Part shown: in pieces, positions 1 to 51,922 of the stretch
Numbering within the stretch: the first letter of the stretch is position 1
How the letters are laid out: each line of letters starts with the position of its first letter
Assembly: GCA_001781105.1 (NCBI GenBank)
Contig: MFKV01000031.1
Span: 1 to 51,922, forward strand
Reading direction: 5' to 3'
Length of the DNA stretch: 51,922 nt
Source of the DNA: Candidatus Kaiserbacteria bacterium RIFCSPHIGHO2_01_FULL_54_36
Lineage (GTDB): Bacteria > Patescibacteriota > Minisyncoccia > Phycocordibacterales > UBA2100
The notes under the pieces: model-generated
Database searches by the model: none
Told to the model about the DNA's origin: nothing
Seen by the model: only the letters and a program-made list of their open reading frames with translations
Translations under genes and position numbers: made by a program

Positions 1-41
1 AATTAGATTACGGGTATGCTCTGCGGATTCGGCGGGGTGGT

Positions 42-515
42 ATGCTGGAGAGTATGAAGAAGGTTCTGTTGTATGGCGTTGGCGCAGTGGTAGGCGTAGG
101 CGTGCTCGCGTTTGCATACTATGCGATCTCTCCGCTATTCATCAACATCAAGGTAGACGAACAAGCGCCCATGCCTTCCCAAGAAACGCAGCAAAAGGAG
201 GAGGTGGTGGCAACTATTGTCGACACCCCGGTTCATCCAGCGAGCGGGACTGTTCGCCTTGTGGAAGCAGACGGCAAAGCCTATGTTCGATATGAGAACT
301 ACAAAACCATCAACGGCCCCGACATTTATGTGTATCTCTCCAAAGACCTCGATGCGAAAGAATTTGTAAACCTCGGTCGTGTACGGGCCACAGAAGGAAA
401 CATCAATTATGAGATCCCCGAAGGAGTGAATGTATCCGATTACAGATACGTGCTCACGTGGTGCAAAGCGTTTGGCGTGCTCTTCAACTCAGCCGAGATA
501 CATCCAGGGGCGTAA
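42..515 (+). CDS. DM13-domain protein with N-terminal membrane anchor
   Basis: 157-aa ORF. Hydrophobic N-terminus, then '...HPASGTVRLVEADGKAYVRYENYKTINGPDIYVYLSKD...', which resembles the DM13 beta-sandwich signature as I remember it. No HMM run. Confidence 0.5.
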   Translation: MLESMKKVLLYGVGAVVGVGVLAFAYYAISPLFINIKVDEQAPMPSQETQQKEEVVATIVDTPVHPASGTVRLVEADGKAYVRYENYKTINGPDIYVYLSKDLDAKEFVNLGRVRATEGNINYEIPEGVNVSDYRYVLTWCKAFGVLFNSAEIHPGA

Positions 516-563
516 CGCCCCGACGAATTCGGCGGGAGATTTATTGTGCTACGCTGAAGACAT

Positions 564-782
564 ATGGAAAACACACCAAATTCGGTTTGCGGCCATGAGG
601 GATGTGGAAAATATTGCAGACGCAGAATGAAGCCATACCACCACCATTCATTCGCGGGAGGGATATGGATCATTGGATGGCTCTTCACCATTGGCTATCT
701 CAAGCTTTCATTTTGGTACAGCGTACTCGCGCTCCTCATCTGGCCCTACTACCTCGGCGCAGCGCTCTCGATCGTGCAGTAA
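564..782 (+). CDS. small integral membrane protein (about 2 TM) with Cys/His-rich N-terminus
   Basis: 72-aa ORF with 'CGHEGCGKYCRRRMKPYHHH' followed by two hydrophobic segments. No recognised family. Confidence 0.4.
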   Translation: MENTPNSVCGHEGCGKYCRRRMKPYHHHSFAGGIWIIGWLFTIGYLKLSFWYSVLALLIWPYYLGAALSIVQ

Positions 783-800
783 TCGTCAAAGGTTCGGCAT

Positions 801-1346
801 ATGCAACTCGTGTTGCCGACAGGGGAATACAAGGATTCGTTCATCGAGGCGGTGAAGGAGTTTCAGGCGGATCCGCAGGCGTCGGACCGGCATAAAACGT
901 ACCGCGAGCTTTCCATAGTCGAGCTTGAAGCCGATTTCGACGCGTATGTCGGGCGCGAACGCGGCTACGCGCGCGGAGAACATCTTCCCGAAGGGTTTAT
1001 ACCGTGGACCGATTACTGGCTTGTCGATGGCGGAAAATTCATCGGGCGCATCAGCGTTCGTCATTACCTGACGGATCACTTGAGGGAAATAGGCGGCCAC
1101 ATCGGCTATGACATCCGCCCGAGCAAAAGAGGGCAAGGGTATGGCAACAAAATACTTGAGCTCGCGCTTCCGAAGGTGCAGGACCTTGGCATCCAAAAAA
1201 TCTTGGTTACTTGCGATGTGACGAATGCGCCTTCGCGCAAGATCATCGAGAAGAACGGGGGCATGCTAGAAAATCAGGTCCCCAATCCTGAAACCGGCAT
1301 CGACAAACTTCGCTATTGGATCGATATCTTCCATCCCAATACTTAG
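801..1346 (+). CDS. GNAT-family N-acetyltransferase
   Basis: 181 aa. Acetyl-CoA motif A 'RPSKRGQGYGNKILELAL' and C-terminal 'NAPSRKIIEKNGG' are typical of GNAT. Confidence 0.75.
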   Translation: MQLVLPTGEYKDSFIEAVKEFQADPQASDRHKTYRELSIVELEADFDAYVGRERGYARGEHLPEGFIPWTDYWLVDGGKFIGRISVRHYLTDHLREIGGHIGYDIRPSKRGQGYGNKILELALPKVQDLGIQKILVTCDVTNAPSRKIIEKNGGMLENQVPNPETGIDKLRYWIDIFHPNT

Positions 1347-1414
1347 GACAAGGACTAAGTATTGGGATGGAAAGTAGCTCGGGGGTTCGATGGGGGATAT
1401 GGTAGGCTCTTTGG

Positions 1415-1954
1415 ATGAGTTGGAGACCATTCATCAAGTTTTGGTTCAAAGAATGCGGCCCCGACCAGTGGTTTTTTAAGAAGCGGAAGGCATTCGACCG
1501 GCTGCTTCGCAAACGATTCCTATCGCTCTACGGGGAAGTGGTGCGGGGCGAGCATGCCGATTGGCGGAAGAGCCCGAAGGGCAGACTCGCAGAGATAATC
1601 ATTGTCGACCAGCTGTCACGCAACATGTTCCGAGGCACGCCGGCCATGTTCGCCTACGACGCGCTCGCCCTCGCGCTTGCGCAAGAAGCGGTGCGTGCTC
1701 GCGCGGACAAGCGTCTGACGAAGTGGGAGAGAGTATTCATGTACCTTCCATTTATGCACTCTGAATCAAAAAAGATACAGCGGGAGTCATTGCGCCTGTT
1801 CAAGTCGATAGGAGACAAACAAAATACGTGGTACGCGAGGGACCATAAAAGAATAGTCGACCGATTTGGCAGATATCCGCATCGGAACTATATTCTCGGC
1901 CGCAAAAGTACGCCAGCCGAGAAGAAATTCATGCAAACACACAAAGGGTATTGA
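1415..1954 (+). CDS. DUF924 family protein
   Basis: 179 aa. 'W...P..RLAEIIIVDQLSRNMFRGT..AFA.D..AL' and the C-terminal 'FGRYPHRN..LGR.ST.EE..F' are the DUF924 hallmarks. Confidence 0.75.
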   Translation: MSWRPFIKFWFKECGPDQWFFKKRKAFDRLLRKRFLSLYGEVVRGEHADWRKSPKGRLAEIIIVDQLSRNMFRGTPAMFAYDALALALAQEAVRARADKRLTKWERVFMYLPFMHSESKKIQRESLRLFKSIGDKQNTWYARDHKRIVDRFGRYPHRNYILGRKSTPAEKKFMQTHKGY

Positions 1955-2303
1955 TTTGCTCGACAAGCCCGCTGCAGGTGACAGAATGGGCCTACACAGA
2001 CCATAACGGAGGTTAGTCGTGAGAACTTGCCGTCACTTCTCGTGGAAGAAACGCCCGGAACCGGGTTCGTGGCGCTCTTGTCGAAGATGCCAAGTACTGG
2101 GCAAGCCGCTGGGAAGCGGAGAGCAGGCAGTAGTTGTCATGGCATGTTGCACTTGGTGCACCATGCCGGCAACGGATTTAAGCGAGGGGTATGCCGCGTG
2201 CTCGCTGCATGCGGACGCAAGCCTCTCCACCTTGTCCGCGCCAGCCATCGAGTAGTACCGCGTCGGGAGCAATTCCGACGCGGCGTCTCTTTGTATTCGG
2301 TGG

Positions 2304-2645
2304 CTAGAGGTCTTTGCCGTTGAAGGGAGTGAACGTGAGGGCATCTATGTCTACCTCGTCGAGGCAGCGGACGTTGATGCACGCTTTTGGGAAGGCAGCG
2401 CCTTCGGCGAATGACTGCACGCCACACGTTTTGCAGAATAGATGGCGGATGGATTTTTTATTGAAATTGTATTCAGAAAGGTTGTCCTCCCCGGAGAGGA
2501 GTTTGAACTTGTCTTTATCAACGAAATTGAGCAGGAGCCCTTTCTTGTGGCAGTGCGAGCAATTGCACACGAGGACTTTTTCCAAGCCGGTCTCTACCTC
2601 ATAGCGCACCGCGCCGCAATGACACCCGCCTGTATACGTAGCCAT
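2304..2645 (-). CDS. GFA/CENP-V family protein (Zn-binding, glutathione-dependent formaldehyde-activating-like fold)
   Basis: 113 aa. 'GGCHCGAVRYEV...CNCSHCHKKG...HLFCKTCG' matches the GFA cysteine pattern. Confidence 0.8.
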   Translation of the reverse strand: MATYTGGCHCGAVRYEVETGLEKVLVCNCSHCHKKGLLLNFVDKDKFKLLSGEDNLSEYNFNKKSIRHLFCKTCGVQSFAEGAAFPKACINVRCLDEVDIDALTFTPFNGKDL

Positions 2646-2773
2646 TGCAATACCGTACCAGACAATTCTGCCCTCAGGATTTCTTCATGGTGGTGGTGTA
2701 TACTCTCTGAACTATTAGTAGCTAGCGCCGCGCTTTAATTGACGATTGCGCGGCATGATTTCGACAAAATCAT

Positions 2774-3133
2774 ATGAAAAAATTCTTGGCGATTTATTTG
2801 GGGAGCATGCACGACGATGCTTTTAAGAAGTGGCAGGCAATGCCGGAAAAAGAGCGCAAAGAGGTAGAGCAGAAGGGAATGGCGGCATGGATGAAGTGGG
2901 GGACGGACCATCAGACTGCGATACTTGATAATGGCTCTCCGCTCGGCAAGACGAAAAAGATAGACAAGGGTGGCGTATCGGATACGAAGAATGCGCTGTC
3001 GGGATGGGCAGTGGTGCAGGCGGAAAGCCACGATGAGGCCGCGAAGCTCTTCGAGAACCATCCGCACTTTACGGTATTCCCTGGAGAATCGATAGAAATT
3101 ATGGAGTGCCTCCCGATGCCGAAGATGGAATAA
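2774..3133 (+). CDS. hypothetical protein (possibly alpha+beta barrel, YCII/Dabb-like)
   Basis: 119-aa ORF with good coding character. The family guess rests only on the 'WAVVQAESHDEAAKLFENHPHF' segment. Confidence 0.4.
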   Translation: MKKFLAIYLGSMHDDAFKKWQAMPEKERKEVEQKGMAAWMKWGTDHQTAILDNGSPLGKTKKIDKGGVSDTKNALSGWAVVQAESHDEAAKLFENHPHFTVFPGESIEIMECLPMPKME

Positions 3134-3137
3134 GGAT

Positions 3138-3527
3138 ATGCGGATCAAGCTCGCGAGTATTCCAGTAGGGGATCAGGACAAGGCGCTGGCGTTTTATACG
3201 GAAATTCTGAGATTCGTGAAAAAGCACGACATCCCTATGGGCGGTCCACGCTGGCTCACCGTCGTCTCTCCCGAAGATCCTGAAGGAACCGAGCTTGTGT
3301 TGGAGCCCAATGCAAGTTATCCGGCGATGAAAGCGCTCAAGGAGTCACTCGTGAAAGACGGGATCCCTATTACCGCATTCCAGGTCGACGACATCCAAAA
3401 AGAGTACGAGCGCCTCAAGGGGCTCGGCGTCGTTTTCAAAAGCGTGCCGAAACAGATGGGACCTGTCTGGGCAGCCGTTTTCGATGACACCTGCGGCAAC
3501 CTCATCCAGATCTACCAAGTGAGCTAA
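3138..3527 (+). CDS. VOC (glyoxalase/bleomycin-resistance/dioxygenase) family protein
   Basis: 129 aa. 'V.D.DKALAFYTEILRF' and 'FDDTCGNLIQIYQ' are typical VOC beta-alpha-beta-beta-beta repeats. Confidence 0.75.
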   Translation: MRIKLASIPVGDQDKALAFYTEILRFVKKHDIPMGGPRWLTVVSPEDPEGTELVLEPNASYPAMKALKESLVKDGIPITAFQVDDIQKEYERLKGLGVVFKSVPKQMGPVWAAVFDDTCGNLIQIYQVS

Positions 3528-3568
3528 TTTGCGTTTTAGCGCTCTGTGGTGCATACTCTGCGGGTTCT

Positions 3569-4024
3569 ATGACAGCAGAAGCGACAGTCCCGTCTTCGCC
3601 CAAGGCTTCGGCGGGCAAGGCAAAAAAGCGCGTACCGCGCGCGAAGACCGTCAAAAAGACGGATGGTGTCACTGCTGTTTCTACACCCGCTCCATCTCGG
3701 ACCAAGAAAGTGGAATCCGCACATCGCCTGCGCATTCGAGTGCGCGCCTATGAGCACGGCGTCTTAGATGGCGCGACCAAGCAGATCATTGATGTTGCCG
3801 CTCGCCACAATGCTGAGGTCATCGGCCCCGTGCCGCTCCCGATAGATATCAAAAAGTACACGGTCAATCGCGCAGCCTTCATCGACAAAGATTCGCGCGA
3901 GCAGTTCGAGATGCGCATCCACAAGCGCATGATCGACATTTTGAATCCCGCACCCAAGGTCATCGAAGCGCTCACCAACATCGATCTTCCGTCCGGTGTT
4001 TCGATAGACGTGAAAATGATGTAG
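3569..4024 (+). CDS. rpsJ: 30S ribosomal protein S10 with ~50-aa Lys/Ala-rich N-terminal extension
   Basis: The C-terminal 100 aa 'LRIRVRAYEHGVLDGATKQIIDVAARHNAEVIGPVPLP...FEMRIHKRMIDI' align with S10. Confidence 0.95.
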   Translation: MTAEATVPSSPKASAGKAKKRVPRAKTVKKTDGVTAVSTPAPSRTKKVESAHRLRIRVRAYEHGVLDGATKQIIDVAARHNAEVIGPVPLPIDIKKYTVNRAAFIDKDSREQFEMRIHKRMIDILNPAPKVIEALTNIDLPSGVSIDVKMM

Positions 4025-4029
4025 ACGCC

Positions 4030-4062
4030 TGCCCCGTTAGAGGCGAAGCTCTCTAATGGGGT
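4030..4062. terminator. 11-bp hairpin between convergent rpsJ and the AsnB-like gene (no U-tract)
   Basis: CCCCGTTAGAG-N-CTCTAATGGGG inverted repeat with one G:U pair. Confidence 0.35.
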
Positions 4063-4080
4063 CAAGATGATGTAACGCGC

Positions 4081-5808
4081 TTACTCGTGCTTACCAAAGA
4101 GCCTACGAAAACTAAGTGGCGTGAAATATCCCCGCAGCATGTATCGCCACGGCGAAGCTTCGAACATCGCTCGTGCGAAAGAGCCGTCGGATCTTGCCCC
4201 ACGTTGGTTCACAAACATCCGCTTAAATATATCGAAATGCATAATGATGTATTTGTTGCGCTCCAAGAGATCGCGATAGGGGTGCGCGGCGACGTACGCG
4301 TCGGAGATGGTCTCTCCAGCAAGGCGTGAGATGTTTCTCTTGGTGGCCTTGAGGTTCTCCTTCGAGCATAGTTTTTCTCGCACGTGTATATCCACGGGGA
4401 GGTCAAGAGAACGGAACGTTTCGCGCAGAAACGGTTTCTCTTCGTTCGCATCGTACTTCTGCGAGCGAGGTAGTGCGCGCGCGATCGCGAGTATAGCCTG
4501 ATCGGCGAAGGGGAACGCCGGCTCGATGCCGAATCGCATCAGCGCCCGCTCTGTCGAGGGGAAAAGCTGCTGCGGCAGATAATCCTCGATAAAGTGCTTG
4601 AATGCCCACGCGTCGATGTTCTCCGGGCTCTTTGGCATGGTCTGTGTGTACGCGCATACGCGGTCGCCCCCGCCTTCCGGGAGTTGCTCGACGCGCCGCC
4701 GCACGGATCCGAATACTTTTCTGCGCGCAAGGAGTGGCATGCCGAGGAGATCGGCACCCGCACCGCTCATTGCGATATCGACCTTGCCCGCTACGCTTTG
4801 TGCGAGCTTATAAATGGTATTCCTCACAATGGGGTCTTCGTACGTAAAAATACTGTCGACGACATCTTCACATGATGCTGCCGTGTTGATAATGATCTCT
4901 TCGTGTCTTGTGCCCGCATGGCGCGCCACGCTGCGTGCCGCGGTAACGTCGGGGAACAACGCATCGTCGGAGAGTGTGAACGTCTTCAGATCTGCGGCAC
5001 CGGCAACCTTCGCAAGTGCGAGGAGGACACTTGAGTCAAATCCTCCTGAAAGGAGAACGCCGACGGAACCGCCCGAATGCACGTAATGGTTCACGTTGCG
5101 CGCTACTGTTTTCGATAGGAGTTCGCGAAGTTCGCTCTCGTCCGTCGGCAACACTTTTTCACTCGCTCCATACGCGCCGATCTCAAGCGCGATCCCGTTG
5201 TCGCGCGTAGTTGCAACGACATGTCCGCCGGCGGGTACGTGTTTGATACCGGTGAAATACGTCGAGTCGCCCACAAGGTGATCGCGGAAGACGAACCGCT
5301 CGTGGAGACTTTCCCGGTCTATGTCTACCAGAGGCGTGTGCGGTAGGATGGCTTTCATTTCTGATGCAAAGAAAAGAGACTCTCCGCCATTGTGGTAGAA
5401 GAGTGGCCGCACGCCGAGCGTGTCGCGCGCGAGGTAGAGCGAGGAACCTTCGGCTATCGCAAGTGCGAAGTTACCCTCAATATAGCGCGGGAAATCCGTC
5501 CCGAAGGCGCGATACAAGCTCAAAACAATCGCCGTATCGTCGTCAGAATTTGGCGCGTGGCCGGCACTCCGCGCAAGCTCAATGAGCTCCGCTTTGTTGA
5601 ACAGGTCCCCATCGAATGCCACAAGAACCTGTTCGCCGTTTTTTGTGAGAACAGTAGGAAAGTGTTTGAAGTGCGGCAGACGTTGGCCGACTGCTGCAAG
5701 TGCGCCAGAGGCCAAGGATTCTTTTATGCCGCGAGGCGCGAGCGCCGCGGACATCCGAACAAGTGTCTTTTTATCGACATGCCCGAAACTCCCGAATATT
5801 CCCGCCAT
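4081..5808 (-). CDS. asparagine synthetase B-family protein lacking the N-terminal nucleophile Cys (starts MAGIFG)
   Basis: 575 aa. It has an Ntn-glutaminase-like N-domain and the PP-loop 'LLSGGFDSSVLLALA'. Residue 2 is Ala instead of the catalytic Cys. Confidence 0.85.
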   Translation of the reverse strand: MAGIFGSFGHVDKKTLVRMSAALAPRGIKESLASGALAAVGQRLPHFKHFPTVLTKNGEQVLVAFDGDLFNKAELIELARSAGHAPNSDDDTAIVLSLYRAFGTDFPRYIEGNFALAIAEGSSLYLARDTLGVRPLFYHNGGESLFFASEMKAILPHTPLVDIDRESLHERFVFRDHLVGDSTYFTGIKHVPAGGHVVATTRDNGIALEIGAYGASEKVLPTDESELRELLSKTVARNVNHYVHSGGSVGVLLSGGFDSSVLLALAKVAGAADLKTFTLSDDALFPDVTAARSVARHAGTRHEEIIINTAASCEDVVDSIFTYEDPIVRNTIYKLAQSVAGKVDIAMSGAGADLLGMPLLARRKVFGSVRRRVEQLPEGGGDRVCAYTQTMPKSPENIDAWAFKHFIEDYLPQQLFPSTERALMRFGIEPAFPFADQAILAIARALPRSQKYDANEEKPFLRETFRSLDLPVDIHVREKLCSKENLKATKRNISRLAGETISDAYVAAHPYRDLLERNKYIIMHFDIFKRMFVNQRGARSDGSFARAMFEASPWRYMLRGYFTPLSFRRLFGKHE

Positions 5809-5895
5809 GAGGGCATTATTTCATATCATAGGTGAAAGCTGCTATACTCTCATGGGGTGCAAATGCACCAGGACAAAGAAGAGAAGGAGAGCGTC

Positions 5896-6897
5896 GTGAA
5901 GAAAACCATCGCAACTCTCGCGGCGCTCCTGATGCTGTGCACGCAGGGCTTCGCGAACGACATCAGGAGCGTGAAGATCATCGCAGGAGGCCCTGCAGGC
6001 ACCGCGACCGATCTGTACGCGCGGCTGCTTGCGCCGCACCTAAGCGCTCACCTGCCGGGCAGACCCGCGATCGTGGTGGAGAACATGACGGGGGCTGCGG
6101 GGAGGATCGCAGCGGCGTTCCTGATCAAACAGGCGCCAAAAGACGGAAGCGTCATCGGGTCGCTCCCGATGCCGTCGGTCATGGCACCGCTCTACGACGC
6201 CGTGTCACCGGGATATGATTCCCGGTCACTTGTGGCGCTCGGGAGCGCAGACAGCGGAACGCGCGTATGCGCCACGACCGCACGCTCCGGCGTGCGTTCA
6301 TTCGCCGAAGTACGCCGGCGAGAAGTGACCGTCGGGGCTGACGGCTATGGGTCGGCGCGCGACATGTACGCGCGCATGCTCAATCGGCTTGCGGGCGGCA
6401 AATTCAAGATCGTGCTGGGCTACCGCGGTTCGTCGGAGGTCTTCCTCGCCATGGAGCGGGGCGAGATCGACGGCATGTGCGGCATGGAGTGGACGAGCCT
6501 TTCCGCCCAGCGCCCCGCGTGGGTGAAAAACGGAAGCGTCTCGTTCATTCTCCAAACGGGTCCGGCACGCGTTCCGCTTGCAGGATTCGGACCGGTCGCC
6601 GATATGCGGGACTACATGAATGCACGAGATACGGAGGTGGCGGAGTTTATAGTTGCCGAACTCGCACTCTCGCGCTTCTTTGCTGTCGCCGCCGGCGTTC
6701 CCCGAGAACGGCTCGTACTCTTGCGGCGCGCGTTCGAAGCGGCAATGCGTGATCCGGCGCTCCTCACCGAGGCCAAGAAGCGCAATCTCACGACTCGGCT
6801 CGTCAGAAGCACCGATGCCGAGCGCATCCTCAAGTCCATTCTTGAAGTCTCCCCCCGCGTCCTCGCGCAAGCGAAGTGGGCGGTGAGCCGGGACTGA
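5896..6897 (+). CDS. tripartite tricarboxylate transporter (TctC/Bug family) substrate-binding protein
   Basis: 'AGTATDLYARLLAPHLSAHLPGRPAIVVENMTGAAGRIAA' and 'GYRGSSEVFLAMERGEIDG' match TctC/Bug. GTG start at 5896 is preceded by GAAGGAGA and followed by a signal peptide. The ORF track extends it to 5857. Confidence 0.75.
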   Translation: MKKTIATLAALLMLCTQGFANDIRSVKIIAGGPAGTATDLYARLLAPHLSAHLPGRPAIVVENMTGAAGRIAAAFLIKQAPKDGSVIGSLPMPSVMAPLYDAVSPGYDSRSLVALGSADSGTRVCATTARSGVRSFAEVRRREVTVGADGYGSARDMYARMLNRLAGGKFKIVLGYRGSSEVFLAMERGEIDGMCGMEWTSLSAQRPAWVKNGSVSFILQTGPARVPLAGFGPVADMRDYMNARDTEVAEFIVAELALSRFFAVAAGVPRERLVLLRRAFEAAMRDPALLTEAKKRNLTTRLVRSTDAERILKSILEVSPRVLAQAKWAVSRD

Positions 6898-6980
6898 GCG
6901 ACGTTCCAATCCAACTGATCATGCCCGGGGCGCAGCTGCCGGGCATGTTTTTTTGTGCAGGCAGCGCTATAGTATCCTGT

Positions 6981-7535
6981 ATGCTCATCATTCTTGGAGG
7001 ATTTTTGGGAAGCGGAAGGAAGATCTTGTCGCGAAAGATCGCTGAGCGGCATGGTTTGTACTTCTACACGATCGCTGACAAGAAGTTGCACTCGTTCTCC
7101 GTCGCGAAGGATGGCGCGATACACGAGCGCATCCAACGGGCAAAGACCGACGACATGCGCATGCGCATTTACGGTCGCGCTATTGCTGAGTTTCCACGTC
7201 TTCGGAAGATGTATCCCGACGTTATTCTCGAGGATGTGTTCCACCGTGCACGACCGCGCGAATATTTCATTGCAGAGGCGCAGAAATATTTTGATAACGT
7301 GATCTTCGTGTGGATCGAGTCTGATGAAGCGTCGGTCGCCGATCGTCTTGCGCTAATGAAGAAAAAAGGACTTATAGACAGTATCGAGACCTCACTGCAC
7401 CGGAGAAGACGGTCAATGGAGAATTTTGAAGAGCTTAAGCCGGGAACATTGAGCTTTTATCACACGAAAAGCGACGATAGGGCCGCGGAGAGGCTTTGGG
7501 ACCTTATTATGAAGCACGCTGGTGACTCAGAATGA
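6981..7535 (+). CDS. P-loop NTPase/kinase-like protein with deviant Walker A (GGFLGSGRK)
   Basis: 184 aa from ATG 6981. A TATAGT box lies 7 nt upstream. The N-terminal 'MLIILGGFLGSGRKILSRKIAERHG' is kinase-like. Confidence 0.5.
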   Translation: MLIILGGFLGSGRKILSRKIAERHGLYFYTIADKKLHSFSVAKDGAIHERIQRAKTDDMRMRIYGRAIAEFPRLRKMYPDVILEDVFHRARPREYFIAEAQKYFDNVIFVWIESDEASVADRLALMKKKGLIDSIETSLHRRRRSMENFEELKPGTLSFYHTKSDDRAAERLWDLIMKHAGDSE

Positions 7536-8628
7536 AGTCGTTGTCAGGCTCGTAATACACGCTCGGCTCAAGATGCTTGTAAAATCGCATCGATTCATCG
7601 ATGAAATCAAAGTAGATCTGTTGGCGCACGACATTGCGCAGTGAGCCGCGTTTTGTTTTACCGTCACGATAATCGGCGTCCTTGGTGTACGCATAGATGA
7701 TATCTTTGCAGGGCCATTTGTAGCTGTTCCAGGTGTCTTTGATGCGTTTGTCGAGATTATGCATGCTCCACAATTGAAAATCATCTGTGCCGTAGAATGA
7801 GAAATATCGCGTATTCACATACTCCCATGTCACCGCACTCGCATTACGCTCAGGGACACAGGTGAGTATGCGCATAAAGGTGTTTTGCCACTTCAGCGAG
7901 AAATTTATCCACCACACGTACGCGAGGTAGCTGCGTATGGGCACCGGCGAGGCCGACATGAGCTTATCGAAAAGATCGAGGTAGAGGTTCGTAATGCCTG
8001 CGTCTTTTGCTATCTCGTTGAAAAAGGTGAACAATACATCGCGCTCATACGGCCTGTGGATGATCTCTTCGCCAAAGCGACGCATGAGGCGCCCCACGGC
8101 TCCGGAGCCGAAGACCTGGTCGTTTTGCTCGCCGCTCACCGTAATGCAGTCCTCTCCGAAGAGATAGGGGTACATCATCGTCGACGCCCGGTCCAATTTT
8201 CCCGCGATGTGATCAGCATAGAAACGAGGATTCTCGGCGATGGATTCATCTGTGAGTAGCACGGTGATGCGTTTTTTCTCCTGTGTAGAAGCCTCCTTGA
8301 GCAGTGAGATCAATACGAGCGTGCTGTCGATGCCGCCAGACCAAAATACATAGATGCGCGTATCAAGTGCCTTTGCGCGAGAGAGAAGATCGCGCGCTCG
8401 TTCATTGCAGATCTCCTCGAATGTCTTTTTGAAAGGGCGCAACTCCGGAATCGGGAAAACGACCGCAGTCCTAATGGGAGTACGTATGGTCCCCGTCCGA
8501 TCGATCGGCACTATTCCGGGCTTAAATAAAGGTCCGAAATACGTGAAGGTAGCCATTCCTGGCAGTACGATATTCTCCGGACGCTTGAGGATGGTCGCGT
8601 TGTACTGGATAAAGCGCGACGCGGTCAT
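7507..8628 (-). CDS. PP-loop (adenine-nucleotide alpha-hydrolase) superfamily protein, unknown specificity
   Basis: 373 aa with an SGGxDS motif in 'RIYVFWSGGIDSTLVLISL'. The rest is unrecognised. Its start overlaps the upstream stop by 4 nt. Confidence 0.6.
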   Translation of the reverse strand: MTASRFIQYNATILKRPENIVLPGMATFTYFGPLFKPGIVPIDRTGTIRTPIRTAVVFPIPELRPFKKTFEEICNERARDLLSRAKALDTRIYVFWSGGIDSTLVLISLLKEASTQEKKRITVLLTDESIAENPRFYADHIAGKLDRASTMMYPYLFGEDCITVSGEQNDQVFGSGAVGRLMRRFGEEIIHRPYERDVLFTFFNEIAKDAGITNLYLDLFDKLMSASPVPIRSYLAYVWWINFSLKWQNTFMRILTCVPERNASAVTWEYVNTRYFSFYGTDDFQLWSMHNLDKRIKDTWNSYKWPCKDIIYAYTKDADYRDGKTKRGSLRNVVRQQIYFDFIDESMRFYKHLEPSVYYEPDNDFILSHQRAS

Positions 8629-9368
8629 GTTAGTTGAGAGGAGTAAGAATCGATCTTTAACTGCTTCATGATCGAAGGGATCTGCGCGGGCTCGCTTGCC
8701 TCTCTCACGAGGTCGAAGTATTTCAGGCGCAGTAATTCAGTTTTTGCGAGATATCCGTCATCGAGCTGTGCCCGAAAAAGGATATTATCCGCCGCCTCTT
8801 TGAACGATATGCTGGCGAGATCGGCATACTGGACCACGTACGGGATCTCCATCACCATCTTCTGATCGTAGTTTGCGTCTTTGAACGCCTGTGCCTGCAT
8901 CCGTTTTATCAGGTAGACAGACTCCTGGAGGGTCATATCCGTGCGCATCGGCTGCCGCAGCGTATTGATCGTGTTGATGATCTCTGCGATCGCACGGCAT
9001 TTGGCCGTCGCAAGGCGTGAGCGCGCTCGAAGCTCGACTGTCACATCGTCGGGTTTTCGCGCAGAGAACCTCCGCTCTTTTTTGTTCCATTCCCACTCGG
9101 GATAGTACTCTGGGTCGCTGCGTGCAAGAAAAAACGGCTCATCGTGTATGAGCGAGGAGCGGTAGTGCGGACTATTTACTCCGAGTTCCCACATCGAATC
9201 CGGCGTGCACTGATGTACGAAGAAACTTGCGGAAACGCCGGGGCTTAGGGTAAGCACAGCACTCGAGTGCAGATCAAGGACAGCATTCCATCGCGCCATA
9301 TTCTCACTATAAACCAATAATACGAACGCGGAACTTGCAGTCTTACTTCTCGTATCCTGTAATGTCAC
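8625..9368 (-). CDS. hypothetical protein (middle gene of a three-gene coupled operon)
   Basis: 247-aa ORF with 4-nt overlaps to both neighbours. No recognisable motifs. Confidence 0.5.
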   Translation of the reverse strand: MTLQDTRSKTASSAFVLLVYSENMARWNAVLDLHSSAVLTLSPGVSASFFVHQCTPDSMWELGVNSPHYRSSLIHDEPFFLARSDPEYYPEWEWNKKERRFSARKPDDVTVELRARSRLATAKCRAIAEIINTINTLRQPMRTDMTLQESVYLIKRMQAQAFKDANYDQKMVMEIPYVVQYADLASISFKEAADNILFRAQLDDGYLAKTELLRLKYFDLVREASEPAQIPSIMKQLKIDSYSSQLT

Positions 9369-11050
9369 GCGCGCTCGACGCAGTAGATCTCATTTGCGTG
9401 CGTCGGAATGAAAAAACGCTTCGTTCGCGGGTTATATACAACACGATTGGTGATGCGCTCCGACATCGCTAGATACGAGCGCTCTTCGCCAGTCCTCGGA
9501 TCGAGTTCAGTGCATCGTCCGGTATTCGCGCCGATGAAAATGCTCCCCTCGATCAGGGCCGGAGAGGCGAAGATGCGAGCACCACCGTACCAGCGCCACT
9601 TTTCTTTGCCACTTTTGATGTCGAGCGCATATACATATTTATCGAGAGACCCGATATATGCGGTGTCGCCTACAATAAGCGGCGTCGAGTAGAATCCGGC
9701 GCCGGCGCTAAAAACAGCGCGCTCTGTACCGCGCGTGCGGTCAATGAAGTACACGCGACCCGCGATAGTGCCGAAGACAAGGACATCATGCTGCTCCGAA
9801 TATGCGAATGACTCCTTAATATCATTCTTGCCGAAACCTGCGTCTGACTTTTCTCCTGGTACCATCGTATCGAATTTCCATACGAGTGTGCCGCTTTGCG
9901 CATCAAAGAGGTACGCGCTACCATCATTGGAGCCGATCACAACCTGCCGGTGCATTGGTATATAGAGGGGAGATGAGTGCGTATACAGAGGCATAGAATA
10001 GCCCCATTTTTTCTTTCCCGTCTTGAGATCGAGGGCGACGATGCCGCCACGTTTGCGCCATAGTCCGAATTCAAGGCCGACGAAGAGGAGGCCAAGATCC
10101 TCTGCGATCGCGGGCGAGGAGCCGACCCAGTCGGCCTCGTAGGAGATCCATTTTCGATTTCCAGTCTTTGCATCGAGCGCATAGACGTTGCCGTCGTAGG
10201 CCCCGAAGTAGACGACACCGTCGTGCACGGCTGGGGAAGAGAATATACCTTTACCTTCTGGATGGAAGCCGACACGATACGACCACGCGACACTCCCGTC
10301 TTCCTGCCGAAGGCCCCACATTACGCCATCGTCACTGCCCATGTATACGTTCTCCTCATCAATAGCGGGATCTGATTTGGGGACAACATGGAAAAAAGCG
10401 GGTTTGCCGCTCTCAAACTTCCACAGCATGGTGAAGCTACGTGTCGGCATTTTTTTCTCACCGACGACGAGGTTCTTCGTGCCGAGCGTTGCGGTGAAAT
10501 CATCGAGCGTAAAAAGCGAGATAATAGGGATGTTCTTATCCTTAAAATACGCATAGTACTCCTCGTCTCTGAAGCGAACCAAGATCCAGATCGCGTCGAC
10601 CCTGTGCCCCTGCGCTTCAAGCACCTCCACCTGCCGCACGAGGCTTTTGCCGCTGTTCATGAGATCGTCAACGAGTACGATCTTCTCCGTGGAGAGAGTG
10701 CCCTCGATCGTCTTCATAAGGCCGTCTTTCTTTCGACCCTTTCGTATGAAAAATCCAGTGGTGCCTTTGGGTCCCGCTGCGATCAATGCGGCGGCAAGCA
10801 GTGCGCCGGCCGTCTCAATGCAGCCGATCTGTATGCGCCCTCGCTCGCGCAGTGTCTGCCAAAAGAGTGCCGCAACATCCTGCATCACGTCGTGTCGCAG
10901 GAGAATATTTCGAAGATCAAAAAGCCACCCGCTCTCCCGTAGCTCTCCTTTTGGCGAGACGATATGGGCATCGGAAGCGCGCACGAAGGCCTCTGCCTCG
11001 ATCTTTTTCTTCAGGCGCTCTCGCGACTTCTTCAGATCTGTCGCACGCAT
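9365..11050 (-). CDS. fusion protein: OPRT-like phosphoribosyltransferase domain + PQQ-like (BamB-type) beta-propeller
   Basis: 561 aa. The N-terminal part has the PRPP loop 'KIVLVDDLMNSGKS'. The C-terminal ~350 aa have repeated 'G.VYALDAKTGN.KW' propeller blades. Confidence 0.7.
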   Translation of the reverse strand: MRATDLKKSRERLKKKIEAEAFVRASDAHIVSPKGELRESGWLFDLRNILLRHDVMQDVAALFWQTLRERGRIQIGCIETAGALLAAALIAAGPKGTTGFFIRKGRKKDGLMKTIEGTLSTEKIVLVDDLMNSGKSLVRQVEVLEAQGHRVDAIWILVRFRDEEYYAYFKDKNIPIISLFTLDDFTATLGTKNLVVGEKKMPTRSFTMLWKFESGKPAFFHVVPKSDPAIDEENVYMGSDDGVMWGLRQEDGSVAWSYRVGFHPEGKGIFSSPAVHDGVVYFGAYDGNVYALDAKTGNRKWISYEADWVGSSPAIAEDLGLLFVGLEFGLWRKRGGIVALDLKTGKKKWGYSMPLYTHSSPLYIPMHRQVVIGSNDGSAYLFDAQSGTLVWKFDTMVPGEKSDAGFGKNDIKESFAYSEQHDVLVFGTIAGRVYFIDRTRGTERAVFSAGAGFYSTPLIVGDTAYIGSLDKYVYALDIKSGKEKWRWYGGARIFASPALIEGSIFIGANTGRCTELDPRTGEERSYLAMSERITNRVVYNPRTKRFFIPTHANEIYCVERA

Positions 11051-11141
11051 TCAGCCAGTATACGCGGATAGCCGCGACACGGGAATTACTCCTCGTAGTA
11101 TGAGGCGGAATGTGCGCACGCCTCGTGATACACTTTTTTTG

Positions 11142-12350
11142 ATGAGAATCCTCATGATCGGGAAATATCCACCTATCGAAGGAGGTGTTTCTTCGCATAT
11201 ATATTGGCTTGCGCGGGGCTTAGGCGAAGCGGGTCATGAAGTCTCAGTAGTCACGAACGCGGGACGTGTCGAGGAGGACTACCGCATTTCTCTAGATGTA
11301 TCCGATCCCGAGTACCGGCCGAGGAACGTTTCGGTCTTCTCTCTCACGGATGCGCCGCCGCGTCACATACCTTTTTCGGAAGGATATGTGACGCGTCTCG
11401 TCGCCCTTGGCCTTCGCGCGATCGAGAAGAATGGCGCCGACGTCATCTATGCGCACTATCTTGAGCCCTATGGCGTCGCCGGACTCCTTCTGAAGCAACT
11501 AACCGGACTTCCGCTCGTCGTTTGCCACGCCGGGAGCGACATCTATAAACTTTTCAAGCATACGGACTATTCATATGTGCTCGGAAGGATCCTTCAAAGC
11601 GCGGATATCGCACTCATGTCTCACTCGCTTTTTGACGTTGCCAATGCGTTAGGGATCCCTCAAAAGCGCTTGCGCGCCATCCCTCCGCGCTCGCGCCACC
11701 CCGCATTCTCGCCGGAGGGGAAAGGTTTTGAGTTCCCGCACGGCTGGGCAAAAAAAGGAGTGCCGATCATCGTCTATCTCGGAAAAGCATCAAAACACAA
11801 GGGATTGCTGGAACTCTTGTCGGCGCTCGCACAAAGCACAAATGATTTTAGGCTCATGTTCGTCAGCAAAGGGCCGCTGTTGAAGGACATTCAAGAGAGG
11901 ATCGCGCGCAGCGCAGCGCTGAGAGAACGTGTCATGCTCTCGGATTTCATCCCGCCCTGGCGCGTGCCATCCCTTTTACGTTCGAGCGATCTACTCGTCC
12001 AATTAGAGAACCGGTTCCCCATCCCCATACATGGGCCCGGTCAGCCCGCTGAGGCGATCGCGTGTGGGACGCCGCTTCTCCTCTCGGAAGAGATGTATAA
12101 GAAACTTGAGCACTCATTCCCGCGCGGGCGCGCACAGTTCTCCATCGTGCCGGATCCGCAGGATATCGACGAGCTGCAGCGCGTCTTGAACGGCGCTCTC
12201 TTTGATCTTCCGCATGCGCGAAAAATCGCAGCGCCAGCCACTGAAGAGATGCACGCAACGAACGATTGGGATGCCTATGTCGCTACACACGTCGAGATAC
12301 TTGAGGATGCGATACGGTCTCGATCACTCCTCCGTATGTTTCGACACTGA
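11142..12350 (+). CDS. GT4-family (GT-B) glycosyltransferase
   Basis: The protein starts 'MRILMIGKYPPIEGGVSSHIYWLARGLGEAGHEVSVVT'. The long N-terminal extension in the ORF track (from 10647) is antisense to the PRTase gene and is rejected. Confidence 0.75.
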   Translation: MRILMIGKYPPIEGGVSSHIYWLARGLGEAGHEVSVVTNAGRVEEDYRISLDVSDPEYRPRNVSVFSLTDAPPRHIPFSEGYVTRLVALGLRAIEKNGADVIYAHYLEPYGVAGLLLKQLTGLPLVVCHAGSDIYKLFKHTDYSYVLGRILQSADIALMSHSLFDVANALGIPQKRLRAIPPRSRHPAFSPEGKGFEFPHGWAKKGVPIIVYLGKASKHKGLLELLSALAQSTNDFRLMFVSKGPLLKDIQERIARSAALRERVMLSDFIPPWRVPSLLRSSDLLVQLENRFPIPIHGPGQPAEAIACGTPLLLSEEMYKKLEHSFPRGRAQFSIVPDPQDIDELQRVLNGALFDLPHARKIAAPATEEMHATNDWDAYVATHVEILEDAIRSRSLLRMFRH

Positions 12351-12447
12351 CCATTACGATGGCGTTGACTTTTGTGGGAAACACGGCATTGTTTTTGTAC
12401 GCACGCTGGGAATGAGTCCCGGCCTGCCGTTTCCGAAGGAGGAAACC

Positions 12448-12687
12448 ATGCGCCTTATCAGCACTCTCGTGATCGGCGCCGCCTTGGCGGTGGCTCCGAC
12501 GTTCGTCAGTTCGCCGGTCCATGATTCCGGCGCGTTCGCCCAGATGGGGGGCAAGAAGAAGACAGCGAAGCCGCCGTCCAAGCCCAAGCCCAAGAAGACC
12601 TACGCCGAATGCCAACAGGAGGCGATCGACCTCGGCGGCATGGGCAGGGGCATGGGTGGACTCATGAGGCGCTGCCTGGGTGGCTGA
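12448..12687 (+). CDS. small secreted Lys-rich protein with a PsiF-like C..EA..G......CL unit
   Basis: 79 aa. AAGGAGGA lies 5 nt before the ATG. Signal peptide 'MRLISTLVIGAALAVAPTFV', then 'KKTYAECQQEAIDLGGMGRGMGGLMRRCLGG'. The gene looks GC-rich by eye. Confidence 0.55.
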   Translation: MRLISTLVIGAALAVAPTFVSSPVHDSGAFAQMGGKKKTAKPPSKPKPKKTYAECQQEAIDLGGMGRGMGGLMRRCLGG

Positions 12688-12708
12688 TCCAGCTCCCAAG
12701 GCATCGCA

Positions 12709-12735
12709 GGCTCCGGCTCACGCCGGGGCCTTTTT
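12709..12735 (+). terminator. intrinsic terminator after the small secreted-protein gene
   Basis: GGCTCCGGC-tcac-GCCGGGGCC (9 bp) followed by TTTTT. Confidence 0.7.
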
Positions 12736-12775
12736 CTATACGTTACAAATGCTGCGTAGTTTCGCCTTCGCCACT

Positions 12776-13660
12776 TCATCCACCTCGGCTATTCCTCGCG
12801 GATCCGACGAGCCTAGAGGATTCCACAATTTGTTTTGCACGCCGGAGGTCCTTCATCACGAGGTCTTCGAACTCTTCCCCGAAGTTCTCGTCGCGTTCGA
12901 TGATGAGCGCGCGGATATTCGCATGCATCGCAACGTACTCGAGAAGAGGCCAGACGCCCTCGTTGTCGCCCGAGATGCCCTGTGAATGCGAATCATAGAA
13001 AACACCCTCATGTATCTCGCCGCCGGCAAGGTGTATGTGCACGAGATTTTGGAGGGGATACTGCCGCACCAGCTGCATGGCGTCTTTCTTCTGATTGAAT
13101 GCATTAATAAAGACGTTAGTTACGTCGAGAAGGAGGCCGCAGCCAGTTTTTTCGCAGACGCGCGAGATGAATTCCGGCTCTTCGTAATCGGCCTCGGGGA
13201 TGGTAAACGGGGCGGTGATATTCTCAAGGACGAGCGGCTTGCCGATGAATTGCTGTATCTGGTCGACACGGCTGCACACATGCGCAAGCATTTCCTTGGT
13301 GAACCAGAGCGGCGAGAGATGGCCGATATCGAGCATGTCATCGTCGTGGGTAAGCGCGTAGTGGTCGCTGTAGTAGTAGGCACCCACATCATCGGTAAGC
13401 CATTTCATATCCCTAAGGTATTGCTCCGGTATCGGGGAGGCAGAGCCGATGGAGAGTTTGATGCCGTGCGGAATAACGCGGAAATAGGACTTCGCTTTTT
13501 CCAGGTATGCGATATTTCTCGCGATCCTGTCAGAGAAGAACTTATCGGAAATGATCTCCACGGTGTCTATCTCTCTGCTCCGCGCAAACGTCTCATCGGA
13601 GATGTCGCTCCGGAGGCCTATGCCGCATCCGATATAGGGGATTTTCGCGAGCTCGTGCAT
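12776..13660 (-). CDS. DUF692/UPF0276 (MbnB/TglH/ChrH/BufB-type) TIM-barrel iron enzyme
   Basis: Conserved blocks HGIKLSIGS, SDHYAL, LVLENIT, LLLDVTNVFINA, VHIHLAGG, YDSHSQG and IIERDEN. ATG 13660 lies 4 nt after the upstream stop. The ORF-track start at 13717 is rejected. Confidence 0.85.
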   Translation of the reverse strand: MHELAKIPYIGCGIGLRSDISDETFARSREIDTVEIISDKFFSDRIARNIAYLEKAKSYFRVIPHGIKLSIGSASPIPEQYLRDMKWLTDDVGAYYYSDHYALTHDDDMLDIGHLSPLWFTKEMLAHVCSRVDQIQQFIGKPLVLENITAPFTIPEADYEEPEFISRVCEKTGCGLLLDVTNVFINAFNQKKDAMQLVRQYPLQNLVHIHLAGGEIHEGVFYDSHSQGISGDNEGVWPLLEYVAMHANIRALIIERDENFGEEFEDLVMKDLRRAKQIVESSRLVGSARNSRGG

Positions 13661-13664
13661 ACAA

Positions 13665-14141
13665 TTAAATAAAGACGCTTCGGCCCGCGAGGCCGCGTCC
13701 GTACATAAGTTTTGCAACGCGAAAGAGATCGCCGAGGCTTGCGCGACCGAGCCTTCCGTACGCGCCGAGCAGTGAGGTCATTGAGAGCACCCCCCGATGT
13801 GCATAGATATCGCGCACAAGACGCGCGATATCCACAGAGATGGGAACGACGATCGGGTCCTCCGGCGCACCCCACACGAGTGCCGGCGAATCCTTCCAGA
13901 AAGGCATTAAGACGACGTAGTCGGTCCTCTTGAGGATCATTTTTGTCCTGCCTAAGCGCTTTCCGCGCAGATCTTTCTGGAAATGTCCGAGTTGCTCCAC
14001 AGGGAGGCCTCGGATCGCGCGCCGCTCCTTCTCGGTGAGTGAAAAAGGGGCAAGTACGCGCTCGGGGTCTCGCTCAAAATCCTTTAGGAGCGATTCGCTC
14101 GTGTAGAGGTTGAGAAGTGCGCGCTGAAAGTCGTAGAGCAT
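13665..14141 (-). CDS. small partner protein of the DUF692 enzyme (MbnC/DUF2063-like by position only)
   Basis: 158 aa, translationally coupled to the DUF692 gene. 'LYTSESLLKDFERDPERVLAPFSLTEKERRAIRGLPVEQL' is helical. Family not confirmed. Confidence 0.5.
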   Translation of the reverse strand: MLYDFQRALLNLYTSESLLKDFERDPERVLAPFSLTEKERRAIRGLPVEQLGHFQKDLRGKRLGRTKMILKRTDYVVLMPFWKDSPALVWGAPEDPIVVPISVDIARLVRDIYAHRGVLSMTSLLGAYGRLGRASLGDLFRVAKLMYGRGLAGRSVFI

Positions 14142-14161
14142 GGGCCGTGGTTATGCACACG

Positions 14162-14175
14162 AACGCCAAGGCGTT
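14162..14175. promoter_or_regulatory. palindrome AACGCC-AA-GGCGTT in the 59-nt divergent control region
   Basis: Perfect 6+6 inverted repeat between the partner/DUF692 operon and the peptide gene. Confidence 0.4.
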
Positions 14176-14183
14176 AGAGAGCC

Positions 14184-14198
14184 GTGCTATCATAGCAC
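14184..14198. promoter_or_regulatory. palindrome GTGCTAT-C-ATAGCAC overlapping the TATCAT -10 box of the peptide gene
   Basis: Perfect 7+7 inverted repeat. TATCAT (14188-14193) lies 7 nt before ATG 14201. Confidence 0.45.
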
Positions 14199-14200
14199 AT

Positions 14201-14524
14201 ATGTCTTCGCTCCCGCTTCTCAAGAGGGCCAGGCGCGTAATCAAGAGCGTCCTTGCCATACTGCTCGTCTCGATCGGAGCATTCATCGGCTTCAGTATGC
14301 AATCGCTGCGCTCGCTTGCCGGTTCGGCGCAAGAAAAAACCTCCACCGACAATGCGCGCATTGGCGCTGCCGCAGGGCTTCTCGGCACCCCTCGTGCGCA
14401 TGCGGATGTCGTTGACCCAAGCGGAGGCGATTCCCCCCCCGACCCTCTTGGCTGCGGATGCAATTGCAGTGAAGGAGGTGGTGACGGCGGTAGCGGCGAT
14501 GGTGACGACGGTGATGGCGGCTGA
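14201..14524 (+). CDS. candidate RiPP precursor: signal-anchored peptide ending DPLGCGCNCSEGGGDGGSGDGDDGDGG
   Basis: 107 aa from ATG 14201. Basic N-terminus plus the hydrophobic segment 'VLAILLVSIGAFIGF'. Three Cys codons at 14453-14467. The stop lies 2 nt before the next gene. Confidence 0.55.
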   Translation: MSSLPLLKRARRVIKSVLAILLVSIGAFIGFSMQSLRSLAGSAQEKTSTDNARIGAAAGLLGTPRAHADVVDPSGGDSPPDPLGCGCNCSEGGGDGGSGDGDDGDGG

Positions 14525-14526
14525 AT

Positions 14527-15576
14527 ATGACAACGCGCACTAGTTTACTAGCCGGGATTGTAGTCGTAGTCGTTCTTATAGGCGGAGCGGCATATTGGTG
14601 GCATAGCCAGTCCGCGGTGGAGCGTATTCTTGAGAGTCGCAGCGAAGGCGACTACGAAGAAGCAATCTTCGAAGCGGAACGGATCCAATCATCCGTATTC
14701 ATCCCCGCCGACGAAAAAGCGCTCGCGACCATCAATACGACGGCTCTTCGCTATGAGCTCTCGGGCAACGTCGAGGACGCGCTAGAGAGTATACGCGAAC
14801 TAAAAGGTATCGCAGGGGACGCCTCACTCTCCGCATACGTCCGTGCCGCAGCGCAGAATACGATCGCTCTCTGGTACCAGAACACGGGTAACGACAAGGC
14901 AGTTTTCGAAGAGATATTTAAAGATATGCCGTACAGTCAATACCTCGTCCCTACGAATCGTTCCGAGTCGATCCGTAATCTTCAGGTCGAGATCTATAAG
15001 AGCTATCCAAACGCACGCGACGGAATGACCATCGCCGGCAACTTTATGAAAACCGCATACAGCAGCGGCCGGAGTTCTACGAGAACCCGTCTTCTAGATA
15101 GCGCCCAAACATACCTTGTTGAAGCTCAAGCGCTGCTCGCAGAGGAGGGGGAAGGGGACAAAGCGTCCCAGTCGTACGTGGCTACGAGGTATTGGGAAGC
15201 GTATACCATTGGTGGCCTTGCTAATTTCGGTCGCGGAGATTACCGCAGCCAGTACCAGCAAAAATACGAAGATCTTCTATCGTTCTTGAAGAACGAGGGC
15301 GGATTCGACCAGAAGCGCTGGATCCCGATCACACTGTGGCGGTACGGCGTGTTCACGATGATAGTTCACAACGACAATGAAAAAGCTCGGGCCCTTTTTA
15401 CCGAGGCGGTACAGGCGATAGGAACCACCCCGACACCACAATCGAGTAATCTCGTTGCGCTGCTCAAGTCTTTCAAGGAGGAAAAAGAGAATGGCAATAC
15501 GAGCCGCGGAGTAAGGCATTTCGACCGCGCGGCAGCCTTATCACCGGAATTCAAAGCACTCGTCGACGGCATTTGA
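14527..15576 (+). CDS. N-terminally anchored all-helical repeat protein
   Basis: 349 aa with TM segment 'LLAGIVVVVVLIGGAAYWW'. No recognised family. It overlaps the next gene's start by 4 nt. Confidence 0.5.
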   Translation: MTTRTSLLAGIVVVVVLIGGAAYWWHSQSAVERILESRSEGDYEEAIFEAERIQSSVFIPADEKALATINTTALRYELSGNVEDALESIRELKGIAGDASLSAYVRAAAQNTIALWYQNTGNDKAVFEEIFKDMPYSQYLVPTNRSESIRNLQVEIYKSYPNARDGMTIAGNFMKTAYSSGRSSTRTRLLDSAQTYLVEAQALLAEEGEGDKASQSYVATRYWEAYTIGGLANFGRGDYRSQYQQKYEDLLSFLKNEGGFDQKRWIPITLWRYGVFTMIVHNDNEKARALFTEAVQAIGTTPTPQSSNLVALLKSFKEEKENGNTSRGVRHFDRAAALSPEFKALVDGI

Positions 15577-16394
15577 GCATGTCGTTCTTTGCGTGGGTGC
15601 GCGCGAAGCATAAGCGTGCCAGCGTTTTCCTTGCAACGATCGTGGTGCTCTGCCTCGTGCTTTTCGCATTGAATCCAATTGTCGTCACATACGAGCGCTC
15701 AGCGCTCGCACTGTTTCCCTCCGCTGAGCGCGCATTTTCATACGGGTCGCGTCACCTCGACTATGCCCACCCCTCTCTCTACAGCATCGACGACGCGGCG
15801 TATTTTTACCAAAAAGCCGCCGCACTCGACGCGGAGTACCCGTATGTGCACCATCAGCTTGCACGCATCTCGTTCTTGAAAGGGAATTTCCTACTTGCAC
15901 TCATCGATATCAATAAAGAGATCGAGATGTACGGAGACCAGGAACCAAACACGTATTACATCCGCGCGCTCATCAACGGCTACCGCGGCGACTACGCTGC
16001 TGCGGCATATGATTACGAGCGTTTTCTTGAAGTGTACCCGACGAACTGGGCAGCGCTAAACGACTACGCATGGGTCCTTCTGAAAGCCGGCGAACATGAG
16101 AGGGCGCGCGATGCGGCACTTCGCGGCCTTGAGTATTTTCCGGAAAATGCCTGGCTCTTGAATTCGCTCGCAATTGCTCTCTATGAGCTCGGGGAATATG
16201 AGGATGCACACGACGCTTCACAAAAAGCCGCTACCGCAGTGGCGCGCGTAAGCGAGTCTGAGTGGTCGCATGCGTATCCGGGCAATGACCCTGCTATTGC
16301 AGCGGAGGGACTTACCACGTTCAAAGGAGCAGTCGAAAAGAATATGCACATGATAGAAGAACGGAGAATTTCCAGCGTGGTAGAATCAAAATGA
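15573..16394 (+). CDS. membrane-anchored TPR-repeat protein
   Basis: 273 aa with an N-terminal TM segment. TPR-like 'AAYFYQKAAALDAEYPYVHHQLA', 'YERFLEVYPTNWAALNDYAWVLLKAGEHERA' and 'GLEYFPENAWLLNSLAIALYELGEYEDA'. Confidence 0.7.
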   Translation: MSMSFFAWVRAKHKRASVFLATIVVLCLVLFALNPIVVTYERSALALFPSAERAFSYGSRHLDYAHPSLYSIDDAAYFYQKAAALDAEYPYVHHQLARISFLKGNFLLALIDINKEIEMYGDQEPNTYYIRALINGYRGDYAAAAYDYERFLEVYPTNWAALNDYAWVLLKAGEHERARDAALRGLEYFPENAWLLNSLAIALYELGEYEDAHDASQKAATAVARVSESEWSHAYPGNDPAIAAEGLTTFKGAVEKNMHMIEERRISSVVESK

Positions 16395-16397
16395 CGT

Positions 16398-17717
16398 ATG
16401 AAGTACCGCCCTCGGACTGCCTCGCTCTCTGTCGATGCGCTCTCGGTCACGCTCACGGTTTTTACAGCGATCCTTTTTGCGGTGGCTTTCTTCTCCCTCG
16501 TTGCCCATGCAACATTCGTTTCCAGTGAAGTCAAATTCACTGATGCCTCAGCAAGTGGACTTGCCATCATGCCCGCCTCGTGTGCATCCACCCCCTCGCA
16601 TGAGGTGTGTCGTCAAGCAATTACCGCTTATTGCCGAACGATAGATAATAACGAGGAGTGCACAACGACTAGGCAGCAAACCGGCACCGATGGGAATCCT
16701 CAAGGAGGATGGCAGCCCCGATTTGAGACTGTATGCACGACTTTTTCAGCAGGCCCTAACCCGCACTTTGTGGGCGAATGCGACCTCCCTGATCAGTGCC
16801 CCAATATGATTGGCTATCAATCGTCCACAAGCGAGTGCCCAGATGGCCCTACCGACGCCTGCCCCAACATGGCCGGCATCCAATCATCTCCCAGCGATTG
16901 TCCAAGCACTTCCAGATATTCCTGCAACGCTGGCAATCAGTGTGTGCAGGATTCGAGCGGCCCGTACACTTCATCGAGTTGCAACAATGAATGCGTTCCC
17001 GATTCCTGTCCGCTCCCGCGCCAGATCATCGGCGGCGTATGCCGCTGTGACGACGGATATACCTACAATTCAGCGACCAACCAATGCGTTCCCGATTCCT
17101 GTCCGCTCCCGCGCCAGATCATCGGCGGCGTATGCCGATGTCCCGCAGGGTACACATACCAAAGCAGTACCAATCAATGCATATTCGACAACTGCCCGGC
17201 AGGGCAGGCGCGTAACCCGATAGATAATCAATGCCACGTGCTTTGCCCGAATGGGACAACATTTGCGCCCAACGACGACATCAACCAGTGCTCGCAGTGT
17301 GCTGCAAACATGGGACAGACATGCTTTGCTCACAATAGTTGCGGCATGCCGGGAGCTGCGGGAGTAGTGCAGTGCAGCGGCGCGTGCAGCGCTTTCCCGC
17401 CATCCGAGAATCTTTGCGTAGCTGCGCCGCGGATCATCACATGGCTCGTCCGACCGCTCCTGGTACAAAGCGGAAGCCCGACATTCCTCACCTGGAATAC
17501 CGCGAATGTTGCCTCCTGCAGTGTGAGCGGCACCAATGGCGACGGCAAACAGGGCGCGTCGTGCCCGCAGGGCTGGTGCGCCACTTCTGGCACACATCTG
17601 CAATCTGGGCCCATTTTAGGGCAGACCACATACATGCTCACCTGCATTGGCAACAACAACTCGACGATAGCGACAAGCTCGACTGTCAACATCGTGCCGG
17701 TGTTCCAGGAAAATTAG
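16398..17717 (+). CDS. anchored/secreted Cys-rich repeat protein with C-terminal Ig-like domain
   Basis: 439 aa with many C-x-C modules, including a duplicated 31-aa unit 'NQCVPDSCPLPRQIIGGVCRC'. The C-terminal ~100 aa are beta-rich. Confidence 0.55.
   Translation: MKYRPRTASLSVDALSVTLTVFTAILFAVAFFSLVAHATFVSSEVKFTDASASGLAIMPASCASTPSHEVCRQAITAYCRTIDNNEECTTTRQQTGTDGNPQGGWQPRFETVCTTFSAGPNPHFVGECDLPDQCPNMIGYQSSTSECPDGPTDACPNMAGIQSSPSDCPSTSRYSCNAGNQCVQDSSGPYTSSSCNNECVPDSCPLPRQIIGGVCRCDDGYTYNSATNQCVPDSCPLPRQIIGGVCRCPAGYTYQSSTNQCIFDNCPAGQARNPIDNQCHVLCPNGTTFAPNDDINQCSQCAANMGQTCFAHNSCGMPGAAGVVQCSGACSAFPPSENLCVAAPRIITWLVRPLLVQSGSPTFLTWNTANVASCSVSGTNGDGKQGASCPQGWCATSGTHLQSGPILGQTTYMLTCIGNNNSTIATSSTVNIVPVFQEN
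16990..17044 (+). repeat. 55-nt perfect direct repeat, copy 1 (inside the Cys-rich gene)
   Basis: Identical to 17083-17137. The offset is 93 nt, i.e. 31 codons. Confidence 0.95.
17083..17137 (+). repeat. 55-nt perfect direct repeat, copy 2
   Basis: Identical to 16990-17044. Confidence 0.95.
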
Positions 17718-17742
17718 AACCACGGAGTGGTATAGTCACCGT

Positions 17743-18210
17743 ATGACCGGGACAACACACTTGCCTCAAACACTCCTTGTCGTCATCGTATCTTTTCTTA
17801 TTGCATGGGGACTCGCCCATTCTGCGCAAGCGCAAGAGACACCGGCCGAGCTTAGTGCCACGATCCGCGCAGAGCTCATGAGCGATCCACGAACCGCCGG
17901 TCTTTCAGAAGCGCAGATCGAGGGATTGGTAAACCTTCTTACACAAGAAGCGCAAAAACAGGGAGTCACCTCGCGCGATATACAGTGGCGTCCGCAACAG
18001 TACGGGAACGCCGAGGATGACGTTCCAATGGATTACTGTGGCGCAACACCAGCGCTCTTGTGCGCCTTTAGCACCGCGTTCGGCTTAGCCGGCACCGATC
18101 CGACGATCCCCTTCACACTCGGCGCAGCTTCGATGGGGCTTATCTGGATACTTGCCGAAATGATCCATCGCCGCAGACATCCATATATAAGTGCCCCTCC
18201 GACTGTCTGA
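17743..18210 (+). CDS. secreted/membrane protein (signal peptide + C-terminal TM)
   Basis: 155 aa. 'LLVVIVSFLIAWGLAHSAQAQ' signal and C-terminal 'GAASMGLIWILAEMI' TM segment. Confidence 0.5.
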   Translation: MTGTTHLPQTLLVVIVSFLIAWGLAHSAQAQETPAELSATIRAELMSDPRTAGLSEAQIEGLVNLLTQEAQKQGVTSRDIQWRPQQYGNAEDDVPMDYCGATPALLCAFSTAFGLAGTDPTIPFTLGAASMGLIWILAEMIHRRRHPYISAPPTV

Positions 18211-18211
18211 T

Positions 18212-18239
18212 TTGCGTTTTTTCTCTCCTTGCGTATACT
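18212..18239 (+). promoter_or_regulatory. sigma70-type promoter TTGCGT-16 nt-TATACT upstream of rplC
   Basis: The -35 box is at 18212-18217 and the -10 box at 18234-18239, directly after the previous gene's stop. Confidence 0.55.
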
Positions 18240-18312
18240 GCCCCCACGTCCTCCTTCGCTAAAGCTACGGATGGACAAGCTACGTCCCCATAGGGACCAA
18301 TGGTGCGGGTCT

Positions 18313-18335
18313 CCGCGCTGTTGCGCGGATTTTTC
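18313..18335 (+). terminator. terminator-like attenuator hairpin in the rplC leader
   Basis: CCGCGC-tgtt-GCGCGG followed by ATTTTT. It lies about 70 nt before the rplC start. Confidence 0.45.
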
Positions 18336-18402
18336 GTAACTATGAACCCCGTTAGAAGTAACGGGATACGGGTTGGGAAATCAAAATGATTCAATAAAAC
18401 GT

Positions 18403-19029
18403 ATGACAGAGAAAACTTCTAACGGGGTGAAATTCATGCTCGCAACCAAGGGCCGTATGACGCAAGTCTTCGACGAGAAGGGGACTGTTGCCGCTGCCAC
18501 AATTCTTACTGCAGGGCCCCTTATCGTGACCCAGCTCAAGAGTGCCGAAAAAGACGGCTACGCAGCAGTACAAGTGGGGTTCCGCGCCAAAAAAGAATCT
18601 CGCGTCAACAAAGCACAAAGTGGCAAGCCATTTCGAGTGTTCCGCGAATTCTCGCTCGAAGCATCCTCGCAGCCAGAAGCTGCCGCTTCCATTGACGTGT
18701 CTATCTTTACGCCGGGCGACATCGTCGCGGTATCAGCAACTTCAAAAGGAAAAGGATTTCAGGGCGTCGTAAAGCGCCACGGATTCCATGGGGGCCCGAG
18801 AAGCCACGGACAGAAGAACAGGGAACGCTCTCCCGGCTCTATCGGCGGCGGCGGCCGTGCAGGCGGGCGAGTCGTCAAAGGCATGCGTATGGCAGGCAGA
18901 ATGGGAAATGAGCGCATCACGGTAAAGAATCTAAAAGTCTTGCAAGTGGATGTAGCCTCCAATACACTCGTCATTTCCGGCGCTATTCCTGGCTCACCGG
19001 GGACGCTTGTCGAGATCAGAGGAAATTGA
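18403..19029 (+). CDS. rplC: 50S ribosomal protein L3
   Basis: 'KFMLATKGRMTQVFDEKGTVAAATIL...' and 'KGKGFQGVVKRHGF.GG..SHG' are L3 signatures. The start is uncertain (18403, 18427 GTG or 18436). Confidence 0.93.
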   Translation: MTEKTSNGVKFMLATKGRMTQVFDEKGTVAAATILTAGPLIVTQLKSAEKDGYAAVQVGFRAKKESRVNKAQSGKPFRVFREFSLEASSQPEAAASIDVSIFTPGDIVAVSATSKGKGFQGVVKRHGFHGGPRSHGQKNRERSPGSIGGGGRAGGRVVKGMRMAGRMGNERITVKNLKVLQVDVASNTLVISGAIPGSPGTLVEIRGN

Positions 19030-19059
19030 AAATTTCAAACTTAAAATTCTACATTTACT
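19030..19059 (+). repeat. A/T-rich spacer module family 1 (AAATTTCAA..TTAAAATT.TA.ATTT), copy 1
   Basis: rplC-rplD spacer. It resembles the rplX-rplE spacer at 24507-24547. Confidence 0.6.
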
Positions 19060-19743
19060 ATGGAGTCTCCAATTTACAATTCAGCAGGCAAAAAAGTCGG
19101 GAACGTACAACTTCCTGAAAGCGTTTTTAATGTTGCCTGGGGCGACTCGCTGATGCACCAAGTAGTGGTCTCGATGCAAGGAAATGCGAGACCCAATGTG
19201 GCCCATGTGAAAACGCGTGGCGAAGTGCGAGGTGGAGGCCGCAAACCTTGGGCGCAGAAAGGTACAGGCCGCGCGCGCCACGGCTCTACGAGAAGTCCCA
19301 TTTGGAGAGGAGGCGGCGTCACCCATGGGCCTCGCAACGAAAAGAACTATTCTCGTGCGATACCGAAAAAGATGCGCGCAAAGGCGCTTTTCATGGCGCT
19401 TTCACGCAAGTTTAAAGACGGGGAAATTATGTTTGTTGATTCATTTGGGATCTCGGAGCCGAAAACCGCTACAGCCAAGAAGGCACTCACCATGCTCTCA
19501 AGGATCTCGGGCTTTGAGAAACTCGCTGCGAAGAAGAAAAATGCGGCACTCATTGCATTCGCCGATCCCACGGATGCGGGGCAAAAGAGTTTCCGCAATA
19601 TCGGTAATGTGAGCGCCACTCCGGTGCGCAACTTGAACCCAGTCTCCGTGCTCGGCAGCACCTACCTCGTTATCGAGAATCCCGAGGCGGCGATCGCGAT
19701 CGTCGAGAGCCGAGTAAGAAAAGGCGAGGTAAAGACACAATAA
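19060..19743 (+). CDS. rplD: 50S ribosomal protein L4
   Basis: 'RGGGRKPWAQKGTGRARHGSTRSPIWRGGGVTHGP' is the L4 core. Confidence 0.95.
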   Translation: MESPIYNSAGKKVGNVQLPESVFNVAWGDSLMHQVVVSMQGNARPNVAHVKTRGEVRGGGRKPWAQKGTGRARHGSTRSPIWRGGGVTHGPRNEKNYSRAIPKKMRAKALFMALSRKFKDGEIMFVDSFGISEPKTATAKKALTMLSRISGFEKLAAKKKNAALIAFADPTDAGQKSFRNIGNVSATPVRNLNPVSVLGSTYLVIENPEAAIAIVESRVRKGEVKTQ

Positions 19744-19747
19744 TAAT

Positions 19748-20131
19748 ATGGCGTGGTTCAAAAAAAATAAGCCTGAAGAGAAGAAAGTGCGTCCTGAAGC
19801 AGAGGCTCCACGTGGCGACGCCTTGGGGAACTCTAAAGGCGTCGCCTCAACCACTGCAACGCTGGCGCACGTGCTGCGCCATGCGCGCATCACCGAAAAA
19901 GCGACGATGCATTCTGCTGATAGCGTGTACACGTTCGATATCGCAGCGCGCGCTTCGAAGCGCGACGTTATCGCCGCAGTACGCGCTCTCTATAAAGTGA
20001 CGCCGCGCATGGTGCGTGTGGTCACAATCCGCGCGAAGATGAGGCGCAATGCCCGCACCGGCAAGCGCGGAGTAACAAGCGGTGGCAAGAAGGCATACGT
20101 GTACCTTAAAAAAGGAGAGACTATCACGTAA
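19748..20131 (+). CDS. rplW: 50S ribosomal protein L23 with N-terminal extension
   Basis: 'ITEKATMHSADSVYTFDIAARASKRDVIAAVRALYKVTP..V' is L23-like. Confidence 0.9.
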   Translation: MAWFKKNKPEEKKVRPEAEAPRGDALGNSKGVASTTATLAHVLRHARITEKATMHSADSVYTFDIAARASKRDVIAAVRALYKVTPRMVRVVTIRAKMRRNARTGKRGVTSGGKKAYVYLKKGETIT

Positions 20132-20326
20132 TTGTTATGAGCGAAGCGGATTACAAGTACGAGACCCTCCCACATTTTCCGCTCAATGCGTTAGAGTCGA
20201 ATATAGCACTGTGTCAGAGACCCGTCTCAACAATGCGCCGTGTATGGCAGCCAGTTGTGCGAGCGGAAAATGTGGGAGGGTGTAAGTTGTTTCTAAACTC
20301 GATTACTCTCGTTAAGAAAAACTAAC
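20132..20326 (+). repeat. structured spacer element family 4, copy A (TGTTATGAGC head, 20-bp perfect stem, conserved 46-nt tail)
   Basis: Stem arms 20165-20184 and 20261-20280 are perfect reverse complements. The tail at 20281-20326 matches 24155-24200 at about 39 of 46 positions. Confidence 0.8.
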
Positions 20327-21169
20327 ATGAAATCCTACAAACCAACGACAAAATCAGAGCGGCAGCACACGAGCATCGAATACCGGAAGCTCCTTTCGGG
20401 GCACAAGCCCCACAAGCCGCTCATGAAAGGCGCGCGAAGCTTCGGCGGTCGCAACTCGTTCGGCCGCATTACGGTGCGTCACCAAGGCGGCGGGCACAAG
20501 AAAAATCACCGCCTGGTGGATTTCCGCTTCGACAAGAAAGATATCCCTGCAAAGATCACATCAATAGAATACGATCCATTCCGCTCAGCATTTATCGGCC
20601 TTGCGGTGTACAAAGATGGTGAGAAGCGCTACGTCGTCCTTCCGCAAAAAGTGAAAGTCGGCGACACGTTCCTCGTTTCCGAAACTGCACCCCTCACTCC
20701 CGCCAATCGCTTGCCGCTTGGCAATATGCCGGTCGGCACATTTGTCTACAACATCGAATTGAGACCGGGCGAAGGCGGTGTCATTGCACGCTCCGCCGGC
20801 AACTACTGTGAGGTCATTGCGCAAGACGCTGGTTATACGCACCTGAAGATGCCTTCGACGGAGGTGCGCAGAGTTATCTCGACCGCCTGGGCTTCTATTG
20901 GCGAAGCTTCCAATGAAGAGCATCGATTGGTAAATCTTGGGAAAGCCGGCCGCAGCCGCTGGATGGGTGTCAGGCCCACGGTTCGCGGAACTGCCATGAA
21001 CCCGGTCGACCACCCCCACGGCGGAGGCGAAGGGCGCCAAGGCCGAGGATCGCGCCGCCAGAAGACCATGTGGGGCAAGCCCGCAGGCAAGGGGCAGAAG
21101 ACCCGCCACCCGAAGAAATACTCCAACGTCTTTATCGTGTCTCGGCGTAAAGTAGGGAAGAGAAAATAA
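20327..21169 (+). CDS. rplB: 50S ribosomal protein L2
   Basis: '[18 protein letters not shown]' and '[18 protein letters not shown]' are L2 signatures. Confidence 0.97.
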
Positions 21170-21251
21170 CCTCTTTCCGCCTTTATCTTGCGCTCATGCC
21201 CATTTTCCTATACATTGTGCGGACGCCCGCGAGGCGTTTTTAATTGAAACT

Positions 21252-21602
21252 ATGACACGATCGCTCAAGAAAGGTCCGTACGTGGACGTCAAATTGATGA
21301 AGAAAGTCTCTCTCCGAAAAAGCGGGCAGGGAGCTATTAAGACGTGGGCTAGAAGCTCGCAGATCGCGCCAGAATTCGTCGGCTACACATTTGCAGTGCA
21401 CACGGGCAAGAATTTCGACGAGATTTTTGTGACCGAAGACATGGTAGGGCACCGCCTCGGAGAATTCGCGCCGACGACTAAATTCATCAAACACGGCGGC
21501 CGCATGCAAAAAGAGACCGAAATGGCGGCGAAAGCCGCCGAGGTCGCAGCTGCAACAGCAGCGAAAGCGACTGCAACGACGACCGCCGCCGCTAAAAAGT
21601 GA
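21252..21602 (+). CDS. rpsS: 30S ribosomal protein S19 with Ala-rich C-terminal tail
   Basis: '[12 protein letters not shown]' and '[26 protein letters not shown]' are S19-like. Confidence 0.95.
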
Positions 21603-21606
21603 TTTT

Positions 21607-21640
21607 CTACTAACTACGTACTACTTTCTACTAACTATTC
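21607..21640 (+). repeat. G-free spacer module family 2 (CTACTAACTACGYACTACTTTCTACTAACTATTC), copy 1
   Basis: 33 of 34 positions identical to 22031-22064. It lies immediately 5' of the rplV ATG. Confidence 0.9.
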
Positions 21641-21643
21641 ATT

Positions 21644-22030
21644 ATGAAAGCACTCCTCACCAACTATCACCAGTCGCCCCGCAAGGTCCGGCTCGTCGCC
21701 GATCTTATCCGTGGCAAATCTGTTGTTGCAGCGCGCGCGGCGCTTTTGTATCTCCCGAAGAAATCTTCGCCCGTGATCGGCAAGCTTTTGGATAGTGCCA
21801 TTGCGAACGCAAGCAGGGTAGGAGCGACGGCGGAAAATCTTTTTGTGAAAACCATCACGGTCAATAAAGGCGGCGTCATGCGCCGCACGAGGCCGTTTGC
21901 TCGCGGTCGCGCGGGACGAATCAACAAGACAATGAGCATCGTTTTCTTAGAGCTCGGCACGTCTGCGAGCGTCAAAACTCCCAAAAAATCGAATCGCAAA
22001 GCAGCGGCTAAAAAAGTTGCCGCGAAATAA
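21644..22030 (+). CDS. rplV: 50S ribosomal protein L22
   Basis: 'SPRKVRLVADLIRGKSV..A...L' is L22-like. Confidence 0.93.
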   Translation: MKALLTNYHQSPRKVRLVADLIRGKSVVAARAALLYLPKKSSPVIGKLLDSAIANASRVGATAENLFVKTITVNKGGVMRRTRPFARGRAGRINKTMSIVFLELGTSASVKTPKKSNRKAAAKKVAAK

Positions 22031-22064
22031 CTACTAACTACGCACTACTTTCTACTAACTATTC
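22031..22064 (+). repeat. G-free spacer module family 2, copy 2
   Basis: 33 of 34 positions identical to 21607-21640. It lies immediately 5' of the rpsC ATG. Confidence 0.9.
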
Positions 22065-22068
22065 CAAT

Positions 22069-22770
22069 ATGACCCACACTGTACATCCATACGCCCACCG
22101 ACTCGGCATCATTCGCGATTGGAAGTCGCGTTGGTTCGCCAAGTCTCCCGCAAAATACCGTGAGAACGTCTGCGTGGATGCCGCGATCCGTCGCTTCCTC
22201 AAGAAGCGCTTGCGCGGCAATTACGTTTGCTCCGTTGAGATCGAGCGCAACGAAAAAGCCATCCGTGTCATCATCAAGACCTCGCGCCCGGGCCTCGTCA
22301 TCGGCCGCGGCGGGGAAGGCTCTGTCAAGCTCACCAAAGAAATCGAAGCGATCATTCGGACGGTACCGCATGCCGAACGAAAAGCAGTGCGTCTCGATAT
22401 CGAAGAGGTCCGCTCGCCAGAATCTCAAGCGCCCGTCATTGCGTACATGGTCGCTGAAGGGCTGGAGAAGCGACAAACGTTCCGCAGGGTGCTGAAGCAG
22501 ACAGTAGAAAAGGTCATGGCGAATCGCGACGTGAAAGGCGTGCGCATCGCTATCGCAGGCCGCCTCGGCGGGGCGGAGATGTCCCGGACCGAAGAGATAA
22601 AGCGCGGAAGGGTGCCTCTGCAAACGCTTCGTGCCGACATCGATTTCGCGCGGGAACAGGCGTACCTTCCATACGGCGTTATCGGCATCAAAGTATGGAT
22701 TTACAGAGGAGAAGTCTTCGCCGACGACAAGAAGTCCGCCCAAGGCGGATCAGCCTCGGGCCGAAAATAA
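22069..22770 (+). CDS. rpsC: 30S ribosomal protein S3
   Basis: 'HPYAHRLGIIRDWKSRWFA' and 'GRLGGAEMSRTE' are S3-like. Confidence 0.96.
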   Translation: MTHTVHPYAHRLGIIRDWKSRWFAKSPAKYRENVCVDAAIRRFLKKRLRGNYVCSVEIERNEKAIRVIIKTSRPGLVIGRGGEGSVKLTKEIEAIIRTVPHAERKAVRLDIEEVRSPESQAPVIAYMVAEGLEKRQTFRRVLKQTVEKVMANRDVKGVRIAIAGRLGGAEMSRTEEIKRGRVPLQTLRADIDFAREQAYLPYGVIGIKVWIYRGEVFADDKKSAQGGSASGRK

Positions 22771-22773
22771 TCT

Positions 22774-23196
22774 ATGCTCGCACCAAAAAAAGCAAAATAC
22801 AGAAAGTGGCAAACCGGTCGCCGCGGGGGCAGACGCCTCGTCGCTCCTGAGACCCGCGGAATAACGGTCGCGTTCGGAAGTTTTGGTCTAAAAGCGCTCT
22901 CGCAAGCGCGCGTCACGTCTAATCAGATCGAGGCAGCGCGCCGCGCGCTCACGCGTGCGGCGGGGAAGTCTGCCAAGATCTGGACGCGCATCTTCCCGGA
23001 CAGGCCGTTCACGCAAAAAGCTGCGGAAGTCGGTATGGGATCCGGCAAGGGCGACGTGCAAGGATATGTCTTTGATGTGCGCCCGGGCCGCGTCATATTC
23101 GAGATCGACGGCGCGCCGGAGCCCATGGCGCGTGAAGCTCTACGCAAAGCGGGCACGAAATTGCCTTTGCGAGCGCGCGTTGTCACGCGAGACTAA
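22774..23196 (+). CDS. rplP: 50S ribosomal protein L16
   Basis: 'MLAPKKAKYRKWQTGR' and 'IWTRIFPDRPFTQKAAEVGMGSGKG' are L16-like. Confidence 0.96.
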   Translation: MLAPKKAKYRKWQTGRRGGRRLVAPETRGITVAFGSFGLKALSQARVTSNQIEAARRALTRAAGKSAKIWTRIFPDRPFTQKAAEVGMGSGKGDVQGYVFDVRPGRVIFEIDGAPEPMAREALRKAGTKLPLRARVVTRD

Positions 23197-23199
23197 TAT

Positions 23200-23403
23200 A
23201 TGATGGATTTTTCAAAACAAGATGTGGCGGAGTTGCAAAAAGCAATTGCCGACAAACGCGAGGCGCTGCGCGTATTTCGATTCGGGGGGGCGGGAAGTCG
23301 CACGCGCAATGTCCGCGAGGGCAGGGCGCTTCGCCGCGAGATCGCACAGATCCTGACCGAGCTGCGCGCACGAGAACTTGATTCAAAGAGGAACAACGCA
23401 TAG
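23200..23403 (+). CDS. rpmC: 50S ribosomal protein L29
   Basis: 67 aa with 'L...I.....EL..FRF' in the conserved position between L16 and S17. Confidence 0.85.
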   Translation: MMDFSKQDVAELQKAIADKREALRVFRFGGAGSRTRNVREGRALRREIAQILTELRARELDSKRNNA

Positions 23404-23416
23404 GATACGCATTCAT

Positions 23417-23683
23417 ATGGAAAATGAGATCAAAAGTGGGAAAACCTTCGAAGGCGTTGTCGTAAAGGCAGCAATGAAAGACACGGCAACCGTGCAGGTG
23501 GAGCGCTACGTGAAGCATCCGAAGTACAAGAAGTTCATGCGCCTCAATAGGAAATTCCTTGTGCATGATGTGGGCAACACGGCGCAAGTCGGAGACAAAG
23601 TTGTGATTCGAGAAACGCGCCCGATCTCTCGCCGCAAACACTTCATTTTGGTTTCCCGCATAACGTCCGTGAAGGCAGAATAA
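23417..23683 (+). CDS. rpsQ: 30S ribosomal protein S17
   Basis: 'GKTFEGVVVKAAMKDTATVQVERYVKHPKYKKF...HD....VGDKVVIRETRPISRRKHF'. ATG 23417 is chosen over the ORF-track start at 23378. Confidence 0.93.
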   Translation: MENEIKSGKTFEGVVVKAAMKDTATVQVERYVKHPKYKKFMRLNRKFLVHDVGNTAQVGDKVVIRETRPISRRKHFILVSRITSVKAE

Positions 23684-23687
23684 TCGT

Positions 23688-24068
23688 ATGATCCAAGACC
23701 GAACACTCGTTAAAATCGCAGATAATTCCGGGGGCATCATAGGCCGGGTCTTTAAGGTATTGGGTGGCTCGAAGCGCCGCTACGCGGGCATTGGCGACGA
23801 GGTCGTGATATCTATCCAGACCGCACAACCGCGCAAAGCAGTCAAGAAGAAGGAAGTGCACCGCGCAGTTGTGGTGCGCCAGACAAAAGCACTCCGACGC
23901 ACCGACGGCTCGTACGTACGTTTTGATGAGAATGCCGTTGTCCTTATCACCGGATCGGGTAAAGAGCCAAAAGAGCCAAAAGCAAACCGCGTATTCGGGC
24001 CCATCCCGCGTGAAGTCGTGGAGCGCGGCTATCAGCGCATCGGATCTTTGGCTCCTGAAATTGTTTAG
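23688..24068 (+). CDS. rplN: 50S ribosomal protein L14
   Basis: 'MIQDRTLVKIADNSGG' and 'YVRFDENAVVLI' are L14-like. Confidence 0.96.
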   Translation: MIQDRTLVKIADNSGGIIGRVFKVLGGSKRRYAGIGDEVVISIQTAQPRKAVKKKEVHRAVVVRQTKALRRTDGSYVRFDENAVVLITGSGKEPKEPKANRVFGPIPREVVERGYQRIGSLAPEIV

Positions 24069-24070
24069 AA

Positions 24071-24200
24071 TCTGTTATGAACAACGTGAATTACAGATTC
24101 TTAACCCTGTTAAATCCCGCCGAGGGCGGGTCGGCGAAGCCGAATTTAACAGGGTGTAAGTTATTTCTAAACTCGCTAACGCTCGCTAAGAAAAACTAAC
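24071..24200 (+). repeat. structured spacer element family 4, copy B
   Basis: TGTTATGAAC head at 24073. 12-bp stem between 24104-24115 and 24144-24155. Conserved tail at 24155-24200, ending at the rplX ATG. Confidence 0.8.
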
Positions 24201-24506
24201 ATGAAGCTAAAGAAAGGAGACAAAGTGCTGGTAATAGCGGGGAAAAACAAAGGAAAAAGCGGAGCGATCGTGCGCGTTTTGGTGCACGACAACATGGTAC
24301 TCCTCGACGGCATCAATCTCGTAAAGCGCCATCGTCGGCCCTCGGCTCAGAATCGCAAAGGGCAAATCGTCGATAAGCCCATGCCTATACATGCATCCAA
24401 TGTCATGCTTGCTGATCCAAAAACCGGCAAGCCGACGCGCATTAGGATCGTACGCAAGGACGGAGCGCGCCAACGAATTGCTGTTAAGAGTGGAGAAGAA
24501 GTATAA
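24201..24506 (+). CDS. rplX: 50S ribosomal protein L24
   Basis: 'MKLKKGDKVLVIAGKNKGKSG' is the KOW motif of L24. Confidence 0.95.
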   Translation: MKLKKGDKVLVIAGKNKGKSGAIVRVLVHDNMVLLDGINLVKRHRRPSAQNRKGQIVDKPMPIHASNVMLADPKTGKPTRIRIVRKDGARQRIAVKSGEEV

Positions 24507-24547
24507 TTGCAAATTTTCAATTTAAAATTTTAAATTTGAACTCGCTT
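24507..24547 (+). repeat. A/T-rich spacer module family 1, copy 2
   Basis: AAATTTTCAATTTAAAATTTTAAATTTGAA resembles 19030-19059. Confidence 0.6.
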
Positions 24548-25090
24548 ATGCATGTCACGACCACACCACGACAAACGACATTCAACGCCATGAAGGCAGA
24601 ATTCGCATATACCAACCCAATGCAAGCACCGAGGATCCAAAAAATCGTTATTTCCACAGGCGTTGGAAAGGTCAACAAGGATAAGAAGCGCCTTGAACTC
24701 GTCGAAGATCGACTCGCTCGCATTACCGGCCAGCACGCGGCACCTCGCGCCGCGAAAAAGGCGATCGCGAATTTCAAAAGCCGGACAGGTGACACGGTCG
24801 GCTACCAAGTGACACTCCGCGGCGCGCGCATGCAGGCGTTCCTCGACAAGCTCATCCACATCGTTTTTCCTCGCGTCAAAGATTTCCGCGGCTTGAAGAC
24901 AAGTGCGATCGATGAAATGGGTAACATCACGTTGGGTCTCAAGGAGCACACGGTATTCCCAGAAGCGTCCGATGAGGATGCAAAAGATATCTTCGGGCTC
25001 GCGATCACGATCACGACAACTGCCAAGAACAAGAAAGAGGCAGAAAGTTTCCTGCGCCACATTGGCCTGCCGTTGCAAACGAACGCGTAG
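24548..25090 (+). CDS. rplE: 50S ribosomal protein L5
   Basis: 'NPMQAPRIQKIVISTGVG' and 'LRGARMQAFLDKLIHIVFPRVKDFRG' are L5-like. ATG 24548 is preferred over TTG 24536. Confidence 0.95.
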   Translation: MHVTTTPRQTTFNAMKAEFAYTNPMQAPRIQKIVISTGVGKVNKDKKRLELVEDRLARITGQHAAPRAAKKAIANFKSRTGDTVGYQVTLRGARMQAFLDKLIHIVFPRVKDFRGLKTSAIDEMGNITLGLKEHTVFPEASDEDAKDIFGLAITITTTAKNKKEAESFLRHIGLPLQTNA

Positions 25091-25254
25091 CGTTCGTTTA
25101 GGACGAGAACTTCTTCTCGTCCGGCAACAGGCAAGAGGCGGAGCGATGTTTTTGCGAAGCAAAAACCGTGAGCCCGGGGAGGAAGCACTTAGATTTTCTG
25201 AGTGCAAAGCACGATAGAAAATCTTAGTGACTTGACCCTGCCGCTCCAAGAGAG

Positions 25255-25290
25255 CAAATAAAACAAACGAGCGCCCGTGGGCGCCCGCTT
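25255..25290 (-). terminator. intrinsic terminator of the antisense small gene
   Basis: In minus sense: AGCGGGCGCC-cacg-GGCGCTCGTT (about 10 bp including G:U pairs), then TTGTTTTATTTG. Confidence 0.65.
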
Positions 25291-25300
25291 CGTGTCGGTC

Positions 25301-25569
25301 TCATTGGACCGTGTCGTATTGGAGCTCGTTGCCTTTGTCGTCGACCGCAGCCCAACACATGTAAGGGATGCGCTTACCTTTGACGAACTGGATCGCCAAA
25401 TCCTTGTCGTCGTAATCGCCGACCAGGTAAAGCTTCCGTGCTTCGTCATCGACCATCTCGGGTCCATAGTCGATACAGACCACGCGGAATTTGCCGACCG
25501 GCGCAACGAGGTCTTCTTCACTGATAGGGTGGTCGAAACACCCCTTGTCCTTCCCGTCTGAGAACTCCA
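25301..25569 (-). CDS. acidic hypothetical protein encoded antisense inside the spc operon
   Basis: 89 aa from ATG 25569, 'MEFSDGKDKGCFDHP...'. A GGAGG site lies 5 nt upstream. It has its own promoter and terminator. Confidence 0.65.
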
Positions 25570-25600
25570 TCGCCACCTCCTGCGGTTACGTTGGTGCCAC

Positions 25601-25629
25601 GACTATAGATTCTTTCGTTTGACTTTACA
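25601..25629 (-). promoter_or_regulatory. canonical sigma70 promoter TTGTAA-17 nt-TATAGT for the antisense gene
   Basis: The -35 box is at 25624-25629 and the -10 box at 25601-25606, both on the minus strand. Confidence 0.6.
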
Positions 25630-25651
25630 AGCTATGTCGCATATATTGTCC

Positions 25652-25677
25652 AAGCCTCGTAGGGGGCTTTGTTTTTT
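25652..25677 (+). terminator. plus-strand intrinsic terminator between rplE and rpsN
   Basis: AGCCTC-gtag-GGGGCT (6 bp) followed by TTTGTTTTTT. Confidence 0.5.
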
Positions 25678-25834
25678 AGCCTGATCCTGCTTGCCCTGAG
25701 CTTGTCGAAGGGGGAAGGATATCGTAAGAAATCGAAGCCACGCGAAGCTTTCGTAACCCAACATCCGAAAGGTGGGGTGCAGAAGCTTCAACCTCCTTAC
25801 ACGGCCTCTCGACTAGCTCGAGGTAAACAGATTC

Positions 25835-26020
25835 ATGGCAAAGAAATCAATGATCATAAAGGCGAACCGCGTGCCGAAATTTTCGTCACGGACGGTCCGC
25901 CGCTGCTTCAAATGTGGCCGTCCCCGCGGCTTTATGCGCGATTTCAATCTCTGCCGCATCTGCTTCCGCGAAGAGGCATTAGAAGGCAACATCCCCGGCA
26001 TAAAAAAATCTTCATGGTAA
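25835..26020 (+). CDS. rpsN: 30S ribosomal protein S14, short zinc-ribbon (type Z) form
   Basis: 61 aa with '[24 protein letters not shown]' (CxxC...CxxC). Confidence 0.95.
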
Positions 26021-26123
26021 ATACGAATCTACAAATAAATACGAATCTGCGAATGACTGCGAATAAAATGCACGCATATTCGTTGCCATTCGTAGCATTC
26101 GCATCTGCACCCCATTCGGATAT
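26021..26123 (+). repeat. symmetric pentamer array: 4x CGAAT followed by 4x ATTCG
   Basis: CGAAT at 26024, 26042, 26050 and 26060. ATTCG at 26078, 26088, 26097 and 26114. This gives a long imperfect hairpin in the rpsN-rpsH spacer. Confidence 0.7.
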
Positions 26124-26519
26124 ATGGTAAACGACACGATCGGTGACCTCATAATCCGCCTTACCAACGCCGGCGCGATCAGGAAGCCGAGTGTCTCAGT
26201 CCCATACTCTGCTTTTAAAATGGCGATCGCGGAGAAGCTGAAAGAGATCGGGCTCGTGGAGAATATTGAGAAGAAAGGAAAGAAAGTTCGCAAGACGCTC
26301 GACATCGTGCTCAAATACAATGAAGCTGGAAAGCACATGATCTCAGGGGTGAAGCGCATCTCGAAGCCGGGCCGCCGTATGTATAAGAGCATGCGCGAGA
26401 TCATGCCGGTTCGCTATGGCCATGGCGCGCTCATTCTCTCGACACCGAAGGGTGTCTTGACCGACAAAGAAGCGCGCAAGGAGAAAGTGGGCGGGGAAGC
26501 GCTGTTTGAGATCTGGTAG
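26124..26519 (+). CDS. rpsH: 30S ribosomal protein S8
   Basis: 'DTIGDLIIRLTNAG' and 'ILSTPKGVLTDKEARKEKVGGEALFEIW' are S8-like. Confidence 0.95.
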   Translation: MVNDTIGDLIIRLTNAGAIRKPSVSVPYSAFKMAIAEKLKEIGLVENIEKKGKKVRKTLDIVLKYNEAGKHMISGVKRISKPGRRMYKSMREIMPVRYGHGALILSTPKGVLTDKEARKEKVGGEALFEIW

Positions 26520-26548
26520 TTCGACTACGCTCACTATAAATAATACTT
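26517..26548 (+). repeat. spacer module family 3 (TAGTTCGAC-NNN-GCTCACYATAMATAA), copy 1
   Basis: It starts with the rpsH TAG stop and ends at the rplF ATG. It resembles 27095-27123 and 28581-28609. Confidence 0.8.
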
Positions 26549-27097
26549 ATGTCACGTTTAGGAAAACTAGCTATAAAGATTCCCGCAGGCACCGAAGTCT
26601 CGGTTGTTTCCCACGAACTGATCGTCAAGGGAAAAGGAGGCACACTCAAGAAGATGCTCCATCCGGCGATCTCTGTTTCTGTAGCAAGTGGCGAGGCTAC
26701 CGTTACGCCAAAGGAAATGTCGCGCCTCGGGCGCGCTCTATGGGGCACCTACGCTGCGCATGTGCGCAACATGGTAGCGGGCGTTAATACGCCGTTCGTG
26801 AAGAAGCTCCAGGTAGAAGGAATTGGCTATCGCGCAGAGCTCTCGGGAAAGTCACTCAAGCTTTCGGTAGGATTCTCGCACCCGGTCGTTCTCTCAGTGC
26901 CCGAAGGCATTACCGCGACGGTAGAGAAAAACGTCGTCACCGTTTCAGGAGCCGACAAAGAACAAGTCGGCGAATTTGCCGCATCAGTACGCGCCACCAA
27001 GAAGCCGGAGCCGTATAAAGGCAAGGGTATTCGCTACGAAGGCGAGGTCGTGCGTGAGAAGCAGGGTAAGAAGGCTGCCACTGCTGCAGCCGCGTAG
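26549..27097 (+). CDS. rplF: 50S ribosomal protein L6
   Basis: 'MSRLGKLAIKIPAGTEV' and 'PEPYKGKGIRYEGE' are L6-like. Confidence 0.95.
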   Translation: MSRLGKLAIKIPAGTEVSVVSHELIVKGKGGTLKKMLHPAISVSVASGEATVTPKEMSRLGRALWGTYAAHVRNMVAGVNTPFVKKLQVEGIGYRAELSGKSLKLSVGFSHPVVLSVPEGITATVEKNVVTVSGADKEQVGEFAASVRATKKPEPYKGKGIRYEGEVVREKQGKKAATAAAA

Positions 27098-27123
27098 TTC
27101 GACATGGCTCACCATAAATAATT
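27095..27123 (+). repeat. spacer module family 3, copy 2
   Basis: TAGTTCGACATGGCTCACCATAAATAATT, running from the rplF stop to the rplR ATG. Confidence 0.8.
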
Positions 27124-27468
27124 ATGTCACTTTCAAAAACACAGCAAAGGGATAGGCGGCACAAGCGTGTGCGAGCGAAGGTTATTGGCAGCGGATCGCG
27201 CCCGCGGCTCTCGGTCTACAAATCAAATACGCGGCTCGTCGCGCAGATCATTGATGACTCGAGCGGCGTGACCATTGCTGCTGTGTCCTCGGCCACGCAG
27301 AAAGGAAAGGCCCCGCGTGAACGCGCCGAAGCTGCTGCCGCAGCGCTTGCCAAATCTGCCGCTGCAAAAGGCGTCAAAGCAGTTGTCTTCGATCGTGGCG
27401 GCTTCCAATATCTCGGTACCGTGAAGGCATTTGCCGATGCCGCGCGCGCCGCCGGATTAGAATTTTAA
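27124..27468 (+). CDS. rplR: 50S ribosomal protein L18
   Basis: 'RHKRVRAKV.GS..RPRLSVYKSN' and 'VVFDRGGFQYLGTVKAFADAARAAGLEF' are L18-like. Confidence 0.95.
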   Translation: MSLSKTQQRDRRHKRVRAKVIGSGSRPRLSVYKSNTRLVAQIIDDSSGVTIAAVSSATQKGKAPRERAEAAAAALAKSAAAKGVKAVVFDRGGFQYLGTVKAFADAARAAGLEF

Positions 27469-27477
27469 TATCACTAT

Positions 27478-28113
27478 ATGAACGCAGAACAAAAACCAGA
27501 ACAGGAAGATCAGGTGCTGCCTGTTGAGGAAGTCGTTGTGTCGGAGGTGGCGGTGGCGGCGGCCGAGCCGAAAGCTCCGGAGCGCCGACCCTTCGGGGGC
27601 GCACGTGGTGCCCGTACGGGTGGCAGAGATCGCCGTCCCGGCGGCCGCCGCGGAGGAGGGCGCGGGGGAGATGAGCGCCGAAGCGAGTTCGCACAAAAAC
27701 TCATCGGCATTCGACGCGTAGCGCGCGTCATGGCCGGCGGCCGCCGATTCAATTTCAGCGCCGCACTGGTCTTGGGCGACAAAAAGGGCCGCGTAGGCGT
27801 GGGCCTCGGCAAAGCCGCTGACACAGCACAAGCGATAGAGAAAGCGACGCGTGCGGCAAAACGCGCGATGATCAGTTTACATCTTACTGCCAATCGAAGC
27901 CTTTCTCACAATATCGAAGCAAAGTACTGCGCCTCACGAGTCGAGATCCGGCCTTCTCCGGGCCGTGGGCTCGTGGCGGGCTCTTCCGTGCGCACCGTCC
28001 TTGAACTTGCGGGAGTTTCCGATGTTACCGCAAAATTGCTCTCGCGCAGCAAGAACTCAGTCAACAATGCGCGAGCAGCTATCGAAGCTCTGAAACAAAT
28101 CTCGACAAAATAA
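27478..28113 (+). CDS. rpsE: 30S ribosomal protein S5 with Arg/Gly-rich N-terminal extension
   Basis: '[35 protein letters not shown]' is S5-like. It is followed directly by rplO, with no room for L30. Confidence 0.95.
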   Translation: [211 protein letters not shown]

Positions 28114-28139
28114 TTCCTCGTCAACTACTCACCATCCTT

Positions 28140-28583
28140 ATGGCTTCACTCAACTCACTCAAACGCTCAGGTGCGCGCAGCAAACGGCGCGTTGGGCGCG
28201 GCGGTAAGCGCGGCAAGACGGCAGGCCGCGGCACTAAGGGCCAGAACGCACGTGCGGGGCGCAAGAAGCGCCCAGAGATGCGCGATATCATCAAGAAATT
28301 ACCGAAGCGCCGCGGATACGGCAAGAATCGCGGCCGTACTGTCGACGGCTCGAAGCCAGCAGCTGTCGCGATCTCCCTCGATCGACTCGAGAAGCTTTTT
28401 GAGAGCGGCGCAGAAGTAAACTCTCATTCTCTTGCCGACAAAAAGGCAATTTCTTCGCGCACGATGCCGCCCGCCAAGATAGTAGGTTCAGGCTCACTCA
28501 CCAAGAAGCTCTCCTTCAAAGGTATTGCCGTTTCCGCTGCTGCACGCGCTGCTATTGAGAAGGCAGGTGGTACGATTGCCTAG
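28140..28583 (+). CDS. rplO: 50S ribosomal protein L15
   Basis: 'RVGRGGKRGKTAGRGTKGQNARAG' is L15-like. Confidence 0.95.
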   Translation: MASLNSLKRSGARSKRRVGRGGKRGKTAGRGTKGQNARAGRKKRPEMRDIIKKLPKRRGYGKNRGRTVDGSKPAAVAISLDRLEKLFESGAEVNSHSLADKKAISSRTMPPAKIVGSGSLTKKLSFKGIAVSAAARAAIEKAGGTIA

Positions 28584-28609
28584 TTCGACGAAGCTCACTA
28601 TACATAACT
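28581..28609 (+). repeat. spacer module family 3, copy 3
   Basis: TAGTTCGACGAAGCTCACTATACATAACT, running from the rplO stop to the secY ATG. Confidence 0.8.
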
Positions 28610-29884
28610 ATGATGGAAGCATTTCTTCGCAAAGTAAAACTCGTTTTCGAAGACGAGACATTGCGGACGCGCATTCTGTTCGTGCTGGGCGCACTGGTCG
28701 TTTTCCGCTTTCTAGCTACGATCCCGATCCCTGGCATCAATCACGCGCAACTCGAAGGATTCTTGGCCAACAACCAGTTCCTCGGCCTCTTGAATCTTTT
28801 TTCTGGAGGCGGCTTCTCGAACCTCTCGATCATGATGATCGGCGTTTCCCCATACATTACTGCTTCGATCGTGATGCAGCTCATGACTATCCTCATTCCA
28901 AAATTGAAAGAGATGTATCAGGAGGAGGGCGATGCCGGAAGAATGCGCTTCATGCAATACTCCCGCTACCTGACGGTGCCTCTGGCATTCGTCCAGGCAT
29001 TCGGGTTCCTGTTGCTTTTGCAGCAAAACGGTATTGTGCCGGAGCTCTCGCTCTTGAGCTTTGTCACCAACGTCACCGTCATCGCGGCGGGCGCCATTCT
29101 TCTCATGTGGATCGGCGAGCTTATTTCGGAATTTGGCGTGGGAAATGGCATCTCACTCATTATCTTTGCCGGGATCGTCGCGGGGATCCCATCGTCCTTG
29201 GCGCAAGTCGTTTTCGCCTTTGATGTGGCACAGATCCCCGTGTATATCGCGTTTACCGCCGCCGCTGCGATCATCATCGCGGGCGTTGTATTTATTACTG
29301 AGGCGGAGCGGCCTATTCCGGTCACTTATGCGCGCCGGGTGCGGGGGAGCAAGGTCTTGGGAGGCATTTCCACCTATTTGCCGCTTCGCGTGAATCAGGC
29401 CGGTGTCATTCCGATCATCTTTGCGCTCTCGATACTCCTTTTTCCACAAATGATCGCGACATTTCTTGCGCGCAGCTCTATCCCTTTCCTCGCCTCCGGT
29501 GCGTCTGCAGTTGAAGCGGCGCTGGCCAATCAATGGGTCTACGGAGCACTCTACTTTTTGTTAGTATTCGTTTTTACGTACTTTTATACGGCTATTACGT
29601 TCGAGCCCAGTCAGATCGCAAAGAACCTGCAAAAAAATGGCGCATTCATCCCAGGGGTCCGTCCTGGCGGCACTACCTCCGAATACCTCGGCAACATCAT
29701 CACGCGCATTACGCTCGTCGGCGCACTCTTTCTCGGAATACTTGCGGTTTTGCCGCTCGTGCTCCAGGGCATCACCGGTATTACTGCAATAACGATCGGT
29801 GGCACCGCACTTCTCATCGTCGTTTCTGTTGTACTTGATCTCGTCAAGAAGATTGACGCGCAGACCTCCATCAGAGAGTATTAA
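28610..29884 (+). CDS. secY: preprotein translocase subunit SecY
   Basis: 424 aa and polytopic. 'LGALVVFRFLATIPIPGIN', 'SIMMIGVSPYITASIVMQL' and 'GNGISLIIFAGIVA' are SecY-like. Confidence 0.97.
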   Translation: MMEAFLRKVKLVFEDETLRTRILFVLGALVVFRFLATIPIPGINHAQLEGFLANNQFLGLLNLFSGGGFSNLSIMMIGVSPYITASIVMQLMTILIPKLKEMYQEEGDAGRMRFMQYSRYLTVPLAFVQAFGFLLLLQQNGIVPELSLLSFVTNVTVIAAGAILLMWIGELISEFGVGNGISLIIFAGIVAGIPSSLAQVVFAFDVAQIPVYIAFTAAAAIIIAGVVFITEAERPIPVTYARRVRGSKVLGGISTYLPLRVNQAGVIPIIFALSILLFPQMIATFLARSSIPFLASGASAVEAALANQWVYGALYFLLVFVFTYFYTAITFEPSQIAKNLQKNGAFIPGVRPGGTTSEYLGNIITRITLVGALFLGILAVLPLVLQGITGITAITIGGTALLIVVSVVLDLVKKIDAQTSIREY

Positions 29885-29887
29885 CCA

Positions 29888-30463
29888 ATGAAAAAAGAGC
29901 TGATCACGATCGCTGGCTCTTTGGGATCAGGAAAGTCTTCAACGGCGAAAGCGGTCGCTCGAGCGCTTGGCTACCGACATTTTTCTTCAGGCGATCTTTT
30001 TCGTGAGATCGCGGGCGCGCGCGGAGAATCAGTCGAAGCCACGAATATTTCCGCAGAAATACAGAAAGATATTGACCATCAGGTAGACGAGCGTCTGCAG
30101 CGAATGGGCAAAGAAGAAGACAAGCTCGTCATAGATTCGCGCCTTGCGTGGCATTGGATGCCGGACTCGTTCAAAGCTTTTCTCCTGCTTGACAGAGATC
30201 GCGCCGCAGAGCGCATATTTCAGGATGTATTGAAAAAGAGCCGAGTGAGCGAGGAGGCTCAGTCCGTTGCCGATGTGCGCGCTTCGATCGAGCGCCGGTT
30301 CGCAAGTGAGCAGAAACGATACCAAGCACTCTACAACGTGGACCCGACCGACCTGAAGAATTTCGATCTCGTCATAGATACGAAACATAATGATCTTGAT
30401 GCCGTTGTGCGCATCGTATTGGAAAAATACAAGGCGTGGAGAGGAAATAAGACTCGCGTATAA
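29888..30463 (+). CDS. cytidylate-kinase-like P-loop nucleotide kinase
   Basis: 191 aa. 'ITIAGSLGSGKSSTAKAVARALGY.HFSSGDLFRE' resembles the (d)CMP kinase family. Confidence 0.65.
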   Translation: MKKELITIAGSLGSGKSSTAKAVARALGYRHFSSGDLFREIAGARGESVEATNISAEIQKDIDHQVDERLQRMGKEEDKLVIDSRLAWHWMPDSFKAFLLLDRDRAAERIFQDVLKKSRVSEEAQSVADVRASIERRFASEQKRYQALYNVDPTDLKNFDLVIDTKHNDLDAVVRIVLEKYKAWRGNKTRV

Positions 30464-30470
30464 TGCACGT

Positions 30471-31061
30471 ATGCAACCACTCACCGTTTTATTTTTTGGC
30501 TCGCAGGGAGCAGGCAAGGGAACTCAGGTCAAGATGCTCATCGAGCATCTTCAATCAAAATCTGATCGCGGGATCATTAGGATCGACATGGGTCAGGAGC
30601 TACGTAATGTAAGGGACACTGGTACATATGCGGGCAGGCTCACCGGAGAGATCATTGACAACGGCATCCGCATTTATGATTTTATGGCGATCTATCTTCA
30701 GACCAAGTTGCTCGTCGATAATTTTACCGGCGAAGAGCATATCATTGCCGACGGCCTTGCTCGGGGAGAGGATCAGACGAGAGGCTTTGACGATATGATG
30801 AAGTTCTTCAAACGTGAAGATCTCCAGATAATCAACCTCGTTATTTCAGACGATACCGCAGTTAAACGTCTTATGGCTCGCGGCCGTAACGACGATACGG
30901 AGGAAGCCATACGCAGACGTCTTGCATGGACAAAAACCGATGTCCTACCGCAGCTCGAGCTTCTCAAGATCCGGGGCCGCGCCGTTCGCGAGATAGATGG
31001 CGAGCCCGACGTCGCGACCATTCACAAGAACATTCTCTCCGCGCTCGGACTATCACAATGA
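30471..31061 (+). CDS. adk: adenylate kinase
   Basis: 'VLFFGSQGAGKGTQVKML', then the NMP-binding region and 'RGRNDDTEEAIRRRL'. ATG 30471 is chosen over the ORF-track start at 30390. Confidence 0.88.
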   Translation: MQPLTVLFFGSQGAGKGTQVKMLIEHLQSKSDRGIIRIDMGQELRNVRDTGTYAGRLTGEIIDNGIRIYDFMAIYLQTKLLVDNFTGEEHIIADGLARGEDQTRGFDDMMKFFKREDLQIINLVISDDTAVKRLMARGRNDDTEEAIRRRLAWTKTDVLPQLELLKIRGRAVREIDGEPDVATIHKNILSALGLSQ

Positions 31062-31828
31062 TCGTTCGCAACCAGGCAGACATCGATGCGTTGCGAGAAG
31101 GAGGAAAGCGGCTTGCCCGGCATGTGCGCAAGCTTGCTGAAATGGTCACCCCTGGCGTTACGGGGCAGGAGCTTGAGGAAGAGGCACAGAAAATGGTGAG
31201 GGCAGAAGGTGACGAGCTTGCTTTTTTTGGTCATACGGAGCGCAAGCGCGACAAACCGTATCCTTCAGGCCTATGCCTCTCAGTCAATGACGTGATCGTA
31301 CACTCTCCTGCGAGCGACAACGGAGCCATCATCCACGATGGCGACGTGGTTTGCCTCGATTTCGGCATTAAACACAAAGGCCTGTACACCGACCACGCAG
31401 CCACGGTCATCGCCGGAAATAAACGCGACCCGGAAGACGAAAGGCTAGTTCGTGGCACGTATGAAGCGCTTGCGGCAGGTATCGCGCAGGCACATGTGGG
31501 TGCGACGACCGGCGACATCGGATATGCGGTGCAAAAAGTCGCTGAGAAATATAATTTCGGATATCCGAAAAATCTCTCCGGTCACGGCGTCGGGCTCAAA
31601 GTGCACGAAGAACCGCATGTGCCGAATTTTGGCGAGAGGGGAATGGGGGCAAAACTGCAAGAAGGCGAAGTTATCGCCATCGAACCCATGATGGCGCTCG
31701 GCTCCGGCGAGCTTTTCATAGACAAAGACGGACACTCATACCGTACGAAGGACGGCTCGCGCACCGCGCATGCCGAGCATACCGTGCTCATCACAAAAGA
31801 GGGGCCAGAAATTTTGACAAAGGAGTAA
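31058..31828 (+). CDS. map: type I methionine aminopeptidase
   Basis: 'VIVHSPAS...GDVVCLDFG', 'GHGVGLKVHEEPHVPNFG', 'AIEPM' and 'HAEHTVLIT' are the metal-ligand motifs. Its start forms an ATGA overlap with the adk stop. Confidence 0.93.
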   Translation: MIVRNQADIDALREGGKRLARHVRKLAEMVTPGVTGQELEEEAQKMVRAEGDELAFFGHTERKRDKPYPSGLCLSVNDVIVHSPASDNGAIIHDGDVVCLDFGIKHKGLYTDHAATVIAGNKRDPEDERLVRGTYEALAAGIAQAHVGATTGDIGYAVQKVAEKYNFGYPKNLSGHGVGLKVHEEPHVPNFGERGMGAKLQEGEVIAIEPMMALGSGELFIDKDGHSYRTKDGSRTAHAEHTVLITKEGPEILTKE

Positions 31829-31830
31829 AT

Positions 31831-32244
31831 ATGAACGAGAGAGAACCAATACAAAAAGAATTCGGGGAGATAGAACGATTGGGCAACCACATATATATAA
31901 AGAAATTCGGCACAGAAAGGCAAGTCGGACAGGTTACATTACTTACGGAAGACAAACCGATCTCACACCTCGTAGCCCATTGGTTTTGGGTAGGCCAAAA
32001 CGAGCAAGGAAAAGGCTTCGGCTCGCAACTCATGGAAGAAGTTGAGAAGGTAAGCCACGAGCAGGGGAAACCAGTGGTCCTGGCAGACGGCATCGAGAAA
32101 GACCAAAATCCACATGCAGTCGGTATGTATGCGAGGCGTAAGGGGTGGACAGGGTTCGGTTCTTTGAAAAAGAAATATGTCTTCGGAAATGACGAAGAAA
32201 AAGTATCAAAACTTGTTCAATATTATACAAAGCGTACAGTGTAA
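31831..32244 (+). CDS. small GNAT-like acetyltransferase
   Basis: 137 aa with 'VGQNEQGKGFGSQLMEEVEK' (Q/RxxGxG motif A). AAGGAG lies 5 nt upstream. The region looks A/T-rich by eye. Confidence 0.5.
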   Translation: MNEREPIQKEFGEIERLGNHIYIKKFGTERQVGQVTLLTEDKPISHLVAHWFWVGQNEQGKGFGSQLMEEVEKVSHEQGKPVVLADGIEKDQNPHAVGMYARRKGWTGFGSLKKKYVFGNDEEKVSKLVQYYTKRTV

Positions 32245-32289
32245 TTACTTTGGCAACGGTTGTACTTATTGTGAGGCGCGGCGGGTGAT

Positions 32290-32328
32290 ATGTACTTATA
32301 AGCACCGACCGGATATTATAGGTACATA
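32290..32328. promoter_or_regulatory. 39-nt palindromic repeat, copy 1 (ATGTACTTAT..GCACCGACCGGAT..ATAGGTACATA)
   Basis: It overlaps the TATTAT -10 box and the ATG of the regulator gene. 34 of 39 positions are identical to 32897-32935. Confidence 0.7.
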
Positions 32329-32894
32329 TGGGAAAGCAGGAACGAGAGAGCAGAAAGAGAACTAAACGTAATCACTTGCGAAAGATTATTCTGGAAACAG
32401 TGAAAACTGCGGGCGTGATCAGCCTTGCGCTTGTCGCACCAAACGTCGTTGGAGCAATGACAAAGCTCGGGATGCTTCCTTCTCCGCGACAAAATGATGT
32501 CGTGAACCGGTCTTCTCGGCGATTGGTAAAATCGGGTCTTATGGAATGGAAGGATTCAAAACTCCGTTTAACCGCAAAAGGGGAGCGGACCCTGCGCGCG
32601 CTTGCACTTCGAGAATTCTCTTCCACAAAACCTATCCGTTGGGATAAAAAATGGCGAGTTTTGATCTTCGACATACCCGAACGTCGCAAGGGTTTGCGCC
32701 TGAAGCTTAGATCGACACTGCGGACTATCGGATTCATACGCTTGCAGGACAGCGTATGGGTGTATCCTTACGACTGCGAGGACCTCATTGCACTTTTGAA
32801 AGCAGATTTTCATATCGGCGATGATGTTCTCTACATGATCGTTGATTCTATCGAACGTGATACCGAATTACGACGACATTTTGAAGTTGGGTAG
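32328..32894 (+). CDS. PaaX-like / Cas2-fold domain DNA-binding protein (wHTH + ferredoxin-like C-domain)
   Basis: 188 aa. 'RRLVKSGLMEWKDSKLRLTAKGERTL' looks like a winged helix. 'KKWRVLIFDIPERRKGLRLKLRSTLRTIGFIRLQDSVWVYP' looks like the Cas2/PaaX C-terminal fold. Confidence 0.6.
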   Translation: MGKQERESRKRTKRNHLRKIILETVKTAGVISLALVAPNVVGAMTKLGMLPSPRQNDVVNRSSRRLVKSGLMEWKDSKLRLTAKGERTLRALALREFSSTKPIRWDKKWRVLIFDIPERRKGLRLKLRSTLRTIGFIRLQDSVWVYPYDCEDLIALLKADFHIGDDVLYMIVDSIERDTELRRHFEVG

Positions 32895-32896
32895 GG

Positions 32897-32935
32897 ATGT
32901 ACTTAAAGGCACCGACCGGATGTGATAAGTACATA
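32897..32935. promoter_or_regulatory. 39-nt palindromic repeat, copy 2, upstream of the purD promoter
   Basis: The stem ATGTACTTA/TAAGTACAT is perfect. It ends 24 nt before the TGgTATAAT box at 32959-32967. Confidence 0.7.
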
Positions 32936-32974
32936 CCCTATATAGAAAAGATAACTCTTGGTATAATCGCAGCA

Positions 32975-34252
32975 ATGGATGTTTTGGTTGTTGGTAGTGG
33001 TGGGAGAGAGCACGCGCTCGCGTGGAAACTGAAGCAGTCTCCACGCATTGGCAAACTTTATATAGCGCCAGGAAATGGGGGGACGAGCACCCTTGGAGAA
33101 AATGTACCAATCGGCCAAATGGAGTTTGAGAAACTCGCTCAGTTCGCGCAAGAAAAGAAGGTCGGCCTTACTGTCGTTGGCCCCGATGATCCGCTGGTTG
33201 GCGGTATCGTTGACGTATTCAAAGCCCGTGGACTCCGCATCTGGGGGCCGAGCCGTGAGGCGGCACAGATCGAAGGCTCGAAAGCATTTTCAAAGCAATT
33301 CATGCACGAAGCAAAGATCCCGACAGCGGAATTTGCGGTGTTCTCGAACGCTGCGCTAGCACTCGCGCATGTGCGCGTGAAAGGAGCGCCTATCGTGATA
33401 AAGGCGAGCGGATTGTCGCTAGGAAAAGGCGTCTATGTCTGCAGAGATCTTACTGAGGCTGAACGAGCGATCACGGAAATAATGGTGGAGCGCGTGCACA
33501 ACGATGCGGGAAATGAAGTCGTTATCGAAGAATATCTTGACGGGCCTGAAATATCTATCCATGCGCTAACCGACGGCTACTCTCATATACTTTTTCCCGC
33601 TTCCCAGGACCACAAGCCAATTGGCGACGGAGATGTTGGAGAAAATACCGGCGGTATGGGGACGATCGCGCCGGTGCCGTGGGTAACGCCCGAGATGATG
33701 TCGAGCGTGGAAGGGCAGATCGTTACGCCGACGTTTGAAGCCCTCAAGAAAAATGGCATTCAATTCCAGGGCCTGCTCTATCCCGGGCTCAAGGTAACGC
33801 TCGGCGGCTTGGAAGTTCTTGAATACAACGCACGCTTTGGCGATCCGGAGACGCAGGTGTACATGCGTCTTCTGAAGACGGATCTTCTTGATCTTCTCGA
33901 AGCGTCTGTGGACGGAACTATCGATGCCCTGCGCACGAAGATCGAGTGGCATCGTGGTTTTGCAGCCAATATCGTCATCGCCTCCGGTGGCTACCCGGGC
34001 GAGTATAAAAAAGAATTGCCAATCACTGGTATCGAGGATGCAGAAAAGGTGGAAGGCGTCGTGACATTTCACGCGGGAACGAAGATAGAAAATGGGCAAG
34101 TAGTAACCGCCGGCGGCCGCGTGCTGGGAGTCTCGGCAATCGGCGGCACGCTCAAACAAGCGCTCGATCGCGCATACGAAGCCGTAGGCGAGATCTATTT
34201 CGAGGGTATGTACTTCCGCCGCGACATCGGCGCGAAGTCTCTTTCCGCCTGA
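32975..34252 (+). CDS. purD: phosphoribosylamine--glycine ligase
   Basis: 'MDVLVVGSGGREHALAWKL', 'GPDDPLVGGIVD' and 'LEYNARFGDPETQ' are PurD-like. ATG 32975 lies 7 nt after an extended -10 box. Confidence 0.95.
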   Translation: MDVLVVGSGGREHALAWKLKQSPRIGKLYIAPGNGGTSTLGENVPIGQMEFEKLAQFAQEKKVGLTVVGPDDPLVGGIVDVFKARGLRIWGPSREAAQIEGSKAFSKQFMHEAKIPTAEFAVFSNAALALAHVRVKGAPIVIKASGLSLGKGVYVCRDLTEAERAITEIMVERVHNDAGNEVVIEEYLDGPEISIHALTDGYSHILFPASQDHKPIGDGDVGENTGGMGTIAPVPWVTPEMMSSVEGQIVTPTFEALKKNGIQFQGLLYPGLKVTLGGLEVLEYNARFGDPETQVYMRLLKTDLLDLLEASVDGTIDALRTKIEWHRGFAANIVIASGGYPGEYKKELPITGIEDAEKVEGVVTFHAGTKIENGQVVTAGGRVLGVSAIGGTLKQALDRAYEAVGEIYFEGMYFRRDIGAKSLSA

Positions 34253-34295
34253 CAACGTAGGGAGGAGAGCTCTTTTGTGGGCTATAATTACGTTC

Positions 34296-37133
34296 ATGCC
34301 TCCATCCATGGCGAAGGAGCGTTTACCCCACGCATCCGCGGAAAAATTCAAATCTCCGCAGGAGGAATTGGCCTATTTGCGTGAGCGTGTTGCTGAGAAA
34401 GAGGCCGAAATGGAAGCGCCCGGTAACCAGTTCGAAAAAGACCGTATCGCCAAGCGCGAAATTGCTACGTATGCCGATACGCCGGCAGCGACCGTTCTCC
34501 ACGAGACTACTATTATGGCGGAGCACGATATTGTGCGAACCGTATTGAAGCTCGAACCGGAAACCCATGACAGGCAGGTTGATGAGATACTGCGGCTCGT
34601 TCAGCAAAGTGGCATCCGCAACGCGCTCTCCGTCGCCGCGCGGATGAAAAATCCACATCTTGAGGACGACATTCATCGAGCGCTGATACGCTACATCGCA
34701 GAAGGATTGCCTGATCATGGAATGGCGCCGCCCGAGCGAGTGCGCCGCGCGCTCAATATGGTTCTCTTCGAAATACACCCACAGGCGCATGGGGAAGGCG
34801 ATAAACAAGATAACCAGCAGCACAAACTGGAGCAGTTGCTCTCTTCCTCCGAGCAGCTGTACGCCGGTCTCACGTCGCTCATCGATTCCCACGAAGGATT
34901 CTCGCTTGAGATCGCCGTTTCCGAAGGCAGCGAAGAAGCATTTCTCTACCTTGGTGTTCCGCGAGCAAAGAAAGTCTTAGCCGAGCGCCTTATCTCATCG
35001 GTTTTTCCGAACGCCCGCATGTCGGAGGCGCGTGGCGATTACAACATCTTTAATTACGAGGGGCATCATGCGGCAGCCTACGCCACTCTTGCCGATCACC
35101 CGTCGCTTCCCATCAAGACCCCCGACCTTTTTGAACACGACCCGATGAATATCCTCCTTGCCTCATTCGCTAAGCTCGCCAAGCACGGCGAGGGAGCGGC
35201 ACTACAGTTAACGATTTCAACTGAGGGTGATCGCTACAACCACCACTACAAAAAGATCCTTCGAGAGCTTGAGAAGGGAAAGCATTTCCGTAAGGCGATC
35301 AAGGTACCCGAGACTGAGATAGGCGAGGCATTCTATACGATGGCCAAGCAAATATTCTCTCCTAAGGAGTACGAAATGGAAGTCGAAAAGCAATTTAGGC
35401 GCAGTTCCGACCAGGTCATGACGGAAGAGATCACGAAGAAGGTAAAAAGTCGTATTACTCCCGTTTCGATCAGGCTTGTGACCTCGGCGCCGACGAAAGC
35501 GCGCGCGGATGAGCTCATTAGCAACTTGGAGGCGCCTTTCAAGCAATATGACGATGCAAAGGGCAACCATTTTGTGTTCAAGAAAGTCGGGAGCTGGGGG
35601 CTCACAGAGTTTTTGCGCAGCTTCACGTATCGAGAATTCGATCATGGTATCGCGCTCCCGCTTTCGCTCGCCGAAGTGAGTAGTATTTTCCACTTCACCG
35701 CCGAACGGCTCACGACTTCGCGCGAGTTGAAGCGCAGCTTCGCCAAGCAAGCGCCAGCCCCCGTCGAGACTCCGACGGACGGCATCACTATCGGCATCAA
35801 CAAGTACGGGGCAGATGAGACACCGGTGCGCTTTGGTGCAGCAGATCGCTTGCGGCACGCCTACGTCATTGGGCAAACCGGCACCGGAAAGACAGGCTTT
35901 TTGAAGAACATGATCATCCAGGATATTCATGCGGGCGAGGGCATTGCGTTCATCGACCCGCACGGCAACGACATCGAGGATATTCTCGCGGCTATTCCCA
36001 AGGAGCGCATGCAAGACGTTATTTACTTCGATCCGGCACATACGGCGCGGCCGATGGGGCTCAACATGCTCGAATATGACCGCACGAAGCCTGAGATGAA
36101 AACATTCGTCGTAGATGAGGTGTATGGCATCTTCCGCAAGCTCTATGCCGATGTGCCTGAAGCATTTGGCCCGATGTTCGAGCAGTACTACCGCAATGCC
36201 GTCCAGCTCGTGGTGGAAGATCCCGATACCGGCTCGACCTTCGTCGAGATCCCGCGCGTATTTGCCGACACCGCGTTCCGCAATCTCAAGCTCAGCCACT
36301 GCCAAAACCCGATCATCGTGCAGTTCTGGCGCAAGATCGCCGAGCAGGCGCAGGGCGATCCCAGCCTCGAGAACGTGGCGCCCTACATCACGAGCAAATT
36401 CGACGTCTTCTTGACCAACGACATCATGCGCCCGATCGTCTCGCAGGAAAAATCAGCCTTCAATTTCCGCGAGATCATGGATAGCAAGAAGATCTTCCTC
36501 GCCAATCTCTCCAAGGGCCGCCTTGGCGATCGCAATACATCACTCCTCGGGCTTATCCTTGTCTCCAAATTCCTGCAGGCCGCATTCTCGCGCGTGGATA
36601 CGCGCGGTGATCTCCCGGTCTTCTACATGTACATCGACGAGTTCCAAAATTTCGCCACACCCTCGATCGCAACCATCCTTTCCGAGGCGCGCAAATACAA
36701 GCTCTCGCTCACGATCGCACACCAATTCATTGCACAGCTCGAAGAGGACATCCGTGATGCCGTTATCGGCAACGTCGGCACCAAAGCGGCCTTCCGGATC
36801 GGCACGCAAGATGCAGAATTCTTGGAAAAACAATTCACGCCCATTTTCACGCAGCAAGATCTTGAAAATTTACCCAACAGGAATGCCGTTTTAGCGCTTC
36901 TGGTCAATGGCGTCCCTGCGCGTCCCTTCACGATACAAACGCAAGAGCTACCGAAATTCGATTACTCAGGCGTAGACGCGCTCAAGGAGCTTTCGTACCG
37001 CACCTACGGAAAGGATAGGGAAGAGGTGGAAGCAGAAACCCGCCGCAAATTTGACGCGGCGTATGGCAAAAAGCCCGCCCAGCCAGCCGCACCCGGATTC
37101 GATCTTCCCGACCCCGCATCTTTGTATCAGTAA
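34296..37133 (+). CDS. soluble TraD/VirD4 (type IV coupling protein)-like P-loop ATPase with large unknown N-domain
   Basis: Walker A 'VIGQTGTGKTGF', 'IAFIDPHGNDIEDIL', Walker B 'FYMYIDEFQNF' and 'EARKYKLSLTIAHQFIAQL'. No TM segment is seen. ATG 34296 lies 7 nt after TATAAT. Confidence 0.65.
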   Translation: MPPSMAKERLPHASAEKFKSPQEELAYLRERVAEKEAEMEAPGNQFEKDRIAKREIATYADTPAATVLHETTIMAEHDIVRTVLKLEPETHDRQVDEILRLVQQSGIRNALSVAARMKNPHLEDDIHRALIRYIAEGLPDHGMAPPERVRRALNMVLFEIHPQAHGEGDKQDNQQHKLEQLLSSSEQLYAGLTSLIDSHEGFSLEIAVSEGSEEAFLYLGVPRAKKVLAERLISSVFPNARMSEARGDYNIFNYEGHHAAAYATLADHPSLPIKTPDLFEHDPMNILLASFAKLAKHGEGAALQLTISTEGDRYNHHYKKILRELEKGKHFRKAIKVPETEIGEAFYTMAKQIFSPKEYEMEVEKQFRRSSDQVMTEEITKKVKSRITPVSIRLVTSAPTKARADELISNLEAPFKQYDDAKGNHFVFKKVGSWGLTEFLRSFTYREFDHGIALPLSLAEVSSIFHFTAERLTTSRELKRSFAKQAPAPVETPTDGITIGINKYGADETPVRFGAADRLRHAYVIGQTGTGKTGFLKNMIIQDIHAGEGIAFIDPHGNDIEDILAAIPKERMQDVIYFDPAHTARPMGLNMLEYDRTKPEMKTFVVDEVYGIFRKLYADVPEAFGPMFEQYYRNAVQLVVEDPDTGSTFVEIPRVFADTAFRNLKLSHCQNPIIVQFWRKIAEQAQGDPSLENVAPYITSKFDVFLTNDIMRPIVSQEKSAFNFREIMDSKKIFLANLSKGRLGDRNTSLLGLILVSKFLQAAFSRVDTRGDLPVFYMYIDEFQNFATPSIATILSEARKYKLSLTIAHQFIAQLEEDIRDAVIGNVGTKAAFRIGTQDAEFLEKQFTPIFTQQDLENLPNRNAVLALLVNGVPARPFTIQTQELPKFDYSGVDALKELSYRTYGKDREEVEAETRRKFDAAYGKKPAQPAAPGFDLPDPASLYQ

Positions 37134-37138
37134 TCCTT

Positions 37139-37750
37139 ATGCGGGAAATCGGTCGGCCGGAGATTGTTGCCAGTAGAGACGACTCCCTTGGAAGAGAGGA
37201 AAAAGAAAAGTCTGACCAGCAGTTGGTTCTAAGAATCAAATCAGTCAGATCGATTCGTGAGTATTTGGAGTGTATCAAAGAAATTCAAGAAAAAGGTGTA
37301 CCGAAAGACTGGGAAATCATAGATGATGCGATTAAAGGCCTTTACGAGATAGCAGCGAAATTAAATAGTGAGTCTCACGTGACGACCGGTGAGAATCATG
37401 CGGCGTGGCATAGTCTTGCTAACGTCACAAGCGACCAACAAGAATTGATAAATCAAACCTTCCGGAAGTTATGGCGTGCTCGAGAAGAACTGGTCATGCG
37501 AAATCCAGAAGATATGCACAGGGTCGACGCATTAATTGAACGTGCGGGAATAAAATCCGGTGATCTTATCAATGTTGCAGTTAGAACGGGAAGTGAAATT
37601 GAGTGGGATAATGAGGGCATCGTTTTTATCATGGTTCGGAACGGTCGACTCTTGTACGCTCGTGACCCCAGCAATTACAGTCCTGTCGGGTACGGTGAGG
37701 CAGGCATTGAATGCTCCATAATTGGCGATGTAAGAAAAGTACAAAGTTAA
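37139..37750 (+). CDS. hypothetical protein
   Basis: 203-aa ORF starting 5 nt after the ATPase stop. The region looks A/T-rich by eye. No motifs recognised. Confidence 0.45.
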   Translation: MREIGRPEIVASRDDSLGREEKEKSDQQLVLRIKSVRSIREYLECIKEIQEKGVPKDWEIIDDAIKGLYEIAAKLNSESHVTTGENHAAWHSLANVTSDQQELINQTFRKLWRAREELVMRNPEDMHRVDALIERAGIKSGDLINVAVRTGSEIEWDNEGIVFIMVRNGRLLYARDPSNYSPVGYGEAGIECSIIGDVRKVQS

Positions 37751-37818
37751 AATAGAAACTGCAGAGGCCTAACTCCTGACAAGGTTGAGCTTTTGGCAGA
37801 GGTGGTATAATGGCGCGC

Positions 37819-38247
37819 ATGGCAAAAAAGAGGGGCAAGATTGGCGTGACGAACGAGAAGATCATGGAGATCTTGTCTGGCATGAAAGAGAAAGTCGACA
37901 ACACCGATTCTTTGATGGAAATACAAAGCAGGCATTCGGGACGGCTTGAAAAAGAAATGTCGAGCATAGGGAGCAGAGTCAAGAGGTTTGAGACTGTAGT
38001 TGAAAAGAGCATGTCAGCGCTCGAGGAACGTATGAATGAAATCGAAGGTGCAATCAAGACCGTCGTCGAATGGGGGGCAATGAAGTCCGATTTGCAAGAT
38101 TTTGCGACACGAAATGATATCGAACGAATGAAAGGAGAGATTATTGAACCGATTATTAAAGCCGTAGACAAAGACGCGGAAACGGTTATAAATCATGGGC
38201 GGCGCATTACTGTTCTCGAGCGGAGGGCAGGAATTGCTGCGAAATGA
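37819..38247 (+). CDS. coiled-coil hypothetical protein
   Basis: 142 aa from ATG 37819, 7 nt after TGgTATAAT. Heptad-rich sequence. The stop overlaps the ndk start region. Confidence 0.45.
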   Translation: MAKKRGKIGVTNEKIMEILSGMKEKVDNTDSLMEIQSRHSGRLEKEMSSIGSRVKRFETVVEKSMSALEERMNEIEGAIKTVVEWGAMKSDLQDFATRNDIERMKGEIIEPIIKAVDKDAETVINHGRRITVLERRAGIAAK

Positions 38248-38248
38248 T

Positions 38249-38767
38249 ATGAATCATCCAAAAGAAGAGCGGACACTCGTCGTTTTGAAGCCTGATGCGA
38301 TCCAGCGGGGGATCATAGGAGAAATTCTCTCTCGTTTTGAACGCGTGGGACTCAAGATCATAGGGGCGAAGATGATGCAGCCATCGCAAGAGCATTACCA
38401 TCATCATTACGAGAATATCGGCAAGATGATCTCGCGCCGCGGACAAAAAGCATTCGACGTTACGCTCGGTCTTATGACCTCTGGCCCGGTGATCGCTTTT
38501 GTGCTCGAAGGGATAGAAGCAGCATCCCTTGTGCGCAAAATGGCGGGAACGACAGAGCCAAAATCAGCGCAACCAGGCACCATCCGGGGAGACTATGCAC
38601 ACATGAGTTTTGCCCACGCCGACGCTCACGATGTGGGCGTCCCCAACATCATCCATGCATCGGGTGATGCTGAGGAAGCAAAAGCCGAGATCGCGCACTG
38701 GTTTTCCGAATCGGAGCTTTTTGAGTATGAGACGGTACATGAGCGCTTCACGCAGACAAGGAAATAA
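38249..38767 (+). CDS. ndk: nucleoside-diphosphate kinase
   Basis: 'ERTLVVLKPDAIQRGIIGEILSRFERVGLKIIGAKMM', 'GTIRGDY' and 'NIIHASGDAEEAKAEI' are NDK-like, including the active-site His. Confidence 0.9.
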   Translation: MNHPKEERTLVVLKPDAIQRGIIGEILSRFERVGLKIIGAKMMQPSQEHYHHHYENIGKMISRRGQKAFDVTLGLMTSGPVIAFVLEGIEAASLVRKMAGTTEPKSAQPGTIRGDYAHMSFAHADAHDVGVPNIIHASGDAEEAKAEIAHWFSESELFEYETVHERFTQTRK

Positions 38768-38819
38768 CCGGTAGTAGGGGACTTCATCATAGCTTCGATA
38801 AAGCTGGTATACTAGACAT

Positions 38820-38968
38820 TAGCGGCCGGTACTAAAACCTGCTGGTGCGATAAAGGGAGCTCGAATCGCTCAGTGCCTTGGCATTGATGCTGAGAGCACC
38901 CACCTGGCTCCAAGACCAGGCTTGCCGTACTGACCGCACCAAAAAGTCCGCCTTGAGGCGGATTTTTT
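38820..38968 (+). ncRNA. candidate stand-alone ~150-nt structured sRNA (class unknown)
   Basis: Own extended -10 box TGgTATACT at 38805-38813. A 5'/3' closing helix pairs 38822-38832 with 38926-38936. Internal helices GGUGC/GCACC, CUCAG/CUGAG, UGCC-UU-GGCA and CCUGG/CCAGG. Ends in an intrinsic terminator. No ORF. Confidence 0.5.
38941..38968 (+). terminator. intrinsic terminator of the sRNA candidate
   Basis: TCCGCC-ttga-GGCGGA followed by TTTTTT, with AAAAA upstream, so it may work in both directions. Confidence 0.75.
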
Positions 38969-38987
38969 GGTGCTAAACTAGGTATCA

Positions 38988-39671
38988 ATGGCCAAAAAAG
39001 TTCTCCATCCGAATCATACGGCGGTGCCGCTCAACTTTTGCCGCTTGCCCGATGGATATGGCGTCGTGAAGATCGGCGTTTCCGGTGCCGCCAACGCCGG
39101 CGCATGCGGTCTCGATGCGTATGAAAAGGCCAAAGAGCTCGGGCGTGAGATCGCCAAGCACGGCAGCATCATCACCACAGGCGCTACCACCGGCTTTCCC
39201 ATGTATGCGGCGATGGGGGCTAAAGATGAGTGCGGCTTCTCGATCGGATTTTCTCCGGCCGCGACTGAGCGCGAGCACGTCGAGACGTACAAGCTGCCAC
39301 TCGATTTTATGGATGTAGTCGTGTACACAGGCTTTGGCTATGCGGGGCGAGATCTCCTGTTCGTGCGCTCATCGGACGCAATGATCATCGGCTGCGGCCG
39401 CATCGGCACTTTGAACGAGTTTGCTGTCGCCTTTGAAGACCGTCGGCCTATCGGCATCCTTGAAGGCACCTGGGAGACCGACGAGATGCTACGGCAGATC
39501 ATAAAACAGGCCAATCGTCCCAACGAAAAGATCGTGTATGATTCCGACCCGAAAGCAATGGTTGAACGCCTGATCGAGATAGTACTCAAAGAGCGTGAGC
39601 ACCTCACACTAGTATACAACAACCACGACTCAAGGAGCGCAACCGGCAAAAATGTCGAGGTTATTTTCTAA
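38988..39671 (+). CDS. LOG/SLOG-superfamily (TIGR00725-like) Rossmann-fold protein
   Basis: 'IGVSGAA...ELGREIAKHGSIITTGATTGFPMYAAMGA' and 'SDAMIIGCGRIGTLNEFAVAF' fit the family. TGcTAAACT lies 8 nt before the ATG. Confidence 0.6.
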   Translation: MAKKVLHPNHTAVPLNFCRLPDGYGVVKIGVSGAANAGACGLDAYEKAKELGREIAKHGSIITTGATTGFPMYAAMGAKDECGFSIGFSPAATEREHVETYKLPLDFMDVVVYTGFGYAGRDLLFVRSSDAMIIGCGRIGTLNEFAVAFEDRRPIGILEGTWETDEMLRQIIKQANRPNEKIVYDSDPKAMVERLIEIVLKEREHLTLVYNNHDSRSATGKNVEVIF

Positions 39672-39676
39672 CCACC

Positions 39677-40024
39677 TTAGGCTTTCAACTGTTTGACCAG
39701 CCGTTCAAACGTCTCGGGGTAGTCCTTTGCAAGCGTAGAGAGAGATTTGCGGTCGATGGCAATGTTGCTTTTTTTGAGTGCGCCAATGAATTTCGAATAG
39801 GAAAATCCGAAATCTCGCACGGCCGCATTGATACGCAGCGTCCAGAGATTACGGAACTCGCGCTTTTTTGCGCGGCGGTCGCGGAAGGCATACGAGCCTG
39901 CATGGCGGATCGCCTCGTGGGCGACGCGCTCCTTGCTCTTTCGATCGAAACGATAGCCCTTGGTCTGCGCCAAAAGGTACCGGCGACGCTTGGTTTTCGA
40001 CACTCCTCGTTTGACTCTTGCCAT
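39677..40024 (-). CDS. rplT: 50S ribosomal protein L20
   Basis: 'MARVKRGVSKTKRRRYLLAQTKGYR' and 'RRAKKREFRNLWTLRINAA' are L20-like. Confidence 0.96.
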   Translation of the reverse strand: MARVKRGVSKTKRRRYLLAQTKGYRFDRKSKERVAHEAIRHAGSYAFRDRRAKKREFRNLWTLRINAAVRDFGFSYSKFIGALKKSNIAIDRKSLSTLAKDYPETFERLVKQLKA

Positions 40025-40054
40025 AAATGTTTATTTTTGACTCTTAAACTCCTC

Positions 40055-40098
40055 GCCTGCCCCGTAGCCAAATCCGCAGGATTTGTGGTACTGGGGTT
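40055..40098 (-). repeat. conserved hairpin element upstream of rplT (CCCCAGUACC-[AAAUCC-UGCG-GGAUUU]-GGCUACGGGGCAGGC)
   Basis: It shares its flanks with 40382-40423. The inner 6-bp helix has a different sequence but is still paired. Confidence 0.7.
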
Positions 40099-40176
40099 TA
40101 ACGCGCGACATACATTAGATTTTGTTATGAGCAAAGCGAATTAGAAAATCTTAGATCCTGAGTACTCGAAGGAACG

Positions 40177-40365
40177 CTAGTTGGGAAGAAAACGGCTCTT
40201 TGCGGTAGCGTCGAGCGCTGCATGAAAATCAGTGGCGCGCTTACGGCGCATCCGGCCGCCGCCGCTTTCTTTGGCGTTGAAATGGTTGTGGCCTGGCACC
40301 CGTGCAACGATCTTGCCGTTCTTGGTGACGCGCAAACGCTTACTATAGGATTTGTTTGTTTTCAT
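40177..40365 (-). CDS. rpmI: 50S ribosomal protein L35
   Basis: 62 aa. 'MKTNKSYSKRLRVTKNGKIVARVPGHNHF' is L35-like. Confidence 0.93.
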   Translation of the reverse strand: MKTNKSYSKRLRVTKNGKIVARVPGHNHFNAKESGGGRMRRKRATDFHAALDATAKSRFLPN

Positions 40366-40381
40366 GGTTTGAGTTTGACTT

Positions 40382-40423
40382 GCCTGCCCCGTAGCCAGCG
40401 CGAAGCGCTGCGGTACCGGGGTT
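40382..40423 (-). repeat. conserved hairpin element upstream of rpmI (CCCCGGUACC-[CAGCGC-UUCG-GCGCUG]-GCUACGGGGCAGGC)
   Basis: Second copy of the element at 40055-40098. Confidence 0.7.
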
Positions 40424-40433
40424 GCTTTTCATT

Positions 40434-40454
40434 GAAAAACCGCTCTTCAGCGGT
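40434..40454 (-). terminator. terminator-like hairpin ACCGCT-gaag-AGCGGT + UUUUU in the infC-rpmI spacer
   Basis: Read in minus sense. It could end infC transcripts or act as an attenuator. Confidence 0.4.
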
Positions 40455-40460
40455 CGCGCC

Positions 40461-40489
40461 ATTATGCCCGATAAAGGGGGGGAATGCAA
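40461..40489 (-). promoter_or_regulatory. sigma70-type promoter TTGCAT-17 nt-CATAAT facing rpmI-rplT
   Basis: The -35 box is at 40484-40489 and the -10 box at 40461-40466, both on the minus strand. Confidence 0.45.
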
Positions 40490-40590
40490 GACTCTTCTCG
40501 CCCCAGCTTTTTGGCGTCGCTATCTGCCGCTGTTGCGGCAGCGCTGCCTCTCGCGCCGTCGCGCTGCGAGACACGCCAAAAAGCTGCGCC

Positions 40591-41199
40591 TCAAAGAGTC
40601 TCTGGGGGAGGGGCTGAGGTAAGAATCTTTTTCTCTTTAGGAACGGAAATTTTCTTCGACGGATCGCGCTCAATAGAGACCGAGAGCCCCTTTGGGCCTT
40701 TTTGGATCGCTTCTGCGATCTTAAATCCTTCCGGAATGACCGAAAGGAAACGCTCAAGCCGCTCCTTCAGGAATTCAAATTCCATATATTTGTATCGGCC
40801 CCACAAGAAGAGATCGACGCGCACGCGATGGCCTTCCTTGAGCCACGCCGCAGCTTTGCCCGCCTTGATCTGCATGTCGCGCTCGGAAGTGCCGATCTTA
40901 ACCTGCGTTACCTTCGTCTCGGTGACGTGCGCCTTCGACTTCACTTCTTTATCTTTCTTCTTCTGCTCGTATTTGAATTTGCCATAGTCCGTTATTTTGC
41001 AGACCGGCGGCTGCGCATTAGGAGATATTTCTATGAGGTCGAGCCCCAGCTCCTGTGCTTTCGCGAGTGCCTCGCGGATCGGAAGGATCCCGAAATTCTC
41101 GCCCTCGGGGCCAAGCGCGCGCACCTCCGGTGCGCGGATGCCTTCATTCATTCGGGCGCGCTCCTTTTCCGCTTGCGACGTGTATTTAGTGAATCCCAT
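40591..41199 (-). CDS. infC: translation initiation factor IF-3
   Basis: 'MNEGIRAPEVRALGPEGENFGILPIREALAKAQELGLDLIEISPNAQPPVCKITDYGKFKYE' aligns with IF-3. TGgTATAGT lies 11 nt upstream of ATG 41199. Confidence 0.93.
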   Translation of the reverse strand: MGFTKYTSQAEKERARMNEGIRAPEVRALGPEGENFGILPIREALAKAQELGLDLIEISPNAQPPVCKITDYGKFKYEQKKKDKEVKSKAHVTETKVTQVKIGTSERDMQIKAGKAAAWLKEGHRVRVDLFLWGRYKYMEFEFLKERLERFLSVIPEGFKIAEAIQKGPKGLSVSIERDPSKKISVPKEKKILTSAPPPETL

Positions 41200-41240
41200 T
41201 TGTCGCCGCCACTATACCATGGGCTAAGGGAAGGCGCACG

Positions 41241-42656
41241 CTACTCGAGAAGTCCCGCATGCCCCGGGACGCCCCCGAAAGGCTTCAAATAATTGCTCGC
41301 ATAGATGAGAACACCTTGCATGGTGTCGAGGAGGCGTAAGAGGAAGGTATTTTGTGCGCGTGGAGGCGCGACATAGTTATTCGCAAGATCGCCGGAAGTA
41401 AAGGTCTGTTGTTGGAGAGGGCCTTGTGCCACCACCGTTCCTGAGGCAGTAAGTACACTTTGCGAACTTGTGCTCGAAGGGGATAGGCCTATTGCGACGT
41501 CGATAACATTTGGATTGAGGTTGATCGGGACCACCTTGCCGATATCTATCAGATTGCTGACAGGATTTATATATTGCTCGATAAGGTTAAAACTTGACGT
41601 TGCTTTTGGCTGCGTGTTGGTCGCCGATTGTGACCCAGGAACCAGGGTGTTGGTATTAAGAAGGCTTGAGATCGGAGTTGTTTCAGAAGAGATCGTAGGC
41701 AGCGGCAGCGTAGGCTGTGCAGAAATGCTCGGCTGAGCTGAAGAGACAGGCTGCGCTCCTTGTGACGGTTGCGCAGGAAGCGAAGGCTGACTTGGTGCCG
41801 CCGATTGTGGCGGGGGCTGCGTCGGCTGTCCGCTTGCATTGGTGAGGCATTGCGACTGCAGGACGGTTCCAGGTTGCGCGATCGTGGGGGGATTGAGGCT
41901 CGTGAAGCATTCCGCTGTGTTCATCTGAATTTGAGGTTGATTCGAACCGGCGTCAGCGCTCGGTGCAGCTGACGCTATCGGAGTCGCTTGGCCTACTGGC
42001 CTCGATGAGGCGGGCGCATTGGAAGGAGCGGCGACCGGTGTACCTGCAACTCCGCTACACGAGGGGCTGCGCTTATTCGTTGGTTCCATGTGCGGCCTGT
42101 CGCCCATGCCAAGCGGAAAGCCGACACCAAATTGTGGATTCGATCTCGCGAACGCATGTAATTGAACATAATTGTTACTCGCGGGGTTCACGTCCATCGC
42201 GAGCCCCAATTGATGGTTGGAACGCGTCGCTCCCCCGGCTCTCGCATTCTCCGTGCGATCGCATTGGATGTGTGCCGGTGAGTTGGGTCCGCATCGGAAG
42301 GCCGACACGACGTAGATGGGACCGTGGGCGCGAGCGAACGCTTGTAAAAATTTTGCTGCGCAGGTCGCAAACGCATTGTTTAGCTTATCGATACGACCTC
42401 CGGAGGTGGGTGGGGCTTTTGAATTCCTTAGGTCTCTCGCTATGCTCGCTAGATACGCCTTTGCTTGTCCGGCATCGTTGGTGAGCCCCGCGGTCCTATC
42501 CGAATCACACACCGGTCTCCCCGGCAGCGCGCCGGCGGCTATCTCGGCAGCCGTTGCGGTACGGCAATTGGTACCTTGTGCGTATGCGACACTCAGTGTT
42601 AGCAACACAAACAAAAAAGCTATGCCAGCCAGAAGAGAAATAGGTATTCGCAACAT
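41241..42656 (-). CDS. secreted LAS/M15-like zinc-peptidase domain protein with P/Q/S-rich linker and conserved C-domain (paralogue 1)
   Basis: Signal peptide 'LLAGIAFLFVLLTLSVAYAQ'. 'SAFR...SNHQLGLAMDV' gives an HxxGxAxD motif. The C-terminal ~130 aa are shared with 42718-44115. Confidence 0.55.
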   Translation of the reverse strand: MLRIPISLLAGIAFLFVLLTLSVAYAQGTNCRTATAAEIAAGALPGRPVCDSDRTAGLTNDAGQAKAYLASIARDLRNSKAPPTSGGRIDKLNNAFATCAAKFLQAFARAHGPIYVVSAFRCGPNSPAHIQCDRTENARAGGATRSNHQLGLAMDVNPASNNYVQLHAFARSNPQFGVGFPLGMGDRPHMEPTNKRSPSCSGVAGTPVAAPSNAPASSRPVGQATPIASAAPSADAGSNQPQIQMNTAECFTSLNPPTIAQPGTVLQSQCLTNASGQPTQPPPQSAAPSQPSLPAQPSQGAQPVSSAQPSISAQPTLPLPTISSETTPISSLLNTNTLVPGSQSATNTQPKATSSFNLIEQYINPVSNLIDIGKVVPINLNPNVIDVAIGLSPSSTSSQSVLTASGTVVAQGPLQQQTFTSGDLANNYVAPPRAQNTFLLRLLDTMQGVLIYASNYLKPFGGVPGHAGLLE

Positions 42657-42663
42657 CGTTTTA

Positions 42664-42704
42664 GTATACCCCGTGAGATATCTTGCTCATCTCATGGGGT
42701 ATAC
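42664..42704. promoter_or_regulatory. 41-nt palindromic element GTATACCCCGTGAGAT-N9-ATCTCATGGGGTATAC, copy 1
   Basis: 16-nt arms with one G:U-type mismatch. The left arm supplies the TATACT -10 box 6 nt before ATG 42656 on the minus strand. Confidence 0.65.
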
Positions 42705-42717
42705 CGGGAAAGAGAAT

Positions 42718-44115
42718 TTAATAGCCATGTTCATGGGGGTGAAGTCCACCAAAGGGCTTCAGATAATTACTCGCATACATAAGGATATTTTGCATGGTGT
42801 CGAGAAGGCGCAGTATGAAGGTGTTCTGCGGACGCACACTTCCTGAGGAGGGATTGTTTGCCAGATCCCCGGAAGTGAACGTCTGTTGCGGGATAGGTCC
42901 TTGTGCTCGCACGGTACCAGAAGCAGTAAGTGTTTGTTGCGGGGGAGAGCTTGAAGGCGAAAGGCCGGTCGCAATTTCTGTGATGTTTGCGTTGAGATCA
43001 ATAGGGACGGCTTTGCCGATATCTATAAGAGTACTCACCGGATTGATGTACTGTTCAATGAGGTCAAAGCTCGACGTCGCCTCCTTCTGCGTACTCGAGG
43101 GTAGCGGGGAAGGAAGAAATATACTTGGGTTGAGCAGACTTGAAAGTGCTGAATCAAACGACGTGGAGAGTGTCGGCTGTGCAGATGTTCCACCAGAAGA
43201 TCCACCCGAGGATCCAGGTTGTGAGGGAAGAGACGGTTGCGCCTGACCCGCGGGCTGTGCAGGAGCGGGTGGTTGTTGTGGGGGAGGCTGCGGTGGTAGC
43301 TGCGGTTGCTGACCAGGCGCGTTCGTGAGGCACTGGCTCTGCTGCACAGTCCCTGGGGGCGCGATCGTCGGAGGGTTCAAGCTCGTGAAGCATTCGGCGG
43401 GGTTCATTTGTGACGACGGTGGCAGCTGCGGTTGTGTTTGAGGAGGTGATGACGGCGGCAGCTGAGGAGGGGCTTGCGGGGGAGTGGAAGTCGCGCTCGG
43501 GGAGGGAGCTGAAGTTCCTCCGCAAGTTGTTGGCTCTAAGTGATTTGCCTCGCCAGGGATCCGTGGGTAGTACGGCAACCGTACCTTCAACGTCGGACCA
43601 TTCGATACGACATGCCGACACGCCGCGTTACAGCTGAACTTGTTCCACGTTCCTCCCACAAGATCCACGGCGCACCCTCTTCGATGGTTGCCCGTGTTTT
43701 TTCCGCTCACCCGCATCTCGCCTGCCGCAGACCGGTACCCCGATAGTATGGTGGCAGAGGTAAAGTGAGGATCGTTCTTGAGAAGGTTCGCAAGAAGAAT
43801 GGCGAAGTTGGCATCGAGTTTCAGAATACAATTTTTTGGATCCTCTCCTGTTATTCCGTTGCCGTTGACGCATGATTGGCGCGTAAGCAAGAACCTCTTC
43901 GCCTCTTCTGCGCCTTGGTTGATACCAGTTTCATTTGGGTTGTAACACCTCCCAGCTTCAATTTGTTTGTTTTGTACGACGGCATCGCTTGCGGTTGCGG
44001 GTCGCGTACCGGGCGGGCATTGAGCAACGACAACATGTGGAAAGGAGAGAACGGCCAAAAGAGCTGCAGCAGCAAAAAATCCGAGAACGAGCAAAGCTGA
44101 GTTCCGACTTACCAT
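42718..44115 (-). CDS. secreted LAS/M15-like zinc-peptidase domain protein (paralogue 2)
   Basis: 'ILSGYRSAAGE...GNHRRGCAVDL'. ATG 44115 lies 7 nt after TATACT. The ORF-track start at 44172 would overlap the nuclease gene. Confidence 0.55.
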   Translation of the reverse strand: MVSRNSALLVLGFFAAAALLAVLSFPHVVVAQCPPGTRPATASDAVVQNKQIEAGRCYNPNETGINQGAEEAKRFLLTRQSCVNGNGITGEDPKNCILKLDANFAILLANLLKNDPHFTSATILSGYRSAAGEMRVSGKNTGNHRRGCAVDLVGGTWNKFSCNAACRHVVSNGPTLKVRLPYYPRIPGEANHLEPTTCGGTSAPSPSATSTPPQAPPQLPPSSPPQTQPQLPPSSQMNPAECFTSLNPPTIAPPGTVQQSQCLTNAPGQQPQLPPQPPPQQPPAPAQPAGQAQPSLPSQPGSSGGSSGGTSAQPTLSTSFDSALSSLLNPSIFLPSPLPSSTQKEATSSFDLIEQYINPVSTLIDIGKAVPIDLNANITEIATGLSPSSSPPQQTLTASGTVRAQGPIPQQTFTSGDLANNPSSGSVRPQNTFILRLLDTMQNILMYASNYLKPFGGLHPHEHGY

Positions 44116-44141
44116 ACGAGTAAGTATACCGAGAAAAAACG

Positions 44142-44732
44142 TTACTGATTTTCGCACACCCTGTCCGCCCACAAACCTTTCTTTTGCTCGCGCGCTTGTT
44201 TCTGCGCCGCTTTGAACTCGGCTTGGTATTTGTAGGGCAGGTTGTATGTGTATTCGTGCCCGTATCCTTCAGCGATCATGTATTTATTGACGAGGATGCC
44301 TTCGGGCCGAACGTTGGCTGGTGCATAGATGTATGCCAAAAGCCGACCGTATTTGTCGTAGGTTCCCTGCGAGGGATCAGTTTCAACACGCACCGATTGC
44401 CCTGAGATAACCCGCTTCATTTTTTCGGATGCCTCTTTTCCAAAACACTGCACGGGCTTTCGCGGATCGACTATCTCTGGCGTATCGAGCCCGATGAGCC
44501 GCACCGTCACATTCTTTCCATTCATCAAAACGACGATCGTGTCTCCGTCTATTACTCTCACGACGGGATACCAATCGGCCGCGACTTTGGCAGGCGCTTC
44601 GTTTCTCACACTTGAAGTGGCAATTGTTTGCGGGGAGGATGTAACAATTGGGGGAGTGTCAACATCCTGCACCCAGGGCGCAGTGAGTACGAATCCCATG
44701 ATAATTAAGATACCAAGCAGCACTTTCATCAT
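44142..44732 (-). CDS. secreted thermonuclease (staphylococcal nuclease, SNase-like)
   Basis: 'VVRVIDGDTIVVLMNGKNVTVRLIGLDTPE', 'DKYGRLLAYIY' and 'NKYMIAEGYGHEY' fit the SNase fold. An N-terminal signal is present. Confidence 0.85.
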   Translation of the reverse strand: MMKVLLGILIIMGFVLTAPWVQDVDTPPIVTSSPQTIATSSVRNEAPAKVAADWYPVVRVIDGDTIVVLMNGKNVTVRLIGLDTPEIVDPRKPVQCFGKEASEKMKRVISGQSVRVETDPSQGTYDKYGRLLAYIYAPANVRPEGILVNKYMIAEGYGHEYTYNLPYKYQAEFKAAQKQAREQKKGLWADRVCENQ

Positions 44733-44750
44733 CCCAACAGTATACGGTGC

Positions 44751-44791
44751 AAAAAAATCGCAGGCGCGGCGGGAATTTCATCCGCCGCGCC
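44751..44791 (-). terminator. intrinsic terminator after the 44810-45142 gene
   Basis: In minus sense: GGCGCGGCGG-N9-CCGCCGCGCC, then TGCGATTTTTTTG. Confidence 0.7.
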
Positions 44792-44809
44792 TGAGCGCTG
44801 TTCCCCCGG

Positions 44810-45142
44810 TTATGCGGCCTGTAGACCAGTCGGCGTTGCCCAATTCAGGTCGGCAAGTGCACGAAGTGCATACCGGTTCGTCGGCCATGGAACGGTCGCT
44901 TTCGTGCCATCAATCACGATTTTGGCCCCATCGACCTGTTTATAGACGATGCATGCGCGCACAATCGCGTCAACAAGCTCGCCCCTGGCCTTGAGATCTG
45001 GCCGGAATGTCCGTCCGTACGCGCCGATGGCCTGGAAGATGCCCTCTGCGCGATTGGATACGTCGGCTTTCCCGACGGGATCTTGCTCATCGAGCAGCCT
45101 GATCAGTTCTTTTCGCAGCGGTGCTTCGGCGAAATACGCCAT
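44810..45142 (-). CDS. hypothetical protein
   Basis: 110-aa ORF with GGAGAG 4 nt before the ATG and its own terminator. No family recognised. Confidence 0.5.
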   Translation of the reverse strand: MAYFAEAPLRKELIRLLDEQDPVGKADVSNRAEGIFQAIGAYGRTFRPDLKARGELVDAIVRACIVYKQVDGAKIVIDGTKATVPWPTNRYALRALADLNWATPTGLQAA

Positions 45143-45338
45143 GGCTCTCTCCTATTTGTGTTCGGCCCACATGGGTCCAGCGAAACTATGCACCGAGGCA
45201 CTTTTTGAGTCAATCGCGGCCGGGATAGAGTTGTAATTCGACTACCCGTAACGAGTCGCTTCATCCAGTCTTCATGAAAGAACCTGTATGCTCCGGGCGG
45301 TATGAAATCGACGACTTATCAGCACTAAGACCAAATCT

Positions 45339-45848
45339 ATGTCAAACGGAAATATGTCTTTCGGCTCAAAACACATGTGGTACATCACTGGCGCTGCAGT
45401 GCTTATCGCGCTTCTCGCATGGGCCCTGTTGCAGCGTGATGTGCTTACGAGCATAGGCATAGGAAACCAGCAGGCGACCTCGACGGAAACCTCGACAGAT
45501 ACAAGTGGTGGCACGACAGCCTCGAGCAATCTACCCTCAGGCTGGCCCTCGGACGCGCCGGCACTTTTGTCGGGTGCGAAGATCACGTATTCGGGCCAGA
45601 GTGATCCGAAAACTGAGATCGCGGGTCCCACGGTTGTCTTCACGGCATCAAGTAAGCCGCAGACTGCGGTCACGTTCTACAAGTCGCAATTCACGGCGCA
45701 CGGATGGACGTTCCGCGGACAGGGAGATGACTTGGGATCAGTCCAGCTTGCGGCGACCAAAGGCACGCGCAAGGTTACTGTGACGATCCTCGAGACGCGC
45801 TCTGGCGTCCTCAATGTAACGATAGGGATATCGAAGTTGGGATCCTAA
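45339..45848 (+). CDS. N-terminally anchored hypothetical protein
   Basis: 169 aa with TM segment 'WYITGAAVLIALLAWALL', a Thr/Ser-rich linker and a beta-rich C-domain. Confidence 0.5.
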   Translation: MSNGNMSFGSKHMWYITGAAVLIALLAWALLQRDVLTSIGIGNQQATSTETSTDTSGGTTASSNLPSGWPSDAPALLSGAKITYSGQSDPKTEIAGPTVVFTASSKPQTAVTFYKSQFTAHGWTFRGQGDDLGSVQLAATKGTRKVTVTILETRSGVLNVTIGISKLGS

Positions 45849-45860
45849 CTTCATACACAA

Positions 45861-45890
45861 AAGCCGCCCTTCAAAGGCGGCTTTTGTTTT
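45861..45890 (+). terminator. intrinsic terminator
   Basis: GCCGCC-cttcaaa-GGCGGC followed by TTTTGTTTT. Confidence 0.75.
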
Positions 45891-45891
45891 G

Positions 45892-45933
45892 GTATGCCCC
45901 GTGAAATAGCTTGCTTCATCTCATGGGGTATAC
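45892..45933. promoter_or_regulatory. palindromic element GTATGCCCCGTGAAAT-N10-ATCTCATGGGGTATAC, copy 2
   Basis: The right arm is identical to 42689-42704 and the loop shares CTTGCT. The TATACT -10 box (45929-45934) lies 6 nt before ATG 45941. Confidence 0.65.
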
Positions 45934-45940
45934 TCTGCGC

Positions 45941-46633
45941 ATGCATATAGTCCGCTATCTACTCGTGGTCATCCTGCTATCGGGGCTTGCACTCGCCATA
46001 TACGTGCTTGCGCCGAAAGCGCCAGAGCTCTCGGTCGTGCAAACAGCTACCAGCACGACGAGTGGGACGGAAATGAAGGTAGAAGATATATATGGAGATA
46101 CCGATACATACCACATCGAGATGCACTACCCACAGTTCGGCATTCCCTCGGTAGATGCAAAGATCAAATCAGTGGTAGATACTGCCGTCGATACATTCAA
46201 AGAGTATCCTGCGAATCCCCCTGACTCGAGCCTGCCCCAAAATGAGCTCACGGGCTCCTTTGCATCCACATACGTGGGCCCGGATGTCGTGAGCGTAAAA
46301 CTCTCGCTTTCGGAATATACCGGAGGGGCTCATCCCAATACGGTACTCATCGGGATCAACGTAGATCCGCGAAGCGGGCGTGAGCTCACACTTGATGATG
46401 CACTCTCCATGATTGGGAAAGATTTGCAGCAGGTAGCCGATGAGTCATTGAAAGAATTGAGATCAAAGCTCGGTGACAATGTCCTTGATTCCGCTAAGGG
46501 AGCTGAAGCAAAATCGGAGAACTACAGCACGTTCGTTGTAAGCAAAGACAAGGTAACGTTTATTTTCAATGTATACCAAGTTGCACCGTATGCTGCAGGT
46601 CCGCAGGAAGTCTCCTTTGCGCGCGTCCGCTAA
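45941..46633 (+). CDS. DUF3298/DUF4163 (RsiV/PdaC C-terminal-like) domain protein, membrane anchored
   Basis: 'YHIEMHYPQFG', 'LSLSEYTGGAHPNT' and 'DKVTFIFNVYQVAPYAAGPQEVSF' fit the family. ATG 45941 is preferred over TTG 45911. Confidence 0.7.
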   Translation: MHIVRYLLVVILLSGLALAIYVLAPKAPELSVVQTATSTTSGTEMKVEDIYGDTDTYHIEMHYPQFGIPSVDAKIKSVVDTAVDTFKEYPANPPDSSLPQNELTGSFASTYVGPDVVSVKLSLSEYTGGAHPNTVLIGINVDPRSGRELTLDDALSMIGKDLQQVADESLKELRSKLGDNVLDSAKGAEAKSENYSTFVVSKDKVTFIFNVYQVAPYAAGPQEVSFARVR

Positions 46634-46731
46634 CAGCTGACGTCCGAGCGACCTTCGTTTGCTCTGTTCACGCAGCGTTCATCTACCTTTGCTATAAATA
46701 CTGATTATTCGCGTCAGAATAACAACACAAT

Positions 46732-46947
46732 ATGGCAGATACAGTCATAAACACACCCTCGTCTGACGGCACTGGAGCCGCGGGCATGGTAGTGGCGCTT
46801 ATCGCTCTTGTAGCGATCGTTGTCGGAGGTTTACTCTTGTTCCGCTATGGCGGATTCGCAGCGCCTGCGCAACAGGACGGAACTAACATCAACGTCACTC
46901 TTCCAGCAGGTACTGGGGGTACGGGAGATACCGGCACCACTAAATAA
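46732..46947 (+). CDS. small single-pass membrane protein
   Basis: 71 aa with TM segment 'GMVVALIALVAIVVGGLLLF' and Gly/Thr-rich ends. Confidence 0.45.
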   Translation: MADTVINTPSSDGTGAAGMVVALIALVAIVVGGLLLFRYGGFAAPAQQDGTNINVTLPAGTGGTGDTGTTK

Positions 46948-46970
46948 CCTAGGGAAACCTAAAAGCACAA

Positions 46971-46996
46971 CCAGCCCCGACAAAAGTCGGGGCTGG
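46971..46996. terminator. bidirectional hairpin between the small membrane-protein gene and tmRNA
   Basis: CCAGCCCCGAC-aaaa-GTCGGGGCTGG, a perfect 11-bp stem. Confidence 0.65.
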
Positions 46997-47003
46997 TTGG
47001 TAT

Positions 47004-47349
47004 TGGTGGAGGTGTCGGGGAATGATCCCGAGTCCAGTGAAAAACGCAGGGAAAATTCTACGCGGCGTAGGTCATCTGAAGGTTTAAACATGCCGAATAA
47101 AAGATGAACAGAAACGCGACATGTCGAGTCCTGATCTTAGACAAACGTCGGACACCGTCTGTCAGTGCTTGAAGAATGACGCCCGGCGAGCTTACTCAAG
47201 CTCTACACTCGTGGACGGCCGCTTAGGCTAAAGCGTAAGACGGCGCAAATGCTTTGTTCGCACTTGAATTTTGAAGTGGATTTGAAAGGCACTCCAGCTT
47301 TGCCGCGCATTTAGATGCGCTGATTTCACTGTCGAAGCCAGTCACCCCC
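47004..47349 (-). ncRNA. ssrA: tmRNA (transfer-messenger RNA)
   Basis: The 5' end GGGGGUGACUGGCUUCGACAGUG pairs with the 3' end ...CACCUCCACCA, giving a 7-bp acceptor stem with G3:U. The T-arm is UCGGG-AUCAUUC-CCCGA. The tag ORF GCG AAC AAA GCA UUU GCG CCG UCU UAC GCU UUA GCC UAA at 47223-47261 encodes ANKAFAPSYALA. It lies next to smpB. Confidence 0.88.
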
Positions 47350-47415
47350 CGGGGCTACGTTGCTGTTTCCCGCGCAACGTAGCTTCGGGGACCGGCTGGA
47401 CATTAAGATTGCAGA

Positions 47416-47859
47416 TTATTCAGTTTTCAAGGTTCGCTGTATACGACGCTTTTCCTCCCGCGCCCGCATACTATGACGTTTATCATGGCCTTTCTTTCCG
47501 CGTGCGATCGCGATCAAGAGTTTCAGGTTTCGCCCACTATTATACACTTTTAATGGCACTATTGTCAATCCCTTCTGGCCTTCCGCAGAGGCAACGTGCG
47601 CGATTTCGGTGCGCGAAAGGAGCAATCGGCGCGTGCGTTCTTGGTCATATGATTTTGGGGCATTGGCTACCTGCCAGGCGGGGATAGAAGCGCCGACAAG
47701 ATACGCTTCGCCGCCGCGCGCGACCACGCGCGCCCCTTTTAGAGAGCCACGCCCCGCGCGGAGTGATTTCACTTCATATCCATGCAATTCCAAACCCGCC
47801 TCGATCTCTTCGAGTATCGTGTAATCAAATCCAACCTTCTTGTTTTCTACAACTGCCAT
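47416..47859 (-). CDS. smpB: SsrA-binding protein SmpB
   Basis: 'NKKVGFDYTILEEIEAGLELHGYEVKSLR' and 'LKLLIAIARGKKGHDKR' are SmpB-like. TATAGT lies 6 nt before the ATG. Confidence 0.93.
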   Translation of the reverse strand: MAVVENKKVGFDYTILEEIEAGLELHGYEVKSLRAGRGSLKGARVVARGGEAYLVGASIPAWQVANAPKSYDQERTRRLLLSRTEIAHVASAEGQKGLTIVPLKVYNSGRNLKLLIAIARGKKGHDKRHSMRAREEKRRIQRTLKTE

Positions 47860-47953
47860 GCGCTCACTATAGCGCGCATCTTCTAAAAGCTAAAAAGCCC
47901 TGCTTGCCGGCAGGTGGCAGCTCCAGGCGATTTGAGTATAATGCACTTTCCGT

Positions 47954-49885
47954 ATGGCAACTTCCGACAAGCAGCCACGCAAGCCGCGCGTAGGGGACAA
48001 GGCGCCGCCCCCGGGCGGTGCTTCAATCTGGGTGCAGCTTGCGGCAGCCTTTGCCGTATTTCTCGTGCTCTCCGCCGGCTACTCCCTTGTTCGCCAATAT
48101 GTCGTCGATAAGAGCGAAGAAATAGCCCTTTCTCAGATCGCGGTAGATATTAATTTGGGAAAGATATCCTCCCTCGAAGTTTCTGGCGACCAGATCACTG
48201 CCACATATGTGGACGAGACGAAAAAGACCTCGCGTAAAGAAAGCGAGAGTTCGCTCACCGACACGCTCTCCAAATACGAGATCGCGCCTGAGAAGCTCGC
48301 TGCAGTAAAGATCGAGATCAAAGATGAAGGCGGCTTGCGCTTTTGGGCGCTCACGCTTTTGCCGATCCTCGTCCCGGTCATCTTCCTCTTCGGCGTCATT
48401 TGGTACCTCTCGAGGCAACTGCGCGGTGGCGGGGGAATGCAGGCATTTACCTTCGGGCGCTCGATGGCGCGGCTGGTGAATCCTGAAGACGAAGTCCAAA
48501 AAGTAACGTTCAAGGATGTGGCTGGTGCAAAAGAAGCAAAAAGCGAACTACTCGAAATAGTTGATTTCCTCAAAAATCCCAAAAAATTCATTCAGATCGG
48601 CGCGCGCATTCCCAAGGGAGTGCTCTTGATGGGCGCGCCGGGCACGGGCAAGACGTTGCTTGCGCGAGCCGTTGCGGGAGAGGCGGGCGTGCCATTCTTC
48701 TCCATTTCGGGATCGGAATTCGTCGAGATGTTCGTTGGCGTCGGCGCTTCGCGCGTGCGCGATCTTTTCCTCACGGCAAAAAAATCTTCCCCCTCCATTA
48801 TTTTCATTGATGAGATAGATGCAGTGGGGCGCGTGCGCGGCACCGGAGTGGGCGGCGGCAACGACGAGCGCGAACAGACCCTCAACCAAATCTTGGTCGA
48901 GATGGATGGCTTCGAGCCCAATGAAAAAGTCATCGTGATGGCAGCATCAAACAGGCCCGACGTCCTGGACCCCGCACTTTTGCGCCCCGGGCGCTTTGAT
49001 AGACGCGTGACGATCGATCTCCCGGACCGCAAGGACCGCGAAGAGATCCTCAAGGTACACGCGCGCACCAAGCCGCTCGGGGCCGATGTGAATCTCATTG
49101 TCATCGCAGAGCGTACGCCGGGCTTCTCTGGTGCGGATCTTGCGAGCCTCATGAACGAGGCCGCCATCCTCGCTGCGCGCGAAGATAGGCGTGAGCTTAC
49201 GCAGTACGACCTCATCCGCAGCATCGAAAAAGTGATGCTCGGGCCCGAACGCAGGAGCCACATCTTGAACAAAAAGGAGAAGGAGATCACCGCCTACCAC
49301 GAAGCAGGGCACGCTCTCATAGCTTCCGTCTTGCCGTACGCCGATCCGGTGCACAAAATATCCATCATCTCGCGCGGCCGCGCTGCGGGCTACACGCTCA
49401 AGCTTCCGTTTGAGGATCGCAAAATGCAATCGCGCAGGGAATTCTTGGACGACATCGCGGTATCGCTCGGCGGATTCGTCGCAGAAAAAATGATATTCGA
49501 CGACATAACGACCGGCGCATCCAACGACCTGCAGGTACTAACCGCGCTCGCGCGCAACATGGTCGCCCGCTACGGCATGTCGGAGAAAATGGGTCCGATC
49601 GCATTTGCGGCCTCCGCGCAGCGCGCAATTTTCGGCGAAGGGGTCGAAGATGGGCAATCGCAAGAGGTCGCGGCACAGATCGATGAGGAAGTGCGAAAGA
49701 TAATCTCGAACGCGCGGAAGATCGCCGAAGGCGTGCTCACCAAACATCGTCATGCCCTCGATGCCATCGCCAAGCGCCTCGTGGTAGTAGAAACCATCGA
49801 ACGCGAAGAATTCGAGAATATTTTGATAGCAAATGGTATAACACCTAAAAAGAAGGAGGATATAGAACACCAGCCCTTAGCATAG
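47954..49885 (+). CDS. ftsH: ATP-dependent zinc metalloprotease FtsH
   Basis: '[22 protein letters not shown]', '[11 protein letters not shown]' and the zinc site 'HEAGHALIA'. Two N-terminal TM segments. Confidence 0.97.
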
Positions 49886-49969
49886 GTGTCAGGATTCAGC
49901 TTGAAAGAGAGGAACTGATTTGTGTCTTCTGACAACTGACAGCTGAAAACTGAAAGCTATAATGCAGGT

Positions 49970-50242
49970 ATGGCGGATCACAGCATGCCGGATTATGACA
50001 ACGAGCCCAACGAATGGGAATCCAACCGCCCCGCGAAGCTCCCGCGACACATCTCGGTACAGCTTAAGCAATACACAACTCGTATCCAGGGGGCGCATAC
50101 CGTCGGCGCGCTCAAAGCCATTCGCAGCGATATTGAGCAAGGAAGCCTCGCCAATAATGCCGAGGCCAAAGCAGAACTGAAACGCACTATGAACCAGCGT
50201 GCTCGGGAGCTTGGTTTTCAGGAAGGACCGTGGTGGTCGTAA
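49970..50242 (+). CDS. hypothetical protein
   Basis: 90-aa ORF. TATAAT (49958-49963) lies 6 nt before the ATG, and a terminator hairpin follows the gene. Confidence 0.5.
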   Translation: MADHSMPDYDNEPNEWESNRPAKLPRHISVQLKQYTTRIQGAHTVGALKAIRSDIEQGSLANNAEAKAELKRTMNQRARELGFQEGPWWS

Positions 50243-50256
50243 GTATAAAAGCAAGC

Positions 50257-50280
50257 ACCCGCGGACGAGTGCCCGCGGGT
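50257..50280. terminator. hairpin between convergent genes
   Basis: ACCCGCGG-N8-CCGCGGGT, an 8-bp stem with T-rich flanks in minus sense. Confidence 0.55.
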
Positions 50281-50305
50281 TTGATATGGATGTCGCAAGG
50301 TCGAT

Positions 50306-50656
50306 TCACCATTGCCATGCTTCTGCTTCGTTCCGGCCGTACAGGTAGATCCGAATGCCCGTCAGGACGGTGAAGATAGCGACGGCGATCGAGATCTGCC
50401 ATCCCGCAGCGATCGGCTGCAAGGCCAACAACTTGGTGACAATCATTCCCAGGAGAATGATCTCCGTCAGTGCGCCGAGGGCGCAAAGCGACCAGTATGA
50501 CACCTCGCTTTTCGGTATGGGATTCGGGCTGTCGTAGTCGAACTTCCTCTTTTTCCACAGGGGCGTGAATGGCCACCTGGCAATGAAGAGGATGGCGAGG
50601 CCGAACAACTCGACCCAGAAGCGGTAGTCTTTGGCATCTCGGATCACTTTGTCCAT
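50306..50656 (-). CDS. integral membrane protein (about 3 TM)
   Basis: 116 aa. Hydrophobic segments 'FWVELFGLAILFIA', 'WSLCALGALTEIILLGMIV' and 'ISIAVAIFTVLTGI'. Confidence 0.5.
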   Translation of the reverse strand: MDKVIRDAKDYRFWVELFGLAILFIARWPFTPLWKKRKFDYDSPNPIPKSEVSYWSLCALGALTEIILLGMIVTKLLALQPIAAGWQISIAVAIFTVLTGIRIYLYGRNEAEAWQW

Positions 50657-50729
50657 GTGCGTCTCCCGGAGCCAGGGGTTGCAGAAACTGGCTCACTGCT
50701 CAGGAGAATGGACTCAGGGAAGCGGAAAG

Positions 50730-51797
50730 TCAAATAGCGATCTGCCAATGGATGGTCTCGTTGCCAAGGCCGTGCTCTTTGTGGGCAATTGGCCACACGT
50801 TTACTCCCTCGTCCGTAACGACCGGCTCTGTTACTTGCCAATCGTTTTTTACCAATGTTATCGTTTCTTTTGATGGTTCAATCCCAAAGAAACGTGGACC
50901 ATTAATCGAAAGAAACTCTTCGAGTTTGTCGAGCGCATTTAATTCATCAAAAACTTGCGTGTAGAGCTCTATGGCGACGGGCGAATTAAATACGCCAAAT
51001 GCCGCGGGCGAAGCGAACTTCTTCGATTCCGGATGCGGAGCGGAATCTGTTCCTGCGGAGAGGAACGGCAATCCTTCCGCAACGAGCCCCCGCACTTTTT
51101 CCCGGTCGCTCGCGCTTTTGATAAGAGGTTTGCAGCGAAGCAGCGGTTTGTCCTCGACATCTTCACGCGCATAGAGGAGGTGGTGAGGCGTTACCGTCGC
51201 AACGAGTTTGCCTGTCTCGCCGTTTTTTTCCAGAAATTCTGCCGCGATTTTGGTGCTTAAATGCTCGAGCGAGATCTTGAGATCGGAATATTGCTCCAGA
51301 AGGCGTGGAAACACGCTCTCAATGAACTGCTTCTCTCCTTGATACGGATCTACCTCATTCTCGCTTTCATCCACGTGCACCTCTCCGTGCAAGAGGAGTG
51401 GCATACCTGCACGTTCCATCTCACTAAGTAGCTCTTTCGCTTCGAGGATATCACGAAAGCCCCACTGCGAATTGGTGGTCGCGCCATACGGATAGTATTT
51501 GACGGCGTACACACCATTTGAGAGTCCTTTTTCGATCTCTTCGGGCTTCAAATTCTTGGTCAGATAGAAAGTCATCAGCGGGTTGAACGTGTTTCCGGCA
51601 GGAAACGCTGCAAGGATTTCTTTTTTGTACTCAGCCGCTTGCTCAATAGTTTCAATTGGCGGATCGGTATTTGGCATCACGATCGCCGCAGAGAATTTCT
51701 GGGCGCTTATTGGCGCCACTGCCCTTAGCATCGCCCCGCGGCGGAAATGCACGTGGGCATCGAAGGGTTTTTTGATGGTTATTGAATCGTTTGACAT
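50730..51797 (-). CDS. pyrC: dihydroorotase, E. coli-type (class II)
   Basis: 'PFDAHVHFRRGAMLRAVAP...AAIVMPNTDPPI', 'LLLHGEV' and 'GTDSAPH' fit the family. ATG 51797 (MSNDSITIKK) is preferred over the ORF-track start at 51854. Confidence 0.88.
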   Translation of the reverse strand: MSNDSITIKKPFDAHVHFRRGAMLRAVAPISAQKFSAAIVMPNTDPPIETIEQAAEYKKEILAAFPAGNTFNPLMTFYLTKNLKPEEIEKGLSNGVYAVKYYPYGATTNSQWGFRDILEAKELLSEMERAGMPLLLHGEVHVDESENEVDPYQGEKQFIESVFPRLLEQYSDLKISLEHLSTKIAAEFLEKNGETGKLVATVTPHHLLYAREDVEDKPLLRCKPLIKSASDREKVRGLVAEGLPFLSAGTDSAPHPESKKFASPAAFGVFNSPVAIELYTQVFDELNALDKLEEFLSINGPRFFGIEPSKETITLVKNDWQVTEPVVTDEGVNVWPIAHKEHGLGNETIHWQIAI

Positions 51798-51922
51798 ATA
51801 TTGTCCACAGCATACCATCTTGTGTAGTAAGCGGTGAGTATCCCCGCACGGCAATGAAAGCAGATATACTGTGATGATGTCCGGGAGTCACTTTGGCTTG
51901 AGGAGTCTGCGCAAGAGGTTTC

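Follow-up and report, generated by a model that had tools for sequence, protein, structure and literature searches.

The three neighbouring minus-strand genes examined here, which we call g1, g2 and g3, most likely represent two modules lying side by side, g1 and the g2-g3 pair, and not one operon. They lie in a 51,922-nucleotide stretch of DNA (hereafter, the window) from a groundwater CPR bacterium, whose source sequence was found in DNA metagenomes only. The original prediction placed three ORFs at 9365-11050, 8625-9368 and 7507-8628, and all of these were present. The first, g1 (9365..11050), encodes a 561-aa phosphoribosyltransferase (PRTase)/beta-propeller fusion (Pfam PF00156, PF13360 and PF13570); g2 (8625..9299) encodes a protein of 224 aa, and g3 (7507..8628) a divergent PP-loop ATP pyrophosphatase of 373 aa with an AsnB-synthetase-like architecture. 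As to function, we tentatively favour a reading in which g1 acts in a RiPP-type locus and g2-g3 form a separate, coupled pair that makes an amide.

The genomic distribution of the genes points to the same division. A lack of co-conservation elsewhere had been named as one ground for refuting the trio, and the trio does split. g2 and g3 stay paired, whereas g1 travels with YcaO/SagB genes, TPR genes and a precursor-like ORF. g2 directly followed g1 in only one of 30 dereplicated g1 loci, and g3 was present within 6 kb or more of g1 in one of 12 loci. The five genes YcaO-SagB-g1-g2-g3 formed a single string in one relative (L184).

Start signals and gene boundaries

A TATACT -10-like box (11057..11062, minus strand), read directly from the DNA, was located exactly 6 nt before the g1 ATG as described, and constitutes a leaderless-type start signal. 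A TATAGT box (9306..9311, minus strand) similarly precedes the ATG at 9299 by 6 nt, as indicated by direct reading and motif statistics. The pattern TATAnT-N6-7-ATG occurs at 16 sites in the window, 14 of which open ORFs of at least 80 aa, compared with a baseline of 24% for all ATGs in the window. No sigma-70 -35/-10 pair was detected in 6800-11300.

The longest g2 ORF extends to a GTG at 9368, which is probably unused, and the 4-nt overlap proposed between g1 and g2 requires this start. The N-termini of g2 homologues align with M24, public gene calls for g2 are 224 aa or 189 aa and never 247 aa, and residues 1-23 of the AF2 model are disordered. Because homologue starts, gene calls and the TATAGT-N6-ATG signal favour 9299, g1 and g2 are most likely separated by 65 nt and the g2-g3 pair probably possesses its own start signal or promoter. 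In contrast, the 4-nt overlap between g2 and g3 was exact, the stop of g2 and the start of g3 sharing ATGA, and a tight junction (-4 to +8 nt) was also observed in relatives (L001, L003 and L004). Translational coupling is thus retained for g2 and g3, where the overlap is conserved, and is withdrawn for g1 and g2, where it rested on an unsupported GTG.

The reported 29-nt overlap (7507-7535) of g3 with a convergent P-loop gene was also found. This gene (6981..7535, plus strand; 184 aa) encodes an AAA_18/AAA_33-like kinase according to weak Pfam matches, and its start was set at 6981 and not at 6876 on the basis of a TATAGT-N7-ATG signal and 184-aa gene calls. A pattern scan alone indicated a weak terminator-like hairpin (7471..7486, minus strand) just past the g3 stop and within the kinase gene, consisting of a 5-bp stem followed by TTTTCGTGTG.

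g1 and its neighbourhood

Pfam profiles confirmed that g1 combines an OPRT-like type I PRTase with a roughly 8-bladed PQQ/BamB-type propeller. The PRTase domain (10481..10939, minus strand; about residues 38-190) scored 31.6 bits against PF00156 (Pribosyltran; cutoff 26.3) and carries KIVLVDDLMNSGKS as its PRPP loop, along with a flexible loop of the OPRT type; among 13 relatives, no variation was seen at R103, K104, R106, K107, E116, G117, D128, D129, N132 or G134. In CPR loci, relatives of g1 share 38-58% identity with it. The propeller (9371..10444, minus strand; about residues 203-560), which has no signal peptide, matches PQQ_2 and Beta-prop_ACSF4 (PF13570, 6.2e-44; PF13360, 5.5e-35). Its PDB matches include the Cake8-10 designs and BamB, and g1 scores far below the cutoffs of the BamB and PQQ-dehydrogenase equivalogs.

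The best family match of g1 is pyrE (TIGR00336, 4.6e-15), and its PRTase domain aligns with human OPRT (2wns) at 2.3e-8; PurR is also among the PDB matches (E 0.004). The PRTase fold is put to regulatory use in PurR and PyrR, and propellers are typical protein-interaction platforms. Accordingly, g1 might be a PRPP- or nucleotide-sensing regulator or scaffold, or the organism's own fused PyrE. We consider this distinctly unlikely: the pyrE score of 55.8 is far below the equivalog cutoff of 106.8, and both the fusion and its position in a YcaO-SagB operon are kept across 37-58% identity. All catalytic residues are retained, although this is compatible with sensing and catalysis alike.

In about 40% of the related loci sampled, a YcaO-SagB pair was found with its last gene abutting or overlapping g1. 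The three genes share one direction with such junctions in L131, L172, L174 and L184, and are co-directional with a 36-nt gap in L163. The YcaO proteins of the relatives match PF02624 at 7e-49 and TOMM SagD at 209 bits, and the SagB proteins score 103.6 bits against TIGR03605, exceeding the cutoff of 78.4. In these g1 loci the operon is divergent from a signal-peptide precursor and two TPR genes. The precursor-like family carries an AHA|DVP or, more generally, AHA|D(V/A)P motif followed by a Gly/Asp/Ser/Cys-rich tail, and its core peptides are extremely Asp-rich. It was present in 44 loci and in none of 80 viral loci. Of 27 dereplicated loci, 14 have a member no more than 5 kb upstream of g1, and 8 of these 14 lack YcaO/SagB. 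The TPR genes (families c5 and c6) were detected in 11 loci seeded with g3 and, among 12 g1 loci with ample flanking DNA, in 11. Synteny around g1 is strong within one clade, so that the adjacency could reflect inherited gene order and not function.

The window itself contains neither YcaO nor SagB. When compared with L131, L163, L172, L174 and L184, the position of this pair upstream of g1 is occupied by an MNIO (MbnB/BufB-like) RiPP maturase gene and a gene for a 158-aa partner (12776..14141, minus strand). The MNIO matches PF05114 at 9.1e-68 and MNIO_BufB at 1.4e-56, the latter under the cutoff; the partner has a weak NHLP-clan match, and an MNIO of this type was found in no related locus. 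Divergent from the MNIO pair lies an ORF of the precursor-like family (14201..14524, plus strand) with TATCAT 7 nt before its ATG, encoding an N-terminal membrane/signal segment, an AHA|DVV motif and a tail ...PLGCGCNCSEGGGDGGSGDGDDGDGG. It is followed by two genes for TPR proteins of c5 and c6 (14527..16394, plus strand; Pfam TPR), which adjoin the precursor in relatives too.

In the reading that we favour, g1 would be a cytoplasmic enzyme with an intact PRPP site and a standing member of a RiPP-type locus, together with the small Sec-signal protein and the two TPR proteins. The YcaO-SagB pair of the relatives would form azoles, the MNIO maturase and its partner taking that place here. The propeller may dock the peptide or a partner enzyme, and the PRTase may spend PRPP on modifying the peptide or on producing one of its building blocks. 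The literature searches yielded no description of a PRTase at work in RiPP biosynthesis.

A nucleotide-targeting anti-phage defence module, as had been suggested, is very improbable. The sole PADLOC match was that of the PRTase to PRTase_III-A at 0.0019. Further, a GT4 glycosyltransferase gene (11169..12350, plus strand; Pfam), divergent from g1, barely exceeds PF20706 GT4-conflict (28 vs 26 bits), and no tblastn match to it was obtained in related loci, indicating that it is not conserved. Against defence, neither g2 nor g3 matches a defence family, phages themselves carry g2-g3 on hundreds of contigs, and the surrounding genes include no nuclease, TIR, SIR2 or other effector. Moreover, g1-g3 occupy a syntenic core position and not a variable island: the whole island, which is CPR-specific, separates rpsJ from rplC.

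The g2-g3 pair

The description of g3 as a PP-loop ATPase with SGGIDS but otherwise unmatched was borne out: no Pfam or PHROG model and no PDB sequence matched, and the best NCBIfam match was only 0.0089. The PP-loop motif S97-G-G-I-D-S-T103 (8320..8340, minus strand) is conserved in an alignment of 93 full-length CPR and viral sequences (S97, G98, G99, D101, S102 and T103, at least 97%; I100, 85-97%), in which R44, D170 and K304 are also universal. Foldseek analysis of the AF2 model (pLDDT 94.5) returned ASNS/AsnB, TsnB9, beta-lactam synthetase and LarE as the best matches (E 2e-4 to 7e-3, TM about 0.3). The best full-length matches are AsnB-type synthetase domains, weakly suggesting an AsnB-like fold for the modelled protein.

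For g2, the absence of a recognisable motif was likewise confirmed (no Pfam, NCBIfam or PDB match). Its AF2 model (pLDDT 81) has no structural match in PDB and resembles BFVD phage models (TM up to 0.68/0.80). The protein evolves fast, and no polar column is invariant across 34 CPR and phage members. The earlier domain reading, which paired a PRPP-using enzyme with an adenylating one of the PP-loop type, stands. No described pathway matching the combination emerged from Pfam, NCBIfam, PHROGs, PADLOC, PDB or the literature.

The g3 family comprises at least 1,782 clusters at 50% identity and occurs in CPR bacteria and at least 488 IMG/VR stretches. Where a bacterial locus includes upstream DNA, g3 is almost always immediately preceded by g2 (exceptions, L006, L013 and L032); among viral g3 genes, g2 precedes 62 of 99. 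In our reading, g2-g3 is a portable module shared with phages, and its two genes are obligately paired, coupled in translation and expressed from a leaderless-type start of their own. The PP-loop of g3 would bind ATP, and a carboxylate would be adenylated and passed to an amine to give an amide, by analogy with AsnB, beta-lactam synthetase and NadE. g2 would most likely be a non-catalytic specificity or adaptor subunit.

The neighbours of the pair point to small-molecule over peptide chemistry. In 14 bacterial loci an SSF transporter gene lies beside g3; phage loci carry an orthologue of it, together with cupin and SAM methyltransferase genes, and further neighbours of the pair are a GNAT fusion and a gene of NMNAT type. 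Some phage loci combine the NMNAT-like gene with a second, NadE-like PP-loop protein, and in one phage two g2-g3 pairs lie 3 kb from the gene for a stand-alone PRTase of the g1 type. The kinase recurs near g3 in seven CPR loci (L003, L010, L012, L020, L025, L027 and L030) and was found in no viral or g1-seeded locus. A TctC-like binding protein gene (profile match) is located at 5857-6897 in the window.

These genes would suit small-molecule salvage or tailoring, in which a carboxylate, for example a carboxylated N-heterocycle, is imported by an SSF symporter in relatives or, here, by the TctC-like binding protein. g1, with its intact OPRT-like PRPP site, would phosphoribosylate it, g2-g3 would amidate it by compatible PP-loop chemistry after some hand-over, and the AAA_18 kinase would phosphorylate it. 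Nicotinate is converted to NaMN and then, with NadE, to NAD by the same logic. We regard this as possible but rather unlikely. g1 and g2-g3 seldom occur together, and g1 is tracked by neither the kinase nor the pair; up to three g2-g3 paralogue pairs at one locus (L004) are odd for a single step, the propeller is left without a role, and the SSF family is not assignable to a substrate class. The nucleotide-like metabolite originally proposed remains a live rival for g2-g3, and the rarity of g1 beside them counts against the proposal for the trio.

Alternatively, the trio could be one unit in which g2 recognises the Gly/Asp-rich secreted peptide of g1 and g2-g3 amidate or cyclise its Asp or C-terminal carboxylates. 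AsnB-type enzymes are established RiPP cyclases (the lasso peptide C proteins), the core peptides are extremely Asp-rich, and L184 has the precursor and YcaO-SagB-g1-g2-g3 in one block. Further, a precursor-like ORF is directly divergent from g2 in L001/L015 and L020, and an ORF with a Gly/Asp-rich tail lies immediately upstream of the pair in viral locus L038. This arrangement is nevertheless unlikely, since phages and MAGs of Bdellovibrionales and Lewinella carry the pair in abundance but lack the precursor family. Of 80 viral loci, only 7 encode a Gly-rich protein close to g3, and profile searches found no lasso-type B protease or RRE.

Comparison with known systems

g1 resembles PyrE/OPRT in its PRPP loop (VLVDDxxNSG) and flexible loop (RKxRKxxG...EG), and aligns with the human, Aeropyrum and M. 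tuberculosis enzymes. It differs in its score far under the equivalog cutoff, in its fusion to a 360-aa propeller and in that its relatives lie in a YcaO-SagB operon and not in a pyr operon.

AsnB-type enzymes adenylate a carboxylate and then form an amide. g3 shares the SGGxDS PP-loop and a Rossmann-like core with a helical C-terminal domain (Foldseek, TM only about 0.3) with the AsnB synthetase domain and its stand-alone relatives (beta-lactam synthetase, carbapenam synthetase, TsnB9 and lasso cyclase). Unlike these, g3 has no PF00733 match at E <=0.01 and no Ntn glutaminase domain, is unique in its N-terminal 85 residues and rich in Trp and Lys in its C-terminal half, and is obligately paired with a 220-aa partner lacking a PDB fold match. 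LarE, a PP-loop enzyme that transfers sulfur to a derivative of nicotinate mononucleotide, matches the g3 core at similar E-values, and its substrate, a phosphoribosylated carboxylate, would fit an upstream PRTase. However, the alignment spans only about 130-180 columns, the locus contains neither LarB nor LarC, and C74, the one conserved Cys in g3, is not retained universally, which argues against LarE- or MnmA-type sulfur transfer.

The relatives share a SagD-type YcaO, a SagB dehydrogenase and a Gly/Ser/Cys-rich precursor with TOMM/LAP systems (microcin B17, SagBCD). In contrast, YcaO/SagB are missing from the window, no E1-like C protein was seen, and the precursors are very acidic with an N-terminal signal/anchor and an AxA|D site. 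Clusters of YcaO and nitroreductase were reported in 93 further CPR genomes (Sharrar et al., 2020; PMC7298704); the portion of that article available to us, and the other literature found, contain no PRTase-propeller as a third operon gene. Compared with the MNIO/bufferin system (BufA-BufB-BufC), the window has an MNIO whose best family is BufB and candidate Cys-bearing Sec-signal precursors. However, the BufB score is under the cutoff, the partner cannot be recognised as a DUF2063 protein, and the precursor is divergent and not upstream within the same operon.

Finally, NAD salvage (nicotinate PRTase, NMNAT and NadE) differs in that g1 is type I OPRT-like and not type II, g3 has no NadE match, and g1 and g3 do not co-vary; it resembles the present genes in combining a PRTase with a PP-loop amidating enzyme and in the NMNAT- and NadE-like genes of some phage loci.

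Gene layout and start signals

An ORF scan of the window returned three minus-strand ORFs: g1, encoding the phosphoribosyltransferase (PRTase)/beta-propeller fusion (9365-11050, 561 aa); g2, encoding its partner protein (8625-9368, 247 aa, GTG start); and g3, encoding the PP-loop ATPase (7507-8628, 373 aa). The g2 stop and the g3 start overlap by 4 nt, and g3 overlaps the convergent P-loop kinase gene (6981-7535, plus strand) by 29 nt. The original prediction had joined all three genes in one translationally coupled operon. The ORFs and these two overlaps agreed with it, but the g1/g2 overlap was not confirmed, because it depends on the GTG at 9368 as the g2 start. Alignment with 13 homologues placed the start of the other proteins at M24 of g2, residues 1-23 had a pLDDT below 50 in the AF2 model, and public gene calls for g2 on 19 contigs were 224 or 189 aa long and never 247 aa. 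Further, TATAGT precedes the g2 ATG at 9299 by 6 nt, the same distance at which TATACT, read correctly at the outset, precedes the ATG of g1. From the evidence against GTG 9368, together with TATAGT at 9299, g1 most likely forms a unit of its own, and a gap of 65 nt sets it apart from the g2-g3 unit.

The arrangement TATAnT-N6-7-ATG was found at 16 sites in the window, and 14 of the 16 open ORFs of at least 80 aa, compared with 24% of all ATGs. We concluded that this geometry is a genome-wide start signal. Its enrichment in the window suggests widespread leaderless transcripts, and from the DNA sequence the g1 and g2-g3 units would each probably yield one. No sigma-70 -35/-10 pair was found in 6800-11300. 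A search for transcripts of the window sequence gave matches in DNA metagenomes only. The sites include 11050, 9299, 6981, 17743, 30471, 32975, 34296, 42656, 44115, 44732, 45941 and 47859. The signal is of use for annotation, as it corrects start codons in this genome: those of g2, the kinase gene and the ORFs at 30390, 32897, 34275, 42718 and 45911 were revised with it.

Enzyme families of g1, g2 and g3

Residues 53-157 of g1 matched the type I PRTase family PF00156 at 31.6 bits (Pfam gathering cutoff, 26.3). Type I PRTases have a PRPP loop of four hydrophobic residues, DD and then small residues, plus an OPRT-type flexible loop. In g1 the PRPP-binding loop is IVLVDDLMNSGKS and the flexible loop is RKGRKKDG...IEG. 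Solved OPRTs aligned with the g1 domain over both loops, and D128, D129, R103, K104, R106 and K107 were invariant among 13 relatives (33-56% identity). A word-indexed search with the PRTase domain alone gave 2 matches and was uninformative. On TIGR00336, the equivalog model for the orotate PRTase PyrE, g1 stayed below the cutoff (55.8 bits; cutoff, 106.8). The remainder of g1 gave strong Pfam matches to PQQ_2 and Beta-prop_ACSF4. Its scores were below the equivalog cutoffs for BamB (102.8 against 285.2, and no lipoprotein signal) and PQQ alcohol dehydrogenase (66.3 against 480); what g1 has in common with BamB and the PQQ dehydrogenases is the generic PQQ-repeat propeller fold alone. Its N-terminus is the hydrophilic PRTase domain, without a signal peptide.

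No match to g3 was found in Pfam, PHROG, NCBIfam (above noise) or, by sequence, the PDB. In NCBIfam it hit TIGR03104 alone (0.0089 over 77 residues), and its PHROG hit to a QueC-like family (0.0032) was limited to the 23-residue PP-loop. Its motif and Rossmann-like fold place it in the PP-loop ATP pyrophosphatase superfamily. The AF2 model from a deep alignment (pLDDT 94.5) has the SGGxDS(T) motif after strand 92-95, and an alignment of 93 sequences from CPR bacteria and viruses showed S97, G98, G99, D101, S102 and T103 to be conserved at 97% or more. Universal in this set were R44, these six PP-loop residues, D170, W239, F278, Q285, W287 and K304. Foldseek retrieved PP-loop enzymes with probability 0.9-1.0, although the matches were weak (E 2e-4 to 7e-3, TM ~0.3). 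Full-length matches were AsnB/ASNS, TsnB9, beta-lactam synthetase and carbapenam synthetase, and LarE matched over the core only. Thus the initial reading of the domains, an OPRT-like PRTase with a propeller in g1 and a PP-loop in g3, was borne out.

Among the families compared with g3, the asparagine synthase family (PF00733/AsnB) resembled it at the level of the fold alone, with no Pfam match at E <=0.01, and no GATase (Ntn glutaminase) match was found in the N-terminal 85 residues. QueC, NadE, TilS, MnmA and ThiI had no Pfam or NCBIfam matches to g3 and were not among the best 50 Foldseek matches. For a LarE-type sacrificial sulfur transferase, the sole well-conserved cysteine among CPR and viral members was C74 (85-97%). 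As C74 is not universal, sulfur-transfer chemistry is disfavoured, and g3 would instead adenylate a carboxylate and then form an amide. The second PP-loop family (clusters c12 and cl9) was rejected as a close paralogue of g3, since hhalign aligned only the 47-column PP-loop.

For g2, no Pfam, NCBIfam or PDB match was found by sequence, profile or fold (best Foldseek E against the PDB, 0.37), and PDB sequence and profile searches gave nothing usable for g2 or g3. Its model resembles uncharacterised phage proteins in BFVD (TM 0.68/0.80). Weak BFVD matches to DUF4376 and tail-fibre-assembly proteins were discarded, as a Pfam scan of 34 g2 members showed no recurring family. None of the polar residues was invariant across the 34 CPR and phage members, which would suit a role as adaptor better than one in catalysis. 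Among 150 representatives we found no g2-g3 fusion, and the sole informative fusion was g3-GNAT, in one representative.

Genomic neighbourhoods in bacteria and phages

Among sequences clustered at 50%, the g3 profile matched at least 1,782 representatives; for 684 of these, E was 1e-30 or better. A g3-seeded scan with one genome per species gave 28 loci, nearly all from CPR bacteria; the others came from two Bdellovibrionales MAGs, one Burkholderiales MAG and one Lewinella MAG. Relatives of ~50% identity carried names such as Paceibacterota, Kaiserbacteria, Moranbacteria and similar groups. The g2 gene lay directly upstream of g3 in nearly all loci that had upstream DNA (exceptions, L006, L013 and L032), and two or three paralogous g2-g3 pairs per locus were often present. 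In IMG/VR, the g3 alignment found relatives (30-44% identity) on at least 488 stretches. The 80 viral loci kept have 99 g3 genes, of which 62 are directly preceded by a g2-family gene. Profile searches joined two viral clusters to the CPR g2 family, and hhalign found no relation between g2 and viral cluster 15. The viral contigs encode a GIY-YIG SegE-type endonuclease and a gp38-like adhesin, with RNase H, PhoH and ribonucleotide reductase ORFs recognised by eye, and 34 viral loci have a 218-aa cupin, mostly just downstream of g3. Bacterial and viral loci have in common g3, g2, the cupin, an SSF-type transporter (no NCBIfam subfamily or PDB match), a second PP-loop protein, a SAM methyltransferase and one stand-alone g1-type PRTase; Bdellovibrionales loci additionally have a carrier protein and methyltransferases. 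These results showed that g2 and g3 form an obligate pair, which is very widespread and is shared with phages.

On some phage contigs (L044-L047, L063-L065, L080 and others) a larger block surrounds g2-g3, with a second PP-loop/AsnB-like protein (~311 aa), a 212-aa protein, a fatty-acid-desaturase-like membrane protein, a B12-binding radical SAM protein and a cupin, and sometimes an SSF-type transporter or NMNAT-like gene. Among the cultured phages of INPHARED, a distant g3 relative (24.6% identity, annotated "MnmA") was found in Pseudomonas phage Cygsa01 alone; a phage-derived g3 query and a g2 query gave no match there. The Cygsa01 locus (L034; PP179332.1, 11421-13570) has two genes annotated as tRNA 2-thiouridylase MnmA, one of which is this relative. 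It shares only the wider PP-loop family, and its MnmA annotation is therefore probably wrong.

The neighbours of g1 were examined in a metagenome scan seeded with a PRTase-domain alignment (at least 282 relatives; 80 loci kept, 56 after dereplication). The original prediction implied a co-conserved g1-g2-g3 trio, and this was contradicted: g2 followed g1 directly in 1 of 30 g1-seeded loci, and of the 12 loci flanked by 6 kb or more on either side, 1 has g3, 8 have YcaO/SagB and 11 have tetratricopeptide (TPR) genes. In the g3-seeded loci, g1 was within 10 kb in ~16, and g1-g2-g3 were contiguous in L009, L011, L012 and L019. In the recurring map, one strand has two TPR genes and a small ORF, and YcaO, SagB and g1 lie divergently on the other, with SagB and g1 abutting or overlapping (9276-10028 and 10025-11662 in L131). 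The YcaO is of the SagD type (PF02624, 7e-49) and the dehydrogenase passes the SagB model TIGR03605 (103.6; cutoff, 78.4).

A pattern search found the small-ORF family in 44 loci (14 g3-seeded, 29 g1-seeded and the window) and in 0 of 80 viral loci; in 14 of 27 dereplicated loci it lay <=5 kb upstream of g1, and YcaO/SagB was missing in 8 of the 14, these counts being lower bounds because the pattern is strict. The precursor-like members have an N-terminal hydrophobic segment, a motif A[HYN]A|D[VA]P resembling the AxA site of signal peptidase, and a Gly/Asp/Ser/Cys-rich tail of 20-80 residues (AHADAPSCGIGCGFSCGGGCGGGCGGGDGGGCGGDGDGDGGGCGDCCGG in L184). A 67-aa ORF between YcaO and g1 (L003/L004) was rejected as a precursor, as it encodes a small membrane protein that is not Cys/Ser-rich. 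Thus g1 was shown to be a facultative neighbour of g2-g3; the main companions of g1 are a precursor-like gene, the TPR genes and a heterocyclase pair. Many CPR loci (L003, L004, L016, L017, L161-L164, L168, L170, L179 and L183) also have, close to g1, PaaK/CapK-like adenylate-forming ligases (best NCBIfam, DVU_1553 family) and a membrane-anchored, Cys-rich protein of ~400 aa (c8); the window lacks both.

The window is chromosomal, as it has genes for uS10, uL3, uL2, SecY, FtsH, PurD and tmRNA, and its sequence recurs in groundwater metagenomes. The tmRNA gene (47004-47349, minus strand) encodes the tag peptide ANKAFAPSYALA. Directly after purD (32897-34252) lies a gene for a 952-aa protein (34275-37133, plus strand) with TraG/VirD4-type coupling-protein motifs (TraG-D_C, T4SS-DNA_transf). 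The uS10 and uL3 genes are neighbours in most bacteria. Here rpsJ (3569-4024) and rplC (18373-19029) are separated by ~14.3 kb with AsnB-like, TctC-like, kinase, g3, g2, g1, GT4, MNIO, precursor-like and TPR genes, a stretch that takes in the complete locus described here; CPR loci L011, L012 and L014 have the same placement.

The precursor-like copy of the window (14201-14524, plus strand, ending ...AHADVVDPSGGDSPPDPLGCGCNCSEGGGDGGSGDGDDGDGG) is followed by two TPR genes and is divergent from an MNIO maturase and its 158-aa partner (12776-14141, minus strand), which stand at the position of YcaO-SagB in relatives. The maturase matched PF05114 at 228.8 bits and scored 191.7 on the BufB equivalog (cutoff, 310); the partner matched the NHLP clan weakly (24 against 40 bits). 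The comparison was with bufferin-type RiPP systems, which combine an MNIO enzyme with a DUF2063-type partner and a Cys-bearing precursor that has a signal peptide. A 79-aa signal-peptide protein with two cysteines (12448-12687, plus strand), convergent with the MNIO gene, is a second candidate precursor; both candidates in the window were picked by inspection only. The MNIO pair and an inverted GT4 gene lead into g1-g2-g3. YcaO, SagB and precursors, the components of a TOMM or linear azole peptide (LAP) cluster, were all present in relatives, whereas the window has the precursor-like ORF alone and no YcaO, SagB, SSF, CapK-like ligase or second PP-loop gene. MNIO, GT4 and AsnB genes are missing from all of the related loci, and TctC from all but one (L150). 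The MNIO pair therefore takes the YcaO-SagB position, and the two pairs appear interchangeable there. Both TOMM (YcaO-SagB) and MNIO enzymes act on cysteines of precursor peptides.

The GT4 glycosyltransferase (11169-12350, plus strand) is divergent from g1 and matched PF20706, "GT4 in conflict systems", at 28 against 26 bits. A TctC-like solute-binding protein (5857-6897, plus strand; weak, 22.5 bits) adjoins the kinase and is, to our knowledge, unusual for a CPR genome. The full-length AsnB-like amidotransferase (GATase plus Asn_synthase; 4081-5808, minus strand) matched phrog_16728 at 9.5e-48 and was below every NCBIfam cutoff (lasso cyclase model, 93 against 525). As no related locus has this gene either, it seems to have joined the island in this lineage only.

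Proposed functions and relation to known systems

The catalytic motifs of g1 and g3 were shown to be under strict conservation. In the proposed mechanism, g1 would use PRPP on, or for, a peptide, g3 would form an amide via an acyl-adenylate, and g2 would give specificity. The accessory genes of g2-g3 (transporter, cupin, methyltransferase and GNAT) favour a small molecule as its substrate. A peptide substrate is possible, given the adjacent Asp-rich peptide and five-gene string of L184; as a general substrate in phages it was rejected, with Gly-rich neighbours at 7 of 80 loci. No lasso peptide (A/B/C) system was recognised around g2-g3, as neither g2 nor the neighbours include a transglutaminase-type leader protease or RRE.

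A nucleotide-targeting defence module had also been proposed. PADLOC-DB v2 matched g1 to PRTase_III-A at E 0.0019 only, whose neighbours g2, g3, the kinase, AsnB and GT4 matched no defence model, and the locus lies in core synteny; we therefore rejected this reading as unsupported. The earlier statement that the combination fits no described pathway agreed with literature searches, which found no account of g1, g2 and g3 together. Thus the domain logic of the first interpretation was retained, and its operon and co-conserved-trio claims were not.

In its fullest form, which we regard as unlikely, our reading has two parts. First, g1 would carry out a PRPP-dependent modification (phosphoribosylation or a ribosyl-linked group) of a ribosomal, Sec-exported, Gly/Asp/Cys-rich peptide, an unprecedented RiPP class conserved in Paceibacterota, in which YcaO-SagB and MNIO heterocyclases could replace each other. 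Second, g2-g3 would be a new family of two-subunit PP-loop amide ligases, common to phages and ultra-small parasitic bacteria, that remodels an imported metabolite.

The analysis defines three unstudied families (the g1 fusion, g2 and g3), whose distinctive parts have no Pfam or PHROG model. CPR bacteria and phages both live off other bacteria, and g2-g3 is among the few enzyme modules common to CPR bacteria and uncultivated phages; its substrate, once found, could expose a shared scavenging or remodelling step. The g1/precursor/MNIO locus is a concrete, expressible candidate for a new peptide modification, and there is a real, if modest, chance that the locus hides one.

LAP clusters with YcaO and a nitroreductase are described in 93 further CPR genomes in passages of Sharrar et al. 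(2020; PMC7298704), and a PRTase-propeller is mentioned neither in these passages nor elsewhere in the literature searched. The context of g1 adds a PRPP-dependent enzyme and highly acidic precursors with signal peptides to the CPR azole-peptide clusters already described. Overall, we rate the locus as a variation on known kinds, namely enzymes of the PP-loop/AsnB-type class and peptide loci of the LAP/MNIO type.
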